Notes: generated from the sequence alone by a model not told the origin. DNA of 64,000 bases from Phoronis australis (GCA_002633005.1 NMRA01000132.1:802585-866584); one strand, 5' to 3'; counted from the first letter of the stretch, positions 1-64,000 are shown. Translations and numbers: made by a program.

Positions 1-3000
1 ACATGGATATGGGGATGTAAACATGAGGTGAGTGTCTACTCTACAAGTTCTACCTTGAAATTGGTTTATCCGTAATCACTGTGGGTTTGGTCATTTTGTT
101 AACAATCAACTAAATAATTTGACATTGATGTAAAAATTTGTAAACAATCCGAATAATGCCTTAGGTTCATAAGTTAGTGAGAGGGCACTTAATCTGAACC
201 ACACAGTCGCCTGGGTCACCTATGACCTTCAAAATTGAAATCCACCGACCGAAAATTTAAACAATTTGTCACAAGGCTAGTTTCTGATGCTGACGCGAAA
301 GTTAAATCAGTGCTCTCTTACTGGCATGTGTATTCTGGGAGCTAAGAAATTAAACTCGAGAAAGGAGAAAATAAGTAAGTGTTGAAAAAATATCAGCCAC
401 CCTTTAAGACTGACACTTCATCTGGTGGACATCAAAGTCATTGAAGATGCAATGTTAGATAAATCTAAGAACAAACTCCGTCCTTTCATCCAGATTTTAC
501 GTCTCAGATGGTTGAAAAAATCTGGTTGTGTGTTTCTTTTTCAGGGCTGCACTATGAAGCCAAGAATGAAAGCTGTAAATAAATATCTTGTAAACTGTAG
601 TCATGAAACGTTAGGTGAGCTAAATTTTGTGCTTGCAATCTTTGTTTTGATTAAAAAATTGTTGAAATTTTGTTTTCTTATTATGGATTTTGATTTGGCT
701 ATGGTAAAAGCTACGTCACTGGAAAAGTAAATTTAAATCCTCAAGAAAGTAGCTAAAATTAATTTTTGTGCTGTGAAATGTTGGCAATTTTTTAACAAGA
801 AGATGTTTTTTAAGCAAAGTAGTTGACGATGTGAGATCACTTTTCCATTCTTAATTTGAGAGTCTCTGCCAAATCTCTTTGAAACATTACTTTTATCCTG
901 AGGCTCCTGGCTATTGGATTAATTTTGGTTACACTTTGTTTGTGTGAAGTTTTCTCTTTGATTAGAAGTCATTCTCCAATTCCATTGCCATTTAGCTTAG
1001 AGGTGATCCCCATAGAGGCTTAGAATTTTGGGGATGGTTGTAAGTCATGGGTGTTGTTCACAAACAATAAGCCTTTGGAAATTATGAAAGTAGTTCTTTG
1101 TTAACCTTGCCTTAACCACACAGCTGTTTCAGTTGGGCTGTGTAACTACTAAACAAAGCTTAACATTGGGTTATGGTCTTGGCTGAGGAGACAATTGATT
1201 TATTACCTGGGAATGGGGATTGTTCCACAAATTTGTTGAATGTGTCATGATTGGGAGCATCGGAACTGAAATATCCAGTTGTTTTGTGCTGAATGTTGTG
1301 AGCTGAAATATAAGTACTGTATAGAATTTTTTATTTTATTTACTTCTGGGTTTTTTGTGGCTGGCTTGAACCTTTTCTAGCTTTCACCCATTTGTTGTAG
1401 GTAAAACCTCATGGGCTCTGTCTGAGGCATCTAACGGTACTAAACCAAAGTTGATATTCACTGAGAATGAGACAAACTCAAAGAAGTTATTTGGTGTTGA
1501 CAACTATACTACTTATACTAAAGACGCATTCCACAGGCATGTGATTGATGGTTAGTAATCAGCTTTACTGTTAGACAATGTTAAATCACCCACATCTCTT
1601 CCATCCGTCATCTATTCGCACATCTGTCATTACCTTTGCTTGTCTGGTAATTTTATCATAAATCAGTTGATTTTTGAAATAGCTGTGCCATATTGAAATT
1701 CACTATCCCGCCAGATGGCAATTAAGTCTTTTTTGGACAGGCATTCAGCACCACCTACAGATCCCATGTAATAGTAATGATAGGTTTCAACCTGTGGGTG
1801 CAAAAATCGTTTGAATGCCTTTCCTGCTATCATAATGCCGGCAAATTTTCACTGCTGTGTGTTGGGATGTAATAAGGCAAACCTTCTGAAATACCAATGG
1901 ATGAACAGGGACATGTTTCATACATTTCCCACTGTGAAGAAGAATCCGCGACAAAGCCAGTGGCTGCCTCTGATTCAGCGGGAGAATATTTGATCCTGCC
2001 CGGTGTCAAAAAGCTAATTATAAATTAGTCAACTTATACTAATCAAACGGTGGGAATGGCTGACTGTGGAATTTATTTTTCTGCTATGCCTTTTAAATTA
2101 ATAAACCACTATATAGTGGTTGAATTTCTGTCCACCAAATCTGAGTCGGCATCAAACGGAAGCCACTTTCATGTTCTCATTACTCTAGAGAGCGCCAACA
2201 TGAAAAGTCAGCTATTCTCATTCAACTGACAGCTTCAATTGCTGTTAGTGCATGAATGATAGCATTTGAATTCAAATTTATTGAACATTCATCAGTCACA
2301 TTGGTTTTATTTCTTTTTCCTAAGCCCAGTAATCACTTCTTGCACATTTTTACCAATTTTTGAGTGATCTAGTAATAAAGATAGTGTTATGGAGGTGGAT
2401 TGAAACTGTGACCAAGAATTTTCTGAGAGCTAGAATTTTGATTCATTATGAATCATGTATGGCAGATTACCAACTTGTTATTCTCAGAATTTGAACAAGC
2501 AAGCATTTAGGGTAAATGCTTTCTGTTTTTGTTATTGTTTGAAGTTATGACGTGACAAACGTGTTGAAACTTAGATGTCATTGTGTTTTGATTTGAGCTA
2601 GTATACGTTAATTGCACCTAGATAACAAAACCACAGCAGAGATTGTACCTTCCCATTTTAGATATTGCATCCTGGGTTCATATTGATAACAGTATATGTA
2701 TTGCATGTTGTAATGTCAACTTCATTAATTAATAATTCTGGCTCGTTGCTATTTACCAATGTTTAGGTGAGAAAGATGCTGTCAACCCTGCTGGCAGGGG
2801 AACTAAGGCAGGTGGTCACTATGTGCTGAGGGTGGCCGCCGGTCACTCAGTAGTAGTCAAGGTCAGACTGTTTCAAGATGAGGAAGATCCAGGCAGTTAT
2901 TTTGATGATGATCATTTTGAGGCTGTCTTCAAAGAACGAGTGAAGGAAGCAGACGAATTCTACAATACTGTAAGTGAGTAGATTATAGTTACTGTTGGTA

Positions 3001-6000
3001 ACTATTGTGTAACTTTGTTCATTTTCATACTGTGTTGACACTGTATTTACACCTGTATTTTTGCACTGTGTTTACCAGTGTTACAATACTGTATGTGAGT
3101 AGATATAGTTTGTACACCGTTGGTAACTACTATGTAACTTCACTCATTGTCTTACGGTGTTCACACTGTATTTACACCATTTTTACACATCATTTACATC
3201 TTGTTTACACTGTCTTTACCAGTGTTACAATAAAACAAATTGGAATGGCTATCTCATTTATTTTGTTGTTCTTGAAAGTAGACTTCATTTATTTATCCAA
3301 TGAAGACGCCTATTCGTCAGTGGACGAATTTTCTAGAAAATGAACTTTATTTATTATTTATTTTTCCACTTACCTGATGAGGCCTACTCATCAATGGTGA
3401 AACTGCTTAACACTTGCAACTGTTGTTTCACAAACATCATCTGAAGACACATACTAAGGGGAGATGCTTTGAATAGTTTTAAGGTGAAGTCATCTGATGT
3501 TACCTTTTACATACTGGATCATCAATAATGTGATTAGCGCTTATCGTCTCCTCGCCCTTCTATCCTGACAGCACGTGACAAGATATAGCTACTAGGCTGA
3601 AGGGATCTGTGAACTAGTGGTTTTTCACCTTTTTAATGAACGCTTTTGTATAGTGTGGCAGGTATTCCACACTGTCTCCCCGAATAAATATATCACGCCT
3701 GGTTGTCGTAATCGGACAACCTGCTGTTGTAGGTGATACCGCTTATGAGTGACCAAGAGCAACAGATTGCTCGCCAAGCATACGCTGGCTTGCTGTGGAC
3801 CAAGCAGTTCTATCATTACATCATCAAAGACTGGCTTCATGGAGATGTGGACCAACCCCAGCCGCCTGAATCTCGTCTACAAGGTCGTAACGCCGAGTGG
3901 ACTCACCTGTTCAACAGAGAAGTGATCTCCATGCCTGACAAGTGGGAGTATCCCTGGGTAACACTGTTCTGTTATACTTTGCACTGATTTGTAATTAAAC
4001 AAGTTATTACAATTAACATTACTTAGTGGTGGTTGTAAATGAGATGTAACACGCAGGTGGTTGTCTGTATTATTCTTTAGTGTTTTTTGTGTGTTCATAA
4101 ATTGCATGATAATAGCCTAGTACTGAATGAAAGTTGTTTGTTAATGAAAGTACATGATATTAGCTTAGCACTGAATGAATGCTATGTGTTCATGAAAGTT
4201 CATAATTATAGCCTAGCACTGAGCAATTGTTGTGTGTTTATGAAAGTCTATGGTGATTGCTAGCACTGAACGATTGTTGTGTGTTTATGAAAGTCTATGA
4301 TGATTGTTCAGCCCTGAATGACAGTTGTGTGAGCAGAGTCTATATTGATACCTAAATTTGCCTAAAATCTTCCTGGTATGTGAACCATGAATTATTTAAC
4401 AAATAAACTCATTTATTCTCTTTTTATTATGCTTTAATAGCGAAGTGAGTTATCCTTTCTTTTCTGTCCATTTCAGTACGCCTCATGGGATCTTGCGTTT
4501 CACATGATTCCGTTTGCCCACGTTGACATTAAGTTCGCCAAGGACCAGGTGTTGCTGTTCCTTCGAGAGTGGTATATGCATCCAAATGGACAGGTTATTG
4601 ATATTTGCGTGTTATCATTTACCTTATCAAGTTAATAGAGATTTGCCTCAAGACATTTTGTAATTTCCATAAAGATTTCTTTTGTTGACTGCGGAACCTT
4701 GTATCAGACGCTTTGACTTTATCGATGTAATAGTGCAGTTCATATCGTTTTCTTGGATATTAGCCCAGTCTGTGTGTTTGCTGCTGGTCAGCTATGACCA
4801 CAGTGATAAGTTAAATGTAATAAATTATGGTTTGGCTAAAACTATTCCTTGAAAACATTGTATAAATGATAAAATAATACCGCTCTTGTTGTGATCTTAG
4901 GCCATGAAATAATGCATTTTCTGGTAACAACTGAAAATCCAGCAATCCTGAATATAAGGCCATACTTTAACATATAGTCATGGCCTTATATACAGGGTTT
5001 CACAGTAAACCCTATTTGATATATAGTAGGTGATTATGGAAATAAGTCTTTTAATATTTCACAAATATTACTGGTTGTTGTTTTTTTACGAATCATTGTT
5101 TTTACGTCACTGAAAGGTTAAGTGATTACCAAAATTTATATCACCAGAGTAATGATAGCCGAACCAACTCATTGATCAGCCAATCAAAGTCATGTTCTCT
5201 CTAGGGAGAAATCTGTGTCACTTTTATCTAACTGCTTATGGTTCATTCCCGTTGTTATGCCTTTACACACTGGTTGAAAATGGCACCAGTCGTGACTGAT
5301 ACCGGCTAGTGGATTATGTTATCCTTCTCCTGCTAGATTCCAGCGTACGAGTTCGCCTTTGGTGATGTCAACCCCCCGGTCCATGCTCTGGCTGCTCTCC
5401 ATGTGTGGCGCAAGTCAGGCCCCAGGGGGGCTAGGGACCATACTTTTCTGGCCAGGTGTTTCCAGAAGCTCATACTCAATTTCACATGGTATGTCAATTA
5501 CTATTCTCTTTTCATGTCAATTTTATTGCATTCGGTGAATTAACTAATTTCACATGCATTTAGCAGACTGCATGTTATGATCTTAGTTTTGTCATGTTTT
5601 GTTCGTCTGTGAATATGGGCTCCTTAGCCTCATTCTGGTTACCAGAAGCATGTAGTCATCTGGCTTTGTGTAAACTAGAAACGGTCAAATTTCTGACTGC
5701 ATTGACTTCCTTATTTGTTAACTGACTAAGTTGCCTAGCCTGTTAGATGCTTCTTTTTGCATTTGTAGAGACAGTGTGTTGTTTTGTTGTTATTCTGTGC
5801 ATAGTCAGTTATTCGGAATCTTGTAACTTTTTAATGTCTCTAAAGGAGAGCGCATACGGGAATCTGTGAGCTGAGCTGTTGTTGTCATGTGAACTCATAA
5901 CTCAGCTCATTACTCAGTAAAGCAGGGCTTGGAATTTTCCGCGGAAACGCGGATTTCCGCTTTTTTGTGCTTTCCGCTTTTTTATAATATTTCCGCGTAA

Positions 6001-9000
6001 AAAAGTCGGATTTGATATAAAATTTCCGCAGCAAATTCCTTTCTTACCGCGGCGTTGCAGACGACGTTCACCGCAAAAAGCGGAAGTTGCTCTTTATGTT
6101 CGGAGGAACGTAAATTGTCAACATTGCCGGGGCATCTGGGATAGCGTGGTGTGATTTTCAATGGCGTCTCGCTCTGCAGCCAAAAATGTGTGGGTTGGGA
6201 GTAGACGGGCGAGCTAAAAAAACGCAGACGCATGCTACTGATGGTGGTAACGTTTTTCGTTTTTTTTTTGTTTTTTTTTATTTAGTCCTCCCGATTTTTG
6301 TTGGGGAAAGGTTCACATTGACCAGTCCTAGGCTGGTTATCGGGCGATGATTTGGGCCGTAAAAGTTTCAAAGTTTCCGCGTTTTTTGTCATTGGTCATT
6401 CCAAGCCCTGGTAAAGGTTACCTGCACACACCAAACAAAATGCTCACTGATCTTTTCATTACGTTCATTGTAAGCAGGGTAAATGTAATACACACCACTA
6501 CAATGAGCCCGAGTGAGAGATTTGTAATTGTCAGGTGATTCAATAATAAATTTTCATTGGTTGCCGAAGGTAATCTGCTATGTACTTAGCTCACCTAGCC
6601 CACATGCTGGTAAGGATTTACACAAGGTAAAAGAAAACCACCTAGTAAGAATTCGCTTCACCAATTCCGCCAATATAATACAGTTACGGTGACATTTATG
6701 CATGCCAGAGCATATAAATTATCAAGCAAGTTGACCTACTTTTGTTTGTTGTCCACTACTGTAGACTTAATGACCCAATTCAGTTCAGATTGACAGTTGA
6801 CTCAGGCATGTGACATCAGTTTTTGGAACAGTAGTCCATATTCGCACCTCATGACGCGAAACTAGAGAAAACTGTTTGGGGGCTAATGATCAGTTCAGAA
6901 GAAAATGACCCAAGAAGGAAAATAGATGAGCAGTGAACTGGAGAGAATCAGCTTAGAATTAGAGAAAAGTCAGAGAATATCAGTAATTAACAAGTGAGAC
7001 AGTTGAACAAATGTTTTCCCACTTTGTAAGTAATCCCTTTTATAGACAGTGAAGAGGGATACAAGTTTGTGCTTTGCATGAAAGTTGAATTGCTTTCTCA
7101 TCAGCTAAGGAGTAGTTGAAGTGGTTAGGTGCAAACAATCATTGCTTTTTGTCCTCGTATTCTACAGGTGGGTTAATCGCAAAGACCCTGATGGTAAGAA
7201 CCTGTTTTCTGGTGGCTTCCTGGGACTGGATAACATCGGAATCTTTGACAGGTCACGACCCCTGCCAACTGGAGGTCACCTAGAACAGGTACTGGGCATT
7301 TTATAACAAAAATTGCTCACCTACAAAAACTTTCAATGCGTACTAGTGTGGTAGTAGAATTCAGTCATTTATTGTAAAACTACAATTTGAGGTTGGTGAC
7401 ATGTTTTTATTTTTTGTTTTGTGGGACCAGAATGTTGCAATTTCACCATTTTTTTCACAATAAACCTTGCAACCACTGGATACTTAACATAACAATTAAA
7501 CATGAAACATTTACTGTTCGCCAGTACGTGAGTAATTTTACCAGTTCCTGTGAGCAGGTTGATGGTGTAGCTTGGATGGTATTCCACAGTTGCACCATGC
7601 AGAACTGACCAAGTCCATGGTCCTTGTCTGGTAGCTATGGCAACATGACAGAATGTCTACACTTTCTCCTTATTCATCTTTTACATTTTGTGCTAATTAA
7701 ATGTAATTTTTCATTCAAGTTAATGTTCTCTACTTTTTGTGGCTGTTTTTGTTGTTTTCCCTATTAGGAAAACCTTTTTCCTTTACTTTTTATTCATTCA
7801 ATTTTCAACTTTGAAATCAAATTTTATTCACCAGACCAATTGAAGTGGTTAGTGAGAGAATTTTCACTCCTGTCTACTTCCTTGTCACAGGCTGATGGTA
7901 CTGCATGGATGGCATTCTTTTGTTGTGTCATGTTGGACATTGCCTTAGAGTTGGCAGCTGTAGACCCAGTCTATGAGGACATGGCTAGCAAGTTCTTTGA
8001 ACACTTTGTGACTATTGCGGATGCTATCAACAAGTTTGGCAGCAACAACAGTGGTATGTGGTGGAGATTGTTTGTGTTGGTGTCAACTGCTCTTCAAGCA
8101 AATCCAGGCATTGTTTGCATTAAGATCGCCTATTGATGTTGTTTTTATGCTTTGTAAAGTGTATGGTTAATTACTTTGAACCATTAGTTTACTTTTAAGT
8201 TTTCAATGCAGTCGCAACATATGACATCACGTTATGCCTCTGGGAAATTTCAGGAAAGTCTCAGCACGTGCGTAATCTCATTGTGCCTATGTAAGTTTTC
8301 AACATAGTCTGAACACGCATGAGATCATGTCATGCTTGTGAACGTTTTAAATACAGTTGGCTCAACAGGCATGAGATCGTGTTTTAAAATGCTTTTTTCT
8401 TACTCAGGTTTGTGGGACAGCTTGGATAGTTTCTACTATGACCACCTCAGTCTCAATGGGCACAGTTTCCCATTGCGAATCCGCTCCATGGTGGGTCTTG
8501 TACCTCTCTTCACCTGTTTGGTCCTGGAGGAGAGTCGTATGAAGAAATTACCTGGATTTTATAAACGCACGAAGTGGTTCTTGAAGGAGCGAGCTGACTT
8601 AGCCTCTCAGGTGAAATGTTAAAGCAATTGATTTGGAAAAAGAAAACAATTGTATGATAAAATTTGCTGTGAATAGTTTCAAGCCAGTTTAATATCAGAA
8701 GATTACATTATTTATTTTCATAAAAGTCAAGATGGCATAAAATTAGTTAACATGACTTTGAGTTAGTAAGATGGAATAAAAATTATTTGTTCAGTGCTTT
8801 TACAATCAGTTGTATTAAAGTCTCCGGCACACGGTAAAATGTAAATTGGGTGTACCTCTTGCCTGATTTGCGAAAACCTTTGGTTTTAAACATTGAAACT
8901 GTTTCAAGGCTTTAAAGAAAACAATCAGACTAGACTTCCCTATTACTTTGTCATTCAATTGTGAGCAGATCTCCTTCATGACATATGAGAAGAGCAATGA

Positions 9001-11475
9001 AGAGCGCTACCTACTGGCCATTCCAACGCGAGAAAAGCTGGAGCAAGTGTTGAAAGTAGTCCTGGATGAAGAGGAGTTCCTATCGCCATATGGGATACGG
9101 TCACTCTCAAAGGTTAGTGATCTTGAAGAAGGTGATTTCTAGTTTATGGTTTTAAAGTTACAGAGATGGTCACCTAGTAGCATGACTGCCAGCATTTACA
9201 CAATCAAGTTAAGGGTAGTCTGGAATGGTTTATATAAAGCGAGTAGACTTAAGATAATGTTGAGGAAGACATATGTTGAGTGTATTTTGTGTCTTGCAGA
9301 GCTGTGTGTGAACTTTATCTTTATTCTCTTTTTGTTGCTAGTTTCACGAGGAGAATCCCTTTGTGATGCATGTGGGTGGTGAGGAATACTCCGTGTCCTA
9401 TGTACCGGGAGAGTCCAATAGCTACTTGTTTGGGGGAAACAGCAACTGGCGTGGACCTATTTGGCTGTGTAGTAAGGCTTGTGATTCCACTAAATTTTCC
9501 TTGAATTTTTTTGAAATCTGAGTTGATTGATTATAGATAAAGCAACTTTTTGTTTTTCTTACTCAAACCTAAAACAAAAATTAACAACATAAATTAAAAA
9601 CGATTTTAAGAACCATTCCCATTTACCGTCATTTTCACAAGCATTAACTGTTCATTGATCTCCTCTCTAGAAAAAAGTGGATGAAAATTTTGAACGTTTT
9701 TTTACCAGATTAACTTTTATGTTCGGTTAAAAGTGTTCATAATTTATCGTTGTGTTCTGTGATGACAGTAAAAACGTAAATTTTTGTGTGGACAAAATCA
9801 GGCAATTTTTGGTCTGTTGGTAGACACTCAATCAAAAAACTAACTAGTAGCTAAATCTGTTGATCATATTGGCAAAAATTTCTTATTTATGGAAAAATTT
9901 GCTCAGAAAAATCTAAATTTTCTAATGTTTGTGAACTTTGATACATTACATCCTAAGGAAAGTTTTGTACTTATTCATTGTAAATAATATACGTGCACGC
10001 TGCATTGTATTATTGTTTCATCTGACTTGTAGCTATTCATGCTAGAGTGAAATGAAAAAAAATCAAAAAATTCTATCAATTGTTCTATAATGCTACATTG
10101 TCAGTCCTATCCATTTTTAGTGAACTACTTGGTGGTACGGTCCCTGCAGCGCTATCATTATTACTATGGCGACAGTCTCAAGGTCGACTTCCCAACAGGC
10201 TCTGGTAATCAGCTGACGCTGAACGAGGTGGCTAAACAACTGTGCGCCCGAATGACTAGACTGTTCTTACCCGATGATCAAGGTCATCGCCCTTGTCATG
10301 GTAAACATTTGACATCTTGTGCATTGTAAATGTATAAACAGGTCAACATTCCTTACTGCTGTACCATCATCAATGACTAAGGTGCATCAAAATGCTGACC
10401 TCTGATTGGTCAGAACTAACTTGGTTAGGTTGTTGTACAAAAATGTGTCTTTTGGGGTGTGTTACATGAACATAGCTCCAGCAAGGTCTTTACATTTTTA
10501 TTTATTGACATTTTTATTGACAATGCCAACTCTTTATAGGTGAGTCTGAGAAGTATGCTAAGGACCCCTTTTGGAAAGATATGATACTATTTTACGAGTA
10601 CTTTGATGGAGACTCTGGACGTGGCTGTGGGGCCAGGTAGTGTATGGTGGTCACATTTTGAGGCTGTTTGTTGTTCTCAGTTGATACAGCTTTCTGGTGG
10701 GGTTTACCTAGTACGTAGTGAATCGAAGGCAGTGTAAAATGACATCAGGCAAAGTGGAAGCATAAGGAACATTTTACAAACTACACCTTTGTAACGCTGT
10801 GAAGTCACGACAGCATCTACCGCATGACTCAGTTTCTAATCCAGGTTTGCAAGATGAGATGTACATTTTTGTGCGAATTGTTTGATATCCCACCGCAGAG
10901 CAGTGGTAATTTGACAACACTGTGGTCTCAAGGAAGTAAATGCTGGAAAATTATGAAATATACCACTGCACTGAATACATACAAGAATGCAAAATGGTGA
11001 ATACTGAATATCCAATCGTCATCTGGGTATAACATGTGTTTCATCATGTAACGGCTATATTGGAAAATAACTGTTTATGTTTTCTCTACTTCATGAGTGG
11101 ACTGACCACAAACATAATGAAAGAAACTGCAAATGACTTTGATATAATGAAGAAATGCTATTCTTTTTCTATATTCTATGAAAGTTGACCTTAAAAATAG
11201 ATGCTAATTGCTTCATAATATTTAGAGCTGCCTTTCATGGTACTAACATTGTGACTGAGGTTTCTAATATTAAGTGGTTTAGTCTTTACTATTGATTGCA
11301 TAGATTGAGATCAACGTTATTTGTAGCACATTGATCCCTTTGTACTTCTTGTATAGTCATTGTTTTGGTCAGCATGCTAAGATGGTTTGAATGCATTATA
11401 TTTCTTTTCAGTCATCAAACAGGTTGGAGTGCTGTGATAGTAAATTTCCTGGAAACTTGTGCAGAGGCGTCCTAA
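1..11475 (+). CDS. Glycoside hydrolase family 63 (MGH1 / YMR196W-like) glucosidase, 5'-truncated by the window edge; 15 exons
   Basis: GT-AG exons 1-27, 545-614, 1401-1550, 2767-2969, 3733-3957, 4477-4593, 5337-5488, 7168-7288, 7891-8053, 8408-8610, 8969-9112, 9342-9471, 10121-10300, 10540-10636, 11412-11475 (TAA); 2046 nt, phases consistent. Motifs: [123 protein letters not shown]. Confidence 0.93.
1835..2010 (+). pseudogene. Truncated THAP zinc-finger coding remnant, probably from a DNA transposon, in a GH63 intron
   Basis: [14 protein letters not shown]...FHTFP...[13 protein letters not shown] matches the THAP N-terminal pattern (C-x-V-x-G-C-x, FHxFP, R..W...I.R). The frame stops at 1993, before the CxxHF motif. 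Confidence 0.6.
2961..3231. repeat. Diverged tandem duplication (about 120-150 bp unit) spanning a GH63 5' splice site
   Basis: tacaatactgtaagtgagtagat... (2961) recurs as tacaatactgtatgtgagtagat... (3082); both copies end in tttaccagtgttacaata. Confidence 0.75.
4106..4331. repeat. Diverged 47-48 bp minisatellite, about 5 copies
   Basis: Recurring unit like tagcctagcactgaatgaNNgttgtgtgtttatgaaagtNNa. Confidence 0.75.
5923..6410. mobile_element. Non-autonomous hAT-like MITE with 6-bp TSD
   Basis: 13-bp TIRs CAGGGCTTGGAAT / ATTCCAAGCCCTG; GTAAAG on both flanks; subterminal TTTCCGC repeats. Confidence 0.8.
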
Positions 11476-13891
11476 TCTCAACTGTGTTGAAGATACAACA
11501 GAGTTTACAAATATCAATATCGGTGTGTTCCCTTTATCCTCTCATTTGGTCTTTAGCTTTCGTCATTTGGATGGATAGAGGGAGATGTTTTTTACAAAGT
11601 TATGATAATTAAGATAATAGAAAATTAGCATTAGCGTGGTTATATTAGTGACACTTGTATTGTGAGAATTATAACTAACACACCACTGGTGAAGTCAAGA
11701 TTGCACAATTATAGTAAAACATGGAAGATCTCTAATTTTTTATTGATAGTGTTAGGCTTGTTACTTTCTTAGCAATTGTGTGTCATGAGTCAGTACTGAC
11801 GTTGAGTGTTTCATAGGAATATTGTCTAGCTTCTGGAGTAGGCATTGTTTATGTGGCAAGAAACTGTGTGCGGGCTTTCAAGCTGTTTCAGGTAAAGAAG
11901 TAGGAAAAGAGAAAGATTTATTTTGAACAAAAAATATGAGTGAAGTGGGAACTGTCGGGCTAAAAGTAGGAAAAGGTAGGCTAAGAAGAGACCTTTAGAA
12001 GTAGCATACTGTCAAAGGTGATCACAGGTGCTCCCCCCATTTCATTCAGTGCGTACTGCACTTGTGTACTGTCAGCAAAAAAGCATTTCTATTCTTAGGT
12101 TTTCGGTGATCCTGTGGCATGAAATAACACTCATCTCAGGTTCTTTGGTTTTAGAAAACAATGGATGTGATCACAACTAACTACATGGAGTTGTTGCAGA
12201 GAAGCGACACCTCAGGTCGCTGGTTAACAACACAGGAGTTGAGAGTAATTCCAGCTCTTTCACAGCTAAGAGAAACACATTTTGCACAATGTTTGTGATG
12301 AGCCAAAAACAAAATATGGGCAAGATGAAGCAATAAACTGTTAGTTCAAGTCAGAGACATGAGGTATTGTTATTGGTCTTGCGTGGTTCCTTAGTCCGTT
12401 TAGAAGTGATTTCTGGGCTCGGGAAGAGAAGACAGTTCGCTATTTCAGTTTGGACCAAACTCATCAAACATTAGGTCGCAGCTTGATGAAATAAACTGTC
12501 TGTTCTTTTATAGCTCAGAAATCATTCCTCGTCTGAATAAGCAACAATTTGAGACCACTTTTATAATCATGATAAGTGACCTAAATAAATAACTTGTTTT
12601 TTACAGAAAGTACGGATTCAGTGCCATTGTATTTGCAGATTCACCCTCTATCTACTGGTAGTGGGTAATAGTTTACTTATCAATTAGTTGTGACTGGGCC
12701 CTCACGAGGGTTTGAAATGTGCTCTGTGTTACATATGTTGCAATTTACAAGTAACACAGTTTGCCTAACAGATCTGAAATGACTACTGGCCATTGCAGAA
12801 AGATAACACTGCTTGATGTTTGAATGTAAAGTAGAACAAGTAGTATCGCTTGAAAGCTTGTGCTGGTTACCACATTTTATGTATTTCTGGAGAATGAGTT
12901 GTCTGAGCAAATAGATAATGAAGTTAGCTGTTTTTTCAACAAGAGCCATGTGAAGATGATGGTGTAGTTATGCAGAACTAATAATTTAGTTGTTGTGGAA
13001 TATTCAGACATGCTTTGTCTTGTGAACGAGTGCAATTATGTGTTTCATGAAGCATATACTGTTAATTTTTGCGCTTGTTCATGAACCGTATGAAGCCATA
13101 TCATTGGTAGCTATACAGTAGGGTGTGATGTAGTACTTCTGTGGATGACTCTTGTCTCAGTGTTAGTAATCAATTTTTAGAGCGAGAAATTTGAGTAGCA
13201 ACACCTCTCCTGTATGATAAGATTTGATATCCCAAGATTTTTATGATCTTTGCTTGTCACCGACCATGTAGATAGTTTGATAGCTCATCACTGTCTGCTG
13301 TTGGTTTACAAGTCAGTCGGCTCTTTCCAGTATTGTCTTTTCTCTGCACATGAGCACACAAGATGGGATTTTGCATCTCACCTGGATTTTATGTCTATAA
13401 TTTTAACATTTTATATGCTGGATTTTATTTTTCTTTAATAAGGTTAACATTTTATTTGCAGGATTTATATGTATAGTTTTAACATTTTATATGCTGGATT
13501 TTATTTATCTGTAATTTTGACATTTCATATCCCTTTTATGCACTCACATATACATACGGTATGTGGGCGCGTACTGCCGTCATCTGTCCGGGAGTCTGGC
13601 ATCCGCTCCTGTATCCCCTAAATCTATTGCAGGATCCCAATGAGATTTGGCAGCTGTGTTTCTATGAAGCTAACAGCAAATGAGGATGACTGAACAGACT
13701 ACCACTGTGCCCCCTAGTGACAATTTTATTGTTAAGTTTATATTTCCCTCTGCATCTTCATAGTTCCTTGGTAGATTTTCATGAAATTTGGCAAATATGT
13801 TACCGTATCCATTAAAGCTGCATTTCGTTTGCCTCTGGGTGTTGCATCTCCTAATCCCCTTACAAGATCTTCATGTAATTTCACAAGTGTA

Positions 13892-16230
13892 ATCCAATCA
13901 ACTTGACTATGGATCAAACAAATCCGATTATTGCTGTGCCTCCTAGAGGCAATTGAGATTTTTTATGTTTGGGTCTGTATTTAGAGTTCCTCAACGGATT
14001 TTCGTGAAATTTTGTAGGGAGACGGTGCTTTCCCATTTTCGGACAGGATCGAAATAACCTGCGACATTTATATGTTACTAATGCTTACCCCTAGAATTAT
14101 ACCGTTTGCAGTGCGGTCATGGATGCGTTTCAACTCTCTTTGTATTGCTTCACTGGTGTTTGATATCTTTTTAGATTTTTTCTGATATCAATTTATTAAT
14201 TCTTGTCATGATAATGCAATCTACATCCTCAAAGCTAATATTTAAAGCATTTATAAACGTAGCATCCATCACACTTTTGATTTTATATTATGAAATTTGT
14301 CCTCTAATTGTTCCTTGGTCAAAGTAGTGATCTGCAGTTAGAAAGTGCCAACAGGCTCCACAAGTTGGCTTGTCACCGCTGCTCATTTTGTGACGTGCAT
14401 ATTCGCAAGCACCAATGAACTGTCAGGTTTTCCAATCTCAGACATCACTTTTCAGCTGAGTTTGGAATAAGTCAAGCTCAGTTCTATGGTGGTTGTGTAC
14501 AACAAGTCTGGTTTCTTTTGACGAGGCATGGGTTTATGGCTGCTTACCTGTAGATTCTACATCTTGCTTTGCAAACTAGTAATAAAAATTTAACTAATTT
14601 AGTGAAACAACAAAGAATGGTTCAATTGTTTATTTATTAAAATTGCTCTACACCACCCTGGAGCTCCTAGGTCCAGAGAAATCACGAAATGTCTGCACCT
14701 TCAAAATTAACAAAAGCATTTACAACATTCTTGCAAATTAAACGCCTAGTAACTAAACATAAGAATATTCAGTCTTTCAAGCAATCTTTGGCCAATTCCA
14801 TGCATATGAACTGAACACGCTGCCCGTAACCAATTTATTTTGTGGCACTTCACAGCAATTCTGCTAAACATGTTGAAGGCCTCTGTCGAGAGTGCGCATT
14901 CAGGGACAAAGTTGATTGGACACCCTAAGATGTTCAAAATACAAAATGAAATAGGATAGAACAGAAACTAAATTGTTTGAAAGCACTCGATGGCTACGCG
15001 TAATGAAAGAATCGTCTTGCGTACCAGCATTTGGAAATTGGTAAGGTACAGACACGGANATCCAATCAACTTGACTATGGATCAAACAAATCCGATTATT
15101 GCTGTGCCTCCTAGAGGCAACTGAGATTTTTTTAAGTTTGGGTCTGTATTTAGAGTTCCTCAACAGATTTTCGTGAAATTTGGTAGGGAGATGGTGCTTT
15201 CCCATTTTCGGACAGGATCGAAATAATCTGCACCATTTATATGTTACTAATGCTTACCCCTAGAATTATACCGTTTGCAGTGCGGTCATGGATGCGTTTC
15301 AACTCTTTGTATTGTTTCACTGGTGTTTGATATCTTTTTAGATTTTTTCTGATATCAATTTATTAATTCTTGTCATGATAATGCAATCTACATCCTCAAA
15401 GCTAATATTTAAAGCATTTATAAACCTAGCATCCACAACACTTTTGATTTTACATTATGAAATTTGTCCTCTAATTGTTCCTTGGTCAAAGTAGTGATCT
15501 GCAGTTAGAAAGTGCCGACAGCTCAGGCTCCACAAGTTGGCTTGTCACCGCTGCTCATTTTGTGACGTGCATATTCGCAAGCACCAATGAACTGTCAGGT
15601 TTTCCAATCTCAGACATCACTTTTCAGCTGAGTTTGGAATAAGTCAAGCTCAGTTCTATGGTGGTTGTGTAAAACAAGTCTGGTTTCTTTTGACGAGGCA
15701 TGGGTTTATGGCTGCTTACCTGTAGATTCTACATCTTGCTTTGCAAACTAGTAATAAAAATTTAACTAATGTAGTGAAACAACAAAGAATGGTTCAATTG
15801 TTTATTTATTAAAATTGCTCTACACCACCCTGGAGCTCCTAGGTCCAGAGAAATCACGAAATGTCTGCACCTTCAAAATTAACAAAAGCATTTACAACAT
15901 TCTTGCAAATTAAACGCCTAGTAACTAAACATAAGAATATTCAGTCTTTCAAGCAATCTTTGGCCAATTCCATGCATGTGAACTGAACACGCTGCCCGTA
16001 ACCAATTTATTTTGTGGCACTTCACAGCAATTCTGCTAAACATGTTGAAGGCCTCTGTCGAGAGTGCGCATTCAGGGACAAAGTTGATTGGACACCCTAA
16101 GATGTTCAAAATACAAAATGAAATAGGATAGAACAGAAACTAAATTGTTTGAAAGCACTCGATGGCTACGCGTAATGAAAGAATCGTCTTGCGTACCAGC
16201 ATTTGGAAATTGGTAAGGTACAGACACGGA
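13892..16230. repeat. About 1.17-kb near-identical tandem duplication joined at an N; probable haplotype-overlap assembly artefact
   Basis: 13892-15058 and 15060-16230 differ only by scattered SNPs and small indels; the junction is exactly the single N at 15059. Confidence 0.85.
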
Positions 16231-18178
16231 AACTATCACTAAATTTTGAGGCATTGGTAATTGTAAGATTTAATTGTCTGTCTCCCCCAAAAAGTAAGTT
16301 GATAACTTACAAACTTTCGCCTGCCCTTTAATATGATTTCATATTCAAAGGAAATGTAACTGCAATAACACTTCAAAAGCAATATTGCACAGTTCTTCCA
16401 CTATATACAAAACACTAATACATGTACACGATCAAGAGTTGTTAAATCAGCTGAGGACTTCATGACACACTTCAAGGTTCACAATGAGTAAAAACGTTAC
16501 AACCAGTTGCATGAATTACCCACAGGACAATGACAAGGGACTAGTGCTCATGTCCAGTACAGCAACATCCTACCATTGGAAATAACGTAGCATTTACTCC
16601 TTGGGAACCTCATAGTAACCGTTCAGAGTGGAAGAGCACATCAAAGACTGAGAAAACAACGAGGCGATATTTGAAAACCTAGAAAGGCTAGTCAACAACT
16701 GAATCTAAGCACAGCGCATCTTATTGGTACAACTACATGCTATTTACAGGGTTGTACAGATTCGTAACAAAGCCAGCAAAAGGGTTTCCAGTGAGCAACT
16801 GCTAACAATCCTAGAATACGGCAAAATGAGGGTAGCTTTTGCTCAAAAGAAACCTTAAAAAAATAAATTTCATTAAAGCATTACTGTACAGCGCTGGCTT
16901 AACCAAACTATGCTGCAGATCTCTATGGGGATGGGAACCGGATTGTGAAGTGCCCACCTGAAAATACATTGAAAACAAGTTCATATCTTGTGCACATTAA
17001 TCGTTTTTCAAACTTTTCCAAACACAGCAACCTAACACAGCATAAACCAAAAAACACAAACTTACCGTTTACTCCCGGTCACAAAACGACTACAAAATGT
17101 AATTCCCTGCTATGACGGTTGATTGCAACCGGAATTGACCATCATAGTAGCCAGTCGTCATAACGGGAAATAACAGCAATTTATTGCTTAATAAAGTGGA
17201 AATGTAATTCATTACAATATTTCTAATTTAATCAATCATAAGTCAACCTCGTGATATCTTTAAAAGATGCGGCGTGCAACGAACCGAGACAACCAATGAA
17301 CTGTAATTAGTTCCACCTGTTGCCACACTAATACATGGGAAAGTCACCGTTTCTATCGGAAGTTTCACTGCATTAAATCTGATACATGTACTCCTGGGTA
17401 CGACAAAGTGCTACCGCAAAAAAACAAAACTTATAGCAATGAAAATTTACAGCCAAACTTTGAAGGCTTTCATAGCAGCATCAAAAAACGTAGTAATAGG
17501 GCTTTAAATCATTATCTACGACAATAATCAAATTGTTGACGTCATACTGCTAAGTGCATAAGTACATTGTATTAAAAGCAATGTCCTGGGAATAGTTTGT
17601 ACATAATAGACCACTGTGGAGACATCTGAAGATTGCAAGAAGAGATTACAACCGGAACGATGAGTCACGAAGGGTCATAACCTAATATTTTCAGCCGGAA
17701 TTAACTGAAAATATCTGCAGGCGGAATTGAGTTGTCATGACACTGAAACAGCATTCCGACTGTTTTCTTTCAGCTTGTATTCATGTATCTCTCAGAAACA
17801 AATGACCAGGTGTGTTTGTGTGTTGGATGCCACCATGAATATTTGCCCATACAGACAAGTATTCAGAAGCCACTCACATGAAGCATACTTCAAAGAATCT
17901 TCTAGTTTTAACACGAAATTTTAATACTTAATGCGCCCGTTTTCCACACCAAAGCTCATTCCATGCCAACAGATACAAAATCGAGGGTTTTCTTAGATTT
18001 CTCTACTCCAACCTACAAATTGTCAGCAACATAGAAATGTGCTAAAAACTGAAGGCAATGGTGCGAGTTCTGGACTAAGTAAATCCTTATAAGACAGGCA
18101 TCACTTAGGCATTTCTAATCACACCGAATGGTGCAAACTGTGGTAAAATGTTACAAGATGTTCACTCACCCAGTCCAG

Positions 18179-21100
18179 TTAGTTCTTATCATTGATGTTG
18201 AGTTTGGATATATCAACAGGTTCAATATCTTTTTCTGTCATCTCTCTTGGTTTGCCACCGCCAAATATGCTGGCTGATTTTTCACTGACTTCTGCAGGGG
18301 CGAGCACCGGGTCCTTCACTGACCGTGGTAAAAGTTTTAACTTGGGCCTTTGTGCCAGGGACTCTGCAAAGGACGACGTAGGTGAGCCGTACAAGTGTAA
18401 GTGGGTTACTTACAAAAAGGCACCAGGCTTAGCAAAGCATAACTACATAAAGAAGAAGAATTAAATTCTTGTCATTCTCGCTTATCTCAAGCAAAGGTTG
18501 TTAGAGATATTTTAAAGAACCCTGCTGTACCCATCATCATTGATTTTCAATCGTACTCTAAGTTTTAAAAAGGCAGACTCCCTGTAATAAGGTTGGGTCA
18601 CGACTGTTTCTTTACAGAGATTAAAGGTGCATTCTAGGCTTAAGAAACACAGAGAAATACTTGATGTCGACGACTCAACTCGATATGGGTGTTAGTCACA
18701 TGACAAGAGACTAGAAGCTCATTTCATCGGACAGAATGACGTTCCTTTCTATGCAACTATTGTCAGGAGCCATCGTCAAGCTACCATTGCATTATTGGGG
18801 CAAGTGACTTCATGAAGAGGGATGGTGAACCTGAATGGCTGACGAGATCTGTTGCAAAAAGATCTGGTTGGAACAACTGTATATCAGTCCAAGTCAACCA
18901 ATCAGATTTGCCTACCATCGCCATGACGTCACACGTCCCAATCCAACAGTTCTTCGAAAATGACTGCTGAGAAGAAAAGTCAAATACGTTCACGGCTAGA
19001 TTGAATTTTTGTCCGCATACAAAAGAACTTCGTCACGTAAGCGTCAGACAGATGGAAAGATTTCTAAAATCTGTTGGTCTACGTGTACCAAACATAGCTT
19101 CATTTGCATTGGAAAATACTTTCACTCGTTCATATTCCAGACCACCTTCAGAATCTGATGTTACAGCATTATTAGAAGGATGGGTGTGTGTATGAGGTAC
19201 ACTCATAGTAGGTCAATAACGTGCAGTTTGTTTTAGAACAGGCTTGCTTCTTCATCTAGGAACACTGTAACACCTAAAAGTGGCCAGAGAAAATACCAGC
19301 AAAAGAGTTATTCCAATGACAATGGGAGAGAAGTTGACAGAAACACACCAATAGATTTGGCTTTTTGATGCTACTACATCACCACCTCAAAACGGATTTA
19401 GGAAATACACATATTTCGGTAAAACACTTCACTTTACCTGGTGAACTGGTTTTAAATTCTTCATAACGACTACCACTGTCCTGCCTCTGACGACTCCTGT
19501 ACCCACCACCAAAGCCTCCTCGATCATAGCCTCCCCGCCTACCGCCATCAGGACCCCCTCGGTGGCCATAGCCTCCACCCCTGGGAGGTCTATCATCCCT
19601 GAAGTTTCCATAGTCGTTTTGCCCGTAACCTCCACCACCTCCCCTTCCCCGATCACCATAACTACCACGACCACCTCTGAATCCTGAAAAAGAAATTAAA
19701 ACCCAATGTGTGTTCACCTCAAGATCATGAAGACAAACAAATGGCAATTCCTTAAATAACGTTGCACACACTGCTGTTCTATTTCTTAATATAACGTCAA
19801 AACTAGAAACAGATTCATGAACTAATCAATAGCAACACCTCTTTTCGTTGCTAACTTAAGCAGAGCAAGAAGACAATGAAGAAACAGTATTTACCAGTAG
19901 ACAAAATGTTACTTACTCAAAAGGCATAATCAAATTGTTACAGGCTACACATCTGCATGAATGTGAACAAGTAACCAGAGTTGGTACATTAATATTATAC
20001 TTTGGTAACACTCCTTCCTCCAAACATGTAATGTTGATGAATGTGGAAAGTTGGCGCCATTACAAAGTATTTAGCTGTTGGCGACCTGTTAGTATTTGTC
20101 GACCGAGCTCGGCGGGAATCTTCGAGTCACATGGCCACTTGTTTACCAGAGCCTTGCCTCAAGTAACAACCACTAGGTGGTGTTTAACAACCGCCAAGCA
20201 CCACCCACGACGATTCCCTCCAGTAACCCGACGAAGGGCCCAGGACGCGCCCGAAAGCTAGGTGCGCAAATAAAAACAGGTCGCCGATAGGTAACTACTT
20301 TGTTCCCTATGTAATGTTGATAATCTAAACAGGATGCATTATGTGCATTCAAGAACACAAAGTAAAACTTAGTGATCGAATATGACAAACTCTAGATTGT
20401 GTACAATACACCTCTAGCTGTCACAGTTTCAAAACTACACTTACATTCACGTTACCATTACTATTACACTTTGTGTCTATTTATACCAATCATCCCTACC
20501 ACTTTCCTAGTTGTCACTCCAGTTATACCAATCATCCCTACCACATTCCTAGTTGTCACTCCAGTTTTACCAATAATCCCAACCACTTTCCTAGTTGTCA
20601 CTCCAGTTATACCAATCATCCCTACCACTTTCCTAGTTGTCACTCCAGTTATACCAATAATCCCAACCACTTTCCTAGTTGTCACTCCAGTTATATCAAT
20701 AATCCCAACCACTTTCCTAGTTGTCACTCCAGTTTTACCAATAATCCCAACCACTTTCCTAGTTGTCACTCCAGTTTTACCAATAATCCCAACCACTTTC
20801 CTAGTTGTCACTCCAGTTATATCAATAATCCCAACCACTTTCCTAGTTGTCACTCCAGTTTTACCAATAATCCCAACCACTTTCCTAGTTGTCACTCCAG
20901 TTTTACCAATAATCCCAACCACTTTCCTAGTTGTCACTCCAGTTTTACCAATAATCCCAACCACTTTCCTAGTTGTCACTCCAGTTTTACCAATAATCCC
21001 AACCACTTTCCTAGTTGTCACTCCAGTTTTACCAATAATCCCAACCACTTTCCTAGTTGTCACTCCAGTTTTACCAATAATCCCAACCACTTTCCTAGTT

Positions 21101-24100
21101 GTCACTCCAGTTTTACCAATAATCCCAACCACTTTCCTAGTTGTCACTCCAGTTTTACCAATAATCCCAACCACTTTCCTAGTTGTCACTCCAGTTTTAC
21201 CAATAATCCCAACCACTTTCCTAGTTGTCACTTCACTTATACCAATAATCCCTACCACTTTCCTAGTTGTCACTCCAGTTATACCAATCATCCCTACCAC
21301 ATTCCTAGTTGTCACTCCAGTTATACCAATAATCCCAACCACTTTCCTAGTTGTCACTCCAGTTATATCAATAATCCCAACCACTTTCCTAGTTGTCACT
21401 CCAGTTATACCAATAATCCCAACCACTTTCCTAGTTGTCACTCCAGTTATACCAATAATCCCAACCACTTTCCTAGTTGTCACTCCAGTTATATCAATAA
21501 TCCCAACCACTTTCCTAGTTGTCACTCCAGTTATACCAATAATCCCAACCACTTTCCTAGTTGTCACTCCAGTTATACCAATAATCCCAACCACTTTCCT
21601 AGTTGTCACTCCAGTTATATCAATAATCCCAACCACTTTCCTAGTTGTCACTCCAGTTATACCAATAATCCCAACCACTTTCCTAGTTGTCACTCCAGTT
21701 ATACCAATAATCCCAACCACTTTCCTAGTTGTCACTCCAGTTATATCAATAATCCCAACCACTTTCCTAGTTGTCACTCCAGTTATACCAATAATCCCAA
21801 CCACTTTCCTAGTTGTCACTCCAGTTATACCAATAATCCCAACCACTTTCCTAGTTGTCACTCCAGTTATATCAATAATCCCAACCACTTTCCTAGTTGT
21901 CACTCCAGTTATACCAATAATCCCAACCACTTTCCTAGTTGTCACTCCAGTTATACCAATAATCCCAACCACTTTCCTAGTTGTCACTCCAGTTATATCA
22001 ATAATCCCAACCACTTTCCTAGTTGTCACTCCAGTTATACCAATAATCCCAACCACTTTCCTAGTTGTCACTCCAGTTATACCAATAATCCCAACCACTT
22101 TCCTAGTTGTCACTCCAGTTATATCAATAATCCCAACCACTTTCCTAGTTGTCACTCCAGTTTTACCAATAATCCCAACCACTTTCCTAGTTGTCACTCC
22201 AGTTATACCAGTAATCCTAACCACTTTCCTAGTTGTCACTCCACTTATACCAATCATCCCTACCACATTCCTAGTTGTCACACCAGTTATACCAATCATC
22301 CCTACCACATTCCTAGTTGTCACTCCAGTTATACCAATCATCCCTATCACTTTCTTTGTCATTACACTAGTAACACCAATAATCCCTTTCCTTAACATAG
22401 ACAAAATAATCAACTTACCATCTCCTCTCCCTCTGCCTCTATTGCCACCTTTCCTTTGGTCAGCCACATTTACCCTCAACTGCTGGCCGTTGAGTACCTA
22501 AAATGGAAAATAACGGCACACAATACAATACATGATTGATCAGAAACTTGTAAATGAATACCTTTAGCCACTAGGTGCATAATATTAAGACCAAGTGATA
22601 TAACCCATAAATGATATTCAGGATAGCATTCGACAAGTCATCAGCAGTGAGGGATTAATGTCATCCATTTTCAGCTTTATACGAACAGATCTGCCAAATT
22701 TCAAGCAAAAATCCTGCAAAGAGTAAAAGAGATACCTGTGGATGTAAATAACAAAACCACTATCCCAAAATCAACCTCTATGTTCTTTTCAACAGGGACA
22801 GATTTACCAATTTTCAAAATGATACTGCCAGGTTAGGTGGATAGAGAGACGGATACCAAAAAGGGACCAGAAAATAACAAAGTAGCCACTCGGGATGCAG
22901 ACTCTGTTTCAGGAAGCTATCATCGTCATAGACAATAGAAAAACAATTTTGTAAAAATACACCAAAGAACTGGGCAGATAATAGAAAAATGTAAAAAAGT
23001 ACAATTGCCACTAGGGGGAACAAAGGAACTCAGATCTGTCGAAAATCGTCAACATGTGTTGTCAGCCTTACAGGAACACTCTTGCCAAATTTCATGAAGA
23101 TCTTCTAAGCGGTTTAGGTGATACAACAATAAATAACAGACAGCGATGACAATATACAGAGCATAAAAATGGCCACCACGAGGAGTAAAACAAAATAAAT
23201 AAATCCAAAAATAGAAGGCACTGTCAGCTCTATAATAGTAACAGATTTGCCAAATTTCACGAAAAACCATGAATGAACTTTGCAGAGGCAAACTTAAAAA
23301 ATCAAAATTGCCACTAGGGGACACAGCAGGAGTCGAATGGGTAAGAAAAACAATGCTTATCCGTCATCAGCTTCCATCCAAAAGGTGTCGTTAGCTGTGG
23401 GATTTTTTTAGTCAGTGAGTGCAAGTCTTTAAATGAGCCAGGATATAGAGCTCTAGATGAAGGTCTGCTGCAGACAAGAACCAGTTATGGTTTTTTTGGC
23501 CTATTCTCTATTTCAGAAACAACGCAGTCAATACGCAATGCTCTAACATTTGCTACAGATTAAAATAAGTTACTTTTGTTGGATTTTGTTGGTTTGAACA
23601 AATGTGATAGCACAAGTGAATAGTAGGCCACCGCCACATTGCATGTCCCCATTGTTGAGTAGTTGCTAGAGGTGTGACGTAATCACTTTTTGTCCATATA
23701 ATTTACTAACCAAATTTCATGAAAATCCAATCAGGAACATGAAAGACACAGAAGTAAATGTGAAAAACTACAATTGCCACTAGGGGGCACAGTGGATATC
23801 AGATCAGTAAAACTCGTCATATTTTGCCAGCTTTATAGGAACACATCTTCCAAATCTCATAAAGATCCTGCCTAGGTTTAGGAGATATGGCAGAAAATCT
23901 AAGACGCCCACACAGAGATGATGGCCAATATGCACCCAAATCTGTATCCGTGGGAACTTAAAGTCTTGTGGAAGGCTGTCTGAAACTCACATCATCAGGA
24001 ACTTGGAGCGCTTCATGACACCTTTTACTTTGTTTATAGATTTAAAGAACAGCTGGTGTCATCAATTTGGATGTTCACTGCATGGTCCACCAAATTCCCT

Positions 24101-27100
24101 CTTTTAATTTTGTACAGTGGAGAACTTTATGGCTATTCAATTAGTTTTATAGTGAAGACCCCCTCTTGCCAAACCTAATTCATTTGTCTATCACCTTGAG
24201 ACTAACCCAGTCTCCAGTACCACCTACAATCAATTACACCGCAAATCTATCGTCTTCGTAGCTGTAGGGAATTATGAAAGGTTGGACCATTGAAACTACA
24301 AACTTGAACAGGACTCCACCAAGTCCCTAGGACCCAACGACAAACTAATACAGTCCCAAACCCTGTTACCAACACTGAATTAATATGCTATTATTATGTT
24401 ACATGACGAGATGAAAAAATATAACAAATTCATGGTTGGTATGCACTAGAATTCAACCCCGGCAAATGCAAAAACACCACCAAATTATTTTTTTTTTCAC
24501 CTTGAGGACCTGGGCCCGGTCTCCAATCTTTTTACTCGAAATGGAACTCGAAATTAGGTTTGGCATTTTCTACTCTACTTTTGGGCGAACTCAAGATAAG
24601 TGTCTATTATTCTATGCTCGAGTACACAATAACTTACGTAGATAATTTATTGCCCTTAGTTCACAGTTTGTAAACCCAATATTAAAGCAATAAGTTCGAG
24701 TTTGAACTCGAAATTTCGAGTTTTTACTCGAGTTTGTAACACGAATATAAGGGTCTTCAAGGGCAAACTTGAACTAGAAACTCCTATGCATAAACTATAA
24801 TGTATTCAAGCACAGTCTGATAACCAATTATCTTAGGTTCGCACAAAAGGAGCAGAGAAATTGCCAAAAATAGTTTCGAGTACAAAGATTAGAGACCGGG
24901 CCCAGTATGGGAGTATCTGTCCAGAGAGATGGACTGAATGGATAGGTTTAGCTAGTATGGGATATATCTAGCATTAAGGGCTTTGAGCGGACAACAAGCA
25001 GGTTGCAGACCATCAAAACCAGCCTACTTACAGCTTCATCGAAGGTTAACGCATCCTCCAAATCTTCTAAATGTTCAAACTCAATGTAAGCAACACCTGA
25101 AACAACATGTTAACCAACAGTGATAAACATACCAAGTACTATTGTTGAGCAAAGAGCACACACTGTCAGTTTGCTCAGTGGACGGGTCTTGTACAGTTCA
25201 TATACAGTTGTGAGAAGTTTGCAGGTCAAGAAAGAAGACCCAAATGTTGAACAAATTAGTGTCACTACCTTGGATGGACATTTACTGTTCATGATGTATA
25301 AAAATACAAACTTCCAGTGCAATGTTCTTTCAGGAAAAAATACAATGTCACAATAATGGACCCTTTGTCTCCTGCAACTTACGCACTGGTCAAAAATGAT
25401 TTCAGAAACCTGCCCAGTTCAATGACACACAGCAGGAATAGTCAACTTTCAAAGTAGTAGGCTCAACTTCTACCTAGTCACAGTGTTCTCCACAATAACA
25501 ATTCCAAACTTGACGCAAATTTCTAGAGTTCAGTATCAGTAGTCACTATAGTTTTGACTAGCAGAGATGTTAAAACATCTCCGAGATGTTAAAACATCTC
25601 CGCTGGAGGTACTTAAGTAGGACCTATGTTTCAAAAATGTACATTGAACTGGTCAGGCGTGACCTACTTTTTAACATTTTGTAGGGCCTACACGTGAAAA
25701 CCGCTTATGACTGTCTCGCGAATAAAAAAATTGTTGTTAAAAGCACGTGGCCAGGAAGCGCGCGCTACATACCTGTCACTTGACATGGCAGACATTAGTC
25801 TCTGGGAACTATCGATGAAGCTACGGTGCTGTTTAACTGCCTCTTACTAAAGTGAACTATATGTTAACTGTTGGTAAAACCAGGCTCTGATTAGATGCTG
25901 AGGGCTGCAGTACCAAGTCAGCCAAGGTTTTAAACCTAACGTGGCAATTTTTAAACTTGACGCGCTTTCCCCAAACTCAATGTGCTTTGCCCAAACTCGA
26001 CGCGGCAAAATCCAAACTCGTTACCGCGTCGAGTCAAAACAGGTTAGCAGTTGGCTTAAGTTACGTCCCACAGTGTTAACCAAAATTTACGTTATGTCAT
26101 ACATTGTCGACCAACAGTTTAGTTATATCACGCATTGTCTATCAACACGAAAGTTATGTCACACAGTGTTAACCAACACTTAAGTTATGCCACACATTGT
26201 CAACCAACATTTACGCAATGCCACATTGTCCAACATCACTTAAGTTTCGTCACAATGTCACCCACGACACACATGTAGATTGGTGTCAATATTCTGCACA
26301 GCAGTTATCAGCATGTGAAGATACTGTGCCACGGGGAACACTCGATTTCTTAACAGTTAACTTATAACGTACCTTTAAATTTCCCCGTCTCTCGGTCATG
26401 GGCTAGACGAACATGTTTAATCTGAATAAAAAAATAAAGTTCGATCGATAAACCACAAGAAAACTTGAAACCTGTGATTACTCACAATACAGTCTAAATG
26501 TATGGCTGTGTGAGTTGCCATAATGATTTGAAAGACAAGACAGAGTACAATAATGTTAAGCTGAAATACAACAAAATCCAGATATAATTAGTAGAATTCA
26601 GTGAGGTAATTGACATAGGGAATTAAGTTGTTACCTATCGGTGGCCTGGTTGTACTTGGGGACCTAACTTTCAGGCCCATCCTGTGCCCTTCGTTGAGAT
26701 ACTGGCGGCAATCTTCGTGTCAGTTGTAGCCACTGTCTGTTCAACTCTGGCTTGTTGATCATGATTTCGTATTTTGCGGTTCCAATATTTATTCTCTTTA
26801 GCTGGTACTTCAACTGTGGGTTTGCAAAGATTGTGTGAAGTATCCATACGGTGTTCTCGTACAGCTGTAGGGTTGCCAAGTGATGCCCACATGTGGCCAC
26901 GTGACACAAAGATTTCCGCCAGTACCCCAACGAAGGGCCCAGGATGGACCCGAAAGTTAGATCTTCAAATGCAACCAGGCCGACGATAGGTAATATTTAC
27001 TTTATTCCCTATGCTATGCAATGGCGCCAGCTATGAACATTCATTCCACCAGGTACAGTGTAATTGACATGTTCTTTTCAAAAGACCGACCAATTCTTGT

Positions 27101-30100
27101 GAGTGAATTACAGGTTGTTGCGAAGAAAGAATTTCAAGGTAACTGGTAAGACCATCCAGCAAGACCTCTCGTCAGTTATTAAATTCCACTTTTAGCAACA
27201 AGAAACGATGTTTAAATTAATTTTCTGCTTTCTTGTATTTTCAATAAATTTGCCTTCTGGCAATTTACAAACAAACACCAGAATTTAAAACCGATGAACT
27301 CCAGAAAACGTTAAGTCTAGGAAACTCACATCTTTTCCTTTAAACATGTATTCTAAGTCACTCTGTACAATATTCTGTGGCAAGTTTCCTACATAAGCAG
27401 TGTAGGGGGGCTCTGTTGGCAGGGGCCGTCTCCCTCTACCACCACCGCCACCACCACGGTTTCCGCGGTAACCATCATATCCACCTCTGAAACAAAACCA
27501 TGTACATTATTATACGGATGACTGCAGAGTTTGAAAAGAACAGCAGCGTTGATATTGTTAATCTCATTTCCTAAACAGAGTAGAATCCAGTGCCTGCTTG
27601 AGTTTTCTCGAGGCTCTTTCCCCTAGTCAACTTCACTACTATTCAAGTTTCGATGTTAACTGCATTTCACGGCGAAATTAAGGGTTACCGATGGTAACTT
27701 ACCGTCACCTCACCTTCAGAGTGGTTTAGAAAACTAATTCAGCGAAGTTATCGCAAGGTGGCACTAATATGATTTTTTAATGTAAAGAATATAGCAAGTA
27801 CATAGTTAAATTGAAACAGAATGCTTATAATGAATAGTAGAAAAGCATGTTAAAAATTCAACCAGTCACTGCCCCCTGTTGGCAAATTCAGTGACCACTG
27901 CCAATAACTTCAATCCAAGGCCGAAGTTAAGTGTTCCTACTGACACATAATTTGGAGCTTTGGAGCCAGTAGGAAAACTTTTAACACTGTTTTAGTTTCA
28001 TTGTTAAATCCATGTTTTACTTCAATACAAATCGACAGTGAACTCTACATTTAATTATCTATATTACTGAAAATAAGTAGGAATCTTTTAATACAATGCT
28101 CCCAATTTAAGGACTATTTATTTTCATTGAACTAAGGGGTTCAGTTTTTAGTTAAAATTACTAGAAACTGTCATTAGCCATAGATAAAATGATCAAAAGA
28201 ATACATCTCTAAGTAAAGCACGGTACAAATATGCAGTCTCTATCTAGGACAGTTCCATGCAACAGTGATTTCTCTAACAGTTTGTACTTTAATGTACCAA
28301 CTATTTTGCCTGGAAAGCTTCCTGTTCCAAGAGACAAAATTGGCTGTATGAACTATTAGACATGAAAAGCAAGTGCTCGAATTATTAGAGAAAAAGATCG
28401 ATGATAACAATGAGTGCAGCAACGGCCTTCGAGACGATGGTTTGGCGATGTGAACTATATTACCACTAGTAACAAATTACTGGACATCCCGGATGGGATG
28501 ATGGATTTACTTCAAAATATAATACTTGAACACTTTGTAATATTTTCCTCCCATGTTCACAAACTTCAAGAATCCGGCTTCAATACCTCCGCTTTCAGTG
28601 ACGCTGTCTGCCACACGTATTCGAAAAAATCAGGCCAGAGAAATATGGCATTGGCGTTGGCACCCATCCCAATTTGATTTAAATGGGAGATCTTGAATTT
28701 TGAAGAATTACCATCACTCATCAAAAGGTGTCAAACTCTCCCTACTTTGATGTAATTCCTCCGACTTCGAACTAATTCTCCCAGTTTTCTCACAATGTAA
28801 TTGCCAGGTTATTGAGTATATGTGGTGATCGTAGGGACAGTATGCCTCACTGGGTTTCTGCCGCCTCTAGAATTCAGAATTCAAAGTTTGACAATACGTT
28901 ACTGGATGTTTGACTATCATCTCGAGGTAACAACAAATGCAAGTTTTCTGCTTATTGCATCTCAGTCAAACTGGCATCAGCTGATTTCATTTATGTCACT
29001 GGCAGTTCTTTTAGAAATATATATTTTTGGGAACTGTACACGCAAGCATGAATTTACACAGGGTTGATCAGAACTTACTGAAAAGGAATGTTGTGTGCTC
29101 TGGTGCTTAATTGAAATTTCTCAAAAGTTAAAGGAGGCACTTAGTAAAGCAGTAGGCGCATAACATATTCCAAAACAATCAAAGGTAGGCGCATACGTGA
29201 GCATGGCCGTTAACCCAAATGTTCACAGTAATAAGAAACTGAAAGACCGCAGTAGATTCTTTAAGATGTGCTATTACAATACGATTTTGTGCGGCAAAAA
29301 AATTGTCCACATCGAGACTTGAACCAGGGTTTCCCGCATGAGAGTGGAGTGTCCAAATCGTAGCCAAGAGGCAATTGCCAAGCGATTTAGAGATGCTTTA
29401 AATGGCTGTACGCCACACTCGGAAGTCATGTGTCACAACACTTCTCTCCCCTCAAGGGTCAAGTGTGCTGCCTGCCTATTCAGGTTGGCCATGTCTCTGG
29501 TATTTGTTTCCACTGCACTGAGTTGTTGTAGCGTGAATCTGGACAGCCCTGAGAAGGGAGCTCACATCCTGTATGATCGAGGGTTCCACCGTTGTTGAGC
29601 ACCAATGTTAAAAATTATCTCAGGACCGAGACTTCAACCAGCGTTGGCCGTGTGATAGCCGAACATCCAAACCCTACAACCAAGAAGCAACTGCCACTTG
29701 GCAAGTGACTTAGAGAGGCTTCATATGGCTGCACGGCACACCTGGAAGTCATGTGTCACAACAAGGGCGACAACAGTTGACAGGCGGTGAGCACTTGTCG
29801 GTATTTTTTTATTTGGTTAATTCTGTTCTGCTATTGGCTTGCCTGATGAAGACTGTTTCTCTGACATCGGGACTTGAACCCGGGTTGCACGTGTGAGAGC
29901 CGAGCATCTAAACTTGTTCAGCCAAGATGCTAGGCAATGACCATCGCCTCTGTTGGCCCGAACCAGAGGCGATGCAGAGGCTATAGGCGCTCTGTACGCC
30001 GGAAGCTTTTCGGCGAATTATGCCTCGCACCGACTAAACCATCAGAGTCACGTTGTTATAAATACCTTTTGCGCATAGAGGAACACCTGAGGAGGTTGTC

Positions 30101-31465
30101 GATGTGTTTAATTCCTTCCAACTCGAACAAATACTCCCATTATCAAACTTTTTCTTCGAGCAGTCCCTATTTCAGTCCCCAAAATCGTGAACTTACCATT
30201 TTTACACTGCGCACGCTCCAATTTTTACCGCGCTCGCTAGGTGATGTGACTTCATGACCTCAATCTTTAAATAGGCCAAAGGTGAGCCATTGCGGTCTTG
30301 TCAGTCAGATGTTCGTTTCCAAAATGCCACCACTTATACTTGTCTTTAATTGGCGTTACTTGAAACTGATTGTATTTCAATGAATTATTGTTTGTATTTG
30401 ATAAAAATAAATGCTGTTGATATGACATTTAATAGTCTTTGTGCACATATTTGACATTTTAATGTTTAACAACACGGCAAATGCACGGCTGGTTCCCGGC
30501 AGCACGTACGCGAAGGGCGGGAACTTCAGCTTTCAAAGTTCGCCGGTAGGTCCGCAACTTCTGACCTTCGGTCTGGTTAAAAAAATGAAAAAGTTGATTT
30601 CACGATTTTGGGAACTGAAATAGGGACTGCTCGAAGAAAAAGTTTCATAACGGGAGTATTTGTTCGAGTTGGAAGGAATTAAACACATCGACAACCTCCT
30701 AAGGTGTTCCTCTATGCGCAAAAGGTATTTATAACAACGTGACTTTGATAGTTTAGTCGGTGTGAGGCATACTTCGCCGAAAAGCTTCCGGCGTACAGAG
30801 CGCCTATAGCCTCTGCATTGCCTCTGGTTCGGGCCAACAGAGGCGACGGTCATTGCCTACCAAGATGCAAGTGATTCTTGGCACGCGATTTTTACAAATT
30901 ATAGAGCCTTTATCTGGCTGCACGTCACGTGTCACAACACCGATGTGGTTCTGTAGGTGTGGGGACGGCATAGTAAGAAATTGAGGTCATGCTTGACAAG
31001 TTGAGCAACGGAAAACTGACATCGAAGTCGGGCAGTGAGGCTCGTGCTCAGGTCACCACTGCTGGCAATTTCAGTTCACAAAATGTGATCTGGTACTCGC
31101 CAAGTCAGACCCTGTATTCCTTTGCATATAATATGAATAATTATCACTTGTGCTATTGTTTCTTTGTTTGTTTCAGTATCACACAGATATAAAATAAATA
31201 TTTTACTTACTTAGACTCACGAATGTGGCAGTATTTGTCAGACCGCCAGGCGCCGTGCACCGCCGGGTGACCAAACAACTAAAGAATTCGAGTACTCTGG
31301 CAATCAAAAACAAACGCGCTGATCGACCTTTTGGTGCAATCAAAATGCCCTTAATAGTTTCGTATATTGATTTACGGAATTGAGCTGCAATCAATTCACT
31401 TACCCGCCAAATGAACCACCACCATACCTGTCGAAATCGTCTCGCGAGTTGTGGTAGTCTGCCAT
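18179..31465 (-). CDS. EIF4H: Eukaryotic translation initiation factor 4H (RRM plus RGG-rich region), 7 coding exons, about 280 aa
   Basis: Minus-strand exons 31465-31404 ([20 protein letters not shown]), 27486-27330 ([18 protein letters not shown]2), 26421-26373 ([13 protein letters not shown]), 25096-25032 (GVAYIEF, RNP1), 22497-22419 (LRVNVAD), 19683-19438 (RGG-rich), 18363-18179 ([11 protein letters not shown]...[10 protein letters not shown]...TAA); 843 nt, phases consistent. Confidence 0.93.
20090..20312. mobile_element. One-ended fragment of the MITE family at 26614-27013
   Basis: cgaagggcccaggacgcgcccgaaagctag...cgataggtaac...ttccctatg is similar to 26930-27013. Confidence 0.6.
20481..22390. 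repeat. 42-bp minisatellite, about 45 copies, in eIF4H intron 5
   Basis: Unit TTATACCAATAATCCCAACCACTTTCCTAGTTGTCACTCCAG; it accounts for the three 640-700 aa ORFs with a 14-aa period. Confidence 0.97.
24510..24905. mobile_element. MITE, probably PIF/Harbinger-type
   Basis: Inverted ends CTGGGCCCGGTCTC-AATCTTT-TACTCGAAA / TTTCGAGTA-AAAGATT-GAGACCGGGCCCAG; internal CTCGA repeats. Confidence 0.75.
26060..26258. repeat. Diverged 31-bp minisatellite, about 6 copies
   Basis: Unit like gttatgtcacacaNtgtNaaccaacaNttaa. Confidence 0.7.
26614..27013. mobile_element. Palindromic MITE with about 100-bp imperfect TIRs
   Basis: CATAGGGAAT...TTACCTATCG...CTAACTTTC...GCCCTTCGTTG is mirrored at 26927-27013, ending ATTCCCTATG; no clear TSD. 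Confidence 0.7.
29288..29763 (-). mobile_element. TRIM (miniature non-autonomous LTR retrotransposon) with tRNA-derived LTRs, Helenus-like
   Basis: Two about 155-bp direct repeats (29763-29606 and 29440-29288 on -), each starting TGTTGTGACAC, ending ACA and holding a tRNA-like core with a B-box (GGTTCAAGTC). PBS-like TTGGTGCTCAAC follows the 5' LTR; polypurine tract GAGGGGAGAGAAG abuts the 3' LTR. Confidence 0.72.
29854..30939 (-). mobile_element. Third tRNA-containing LTR (solo-like), interrupted by a MULE-type MITE
   Basis: 5' part TGTTGTGACAC... at 30939-30869; tRNA-like part GCTCGGCTCTCACACGTGCAACCCGGGTTCAAGTCCCGATG at about 29905-29865. Confidence 0.6.
29931..30859. mobile_element. Mutator-like (MULE) non-autonomous element, about 260-bp TIRs, 9-bp TSD
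   Basis: TIRs start TAGGCAATGACC and end GGTCATTGCCTA; perfect TSD CCAAGATGC at 29922-29930 and 30860-30868. The mirror-image ORFs 29937+ and 30853- reflect the TIRs. Confidence 0.9.
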
Positions 31466-31671
31466 ATTGTACGACTGAAGTTCTGCGCATGCGCAAATTT
31501 GTAAAAAACACCACATTTTTTCTGTCTTAGCTGTCCGTTTTTACTATTACTATTCTCCTATACACATTAACAGTTAAAATGAGAAAAAATGATTTACTTT
31601 CGTACCACATCAAAGTTTGTGTTTGTCGTTATAACCATAAAATTAGCAGATCACATGTCATTTTCACCATC
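31466..31671. promoter_or_regulatory. Compact bidirectional promoter region of EIF4H and MYBBP1A with an NRF1/Ewg-type palindrome
   Basis: Divergent ATGs at 31465 (-) and 31672 (+); TGCGCATGCGCA at 31484-31495. Confidence 0.75.
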
Positions 31672-34600
31672 ATGGCGCCCGACAGCGTGGATGTCACGCC
31701 GCTCTCCAAACACAAGTTTACTGATGACTTTTTAAACATATTTTGGGATCTGGCTGAAGTTAAAGACGATAAAAGAATATCAGCTACAGAGAACCTGATT
31801 GTTTACTTGGATTCTAAACAAGCAAAGGTTTATTTTATGAATTTCAGATCTTTGCACTTTGTCTTTGCAGATGTTCGAAGTTCGTGCCCGATGATGGCGA
31901 TGGCGATGGGGAGGCACTAGTCGGATATAACGGACCCTAACTTATTCCAAATAAATTCACTAAATGTAGGTCTAAATGAATGATTTTGGTATCGTTCCAT
32001 TCCTCAGACATCTGGCTAACCGTACAAATCCTTTTCACGACCCTGTTCCGAACTCGGTCCACTTTAGCCACGTGAAATCGGCAGCCATTTCAGGGAACTT
32101 ACTGTATCTAGCGACATCTATCGGCGATTTGCTACAACACGCGCTGTTCCTTTTTCATCAGTCAACATAGACAACGATAACATGACGATGACAGATACGA
32201 TCGTGAGACGACGAAGGTGATGACGAGAGCAGACGTACAATGATTAATAACGACTGACGTTAATAATATTGACGAAATCGACCAATGACGTTGACTAATG
32301 AAAAAGGAACAGCGCGTGTTGTAGCAAATCGCCGATAGATGGCGCTAGGTATAGTAAGTTCCCTGAAATGGCTGCCGATTTCACAATGCGCGTGGCTAAC
32401 GCTAAAGTGGACCAAGTTCAGAATGACGTAGTTATAGACTANTCAGTGGACTAAAATAAAGGGCTAATTATCGCTCTTCAAACGTTCATAAAAAGTCAAC
32501 GGCTCAACGGAATTTGTTAATTTTTTTTTTGTTTGAATCTGTTTTGGATGTTTTTTTAAATCAATGCATTTTTAAATATTAAATAAGAATTTTAATTTTT
32601 TTGTCACGTCCCTAACGTAGTTATAGACTAGAGTAATTGAGGGTCGTGAAAAAGATTTGTACAGATAGCCAGATGTCTGAGGAATGCAACGATACCAAAA
32701 TCATTCATTTAGACCTTCATTTAGTGGATTTATTTGGAATAAGTTAGGGTCCATTATATCCGACTAGTGCCGATGGGGACGGGTTGAATGGCAATACGAA
32801 AACCTCGTGCTGAATTGACCTTAGCAGGACTAAGCCTGCTGATTTTTTTTGGTGGGGTTGGCAGGCTGACTGCGAACGGAATCAAGTGGCAATAGTGACG
32901 GTTCCTCCATAACTTAAAAACCAGAAGTTTTTCAACGAGTTATGCGTCATTGTTTAATCTGTCAAAGTCATATTGCTATTTGCTATAAGTACCTAGTGGG
33001 ACACCTTAGGAAGCCATTGATGTCTTGAATTTTTCCCAGTTCAAATGAATACTCTTACAATCAAAATTGTGAGCGAGCTTTCGTTCAGCCACCCAAATCA
33101 GCAGACGCAACTGGCCATTTTTACGCTACACTCGCCAGGACATATGACACCATAACCACTGGCATGAGCTCTGTAAAAATGGCCAATTGCCATTTTGGGC
33201 AGCTGAAGGAATGAATGTTCGAGCAGAAGGTTTGTTTATGGGATATTTGTTAGAATTGGAAGGAAGTTGAGACATCAACGGCCTCCAGAGATGTCTCACC
33301 ATGCACAAAATGAACAGCATGAGCAATATGACTTCAATGGTTTAATCAGTGCGAGGTATAATTTTCCAAGTTTCCGGCATATGGAGGACTCTATGTCTTA
33401 GTGAAGACTGTGTTAAAGTTGCCATTGGGTGTTCTCTGTTGTTGGGGAATAATTGGTCCAGCTGCGCTGCCCTCTGTCTCGACTCTGGAGTAGTTTTGGT
33501 CTTCCGAACCGTCTCGGATTCTGAGCAATTTAGGAGTATACCTTTATCTAGCAGTACAATTTAGCAATTGCGGTTAAAGTGCAATCGACACCCAAGACAT
33601 GATCACCGCGTGGTGGGATAGTGAATTTCTGGTGCGGCTATAAATTAGAAAGTCAGCTGTTTCATTAAGTTTGAATCCAATATGCACCTTTGCCTTTTTA
33701 AAAATTAATTGCTTGACTTGTTTTCATTACATTTGGTTTTGTAGTGTGGGTATCAGAACCCCAAACAATAAAAACTTGTGCAATTGCCAATCTTTTACAT
33801 GGTTAACTTGTGCTCATGTAGTGTATGAATAGGCTTCGGTATTGATTGGGCTTCGAAAATTTGTAAATACGCCTGAAAAGGTCCAAGTCATTTTTTAGAA
33901 TAAGAATACTAAAGTGGCGAAAAACACCTTCTAAAAGGAAGCATTCTCCTTCGGGGCCTTTTTCACTTTGTGGCTGTTGGTCTAGATTTTTAATAACAAC
34001 GATGTATTTAAACCGGCTTGACATGTTTCGACATTTATTAAAACACCATCCTCAGAAAAAAAACCAGTGGCCACCTTGCTAGGCCCAACAATAAGTAATG
34101 ATACACAGACACCATCAGTTTATAGGCTGAGTGTAACTGACTGTCTGTGTATCATTACCTGTTGTTACCTGTTTACTTCCTGTAATATTGTGCTCGAATA
34201 TTTGTGTAATGGTTTGGGATTTTTACCAGGTCGTCTTACAAAATCTGAGGTCACATAGGCAACCTGCTGGTTACCAAATTGAGCCCTGTTCTGGCTTTGC
34301 AGTGTCGTGATTTCTAGTATTTTCTCGGAAGGGATAGATGTTAGAGAAGTGATGACCAAGGGGAAAAGCCGGATCGGTGAAGTTATCAACTACTGTGGAA
34401 TTCCTGTGAATCTCAAGAATTTGAATCGTTTTTATTTTGAGCCGTATCTTAACTAGTTGGTTAAAGCCAAGAGTCCGTGAATATATCTGACTGCAACATT
34501 ATTACTAAAGTAATCTCTGGCTGGATTTTGTTGGTCTTTGTTCAAGAGTTAACTTTTGTTGATTTTAGGCTGATGGTGCCTGCGCTGAGATCGTCTATGC

Positions 34601-37600
34601 TGTTGATCGGCTTGTGAAAGGTCTCGCATCATTTCGCAAGTCTGCCCGACCTGGGTACGCTGTCGCCCTCACTCAGGTAACACCATGGGACTCTTTGAAT
34701 GTCGCGTGATTGTAGATCTAGTTGAGACTTCCTCGGATCTTTTTCGTACTTGTTACGGAACCCAGCTGTGCGATAGTGGCCATTCTGATTTTGTTGTGGG
34801 CTGTTTGTCATGCTTTAAACCTGAAGTGAGTCTACCTTGGCCAGGACCTCCGTGCACTGCTGAGAGGTCACGTTTGCATCAAATAGTGCGTTCATTCACC
34901 TTGGTCTTCAGTCATGGTTCCTTATGTCTCTGGAAAGCATGTCTTCCTCATGTAGATGGGACTCCAAACTTGGAAAATAAACAGTTTTGGATTGTCATTC
35001 AAGGTGTTTTTTTATAAAAAAAATAATTGCACTCCAAACTTAGAAAATCAACAAATTTGGATTGTCATTCAAGGTGTTTTTTATAAACAAATAATTGCAG
35101 GCGGTCTGATACACATGCCAGACGTGCGCAGGCGGTGCATGTTGGCCCATTGCAGTGATCATCTGGAACCATTTTTATGCTTTATTAATATGCAATTAAA
35201 CTGAGCTGAGGAGCTAGAAACCTGACTCAAGGGTTTAGCACTGTGCCCAGTTAAGGAAGTAGACACCTGTCTCACTAGTCCATACTGCCTCGTCTTCCAG
35301 GTGTAATGTTTCTGATTACTTTTTGATTTTGATTTCCAGATTCTGCGAATGTTTGATGTTGTTTCTACAGAAGACATACTAAAAAGAATAGAGAAACATT
35401 TGAAAACCAGCAAACGAGATAGTTCCAAGCAGGTAAGTTGTATTCAATCTTCTGTAAGTCAGACTCGTCTCTATTCCTAACAAAAGTGTTTAAGTTCAGT
35501 TGTGGAACGCCCATTCGTATTTGACAAAATGAAAGTGTCTGTGCCCTTGTGAAAAAGTCCCTTATGGGCAGTTATGTTTTTCTTTGCATATGTCTTGATA
35601 TCAACCAAGTTCCTTGATGGATGTTCATGAAATTTAGCAAAAGTGTTACTATCACTTAGCCGGCAGCCCAAGTCCTATTTCTTTGAGGTTGGAGCTACGT
35701 TTTACCCCCATATTGGCCTTTTATTTTTTGTGTAAGTTCTTTTTGCCCTCCTCATGAAGAATCATAATGAAATGTGGCAAGTGTGTTCTTACTGAGTAGA
35801 GCATTGCTGAATTGCTTTTCACCCCCTGGAGGCTATTTTCAGTTTACTAGCATTGCTCCCTTTGGTGGGAGTGTTTATGGTATATGGGATGTATGTGATG
35901 CTTACGCAGGGCCCATATGAATGCTCCGCGGTGTTCTCACTTTCATTGTAAGAACGTGATGAAACAACTAGTAGCAGGAGTGTTGTCAAGATCCAACCCA
36001 AAGCCTACAAGATGCACAACATATGACAAGATTATGCACTAATTATTCCCGCTTTTCCTGCAATGAAAAACAGCGCCAGTCGATGTATGATTCGATTTGC
36101 GATCTCCGACTTAGCTGGGAAGTTGGATCAATTGTCTAATGAGCTGGGATCAAGTCTCAAAAGTCAATCCATTGATTTCCTACATTTCTTCAATGGAAAT
36201 TAGTATGTGCCGGCAGTGACACCTTCTCAAACCTTGTCAAAAGTGGACACTATTCTTGGGCTGAGATGACTGGCCGTGCTCCAGGCTGTGACACCAGTGC
36301 AATCTCAAGCATGTTATGAAGGGCAATCAACTAAATGAAAAAATTGTCGAAATAAAAAATCATAGACTTTCACTGTACAATGTAAGGTTTGATTTATACA
36401 TCGATTCTTTTAAAAGGCTTTAAAACACAAACAAATCCAGCTGTTTGTCAAGATATAGTGGTCTACTCACCTGTGATCTTGTTAGTGAACATCAGTTGTG
36501 TTTAGGCTGTCCTTATTTATGTCGCAAAGGTATGTCGCATAATACGTCTCTTTTAGTACTGAAAAATGTCATTGTCAGATTGCAAGAATATTTCTTGTCG
36601 ATTCACGAATGGGCAAAGTTATTTTTCGAATCTCCTGTTTGAAAATTCTGTATTATTTTTATACTATGTCACTACAAACCCATTCTGGCATCTAACTTTG
36701 AAGCACACAGTCATGCAGTTGAGCATACTACATGAGCATAGACTTTATGAAAACATCACCAGGGGGAGGGATGCAGGGGAGAAGAGTAAGGTTTGTACAG
36801 ATGTAAAACTGTCAACTATTGTGAATGGTTCCCAAAACAATTCCCTGTGATGACATGTTTAATCTCCTGACAGATTTGTGGAGGTCAAAACTGATTTAAT
36901 GAGTCTGAGGGACAATGGTGGACACGTGAAAAGTACTTTGTGATCAGTTGATTTCTGTGTATGATGTGTAGTCCTGTGTCAATAATTGTCACATACTAAA
37001 TCTTGGCTCCTTGTTTTTGAATGGCATGTGGGTTAAAATGAAAACTAAATTACAATTATTACTAATGCAAAATTTGTGTCGAACGCCACTTTTTGTTTCC
37101 AGGCCAGCTCTCAGTTGATAAGGTGTCTGTCAACTGAATTGCTTACAAAGACCTCTTTTCACTGAAGAGCATTCCCTCCTGATTTCATTAAGGGCTTTCT
37201 TGAAAATATTGAGTAATCGATGGTAATTATGGTAATTACAGTAATTTGTTACAAAGCGTATGTAATACTTATAGCTGTTCAATCTCATCCAAGTATATCT
37301 CAGGAGGGACTTATCGAGAACTTTATCAAAACACATTTGTTTCTTGCATTTACTTGCAAGACATATTGGACTGTTCAAAATGGATGTGTTATTTGCTGAT
37401 AATTTTTTGTTGTTATTTTTGTAATGAAGCTCATTTGTTTTTACAGGAGTACGGCGGTGCAGTGATTGGTCAAGTGATGGGTTACATGTGTGTCATCCAA
37501 TCAGGTCTAATAACCAGGGTAGGTGGTGCCATCTTCAGTTAGCACATCAAACCTGATGTGGTTGGAAGGGTTGTGTTACCTGCTAGGTTTTGTAGCCACT

Positions 37601-40600
37601 GAGTTCATAAACATGTATTCTGGTCAAGAAACAAAACAAAACAAAACAAAACAAATGAAAAAAGTATTTGATAGTGGAATATTAAGCTGAAATCCTTGTG
37701 TAGTCGACCTGCCTTAAGGTGTTGCCCAAGAATACTTGTATTTGACAAGTGCAAGCAAGTTTTGTCCGGCTAATTCCAGTCTTGCAAATGAACAGGGCAC
37801 TATCAAAAGTTTTGAATAAATCGGAAATGTAAATGAACATAGTCATTGTAGAGGCAGAAGCACGCTTTTACCTTAGTTGGTAAGAGATTTAAATTTGCAG
37901 CCATTTCCCTTCTAAGACTGTGTTTAGTAAATAGAATTCTCTTTATTTTCAGGCCGATGACAGTGCTGTGAAGACGGTGACTGTATCACTGTTATCTCTT
38001 ATTGAGGAGAAGTCTTATGTTGGCCAAATGTGTGCTATGGCTCTGGTCCAAATGGCCACCAAGGTAAAGTATTTCTTTAACTTTGAATCCTGCGAACCCT
38101 TACAAAAAGGGGGGTCGGTCTGTATGTGGGTGCTAAGTGCAGTGTGTACCACTTCTGTATCATATCCTGTAATACATTGCCCTTGGTTAGTTTTAGAAAC
38201 CATGACATCCACAAACTGGTCTTTCTTACTGTGTAGGTTTCAACTAAAGTGTTCAAGGAGTCCATCTGGCCAGTCTTGAAGGAGGGTGTTAGCTGTGGCT
38301 GGGACAGATGTCGACCTGAAGTTCTGCTTCTGGTCTTGGGATTGGCCAGGCATCAACCGGTGAGTGCTTGGCTTATTGTTCATGCTTACAAAGTAAGGCT
38401 GGCTCGCACATCACCGGGCAACGTCCAGGATGGACCTCAAGGCATTTACACTCTCTGATAATGTTTTGTTGTGTTTTTGTATACAAAATATTTATTTTAT
38501 TATACAAGGGGGTGTTTCTTAATAATTTTTGCCAACGTCGTCGCGTTTCTTTCATTTATGCCAAGTGCTGCTGTACAAGGCTGCATTTCTTTTTACCCTT
38601 TTTGTCATTCATTGTCATCCTGCTCATCAGCATCATAATTTTCATTAAATTTTGTTATGTGAGTGTGAAGCTGTTTCATGTTGATGGGTTAAACCACCTC
38701 AAATTAGTATTAATTGTTTGGTGTTTCAGATACTTGAACATCTGAGAGTTCTCTTTGTAATCCCAGCCATGACACCTCTGTGGTGAAAACTAATAATTGG
38801 TGTCATTATGTAATAATCTCTCTAAACGCTTCCCTGTGATGACTATTTCAACCCCCTGACAGGTCTGTGGAGGTAAAAACTGATTTAATGAGTCTGAGGG
38901 CATAGTGTTAGATAAATAGTTCATTAATTCTACAGAATACAACATCTTTCTCACTACACTTTCTTACTTTTGTCGTCATCGTTTTTCACTTTTTGTCATT
39001 TTTTTATTTCTGTGACACTACTAAAAGCTTTTTTGTTCATTGATTGCAACACAGCTTTTGATTTTGTTTTTAATTTCAGAAATCTTTCAACGTTGAATTT
39101 AGGAAGAAATACTGGAATTCTGAGCAGCTAATTTGTGAAGAAAATTTCACAAAAATTTACGGCATCATCAAGGTGTGTATGAGGCGTTATTGTTACTGTA
39201 AGTCAAAAATTTAGTATGCAGCGTCATTTGAAGTTGGAATTATGGAACTATGTATTTGATGCCAGGTTACTATAGAGACTTAGTTGTTAACAACAACCTT
39301 GTTTAAAAATGTCCATTTTTGGTGTGTCCTTTCAATCAGACGACTGCATCATTTTTGGTAATTCTCCGCCTATTTAAGCACACGATAAATTGACACATAG
39401 ACTTCCATTTTGTCAAATTTCTAAATAAAAATGAAAAATAAGAAAATTATATTTGGCTGTGACACCGCAGTTTGTATAGCAAGAACTGTCGTAAAACAAC
39501 ATTAGGTAGACTTGATTATTTGTATCACTGCAATGAGACATTGAAAATTTGAAAAATGACCTTTCTTTCAATTATTTTTGTGCGAAACAACTGAAGTTTT
39601 GCCATCTGGTGTCCGACTTACCTATTTCCAGAGGTCTCACGCTGCACAATAAACTATGTCGGTCTGAAACTAATACTTCCGTAGGGTTTAGAATCCTTTT
39701 GAGATCAAAAGTTGAAAATTATTGAATTACAACTTAACCTATGTTGCAAAGGATAAATGTTCTAATAACTCCTTAAACTTGTTTTTGAATTATCGTTTGC
39801 CTGCGGATTACGCTTTTTTGTCACTACGCTTATTCTGTTGCTAGGCCGCATTGGGTGACACTTCTACTTTGCCTGAAGTTTGCAAGGAAGTCGTGGCGGA
39901 GGCTGCTACAAACAACTGTCTGCGTCAGTTCTGGCATTCTGTTATTGATGGTATGTTTGCATGGGTGGACATTTGTTCAGGTGTGATAAATTATTAATGT
40001 TTTTATCATGTGTTTTCGGTTATCAACATAAATGAATCTGTATCCAGTGTCAAATGTCACTTTTTGATCTTATTACTTATGCACTGATATTGAATTATGT
40101 GGTCGCATATAGTCAGGGTCCTGTTTGTTGGCCACCGCCAAGTTTGCTTGTCTGGCGATTTTGTTTGAAAATGGTTTCATGGATCATGACGAAATTTTGC
40201 ACTGAGGTAGATGGTGGTAGTGAGCTGATTTTGGACAGATTCGAGTACTGTGGCAACCCCTGTTAACTGTTAAAGATTTTTACTCCTTGTTCGTCAAGTT
40301 CTAACTAAACTACTTGAAAGATATTGTCAGTGGTGATGTTTGTATTGTCAAAGGAAATGCTGCTGTCATTGTCAGTTACATACAGTGTACTCTGTCAATT
40401 TTGGCGAGTGTTGTTCCGTCAGGCCATTTTAATTATTACCTAGTTCTGGTGTAATTTGGAGTTGGTTACTAACAAGGCAGTGAGTTTTAATTCTTACCTG
40501 TAGAACTTTTATTTCAGAAAAGTTCTGTGCGAAGGATGCTCCCACATCTCGCAAATACCTTTGCATTCGTCTCCTACCATGTGCTTTGAAGCTTTCTTCG

Positions 40601-43600
40601 TCTCCAGAAACAGTAAGTCACCGTATGTTATGCGTCCTAGTACTGTCGTGTGGTGATATATACCAATATACATGTACATATATATCATCCCACATGCGTA
40701 GGAATACTACTGCCATATCCTATCGAGAATTCATTCCATCTGGGAATGTCCCAACGAGACCGAAGTTCGTTGGAACATTCCCAGATGGCGTGTTGATTCT
40801 GCAACCTGACAGTTGACCTCCACTCTCGCTTTATTTGTGCCTGTATCCATTTTGATATCATTTATCTACCCTTGCACAAAAACTGCTCAAAGTTTTTTTA
40901 GAATTATATCTCCCGATTCCCGCTTGTTGTTGAATTGCGTTGAAATATCAACTGTAACTTTCCCCCGATCACTCATCTAGACTCCACTTGCGGCTTGTTA
41001 AGCGTAGCAACAGTAACTAAAATGGAGATCACTGCTCATCTGATTCTGGAAAGTTCTATTAAGTACATCTGTTCATGACAGCGTGTTGGTCTCTTCTCAT
41101 GTGAAATTCAATTGAAATTCAGTTGGTAAATTTATGCTCCTAACCACCAGCATGCTGTGACTGCACCTAATGCACACATAATGCAGATGTCCTTTTGTTT
41201 CCAGGTAAGCTCCATCCTATCCAAGAACCTAATGCAGTGCTTGATGTATAACCTTCAGAGCAAAGACAGAGTCCTGTACAGTGCTTCTAGGATGCTGGTG
41301 AGTAGCTCGGTTCTCAAGTTCTTGATCAATTAAAGCACTTGGTGGAGATACCCGAGTAGGAGTTCCTGCAGATTTGGAAAGATCTTGAAATTTGAAGTTG
41401 AATTTGAAAAGTTTTTGCTTTCATGATTAATACTGTGCATTCACTCCTCCTCTCACAGTAAACTGATCCATATCCTGTTGTCCACATCAAGGCTGTAACA
41501 CATGGCTGAAAAGTGTTGACTTCTGCAGTTAATAAAACCTGATACTGTCTGTTGAAGCTAATTCTAACCTCTAGGATGTTCATGAAATTCAGCATGTGTG
41601 TTACTATTGATGACGGCATGGTTAGTGTTGATTTTTGTATTGTGATGCTCTCTTGGGGCAATTGAGGTTTGTTTGCGTCTGCTTCAATATCTACCAAATA
41701 ATCTTCTCCAGATCTCCATGAAATTTGGTGTATGCGGAAAGCCCAGTTGGTGTTGAGTTTTGGATGGATCTAGTTATTGTGACATCTCCAGTGGCAAATT
41801 GTCATTGAGTCCGCCTTAAAACCCTGCAAATTCTGTGATTGATCTTGGACCTGTGTATTCTCAATGAGGAGACGATATTTGATGTTGATTTTCGAATAGG
41901 TCCTACCACTGTAGAGAGTACACCTTGGATGTTCCGTTTGTGATGCATACAGTGAGCACATGTCAATGTTTTAAGTTGATTTGTTTTAATTGGTCAATAA
42001 CTTAATTTGGCGTATCGGCATCCCACATGATGACATAGTTTAGCTTGACAATTTGATGGAGGTTAACTGATTTAATGAGTCTGATGGGATACCGATCAGC
42101 TGACAAACCAAATGAGACTGCTGAATTCAGGGTTTGGAATTTTCCTCCTTTAAGTGGATTTTTTTGTTTTTTTTTTGGTTTTGATTTCCTCTTATTTGAT
42201 TTCCAGTTTCCTCTTTTTCGTTTCTTTTATTATCATTATTTTGATTTTATACATGCAAAAACATTTGTTTCAGTTAATTTTTGCACCGCAGAATATATTT
42301 CTGTCACACAAGCCTATTCATTTGTGGAACGATTCGTCACCTGGAAAATTTTCTCTTTTTTGTCTTGGTTATTCCAAACCCTGGATGCTACACTATGTCC
42401 TCTCACTAGTTGTAAATGTTGACGCTGTTCTTTGCAGCTCGAAGAACTGGTAAAGTTCTGCACGTCTTGTAATAACGGTCGACTCCAGGTGGCAGTATTG
42501 AACGCCCTATTCTCACCGCCTGGCTCCCTGTGGTTTGACCAGATTGCCAAAACGAAAACAGTTGGACGCATCGTCAACGAGGTATGTAATCCGATACGAA
42601 GGCAAGTTGGAATCTTCACAGACATCTACCACAGATAGCACGTGATATCACTGTATGCATGTTGTTTTGAAATCAGTCATTCAAAATCATGGCTTAGCCT
42701 TAATTCATTGTGAAGACTTACTGGTGCAAGTAAATTGCTTAATCCCTTTTTAGCCACCTTAACAGGGCAAAATGCAGCTTGCTTGAAAAAATCGCCTTAA
42801 CTTTAAAACTGGGTAGTAAACGTTAGTGCTGTCTGTTTTCTGATGTTAAAGTTTTCCTTATTTACGATGAGTCGGGATGTGAAATCACGCCAGTGTTGGT
42901 ATTAACATGTTGGAATATATTTATGGATGCTCATTGTTGATTTTCTAGAACTGACATTAAGGGTTTACCGACTGAAATGTGCTTTTAAATTGTAGTTAAC
43001 GAGTGAAGGAATAAAGGAGCTAGGTGAACTACTGATGGCGCTAGTGTGGGGAGAACATGTGTTTGGGTGAGCTGGTTGTATTATTGACTTGGATAATTGA
43101 TTTTGAGTGATTTATCACTTGCCTTTCTAATGAGGCTTATCTGAAAAAATACTTAAGGAATGTGTGAATAAATATTAAAATTAGAAAATTTCCGTGAAAT
43201 TCACCAAGCTGTTTACAAGAACTTGTGTTCCTAAGTATAAATTAAGCTGACAAAAAAGCGGAATACGTCCAGAGTCTACAAAATCTGTCGGTTATCGATT
43301 AATTATTTGGTGAAAACTTTTTGATAATGTAACCTATACATATCCTTCACCTTGTTGGTTTTGATTCTTCAAATTGTGCAGTCAAACAAGCAACGTGGAG
43401 TTGAAGATGCGAGGTGCTATTGGCCAGCTGCGCAGTCTCGTTACAGTGAAGAACACAGAATGTGATGGACAGGTGTACATCATGAAGTTTATCCTAATAC
43501 ACGCCTATTTCCGAGTAGATCAGACAGACAAGGTGGCTGTGCAGGTATTCTGGTTCTGAGAGTTTTAATGAGGCCAGGTGTTCTTTTGAAATCCAGCTCT

Positions 43601-46600
43601 TGGCTTTGTGAGTGTTCTTCTGTTGGCACATGTTAGTCTCAAAGCGTCTCCATATGTACCTCGAAAATCAATCTACTGTGGATGTTATGAAAGTTAGTCA
43701 AGTTCAAAAGATTTTTTTACTTTGAAACCATTCAGAATTGGCGTTTTTGAACCGTTTGATTTTTGATTATTGTTTTCATTTAGTGGTAAGGAGCCTATAT
43801 ACCTCATAGTTTCAATGTCCTGCATGATGACTCTTCTCTCCTGACATATCATTGGAGGTAAATAACTGATTTAATGAGTCTGATTGGATTACTTAAAGTA
43901 TTTGGAGAATGGATATTTCAAAATGAGCTATGGCGTGAAATGGTTGAGTTTTGTGAAACTGTAGTTTTCAAGATGAAAAAAGTAATTAGACTTCATTACA
44001 GTTGATTGCATTTGCATTATCCAGGGTGGTAAATGGTGTGAGACTCCGCTATCCAGCAATGCTCAGTCGTGCCTGCAGGAGGCCTTCTTCAATGCACTGA
44101 AGAAGTTGGCCACCTATTGGCCAGGTGATGGAAAAGCCAACAACAGAGAGCGCTACCAGTCATACATCAACCTACTACACCAGCTTGTGCTTCATGCTCA
44201 GATTGTAAGTTGAACCCTTTATTTTAAGTTTAACCCATTCATTACAAGTTTAATCCTTTATTGCAAGTTTAACCCTTTATTGCAAGTTCAACCCTTTATT
44301 GCAAGTTGCAAGTTTAACCCCTTTATTGCAAGTTTAACCCTTTATTGCATGTTTAACCCTTTATTTCGAGTTTAACCCTTTCATTGCAAGTTTAACCCAT
44401 TGTTCCAAGTATAACCCTTTATTGCAATGTTAAACCTTTTTGCAAGTATAACCCTTTATAGTATGTCAAGAATAAATACATGAGAAAGTTTGCTGAAACT
44501 TGACACAGAGATTATGTGGTGGGAATGAGCCTGCACTAGTTGATGGATTTGGATACCATGGTGCCCCCTGTTGGCTGTTTCAGTTTTTGATGAAAAATTC
44601 TTTCACTGAAGATTTGTTACCTTTGCTTGTCTGCTAATTTTCTCAAAACCTGCCAAATCATGGTGAAATTTGGTGCAATTTTGTCACAGATATTCCTCTT
44701 CACGTAACTCTGTGTCCTTTTGCAAAAACAAAATAAACTTGTTTTTTGACTTTTAATGAGAGAAGTAGCATAGAAGTCACAAAGTGCCGTGAAATGAATA
44801 TTGCTTTGTGAAATGTTTGTATTTAAACCTGTCTGTTTTCAGTACTTAAAGGCTGATGTGCCTCTGCTTCATCCTTTCCCCAATGAGGTCTCCACGGCAT
44901 GGTCTAAGATGATTGGAGTAGTTGAAAAGATACATTCAAAGGTGGGCGCCATCTTCTGGCCTATTCACACAGTTCCACTTCACAGGTGTTTCCTTACATT
45001 TGTGCTGGGCATTGCCACTTAAGTTTGCTCAGAGGCATTTCAAATATTAGATGCGAAAACTTATAAATCATGACTTATGGAACTTACTATGAAATAAATT
45101 TACCGAGATTATGGAGCAGCCGGCTCCTTCTACTGGTAGTAATTTTTCGTGGCTTAATGTATTTGCATAAACGAACAAAATTGTTATCTGCTTTATTTAA
45201 TATACGTAGGTTTGTAAAAATCTTTCATTTGTTTGCGGCATAAATCGCCAGTTTCGGTGATCCCTTAATAAGCTCCTGGAACATTGGGTGGTGTATATTA
45301 ATCTTTTCTTGCTAATATCTGTGTGTAAGTACAAGAATTTAAAATTAAGTCTATTCTCATTTAGGGCGGTGAAAAATTAATTATTTTGCTCAAGGTTGGA
45401 GCTTGTCCCAACTTCTAGAAATAAGCAAAATTGTCCGTCCCAAATTCAAGTATCACTGCAAAGATGGCAAAATAATTCACTGTGTAGATTGAAACCACGT
45501 TGCCCAAAGTTTGGGAAATATGATGTATGCCAAAATCATTCTTGCCCCAAATTCCAGAATCAAGAAAATTCAAATTTTGCGGGAATTTCTATGTCCCAAA
45601 TTCTAGAGACCGTCCCACATTCTAGAGATCGTCCCAAATTGGAGAATTTTTACGTTAAGGGCTGTTCCAGCAAAATCTGTGTGGGAGGGGGGGGAAGGCA
45701 ACTGAAATAAAAATTTATGGGTGGTTGCGTTTGATTTAAATTCAAAATGGCTGGTGGTCGTACTTCAAAAAAATAAAAATTTACAGGTCGTTGTTTCATT
45801 GGGTCATAAATGTTTGATGGTGGGTAATTTTAGTAAATTTTATAAACAATCTGCACAGAATCAAAAACTGAAACAAAAATGCAACTTGCAAAAAGCTCCG
45901 ACTTCTTCACTCCCTCCGATCTCCCCATTGGCATGCCCATAACACCAGTTAACCACAGGCGCTCGAATTTCTCGATGGCTAATAACCATATATAAGAAAC
46001 ATATGTTTTCGTAGTAATGAATGACGTTAGTGGTGATGGAGGAACAGATAAACTCAGGCACCTGTGCAGTCAACCACAAGAACAAAAAAATTGCGGGTGG
46101 TTGCATTTCAAACTTATAAAAAATTACGGGTGGTAGGCTGAAGAAATAAATGAAAAATATGGGTGATGGGTGCGAAAAAAAGGTGCCTTCCCCCCCCTCC
46201 CATACAGATTTTACTGGAACAGCCCGTAGTGTTTTTACTGAAGATTTTTCTAATAGTCAATTGTCCGTTGTTGGAAGATGCACAACAAATCGCGTCTTAG
46301 CTAACCAATTGAAGTCACAGTCATATTGCGCGTCAGTCCAAGCTTTATTCCTTATACATGATGTCCTTGATGTCTGGTCTGCACGCTACCTTTGGTGTTC
46401 TTATAATGTAAAGGAATATTGTTGGGGATGGTTGTTTTAAATTTGTATTTTGGTGCTACTTGATCTCTGTTCGCCTCGATGATTAATTTTTTCTTCACTG
46501 AAGTCATTCTAATGATGGCTTGATAGGAAGAGAATGAGAGGTGTATAGAATCATGATGTCCAGGTTTAGTGACGAGCTTGGAACTAAGTATTGCTATCGG

Positions 46601-49600
46601 GTGTGAAGATTGTTCCCTCAAAAGAAAATTTTAATGTTACTAACTGATACTCCATTTGTCTCTATTTGTTGAACAGATGCAGGTGAGTTCTAAACTTGTG
46701 TTATACATGTAAGTTGTTTCTTGTCTTTTGGCAGCACGCCAGTGACAAAGATCTGAATGAAGACCATGCTTTTCTACTGTTGTTCCTTCATCTGGGTCTG
46801 CAGCTGTTCTCCGACCCTGTCAGCGCTGTTGATGCTCTTCAGGTACAGTTTATACAAAGTGGTTTGGACTACTTGAATTAATTGCAACAAATAGGATCTT
46901 TTAGTGTAAACTCTGTTATTTGCTCGAGCTACAATGGTGTCATTTGCTGCATGACCTTTGACCTTTATTGTAGTACAGACAACTCCAACTGGTGAACATG
47001 TTTAACAGTCCATGTCCTGGGACCTATGTGTCAAAAGAGTTGGTTGTTCGTTATCTTGACTTTCAGCTAAAAATCAAGCAACGGTCGGCTTAGCATGTTT
47101 CATGAAAATGGGCTAAGACTGAAAGTTGATTCGCAGTCCTATTTTTACTTTTCAAAAGGCAAAAAGCCAATAGTCGGCTCATAAACCAGGTCACTGGTAT
47201 GTGAGGTCATTATGGGGATGTTTCTGGAAGACTCTTGACTTTTGGCTAAAAATTGACGGATGACTTAGCCTGTTTAGAAAAACCAGGGAACGCTAAAAGT
47301 CAGAGGATCTGTCTTCGACTCGAAGCCAAAAACCATGGTCCCGTTCCAAGGAAACTGATTTGGCTAAGACAAGTCATAAATTCCAGTCAATTTTAACATA
47401 AAAATGAAATTTGTCTCGAATCCATTTCAAGAAAAAGATATTAAGTTTGTCTTAATTTTGACTAACGTACCGGATGTGGAAGTTTTGGAGTTAAGAAGTT
47501 GAGACAAATGTTAGACTGAAGTCAATAATGAAATTAAGTCGGGTTCTTGGAATGGGTCCCATAGCTATCGCCTGCTCGGGAACGGGATAAAAGCCAAAGG
47601 AAAAATCAATTTTTGGCTATTCGTAGTCAGATATCAGACTTCTGGACAATGTCAAAAGACAAAAACCATCAGACTTTAAGAAACAGGCCCCTGATCAGTT
47701 CAAGTAATGACTAGGATTTCACTCTCGTTGGATTGTTTTTCAAACTCGGTTTATGTGAACACTTATGAGTGAAAACAAGAAGTTGTAAATGTCTGTACTT
47801 AGTCGCAATTTTTATTTTTTTTGCAGGAGTTGCACATTTGCTATGAAAAAGCCCACCAGAAGAAGCGCAGATCGTCGACTAAACGAGGTGACTCAGGTAA
47901 CGCTTTATATTTCAATAAGTGCACATGCATGAAGACATTCGAATCGAGCTGTTGAAATCTTGCCAATTAGTTAAAACGTCAAATTAGTCTGTCGGTTTCT
48001 TGATTTATTCTAAATCTGCGGGCGTTGAACGCACAATTCCTGTCTTAATTTCCAGAGGAGCCCAGCTGGGTGGAAGTGGTGACGGAGCTCTTACTCAGTC
48101 TGCTGTCTCAGTCGTCTAGCTTGGTGCGACTCGTCTGTAATGATGTCTTTCACATGTTGAGGCCTCTCATGACCAAGGAAGCTGTCCGCTTGATACTAGA
48201 TGTAAGTCTGCAGATGATGCTATGTTACTGCTTCACTTGTTTTGTTTTGTCTTGTTGCTCTATTACACCGGTGTTACTAAGAAGTCCCCACATGATTGCT
48301 CTGGGGTGAATAACTAAATTTCACTTTCTCTTAATTTCATTTTTATTAAATTTCACTTTTTTAAGATTTGCTGTAAGCATTTGGTGAGTACTCCCCTGTT
48401 GCTCCCAGTATAAGACTGAGAGAACGGCTGCCAGGTTGTTCGGAGGTCAATGTGTGGTGTGCAAATTGCAGGTTTTGATTCTTGGAAAATTTATTATACG
48501 GCTGAAAATTAATTGAATCATTATGATATTGAGTAAGAGAATACAAGCTGTTTGTTCATCAAAATGTTGAATTGATGTCACCTGACTGAAGATAGTAATG
48601 GCTGCTTCTGTATGATGTGACGGTACTTCATCGGTGAGTGTCGGTGAGAGCAATAACACTGATTCAATGAGACTGACTGAAATGGCCAACTCTTCGAGGC
48701 GACTTGGTTTCCCCTTTCTTTTCAGCATTGGTGTTTTCATGGGTTTTGTTCTTTTGTTCAGGTGTTCAGTCCTGTGGATGAAAAAGGACCTCTGGCTTTT
48801 GAAGAAGATGGTACGTGACAGTTTTATTGACTTTCTGTAGTACTTCAACTGAAGATTTTTGTAAATTGTAAATTGTCCGTTGTTTGAAGATGCAGAACAA
48901 ATCATGTTTTAGCAAATCAACTGAAGTCACAGTCATTATATTGCGTGTGTCAGTCAAAGCTTTATTCCTTATACATGATGTCCTTGGCAACTGTTCCGCA
49001 CGCTACCTTTGGTGTTCTTATAAATGTATTCTAATGAAGGAATATTGTTGGGGATGGCTGTTTTTGTATTTTGGTACTACTCGATCTCTGTTTGCCTCAG
49101 TGATTAATTTTTTCTTCACTGAAGTCATTCTAATGATGGCTTGATAGGAAGAGAATGAGAGGTGTATAGAATCATAGTGTCCAGGTTTAGTGACGAGCTT
49201 GGAACTAAGTATCGCTATCGGGTGTGAAGATTGTGCCCTCAAAAGAAAATCTTAATGTTACTAACTGATACTCTATTTAGCATTAGACTGTTACCTTTGC
49301 ATGTTTCTTTGAACCATTAATTCGTGCTTATGAAAATCTTGTTTTAAACAGGCTTTCATGCCGACAACCATCGATCTATTTGATTTGAATAATGTATTGT
49401 ACTTTAAGATGGCTATAAACCTGACTTACATCAAAAAACCAGCTATTCATTTAGACCACCTTAAGTTATGAAGTTATTCTCTACTTGTTTGTTATTCAGG
49501 TTATTAGTGGTTTTTGGACTTGTACAGAACCGATAGCTTGTCAGTGCTTCATACCATCTTCAACAAGTTTTTTTTTGTTGCGGCAAGTCTTAGTGAATGG

Positions 49601-52600
49601 CAAGCATGGTCTTGAGAAATATTGAGGTCTCAGTTTCAAAGCAGTTAGTGGTCTTAGTCGGAAGTTTGTTTCTAATCTCATTCGCTGTAAAGAGGTAATG
49701 ATTTCTGGCAAGGTATGTTCAGTATTAAATGATATTTTCATCCATGGCTGGCTTTATTATTTCAGATGAAGACTTTGACGATGACGTGGGCGACGGTGAG
49801 ACTGGCGATGGTGGTGCTGAGAATGAAAGTGACGACACTAGCAGTGAAAGTGATGATGAGGATGACGAGGACACCGATGATGACAATGATGACGAAGTGG
49901 ATGAGTCATTGCGGGTGTCGGTAAAGGCTGCACTTGGTCATGCTGCTGACGATAGCGACAGTGGGTCTGATCAGGTTAGTGGACTGTTGTTGAAGATAAT
50001 GACATTTAGAGGTTTTATGTGGCTACAAAAATGAAATTGTCAAGCAGAGTTTTAAAATGATCGGTGACTTTGATAGGGAGTATGTTCCTTTGTTCCTAGG
50101 GAGAGTCTGAAGGAGAGATGGATGATGATGCCATGTTTCGTTTGGACGCGGCGCTGGCCGAGGTGTTTCGTCAGAGAATAGGCAACAAGATAGCTGAGAA
50201 GGAAAAGGAGAGACAACTTGTACACTTCAAGAATAGGTACTTTTGGCTAGGCCTATTTTCATGAATTCCTGGTATCGCTTCGTTCAGTCCAGTGAAAACT
50301 TGTCAGAGTGCCAATAATAACCTTATATTAACTACTGGAGTTTTCCGTGGGCAATCCAGAGTGTACATTAGAAAATATCAGTTTAGCTGTGTTGTTGAGC
50401 ATGTGTTCTTACTGAGGAGAGCACAGTTTGTGTTGATTTTGGGGTGGGTCTATCTACTGTCAACAGTGGTGCCCCCATGTGGCAATTTGTATTTGTTTTA
50501 CGTCTGCCTCAATGTTTGCCTAGTTCTTAATGGATCTAACAAAATTGGGCATTGTGCACAGGGCTCGACGCTATTAAAATCGGCAGCTCGCATTTTGCGA
50601 CCTAGCCAAAATCCCAGGTCGCATTTTCAAAATCCAACTCGCATTCGTAAATGCCAGGTCGCAAAATTTTCCCGCCATTTTTACGCACCAAAATAGATTT
50701 TTTAGATCATCTAGAAAATGTTTAGATTATGCTCTTATCTGTAGCGTTAAATACTCACAAATTTCGGATCTCAAAATTGACGTCATTCATGCAGGTACGG
50801 CGTTACTGTTCTTCACGACCGCCATTGAAAGACTCTAGAGCGCAAGGCAAGTTGCCGGCGTGAAAGTTGAATCAGTGCTCTCTAACTGACTTGTGCATTC
50901 GAGTAGCTAAATTTGCGATGTGAAAAGGGAGAAAATGCCCGTTGAAAAAGTATCCGGGATTTTGTTAGATCTGGTCTGCTACTGGCCGTCATCAAAGTCG
51001 TTAACGATTCGACTACTAACTCGGGTAATCGCTAGTTTGGTCTTCAATACTCTCCAAATGCGGGAAAAATAGGTCAGTCGCAAAACGACACGCATGTAAC
51101 TAGTGTTAAATTTCTTTCCGAGGTATAAAACAAAGCCGGGATTTGGTTTTTACATACTGTGAAAAGACGTTTTTGAAAACTGAAGTTGTGTAAAATGAAA
51201 GGGACACACACCATATAAGCTGCGTGTTAATTTAAAACCACACGCGGTCGTTTGTAGTGCGCAATGATGGGCGCTAGCTTGAGCTGTGGGCGCTTAATTG
51301 GAAATTCTCAAAATTTAAGGGGGGACTTTTAATAGATCAGCGAGCGCTTATTATGAAACACTTTAAAGTTAGGGAGTAGGCTTGTGCGTGAGCATAGTCG
51401 TTCACCTCAGTGTTTGCGGTAATAAGATATTAAAACGCTGCAATGGTAAGAAACGTTATAATAATACGATTTTCCGAGGCAAACTCCATCTGGTAGGGGC
51501 GACTTTCTGGATATCGTTACCACCTACATTGTAACCTTTTTAGCCACCCGGAATGATTTTTTTTAACTGCCCGCTTCAGCCGGAACAAGGTTGTTTCTAT
51601 AGGAGTCTGAACATTTTACGGCGACGGTGGTTCCGGAGCGAAAAGTTGCCGGGGGGGGGGTGTATAAAGAGAAGAATGAAAAGATCGCTAACTTCAACCA
51701 CAATTTCGCATTTAGTGCCAGTTTAGTTGCAATAGCTGGCTACGGGCATAGAATACAGGGTTTACAGAACATCGACCTCGGGAAACATCGGAACAGGATA
51801 ACGTTAATTCTGGGTTATATCGGTCCCGGTACATCAGGTCTTTTATAACCGCTGGGAATCTGAGTTCATTTTCAAATAAACCAGAGCCAAGCCGGTATAC
51901 TCTTTCATTTAGGAGTGTCGCTGTTCTTTGAAGTGGTGCGCACGCGTGAGTTCACGCACTTGAATCACTGGAGTAGGCCTACACTTTACATTGGCAACAA
52001 CGCGTGAAAGACAAATCATATTTCGCGAACGTAGCCCCAGAAACAAGTAAAGTGTTTGAGAATTTCTTGGCAACTGAAAGCAAAGACGTGACCGTCGTTT
52101 GGCGATTAATAAGGTTGTAATTTTCACTTTGGTGACTTAATACGATAAAAAGGAGAAGCACATTTCCGTCTAAGTCACGATTGTCTGCCGGGACCGCTTG
52201 CACGCTAACGGTGCCGCAGTGCGATATCAGGGATATTGTCGTGGATATTTGGTACATGTAATAAGGACATCTTATGTGAAAAATAAACATTTTTGTCCAC
52301 CACAATGTTTGGTAAGTTGATCGCTTAAGAATTAATAGAAACACCATTGTTTTGTGAAGTTTTATCACGTGTTAAGCAGTGGCCCGAAACTTTCTTCCCC
52401 GAATCCGGGAATTTACAAAAGTGGCCGAAAGTGTTAGCCAATGAAACGCGTCAAAGATCGATTCTGCATATCCCATGTTCACGCGACTAAGTCATCGGGA
52501 GGGCTGTTCTCGGTTAGTGTTCTTTTGAACTTGTATTTGACAACAACCAAATAACGGTCGGATTAACAAGAGCTGATTCGTATTTGCCTGGTATCTGTTG

Positions 52601-55600
52601 AGAAGTGTAAAAACTCAGCTCGCATTCGTTGGAAATTCCAGGTCGCATTTTGCGACTTTATACGAGCTGACAAAAATCTCAGCTCGCATTTCCAAATTTC
52701 AGGTCGCAAATGCGACCTGCAGCTCGTTATGTCGAGCCCTGGTGCATTTCTATTTACGAAAGTTGATTTTTAAATGAATCTGAATACTGTGGCGCCATCT
52801 AGAGGCAAATTGCCATTGTGTCTTTCTGTCTGTATTTCTATTTAAGTTCCGTTCTGGGTGTTCATGAAATATAACCTCCGCGAGCATATTAATGTGATGT
52901 GGATTTTGGGATGGATCCATATTTTGTGGACAACTGATCACCACTAATGCTACTGTTTTTATTGCGTGCAATGCTTATCAACGCCCTCTGTCGCTCTTAT
53001 GTAAAAATGAAATGATGGGTGGAGAAGTATTGTAAACTATGGCAGTAGGTTGAATCGAGATGTGATTTGGTTCACATTGCATATTTGAGGACCCCCGTGG
53101 AAAGCAATGAAAACTGATGAGGCTACCCTCATTGTAAATATTACACTAAATGAATAAATAAGATAAAGTAAATAACTTGCAAGCCTTTTAAATGGTCATT
53201 ATACTGTGTTGCACTACGACTTTGTAGATGCCTGGACTTACTACAGGCGTTGATCCACGAGTCTGTCTCCCCTTTTCTGTTGGTGGACCTTGTCCTTCCA
53301 CTACTGGAGTTGATGGATGCAGGGGTCAAAGACACGTCACAGAAGGTGTTAGGGGAAAAGGCAGCATCTGTTTTTCATCACCTATGCAATAAAAAGTCTT
53401 CTAGAAAGGTGAGTATGGGTGGTAAAATCATTAACTTTACTCTGTTTTTCATCTATCTAAACTGCGATTAGTTTTTTCCACGCTTACTGCAATTTCATAA
53501 ATTTGGATTTGAAGCTTGGCTGACTCGGCTAACGTGGTTGCCTTTAAATCTGGAAATCAGTTGCAATTCAGCTTCATAACTAACCAGTCCACCGTGACCT
53601 TTGAAGGCCAGCAGCTAGTGTACAAACTGAACAGTACCAGTCAGCCGGTCACTGGCCTTTCAAGGTCAGATGCAAGTGCACAAACTCCTTGACAGTAACG
53701 GCATGCTGTGATGTCTTTTTGATGTTTTGTACAGGTAACTGGTGAACACCTTGATAGTGACAGTCTGTTGAACATCATGAGACAGCTGATTACCTACTCA
53801 ACTAAAGGTGAGCTTTGTTATGGCGTTGTGTAAAGGGATGTTCTAAATGGTCTAAATCTTCATGAAGGCTGGTGCAGTTGAAAATAATTGTTCGATTGAA
53901 ACACATGCATAAGTGTCCCTCTTTGTTCACAGGTACAGGTTTTTTCACTTATATTATTATTGTAACTTGGATGCATAACAAAATGCATTACAAAAACTAA
54001 TAGAATTTTTATGCAATACATCCCCCACCTCTTGGGATTATAAGTTGCAAGTGGTTATAGACAATACGGGCTATTTTTGGAGCAATCTAGTGCTCTAATC
54101 CAATAATTCACAAGAGCTGGATAATTAAAAAACAAGTCTAGAGTGGAGGATTCAATCAGAGACTATTCTCAAATGATTATTTCATGTGCAAACAAAAGTA
54201 AAATGCATTTTGTCTTAAATTAAATTTTGGTTAACATGTCAAGCTCTGAATTCTGTTAAAATATTGGCTTATTCCAGTAACCAGTTACGTGTAAATTCTC
54301 GTTTTGTAAAGTTGAATGTGAAGACAATGGTTCATAAAACGTATCCTTTTATGTAAATTTCCATACCATCTTGTGACTTGCAGAAATCGTGCAAAAGCCT
54401 AGCAAATTTTGCTGATATGTTTCTGATGAAGATGTGTACTTGCCATGACTGTGTTTTTAATCAATTTTCAGAAATGTCATGCATCAAAGTTCAACTCCTT
54501 TCATTTCATAATAGAAAGAACAAATAACTCCATTGTTGTCTGTGTAAATTCTCTGTTTCAACTTTTGGTGATAAAATAATGGTGCTTGGAAAAGAATAAG
54601 AGTGTCTATACTTATAATTTTCTTAGGGAAACCAGCTCCAGCATCTGCATCTTAGGTTTCCCATTGAAAACGTTTTGATCATGAGACTGAAGTAAATAGT
54701 TGAATTGCTGTAATTTTCTGTTTCTGTCTATGGCGATCGGCGATTTTTAACAATTTTGTGCAAGAGCTCAAGCATGCAGTCAAGTGTATACCCTCAGTAC
54801 TAGTTACTTGGCGAAATAAATTTCGCCAAGTATGTTGCTCTTCCACTAACTTAAAGTTTTTTTTTGTTCGCACGATAAAGGTCGCAATTTTTGTCCGATC
54901 ATCACAAAATTTACACATAACATGTACTTCCGGAAGTACTGGAAGGCTATTGTTTTTCGTCACAATCGAATCCAAGATGGCGGCTGTGGTGGCCATTTTG
55001 TTTTCATTTAAAGGTTCAAATGCTTCTGGAGGCTACAATTTTTTACGTAAAAGGCTAAGAATCGGCACAGTAAATGGACCGGAAGTTTTCTACAAGTATA
55101 CCGGAAATTGTTTACTTCCGGTTAAAGATGGCGGAAATATCGGCGATCGCGCCTGCGCACCTCGATTTTGGCCTGAAAACGTTTTCTCCTGTAGAGGGCG
55201 CATTATATGACCTATTCCTTCGAATTTTTACAGGTATTAGTTTCTTATGACATGCTATTATACAAAGCCAAAAAACCAGAAGTTGCTTTCAAGATGGCGG
55301 ATCTGGCACATGTTGACCCATTTTCAGTCGTGCTAGAGTGCGATTTTAAACGGGAAGAGAAAAAGACGTGATTTTTTGCATGTGGATTCTTTGAAGTATA
55401 TTCTTTCAAATGGCCTGTAACAATTTTTTTCTCAGACTTACCGTTTTCGAGTTATTTGACTTTGAATTTCTTAACAAAACCGCAAAATTTCATTTTTTTT
55501 CGAAAAATTTACGGAATTAGGCGATACCATCACTTTAGATAGAATTTTGAACTGGCTTTCAGAAGATGTTTTCCATTTTTCGCTAGGACGTCTACTTTTC

Positions 55601-58600
55601 GAGTTATTTGAGATTTTCTGATAACGCTGTTCCTTTGTTGAGCGCTCTTGCTGCATTGACATTGGTTTATCTTCTATTGAACTAGACTGTAGCCTATTTC
55701 TTATTGATTTATGACATCTAAGTTCGTCATATGAATGTTGTGATGTTGTTCATCATAGCCACCACCATCATCATATTCGTCATCATCGTCATCATCTCTG
55801 TCATTGTATTTTCGGTTAATTTCGCCAAGTGTCGCTCAAGACTGTAGCCTTTTTCTTACTGATTTCGGACTTCTACGTTCGTCATGTGTATGTTATTATT
55901 ACTTCTTTTGTTCATCCTCGCCACCATCATCGTCATATTCGTCATCTTCGTCATCATCTTTATCGTCATCTTTTTGATTAATTTCGCCAAGTTTCGCTCC
56001 TCGGAGCGATTTCATTTGATATAGCGATGTCTGATGCGAAGACTTTTCCTTCTAATTAGTAGAATGCAGTCTACGCAAAAACAATGACTTCTAGATGAAC
56101 AATTTATAAATGAGGATGTGTAAATGACGACTTAGAAATGATGACTTACCCTTGAATGTTTATGTGTAAGAGAGTGGGCATGTGAACTGGAACCGACAAT
56201 ACATGATGAGTTTAAAGTGAGAGATAAGCAATGGCATGTTACCTGTACTTGACAGAGTGCAGCCTCCTGGTATGACATTGTATTTGTGTTGTTTTGTAAG
56301 CCTTCATCTTATCGTGTTTCTTTTCCAGTTTCTAGTGTCCCTATGGTCCATGAAATTGCCCAGGGATGTTTGTTTGTGGTGAGTTGTGTGGAACCATGTG
56401 TTGGTTGAAGTATTGGCTGATTATTGATTGAACCAACTGTTGAAAATCCGTCTATATTCTCAAAAAAGTCAACGCTGTGTCTGTAGGTTTGAAAGTCCAC
56501 GAGGATTTGTAAAGGTGTATAATCAGCTACAAAACACTTAATGTTGATGTCAGTTGAGTCTTGCTTTATCAGTACTTGTTCTTAGTGTTTATATTTCTTG
56601 AATTTGGCTGCCATGTAATAATCAGTTAATGATAATCACCACAGCAAGGATTTCATTGGCCACAAGAGCCTTTTGTGTGTTGATAGAGATCTTCGCGTTT
56701 GTTGTACGTGAGTTACCTTGGTTGTTGTATTCCAGCTGCGGTTCATCACAGCTGTTGGGGACCAAACTCCTGTAAGGAAGACCCGGTCCACATCTGCTGT
56801 AGCCAAAACTTCACCAACCAAGAGTTGTGTTGACTGTGTGGTAGAGCTGTTTTTGGAAGCCATGAGCGAGTATTTTGGCAAAAGGTAAGTCCGTGTTCAA
56901 TGTGAAGTACGTAAGTGGTGCTTGCATACAATTAACTGTTTGCAAATCTACAGAATGTAATGCATTAGGACAATGCGAGCAAATGAAATAGTATCATAAA
57001 CAACCCAACTATAAATCGTTATGATTTTTAAAACAATGTAAACTGGTGGAATTGTGCATATGTGGCCCACTTGACAGTATGAGTTAGAACCTTATGGATT
57101 GGTGTGCGCGATGTGTCTACAAAATGATTCCATCATCGGAAGTATCCAACTAAAACACCCACGAAGCACACCGTTTGTGGTGCTGTCGTGGACACATTTC
57201 AATTATCTGCATTGCTCTTGTGTCTTGTAGTGTAGATCACGTGACAAATTTTCAGCAAAGTTTAGAATTTGATGATAATGCATTGTAAAGTTGATTAATG
57301 ACTATAATGCTTTAGCTCATTCTGGTGTTGACATTTAAATGACCAGGTTTATGTGTGCATTTTCAGAGACAGTAAATATAGTCACATTCTATTTCACACT
57401 GTTGTGGAGAGACAACCTGCCCTCTTGTGGTCCCTGACTGAACCGCTACTGTCCGCAGCTACAAACCCCAGTCAGCGAATCTATGCCAAAGTATGTGCCT
57501 TGCTCAGCTATGTTTCTTACTTTACTGTGTGACTTTGCCCTGTGATTTAAATTATTCTTCACTGAAGTCAAACTAATGATGGCTTGATAGGAAGAGAATG
57601 AGGGCATATATCGATTAGTTGTTTCATTTCCGGCTTACATTTTTGGTTAATAACCATACCTCCAAGTCGATAAAACTTCACTGTTCACCATGCCTAAGTT
57701 GCATCATGAAGTATTTGTACAATTTTGTGTATTAACTATTGTACACCAATGTTCTTCATTGATTGTTTCAGACACAAGCCCTGTCTATGCTTGCTGCCAT
57801 GGTAACCAAACCAACGGTAACTATGTTTTGGGCGTATTTCAATGCTCTTCGTTGCTCTTGTAATAATAGTGCTTTTGTAGAACCTCTTAATTTCCTGGTG
57901 ATTGTGCTCGTCATCATTCAGAAAAAAATAGGTATTAAAAAGTGGCAACAGTTTTTATTGAGTATTGATGGAAATTCATGCTTTGCTTTTTTGGTTAGGT
58001 CTGTGAAATTGGTGTTAGCAAGTGGACGCCGTTAGCTGAGCAGATCTTTGCCAAAGTGGGAAGTGAAATCTGCAGCTTAGATGCTGAAAATGTCAAGCCA
58101 CGCTATGTTCAAGATATGCTACTGCTGGTTCATCGAGTGTTGACAGTGGATAGTGAACAGGTGAGAAAACCTGTCATGTAGTGAAATGCAGTGAATGTTA
58201 AATACAGTGTTGTGGCGAGGGTATTGCATACCTGGACTGTGTGCGCCTGTCGATGCTTACTTTGTCAGAGATCAAAGTTTTAATGTGGAAAATAAGAAAA
58301 GACAATGATACAAGTAGCACGGGAAGTCTCCTTCACATTGTTGCCTTCTTTGTAGTGAACACCAAGTGCTCTTTCACAATTCAATTCTTTCAGGGCACTT
58401 CCCAGACATGACATGTCATATCTTATCTAACAGCTATGATTCCAATCTGTTGTTATGGGTCAACTTTTGTTGAACTTAAAGGCAGTTGTGGTCCTTGTGT
58501 GCTGGAATAATGGTTTGTAATAAAGTCTAATGTTTTGGCAACACTGAAGGTTTAACACCTACAGTCCTTTCATATGAGTCGTATTGTAATTGTTGTACTT

Positions 58601-60555
58601 GCCAAACATATGGCATCTATGAGTTGAGTCCACGTCTAGTACTGATTGTACACATTCATATTGGCAATACAAAGTCGCATTTAATTTTGCCTTTGATAAA
58701 TAGACTGAACCCTTAAGAGCTCGAAAGCTATGTTGGCTTGTTGTGTTTGACCTAATTAGGTTCAATATTCTCTTCCATTTTGCAGCACATTTCCTTTGCG
58801 GAGATGTCATATATTCTGCAAAAGTGTAAAGGTTAATTTTGACTATGCTGTAGAATCTGAGATAGTTATTGATAAATCACACACCAGTGTTGTTCAGGGG
58901 GCGTTTTGTCAAGGTTCATAAAGTCTGCCATTAATGTGGAGGTTGAAAAGACTGAACGTAAAAAATTATTCACTTGATTTTTCTAACAATGTTGTAAAAA
59001 TGCAACGCCGCATTAGCATTGATGTGCCTGCAACTGTCTTCGTTCCGATTGGATATGCGAGATTTGTTAAAACAGGGCCTGGTTGTGCAAACCTGGCTGA
59101 AGTGGCGAGATAGTAGACTATAATTAGTTACCCATTGAGTTGTGAAACGACATCTTTCAGGTGGCGCCCTCACGCATTGTTGAGAAGCTGAATGAGCTGA
59201 AGAGTCATCTGAGAAAGGACTGCAGAAAAGTGTGCATGAAAATTCTCACTCACAAGGATAGGTTTGTATTAGAAGTTCCATGTCTGCTTGTGTCCATTGG
59301 CTAGAAAAGAAATGGTTTGGATCTCTTTCCATCATGTTTCCATCGCAATGTAGTCTTGGTTTGCATTTCTAAAAAAATTCATTTTCGACAGTATTTCACA
59401 TCTACTGTGGGTGATGAGACCTCTGAGTGTTGTGATTTTTTATGTTTCAGAAGCTCAAAAGAGGAGCACAAACCAAAAGTTGTTCAAACAAATGGTGATG
59501 ACCCTGAAGTGCCATTGAAGTCTATGGAAAGTTCAGCTGTGGAAAAGGAGCAGCGTATTTCTGGGTGTGGAGAAACCCATGAGGGACAGGGTAAAGGTGA
59601 AAGTGAAAAGAAGCCAGCATGCTTGGTATCTGACCAGACTGGGCCACCATCGACTTCTAGAAGTAAGAAACGAAAGAAGAATCAGGAGGACATGTTGGAA
59701 TCACCAAAGCTGATTCACGTTGAAAATGTGTCAGAAGTGAGTGGTGAACAGAGTTTGATTTTGAACCAAAGAATAGGAAATGCTGTGCATGAGGCACAGC
59801 TTGACTCGAAGTCATCATCGTCACCTTCAAAGAAGAAGAAAATGAAGAAGAGTAGGAAAGACAAGAATGATAATAAACCTGGAGAAGACGAATTTGAAGA
59901 AATGTCATTAGATGATACCAGACTAGTAAATAATAAAAGCGAGGTTGTGAAAGAGGATCTAGAAGATGGTGCAACGCCGAATGTACTAGACTCGGTATCT
60001 GTGTCGTCTAAAAAGAAGAAGAAAGTGAAAGAGAAGGATAGCAAGGCAACGTTGGTGTTGGTGACGGGTAGTCAAGAAGAGTGCAAAGTAAGTAAGAAAA
60101 GTACTTCTGTAGGCAATACTTGTACGGTAGCGAATGAGAGTGTTGTGATCAAGCAGGAAGTGGAAGGTGACGTGACGGAGCAACAGGTTGATGTGCAGCC
60201 TGTGTCATCGGCAAAGAAGAAAAAGAAGAAGAGGAGGAGACATGATGATGATGATAGGGACAAAGAGGAAAAGGATCTTGATGAGACATCAGCAGATTGC
60301 AGTCTGGTGAAGACTGAAAGTGATGTGAACATGACCTCTGGTGGGGGATTGTCTTGTGAGGCTGCTGCAGGAGGTCCAAATTCCAGTAACGTTAGCACGC
60401 CACCTTCTAACAAGAACAGGAACAAGGAGCTGTCTGGGAACTCACAGCCTTTGAAAAGGTGTGCGGATGGCAAACCCATGACACCTGGAAAACTTGTCAA
60501 ATTTTCTCAAATGGAGACTCCTAGTAGCAGGAAAAAGGTTAAGAATTCGAAATAA
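31672..60555 (+). CDS. MYBBP1A: Myb-binding protein 1A (Pol5 / DNA pol phi family nucleolar rRNA-biogenesis factor), 30 exons, about 1471 aa
   Basis: Exons 31672-31827, 34569-34676, 35340-35432, 37447-37518, 37953-38063, 38237-38359, 39080-39172, 39845-39950, 40518-40612, 41205-41297, 42438-42581, 42996-43066, 43382-43544, 44025-44204, 44843-44941, 46735-46842, 47827-47896, 48056-48201, 48762-48810, 49766-49974, 50100-50236, 53228-53408, 53735-53807, 56329-56378, 56736-56884, 57367-57490, 57772-57816, 57999-58160, 59161-59261, 59451-60555; 4416 nt. Motifs: FLNIFWDLA, YAVDRLVKGLASFRKSARPGYAVALTQ, EPSWVEVVTELLLSLLSQSS, acidic tract, MDDDAMFRLDAALAEVF, Lys-rich NLS tail. Confidence 0.92.
31913..32771. 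mobile_element. Foldback-type non-autonomous DNA transposon with 8-bp TSD, in MYBBP1A intron 1
   Basis: Ends GGCACTAGTCGGATATAA / TTATATCCGACTAGTGCC; arms 31913-32167 are mirrored by 32291-32420 plus 32641-32771; TSD GATGGGGA at 31905-31912 and 32772-32779; N at 32442. Confidence 0.85.
32960..33400. mobile_element. Older, diverged palindromic relative of the MULE-like element at 29931-30859
   Basis: 33195-33312 (gttcgagcagaagg...tatttgttagaattggaaggaa) resembles 30605-30725; central inverted TGGCCATTTTTAC / GTAAAAATGGCCA. Confidence 0.5.
34961..35099. repeat. Two-copy tandem duplication, about 70 bp
   Basis: actccaaactt.gaaaat.aaca..tttggattgtcattcaaggtgttttttataaa...ataattgc occurs twice. 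Confidence 0.8.
36842..36912 (+). ncRNA. SNORD57: Box C/D snoRNA, SNORD57 (U57)-like, guide for 18S Am99; copy 1
   Basis: C box GTGATGA at 36847, D' CTGA, C' TGGAGG, guide AACTGATTTAATGAG (antisense to 18S CUCAUUAAAUCAGUU), D box CTGA at 36905, terminal stem TCCC/GGGA; intronic and sense to the host. Confidence 0.88.
38832..38900 (+). ncRNA. SNORD57: SNORD57-like C/D snoRNA, copy 2
   Basis: CCCT-GTGATGA...CTGA...TGGAGG...AACTGATTTAATGAGT-CTGA-GGG. Confidence 0.88.
42020..42090 (+). ncRNA. SNORD57: SNORD57-like C/D snoRNA, copy 3
   Basis: ATCCCA-C-ATGATGA...TGGAGG-TT-AACTGATTTAATGAGT-CTGA-TGGGAT; the terminal stem extends to ATCGG/CCGAT. Confidence 0.88.
43818..43888 (+). ncRNA. SNORD57: SNORD57-like C/D snoRNA, copy 4
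   Basis: TCC...ATGATGA...CTGA...TGGAGG...ATAACTGATTTAATGAGT-CTGA-TTGGA. Confidence 0.85.
44202..44460. repeat. 19-21 bp minisatellite, about 13 copies, starting at the donor of MYBBP1A exon 14
   Basis: Unit TGCAAGTTTAACCCTTTAT; the first unit is ATT|GTAAGTTGAACCCTTTAT. Confidence 0.85.
45659..46225. mobile_element. PIF/Harbinger-like MITE
   Basis: About 42-bp TIRs GGGCTGTTCCAGNAAAATCTGTNTGGGAGGGGGGGAAGGCA and reverse complement; TA-type flanks. Confidence 0.8.
46505..46652 (+). ncRNA. Candidate box C/D snoRNA antisense to 28S rRNA (Me28S-U3344-like), copy 1
   Basis: C-like ATGATGG at 46512; guide TGATAGGAAGAG 46521-46532 complements conserved 28S CUCUUCCUAUCA; D'-like ATGA at 46534; D box CTGA at 46644. 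Confidence 0.55.
48607..48680 (+). ncRNA. Degenerate SNORD57-like copy 5, possibly a pseudogene
   Basis: C-like ATGATGT at 48612; guide ACTGATTCAATGAG with one mismatch; D box CTGA at 48673; the C' TGGAGG is absent. Confidence 0.5.
49126..49273 (+). ncRNA. Candidate 28S-targeting C/D snoRNA, copy 2
   Basis: ATGATGG at 49133, guide 49142-49153, ATGA at 49155, CTGA at 49265; nearly identical to copy 1. Confidence 0.55.
50559..52741. mobile_element. 2.18-kb non-autonomous hAT-like element with 5-bp TSD (hAT5-type)
   Basis: TIRs CAGGGCTCGAC / GTCGAGCCCTG; GTGCA on both flanks; arrays of (G/C)TCGCATT subterminal repeats at both ends; no transposase ORF. Part of it (about 50866-51010) resembles a fragment at about 300-450. 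Confidence 0.85.
54800..56010 (-). mobile_element. Non-autonomous Helitron/Helentron-like element
   Basis: On -, it ends in hairpin ACTTGGCGAAAT-TT-ATTTCGCCAAGT followed by CTAG; the same ACTTGGCGAAAT recurs at the other end next to a duplicated GAT/GAC-rich microsatellite block. Confidence 0.5.
57555..57605 (+). ncRNA. Third copy (5' core only) of the 28S-antisense C/D-like RNA
   Basis: TTCTTCACTGAAGTCA..CTAATGATGGCTTGATAGGAAGAGAATGAG is conserved while the flanks are unrelated; 3' end undetermined. Confidence 0.45.
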
Positions 60556-63500
60556 GAGAATAGTAGTGTTGGTGATGATATCAGAGTTGTGGTTTGAAAT
60601 TCATTAATTAAAACTTTGTGCTGAAGAATCTGTTATGCGTGTTGACGAACAATGAGGTTTCAAACTGTGAAATATAGCTGTCCAACATAATTTAGACACT
60701 GATGAAACCAGCTGCGATTGAACCTTTTGCCAAAAAGACTAACTTTTGATTTAAGAAGAGGTGGCTCGTGGAGCGTTTTATTCTCACATAAGCAAATAAA
60801 GACATTTCTGGGCTAGGGAAGAACTAACCGTTATTGCTTGAGGCCTTGCTAAGTTTATGAAGTGACCCTGTTGGTCAAGTCAGTTTATAAAACTTGAGTT
60901 GGTGACCACCACATGTTACTCTTAATTTAAAAATTGACCAGAACACCTGAATTTGAAAAACTACTCTAAACTGTGGCATGTGATTGTCAATATGTATGTC
61001 AGCATCCTTTTTTGTGAAAACTGCTGCGTGTATGATGAGGAAATTTGTTGGGATTGTGGTGGCACCATCAACTTGAAGAGGGAATTGGCTATAGTCAATT
61101 GTTCACGAAATTGCGAGGAATTTTTCCGAAACTTGAGGCTGGGATATGTGGTGGCAATAGGCTGGCACCAGTCGATTTTTGAGGGATTCCACTACCAACC
61201 CTTTCTTCCTCTGTTGGCAGTTTTACTTGCCACAGGAAATAAATTCCTTTTACATCAATGTTTTGCGAAGTGACGACGAATTGCGAACTAACTTCACAAG
61301 TATTCGGTTTAATTGCAACACCAGGAGTCGCTTTTCAGGTCGAGTTGACTACCCTACCACCCCTGTTGGCAATTTTACTTTTGACAACAGTGTGTCGATT
61401 ATTTTCGTGAGGGCTGTACAGATTTTGGTGAAACTTGACGTAAAGGTTGGTGGTTGGGATTCGTTGACACTAATCGAACTCCATGTGAATTTGACTACTA
61501 AAATTGCACCCCCTGTTGATCGTTATTGTTTTTAACAAGATTCCGCTGTCAAAATATGTCAGATTTTGACGAAATTTGGATAGATGATGAATATGAGTCC
61601 GAAGCCAGTCGATTATCACACAGATTGGACTGCAGTACTGTAGTTAGGCCATTTTGGTTGGATATTTCTTGTTAAGTGAATAATGTCCACACTTGCAAGG
61701 TTTTCATAGAACTTGACTTGGATAATTACGATGGGTGTGCGTCGGTTGATGTTTGACCGATTTGGCTGCTGTAGCGTCCCTTTTGGCCATTTTAGTTTTT
61801 GTCAAGATATTTCTGGTCCCTGTTGTAACTGGTGGACGGATCTGTCGGTGAAACTTGACACAAGGATATAATTATTATGACTGGGTTGCGCCTCCACCAG
61901 TTGATTATTGGACTGATTACGCTCAGTGCTGTAGTGGGGCTTAGACGCATGTAGGCTCAGCCAACCACCTTTTTGGCATTTAAACGTAGCGCCTACGCAC
62001 CGTAAGTTACTTTATAGTGCGAATTCAGTGCTCGAGGTGATACGGTGGGCATTGGGCGCCTAGTTACCTCTAATTTTACCACTACAACACTCAAACGCTA
62101 CCGTTCGCTTCTTTGGTGACTGACATCGTTTGAGACCAATTTCTTTAGGGTTAGTGCACTGGGCCATATTTCCGACAGAAGGTGGTAGGTTCTTAGCAGC
62201 CTGTAATGTTTGTAAGTGGTAATTATCTCCGCTTGTGATCGTGCAAACAGTTGTATAACTTGTTTTCTTTAAAATGCACGTGAAGGTTATGTATTGAAAA
62301 ACGTAAACTTTATAATTATGCGAATAATATGTTTACAATTCATTTACTGTTTAATTTACTACTATGAGTGGGCCAAAGGTTTGAACGATCTTTGTTTTCG
62401 ACTTATAGCCAGGAGTACCTTTCATGGTTACTGGCAGGAATTCCGACTACATCAACACTATCCTTGGTGAAACGAAAATGATCTGAGCAGGAATACAGTC
62501 TTCGTGGTCAGCGTGGCCACTAGTTCACCCGAAGAACAATTCCTTCGCCATTTCCCCTTAGTATGTGGTTTTTAGTCTTTATCCTTTCCACAATTTTTAT
62601 TGCGCCCTGCTCGACGAGTGTGTATATTGACGACCAAATGTCCACGTGCTTGTCACATGAGCGAACGATAACAATGATGCCACCTGTTAAAAGCAGTTTC
62701 GGCTTGAAAGTAGGCGTTTGTTTTGGAGGGATTTCTTTGTTTTTGAAAACGTCTGAAATTATCCAGAATTCCAGCTGGACACGAGGGCAGGGACGATGAG
62801 CAATCTATAGTTTCTTTATTCCTACTCGGGGTGAAAACCATTCAAAACACCTTAGAGATCAAATCTACCAACCGGACCAAAATTAAGTCTGTATCCATAA
62901 ACTGGAGTGGTCCTTAGATATTGATCATTTTGGCGCGTGTGTCTATCTTACTGATCGGTACGCAGGCCCCCGGAACACCTTGGAATATTTTCGTGTGGCC
63001 AATCCCTCGTTGTTTCACATTAAATTACATTGTAGTTTAACTGGATCATATTCTGCAAATTGACTGAAAAGGTAATTCCAAGGCATGTGAACTGGGTACT
63101 AAACTGTTTTTTAAAATTTAAAAATTGTACTTCGTTTATCATTGGAACATGTGTTAATGCCTATCCATACACAAATAGTTGTTTTGATCTGTTGTTTTAC
63201 TATATGATAATTTTTGACAACTTATGACGGATTAGCGTTCTACGTCATTCTGCAGCTAAAGTTGTGCGATTTTTGCGTCGGCTTTCGGCGCCATAAAATA
63301 TTGAGTTTGAAATATTCAATACAGTTGTGGTATTGGAGACGGTAATTTTTTCTTCATCCTAGATATTAACTTTTGGTTGACTTGATGAAATTCCAGACAA
63401 GCTTCTCTTTATCGGCAGTTTGACCACTACAAAAGTAGTCCGACAACACCTCCGATGCCAATTAGTCGATAAATTTGAAATAACTTAATGGTCCTTTTTA

Positions 63501-64000
63501 AGAACAACATTAAGAAAATAATGATAATTTTCCGTACCTTCGCCAGGTGCTAAAAATGCAAATGATCCCCACGGGGACTATCGGTCACTGACGACGTCCA
63601 GAGAGTGTGAACTTATATTATGATTTATTCATATTCAAACTTTATCTGACATGTAAGTCATACTTACTTTCCACACCAAAACCTGGACAATGAAGCACTT
63701 GCTCTCCCAAGAATGCATCTTGTGTGACTTAGTTGGCATGCACATCAAAACTTGGTAGAATTTTGTTTTACGGGTATCAAGTGTTCAGAATATTTGTTTC
63801 CGTAATGGAGAAACTAAGGTAGATTGTTGATGTAATTACTTAAACATTGCTGAAAATACTATTGAAAATAAATTCCCAGATTTTCTCAGATTTTTAAGCA
63901 GACTGCCAATAATCCCGAGTCTAGGATACGTAACATTTTAAGAAATTTGGCACCGTTGGTATTTTGAAACGGCTGGTGGCTTTATTCGCACGTCTCTGGC

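What the first reader, a model, noticed from the sequence alone, without database searches (positions are those of the whole stretch)
29288..29763. Miniature LTR retroelement whose LTRs contain a tRNA-Glu-like Pol III cassette
Seen on -: LTR (TGTTGTGACAC ... tRNA-like core with a CTCTCA anticodon-loop-like stretch and GGTTCAAGTC B-box ... T-run ... ACA), then TTGGTGCTCAAC (9 of 11 matches to the tRNA-Lys PBS TGGCGCCCAAC), about 165 bp of non-coding interior, PPT GAGGGGAGAGAAG and a second LTR. Known: Cassandra TRIMs carry 5S-derived LTRs, and tRNA-bearing TRIMs have been named Helenus. Inference: a SINE-like hybrid, transcribed by Pol III and mobilised by Gypsy-type machinery, probably an uncatalogued family. 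Caveats: the LTRs are only roughly 75% alike by eye and no TSD survives.
Basis: partly seen in the sequence, partly recalled or inferred. Interest (0 to 1): 0.75.

Follow-up and report, generated by a model that had tools for sequence, protein, structure and literature searches.

The report
Helenus mini-retrotransposon with self-pairing leader
This is an old, decayed copy of a small gene-less jumping element of the known Helenus type, repeated elsewhere in this animal's genome, and just ahead of the tRNA-like sequence that likely acts as its promoter sits a short palindrome, shared with most non-insect animal Helenus families, that likely lets the element's RNA pair with itself or with a second copy for packaging and copying.

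Summary
Real, and of a known kind. The minus strand reads LTR (29763-29606), tRNA-Lys-type primer site, 165-bp interior, 13-purine tract, LTR (29440-~29288); LTRs 80% alike, no target-site duplication. Sequencing runs of the same organism hold dozens of related contigs with the same TG start, an intact A box, T4-CWACA ends and adjoining primer site or purine tract. A third, sister LTR lies 80 bp upstream, split by a DNA transposon. All sit in intron 1 of an eIF4H-like gene. This fits Helenus (Kojima 2024); no listed animal family looks like it. The scan has noted Helenus-type elements before on other DNA (45 findings, at least 14 genomes). 'tRNA-Glu' is not supported. Added here: a 10-nt palindrome 13 nt before the A box. 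By eye, 50 of 76 non-insect animal Helenus LTRs carry a palindrome at this place, in 28 different sequences, with G·U but no A·C pairs; my searches found no mention of it. It likely marks the RNA's 5' end and pairs RNA to RNA (dimer or end-to-end loop). Pol III transcription, the helper element, the palindrome's role and the host phylum are untested or unresolved.

The parts
29606..29763 (-). 5' LTR, 158 bp, TGTT...AACA
   Evidence: other copies stop matching exactly at 29763 (8 contigs in X1, 6 in X2)
29686..29695 (-). palindrome position in the 5' LTR; two transitions leave five pairs, three of them G·U
   Evidence: about 90% of depth from other copies restores both letters (rows 29686 and 29691)
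29672..29682 (-). decayed A box of the 5' LTR
   Evidence: other copies read a canonical TGGCYGAAYGG here (tables 5c and 7)
29629..29639 (-). B box of the 5' LTR (2 mismatches to the recalled consensus)
29610..29614 (-). T5 run, Pol III terminator-like; T4 in the piles of other copies seen
29594..29604 (-). primer-binding site, tRNA-Lys(CTT) type, 9 of 11
29441..29605 (-). 165-bp non-coding interior
   Evidence: single copy in the window; part of it (29470-29517) is matched by a few other contigs
29441..29453 (-). polypurine tract, 13 purines
   Evidence: at least 3 other contigs run from LTR into this tract
29288..29440 (-). 3' LTR, about 153 bp; end beyond the T-run (29302-29296) uncertain
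29370..29379 (-). perfect 10-nt palindrome GGCAATTGCC, starting 13 nt before the A box
29315..29325 (-). B box of the 3' LTR (1 mismatch)
30860..30939 (-). sister LTR (LTR-A), 5' half, up to the transposon insertion
29844..29930 (-). sister LTR (LTR-A), 3' half: A box 29924-29914, perfect B box 29880-29870, likely end at 29844; no primer site or purine tract, so likely a solo LTR
29931..30859 (.). 929-bp non-coding DNA transposon with about 275-bp inverted arms and a 9-bp target-site duplication (30868-30860 and 29930-29922), inserted into LTR-A; not part of the retroelement
   Evidence: summed depth 1e5-6e5 against 26-50 for single-copy contigs
27487..31403 (-). intron 1 of an eIF4H-like gene, which holds all of the above in the gene's own direction
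   Evidence: GT...AG ends and matching phase read from the sequence

Best explanation
This is an old, decayed copy of a multi-copy gene-less LTR retrotransposon of the Helenus type, whose RNA is likely made by RNA polymerase III from the tRNA-like boxes in its 5' LTR, likely pairs through a short palindrome at its 5' end, and would be copied and inserted by the proteins of a Gypsy-type helper element. Shown: the anatomy, the fixed ends, A and B boxes, primer site, purine tract and palindrome, and their recurrence in other copies. Inferred, step by step: (1) Pol III starts about 13 nt before the A box, at the first G of the palindrome (distance recalled from SINE heads; about 0.6). (2) It mostly stops at the T-run after the B box, giving a by-product of about 85 nt; leaky read-through of that T4 and a stop at the same T-run in the 3' LTR gives a 400-nt template (29695 to 29296) with the tRNA-like part repeated at both ends (about 0.55). 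(3) The palindrome pairs RNA to RNA, either between two templates for co-packaging or between the two ends of one template to help the first strand jump (about 0.45). (4) tRNA-Lys primes the first strand and the purine tract the second, with Gypsy reverse transcriptase and integrase supplied in trans (about 0.8, by analogy with Kojima's animal Helenus). This copy is most likely dead. Membership of the Helenus kind alone I put at about 0.9.
For: Anatomy and chance figures. Other copies in the same organism: 156 contigs laid in X1 and 108 in X2; 35-37 X1 contigs share variants at 29686, 29691, 29706; matching stops at the TG end with mixed flanks (8 contigs X1, agreement 0.51; 6 and 3 in X2); piles of 4-5 contigs end in T4 plus CWACA, one followed by a primer-site-like stretch; 8 of the 13 joints listed fit two LTRs in direct order on one contig; the A box is canonical in other copies. 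Helenus definition, 4-bp duplications and Gypsy-type primer sites in animals. Palindrome: perfect in the 3' LTR (perfect 10-mers occur at 0.11% of window positions); 91% and 89% of X1 depth restore the two letters changed in the 5' LTR. By eye on Data S1, 50 of 76 non-insect animal Helenus LTRs have a fully self-complementary 10-12-mer ending 2-3 nt before the A box, in 28 different sequences; 24 use G·U and none needs A·C; chance for that test is 3.8% per site (tally). The central four letters of the even-length ones also pair, which a hairpin loop would not need. In the predicted fold of the 400-nt unit the 5' palindrome pairs with the 3' one. Palindromes near the 5' end drive RNA dimerization in Ty1 and retroviruses (PMC6844567).
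Against: No target-site duplication; with about 22% divergence per site, 3 or more mismatches of 4 has probability 0.036, so this copy is probably truncated at its right end or a recombinant. No transcript start or end was seen: table 6 is empty, and 0 of 92 (X9) and 0 of 32 (X10) reads are 99% or more alike to this copy. Human Pol III in vitro reads through T4 very poorly and T5 not at all (PMC3141230), which limits step 2. The palindrome is lost in LTR-A; the pile behind 29913 (11 contigs X1, 10 X2, agreement about 0.65) has one outer pair broken, and several single copies in table 5c break a pair. The homodimer gain of the 3' LTR's 84-nt piece (-11.2 kcal/mol) is reached by 55 of 300 shuffles. 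The Helenus tally is by eye, on related consensus sequences, and 22 of 76 non-insect animal families (and, by eye, the wasp families) have no such palindrome, so it is not needed by all Helenus. No helper element was found; no genome was available.
Confidence: 0.6

Rival explanations
1. Same element, but the template RNA is made by Pol II, from a promoter in the first half of the LTR or as part of host introns; the tRNA-like unit would then be a processing or protein-binding signal, and Pol III would make only short by-products.
For: The T-run directly behind the B box should stop Pol III before the primer site. The LTR start carries E-box-like and ETS-like words (motif names recalled; letters). 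This copy lies in sense direction in an intron. Pol III boxes are an indication, not proof (PMC3531059); Kojima also calls Pol III function unvalidated.
Against: A and B boxes are kept canonical in other copies while the cloverleaf is not; Cassandra is reported to use its internal Pol III promoter (as cited).
Confidence: 0.2
2. The palindrome is not an RNA-RNA contact but a small 5' hairpin that protects the RNA, or a symmetric DNA site for a dimeric protein, or a by-product of fold-back during reverse transcription.
For: As a monomer it folds into a 3-bp hairpin (-2.6 kcal/mol). Dimer energy is not above shuffles. 11 of the 50 Helenus cases have an odd length with a central unpaired letter.
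Against: A hairpin does not need its loop to be self-complementary, yet the centres pair in all 39 even-length cases, with 16 different central 4-mers (by eye). A protein site would keep sequence, not only symmetry. A DNA-level or copying origin would give A·C as often as G·U; the count is 24 G·U to 0 A·C.
Confidence: 0.3
3. The two LTRs at this locus come from different insertions (recombination between two copies, or neighbouring solo LTRs with a remnant interior), so this is not one original insertion.
For: K2P 0.24 between LTRs, no duplication at any candidate end, and a third LTR only 80 bp away.
Against: Primer site and purine tract sit exactly where one element needs them; the first 20 nt of the two LTRs are identical, and they resemble each other more than LTR-A. 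This rival changes the history of the copy, not the class.
Confidence: 0.3
4. A retrozyme: the LTR holds a self-cleaving ribozyme that cuts unit-length RNA, as earlier scan notes proposed for other invertebrate Helenus-like elements.
For: Lead from notes e1-10599781 and e1-10588737 (unchecked). A conserved hairpin-like stretch precedes the palindrome.
Against: No ribozyme family at E up to 10; no hammerhead core followed by GAAA and no full twister-like motif in a crude scan; only about 15 nt follow the B box.
Confidence: 0.05
5. Tandem tRNA-derived SINE copies that happen to look like an LTR element.
For: tRNA-type boxes and T-run in each unit.
Against: About 70 nt of conserved sequence lie upstream of the A box and begin at a fixed TG; primer site and purine tract adjoin the units here and in other copies; no tail.
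Confidence: 0.02

Closest known systems
Helenus TRIMs (TRIMp3; Kojima 2024, PMC10886601). Read: main text parts 1-5 of 6; supplement parts 1 and 5-10 of 11
   Same: Two short TG...CA LTRs with tRNA-derived A and B boxes and a T-run, primer site, purine tract, no coding capacity; 476 bp lies within the reported 311-1263 bp; tRNA-Lys site as in many bivalve, nemertean, coelacanth and wasp families.
   Different: LTR sequence matches no listed animal family by eye; six short strings were not found in the supplement (line breaks can hide strings). This copy has lost its duplication. Host phylum unresolved.
Mytilid Helenus-1 group (Helenus-1_MyGa, -1_MyCo, -1_BaPl) and nemertean Helenus-1_LiLo, -1_NGe (Data S1)
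   Same: By eye: tRNA-Lys primer site, a palindrome just before the A box, and, for the mytilid ones, a similar last 20 nt of the interior, which hints at a related helper lineage.
   Different: Different LTR and palindrome sequences; spacer to the A box is TCT, not TT; the upstream hairpin overlaps the palindrome here. No computed alignment was made.
Cassandra (5S-bearing plant TRIM; PMC7215508 passages; Kalendar 2008 only as cited by Kojima) and Ajax
   Same: Small-RNA-derived Pol III promoter inside the LTR of a gene-less element.
   Different: 5S boxes instead of tRNA boxes; Cassandra's RNA is reported to end early in the 3' 5S unit, whereas here the T-run lies behind the B box in both LTRs.
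Ty1 PAL1/PAL2 and retroviral dimer-initiation palindromes (PMC6844567, abstract and introduction)
   Same: Self-complementary sequence near the 5' end of an LTR-element RNA.
   Different: Shown by experiment there, inferred here; here it would be the first ten letters of a Pol III transcript and present at both ends of the template.
biv-TRIM of bivalves (PMC6934838, passages)
   Same: Animal TRIM.
   Different: No canonical primer site; its palindromes are in the interior, not in the terminal repeats.

Membership tests
Helenus (TRIMp3) | two direct LTRs with TG...CA ends | tested here: met
   ends recur in other copies; right end of this copy's 3' LTR uncertain
Helenus (TRIMp3) | short (under about 1 kb), no protein coding | tested here: met
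   476 bp; no ORF of 110 aa or more overlaps it; no reverse-transcriptase motif in the window
Helenus (TRIMp3) | tRNA-derived A box (TRGCY...YGG) and B box (GGTTC) inside the LTR | tested here: met
   B box 0, 1 and 2 mismatches in the three window LTRs; A box decayed in the window, canonical in other copies; no cloverleaf called, as for most Helenus
Helenus (TRIMp3) | primer-binding site next to the 5' LTR | tested here: met
   9 of 11 to the tRNA-Lys site; a similar stretch follows the LTR end in one pile of 4 contigs
Helenus (TRIMp3) | polypurine tract next to the 3' LTR | tested here: met
   13 of 13 purines; at least 3 other contigs
Helenus (TRIMp3) | 4-bp target-site duplication (animals) | tested here: inconclusive
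   absent at 4 of 4 candidate ends of this old copy; both flanks of other copies could not be read (no genome)
Helenus (TRIMp3) | interspersed multi-copy family | tested here: met
   156 and 108 contigs laid, 35-37 sharing variants, mixed flanks; depth is not a copy number
Helenus (TRIMp3) | transcription by Pol III (proposed, unvalidated for Helenus itself) | not testable with these tools
   RNA libraries of unspecified type showed no pile of starts or ends
Helenus (TRIMp3) | Gypsy helper with the same primer site | not testable with these tools
   no genome held
tRNA-derived SINE | element starts at the tRNA head and ends in a LINE-type or simple-repeat tail | tested here: not met
   conserved 70 nt before the A box with fixed TG start; CA end followed by a primer site
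Retrozyme | self-cleaving ribozyme in the terminal repeat | tested here: not met
   decayed copies could hide one
tRNA-Glu gene or Glu-derived head | cloverleaf with a CTC anticodon | tested here: not met
   CTCTCA in 2 of 3 window LTRs and variable among other copies

The most novel reading that the evidence does not exclude
Animal Helenus elements fall into two designs, and the commoner one, from coelacanth, sturgeon, carp-like fishes, bivalves, ribbon worms and this host, begins its Pol III transcript with a sequence-free, symmetry-conserved palindrome that serves as a minimal RNA dimer or cyclisation signal. It would be the smallest packaging signal by which a Pol III RNA hijacks Gypsy particles, and would tie these lineages to one ancient origin rather than repeated SINE captures.
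Probability: 0.4. Interest if true: 0.68.

Novelty: new member of a known kind. Interest (0 to 1): 0.45.

Why it matters
The element itself adds one more family to a kind described in 2024. What could matter is the palindrome. Kojima states that it is not known how such elements stay dependent on their helpers, since their LTRs share no sequence with them. A co-varying self-complementary word at the predicted RNA start offers a cheap, direct test of how a 400-nt Pol III RNA gets packaged and copied, and a marker for sorting Helenus lineages. Young, abundant families such as zebrafish LTR-11_DR (5575 LTRs) carry it and could be assayed.

Tried and rejected
No RNA holder listed for the stretch. 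Runs X5 and X6 (other organisms) matched mainly the DNA transposon; X6 has slight depth on the 5' LTR. tRNA and Rfam scans: nothing relevant. Absence of T4 between the two T-runs is not informative: 45 of 166 GC-matched windows and 1109 of 2000 shuffles also lack it. Homodimer energy not above shuffles, 55 of 300. Pattern scans of public collections: 0 hits, then 3, 3 and 2 hits, all 8 matching only the 20-23-nt motif, so chance. Host placement failed: no hit for two exons of the neighbouring gene, uninformative atlas hits; best eIF4H hit a chiton but summed scores close to a crab's (165 against 157 bits); glycoside hydrolase exons 57-62% to echinoderms, amphioxus, ribbon worm, tunicate alike. 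No look-alike in earlier scan notes by sequence or place; notes on the same genome concern other elements. PMC11481361 and PMC13570524 passages do not bear on the palindrome. Kalendar 2008 is not held. No paper was found for the start-to-A-box distance, so it is recalled.

Full report
OBSERVATION. On the minus strand the window reads a 158-bp LTR (29763-29606), a 165-bp interior and a second LTR from 29440. BLAST within the window aligns the LTRs over 154 columns at 74% (E 9e-21); 117 of 147 ungapped columns match, with 17 transitions and 13 transversions, K2P 0.24. The interior starts with an 11-nt site that differs at 2 positions, both C>T, from the tRNA-Lys primer site in Kojima's Fig. S2 and ends in 13 purines. 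From window frequencies (10 and 62 sites in 128,000) the chance of both at these places is about 1e-7. No target-site duplication is found at 4 of 4 candidate ends. ARAGORN calls no tRNA; Rfam lists 6 and 3 weak matches at E up to 10, none a tRNA gene or ribozyme family.

SURROUNDINGS. A third LTR starts at 30939 and ends near 29844, 80 bp before the 5' LTR. It is split by a 929-bp inverted-repeat transposon with an exact 9-bp duplication. It has a perfect B box, lacks a 13-nt piece and has no primer site or purine tract: likely a solo LTR of a sister subfamily. Everything lies in sense direction in intron 1 (27487-31403) of an eIF4H-like gene. The host is an invertebrate-like animal; its phylum could not be fixed, so no new host phylum is claimed.

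OTHER COPIES. No genome was held. Four DNA runs of one sample hold the stretch; contig 2 of X1 spans 29319-29912 with 4 differences, so the locus is not an assembly artefact. On 29230-29922 at 80% likeness, 156 contigs (X1) and 108 (X2) were laid. Summed depth peaks at 3476 over the 5' LTR against 26.5 over most of the interior; the tool warns that this is no copy number, but 35-37 separate contigs share variants at 29686, 29691 and 29706. Matching stops at the TG start with mixed flanks (8 contigs at 29763 in X1, agreement 0.51; 6 at 29763 and 3 at 29440 in X2). Piles of 4-5 contigs, and 20 RNA reads, end in T4 plus CWACA; one pile of 4 continues into a primer-site-like stretch (agreement 0.67). 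At least 3 contigs run from an LTR into the purine tract. Of 13 joints listed, 8 fit two LTRs in direct order on one contig (distance unknown) and 5 fit the two halves of a single unsplit LTR. Loose ends and inserts show a canonical A box in other copies. Only part of these tables is displayed (166 loose ends and 291 pieces are hidden). RNA reads (92 in X9, 32 in X10) come almost all from other copies, in both directions, with no pile of starts or ends, so they say nothing on Pol III.

WHAT IT IS. Kojima 2024 (PMC10886601; main text parts 1-5 of 6) defines Helenus as TRIMs with tRNA-derived A and B boxes in the LTR, primer site and purine tract; animal families make 4-bp duplications and share primer sites with Gypsy elements; six animal phyla are listed; Pol III function is proposed, not validated. 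The element meets every feature that could be tested except the duplication, which is inconclusive in so old a copy. I read supplement parts 1 and 5-10 of 11, which cover all animal families; parts 2-4 (fungal) and 11 were not read, figures are not held, and Repbase itself could not be searched. No animal LTR resembles this one by eye and six strings were not found. It is a new family of a known kind. The scan has noted the kind before: 45 findings in at least 14 genomes, none like this sequence.

THE PALINDROME. In the 3' LTR a perfect 10-mer, GGCAATTGCC (29379-29370), starts 13 nt before the A box; perfect 10-mers make up 0.11% of window positions. The 5' LTR has two transitions in it; 91% and 89% of X1 depth, and 90% of X2 depth, from other copies restore those letters. 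Against this: LTR-A has lost it, a pile of 10-11 contigs has one outer pair broken, and several single copies break a pair. Reading Data S1 by eye, I asked of each of the 76 non-insect animal LTRs whether the 10-12 nt ending 2-3 nt before the A box are fully self-complementary (G·U allowed, one central letter allowed if odd). 50 pass (15 perfect, 11 odd, 24 with G·U), 4 are partial or ambiguous, 22 fail and instead carry a tRNA-type acceptor strand or start at the A box (names). The same test passes at 3.8% of window positions. The families are related, so no P-value is claimed, but the passes comprise 28 different sequences with 16 different central 4-mers, in coelacanth, sturgeon and paddlefish, carp-like fishes, bivalves and ribbon worms; none of the 4 partial cases shows an A·C pair. 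Wasp families show no such word by eye and were not counted; fungal ones were not assessed. Kojima's text has 0 occurrences of palindrom, dimer, hairpin or self-complementary; a search for Helenus, LTR and palindrom finds 0 papers; TRIMp3 appears in no other relevant paper; two wider searches listed nothing on it; earlier scan notes hold nothing on it. Subscription journals were not searched.

MECHANISM. Shown: parts and their recurrence. Inferred: Pol III begins about 13 nt before the A box (distance recalled from SINE heads, no paper found), that is at the palindrome. The T-run behind the B box is a terminator-like signal in both LTRs; human Pol III reads through T4 poorly and T5 not at all in vitro, though read-through is widespread at weaker signals (PMC3141230 passages). 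A template therefore needs a leak at the first T-run and a stop at the second, giving 400 nt (29695-29296) with about 85 nt repeated at both ends, plus many short by-products. Central complementarity and G·U tolerance point to RNA-RNA pairing: between two templates, as palindromes near the 5' end do for Ty1 and retroviruses (PMC6844567 abstract and introduction), or between the two ends of one template, as the predicted fold of the 400-nt unit shows. Energy alone does not prove this: the dimer gain is matched by 55 of 300 shuffles. tRNA-Lys priming and Gypsy proteins in trans follow by analogy. Rivals: Pol II or host-intron transcription (0.2), a non-pairing role of the palindrome (0.3), a recombinant history for this copy (0.3, compatible with the class), retrozyme (0.05; lead from earlier notes, not supported), SINE tandem (0.02).

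VERDICT. Observation confirmed with corrections; interpretation partly supported. New member of a known kind. Interest 0.45: ordinary as an element, raised by an apparently unreported, co-varying palindrome that makes the packaging and copying of these Pol III-type elements directly testable. Most novel reading: probability 0.4, interest 0.68 if true.

Noticed in passing
window 29931-30859: 929-bp non-coding DNA transposon with about 275-bp inverted arms (95% complementary) and an exact 9-bp duplication, Mutator-like by these traits (family name recalled); extremely abundant in the organism and matched in two other organisms' runs. A diverged relative lies at 32921-33381.
   Followed up: partly
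window 29764-30939: Two members of the same LTR family lie only 80 bp apart in one intron near a two-way promoter; this may reflect an insertion preference.
   Followed up: no
window 29262-29298: The 37 nt just past the 3' LTR's T-run match one other locus (3 differences, also in 4 RNA reads), so the apparent LTR end may belong to another sequence.
   Followed up: partly
window 31465 (-) and 31672 (+): Head-to-head gene starts about 200 bp apart: eIF4H-like and a gene whose later exon has a weak DNA_pol_phi match (E 0.14), likely MYBBP1A-like (name recalled).
   Followed up: partly
window 20481-22387: 84-bp-period tandem array in an intron of the eIF4H-like gene, open in three frames over 669-701 codons.
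   Followed up: no
window about 460-11450 (+): Intron-rich glycoside hydrolase family 63 (MGH1-like) gene, 57-62% identical to animal and bacterial relatives.
   Followed up: partly
window 13892-16230: Tandem duplication of about 1170 bp at 98% identity with an N at the junction, possibly an assembly artefact.
   Followed up: no
PMC10886601 Data S1, Helenus-2_SyJa-LTR and Helenus-2_SyUm-LTR: By eye these two wasp LTRs hold hammerhead-like core words downstream of the B box (motif recalled), which would make them retrozyme-like.
   Followed up: no
PMC10886601 Data S1, Ajax-1_LiLo-LTR: An 8-nt palindrome followed by a tRNA-type A-box-like word precedes the 5S part, by eye the same lead-in as in nemertean Helenus.
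   Followed up: no
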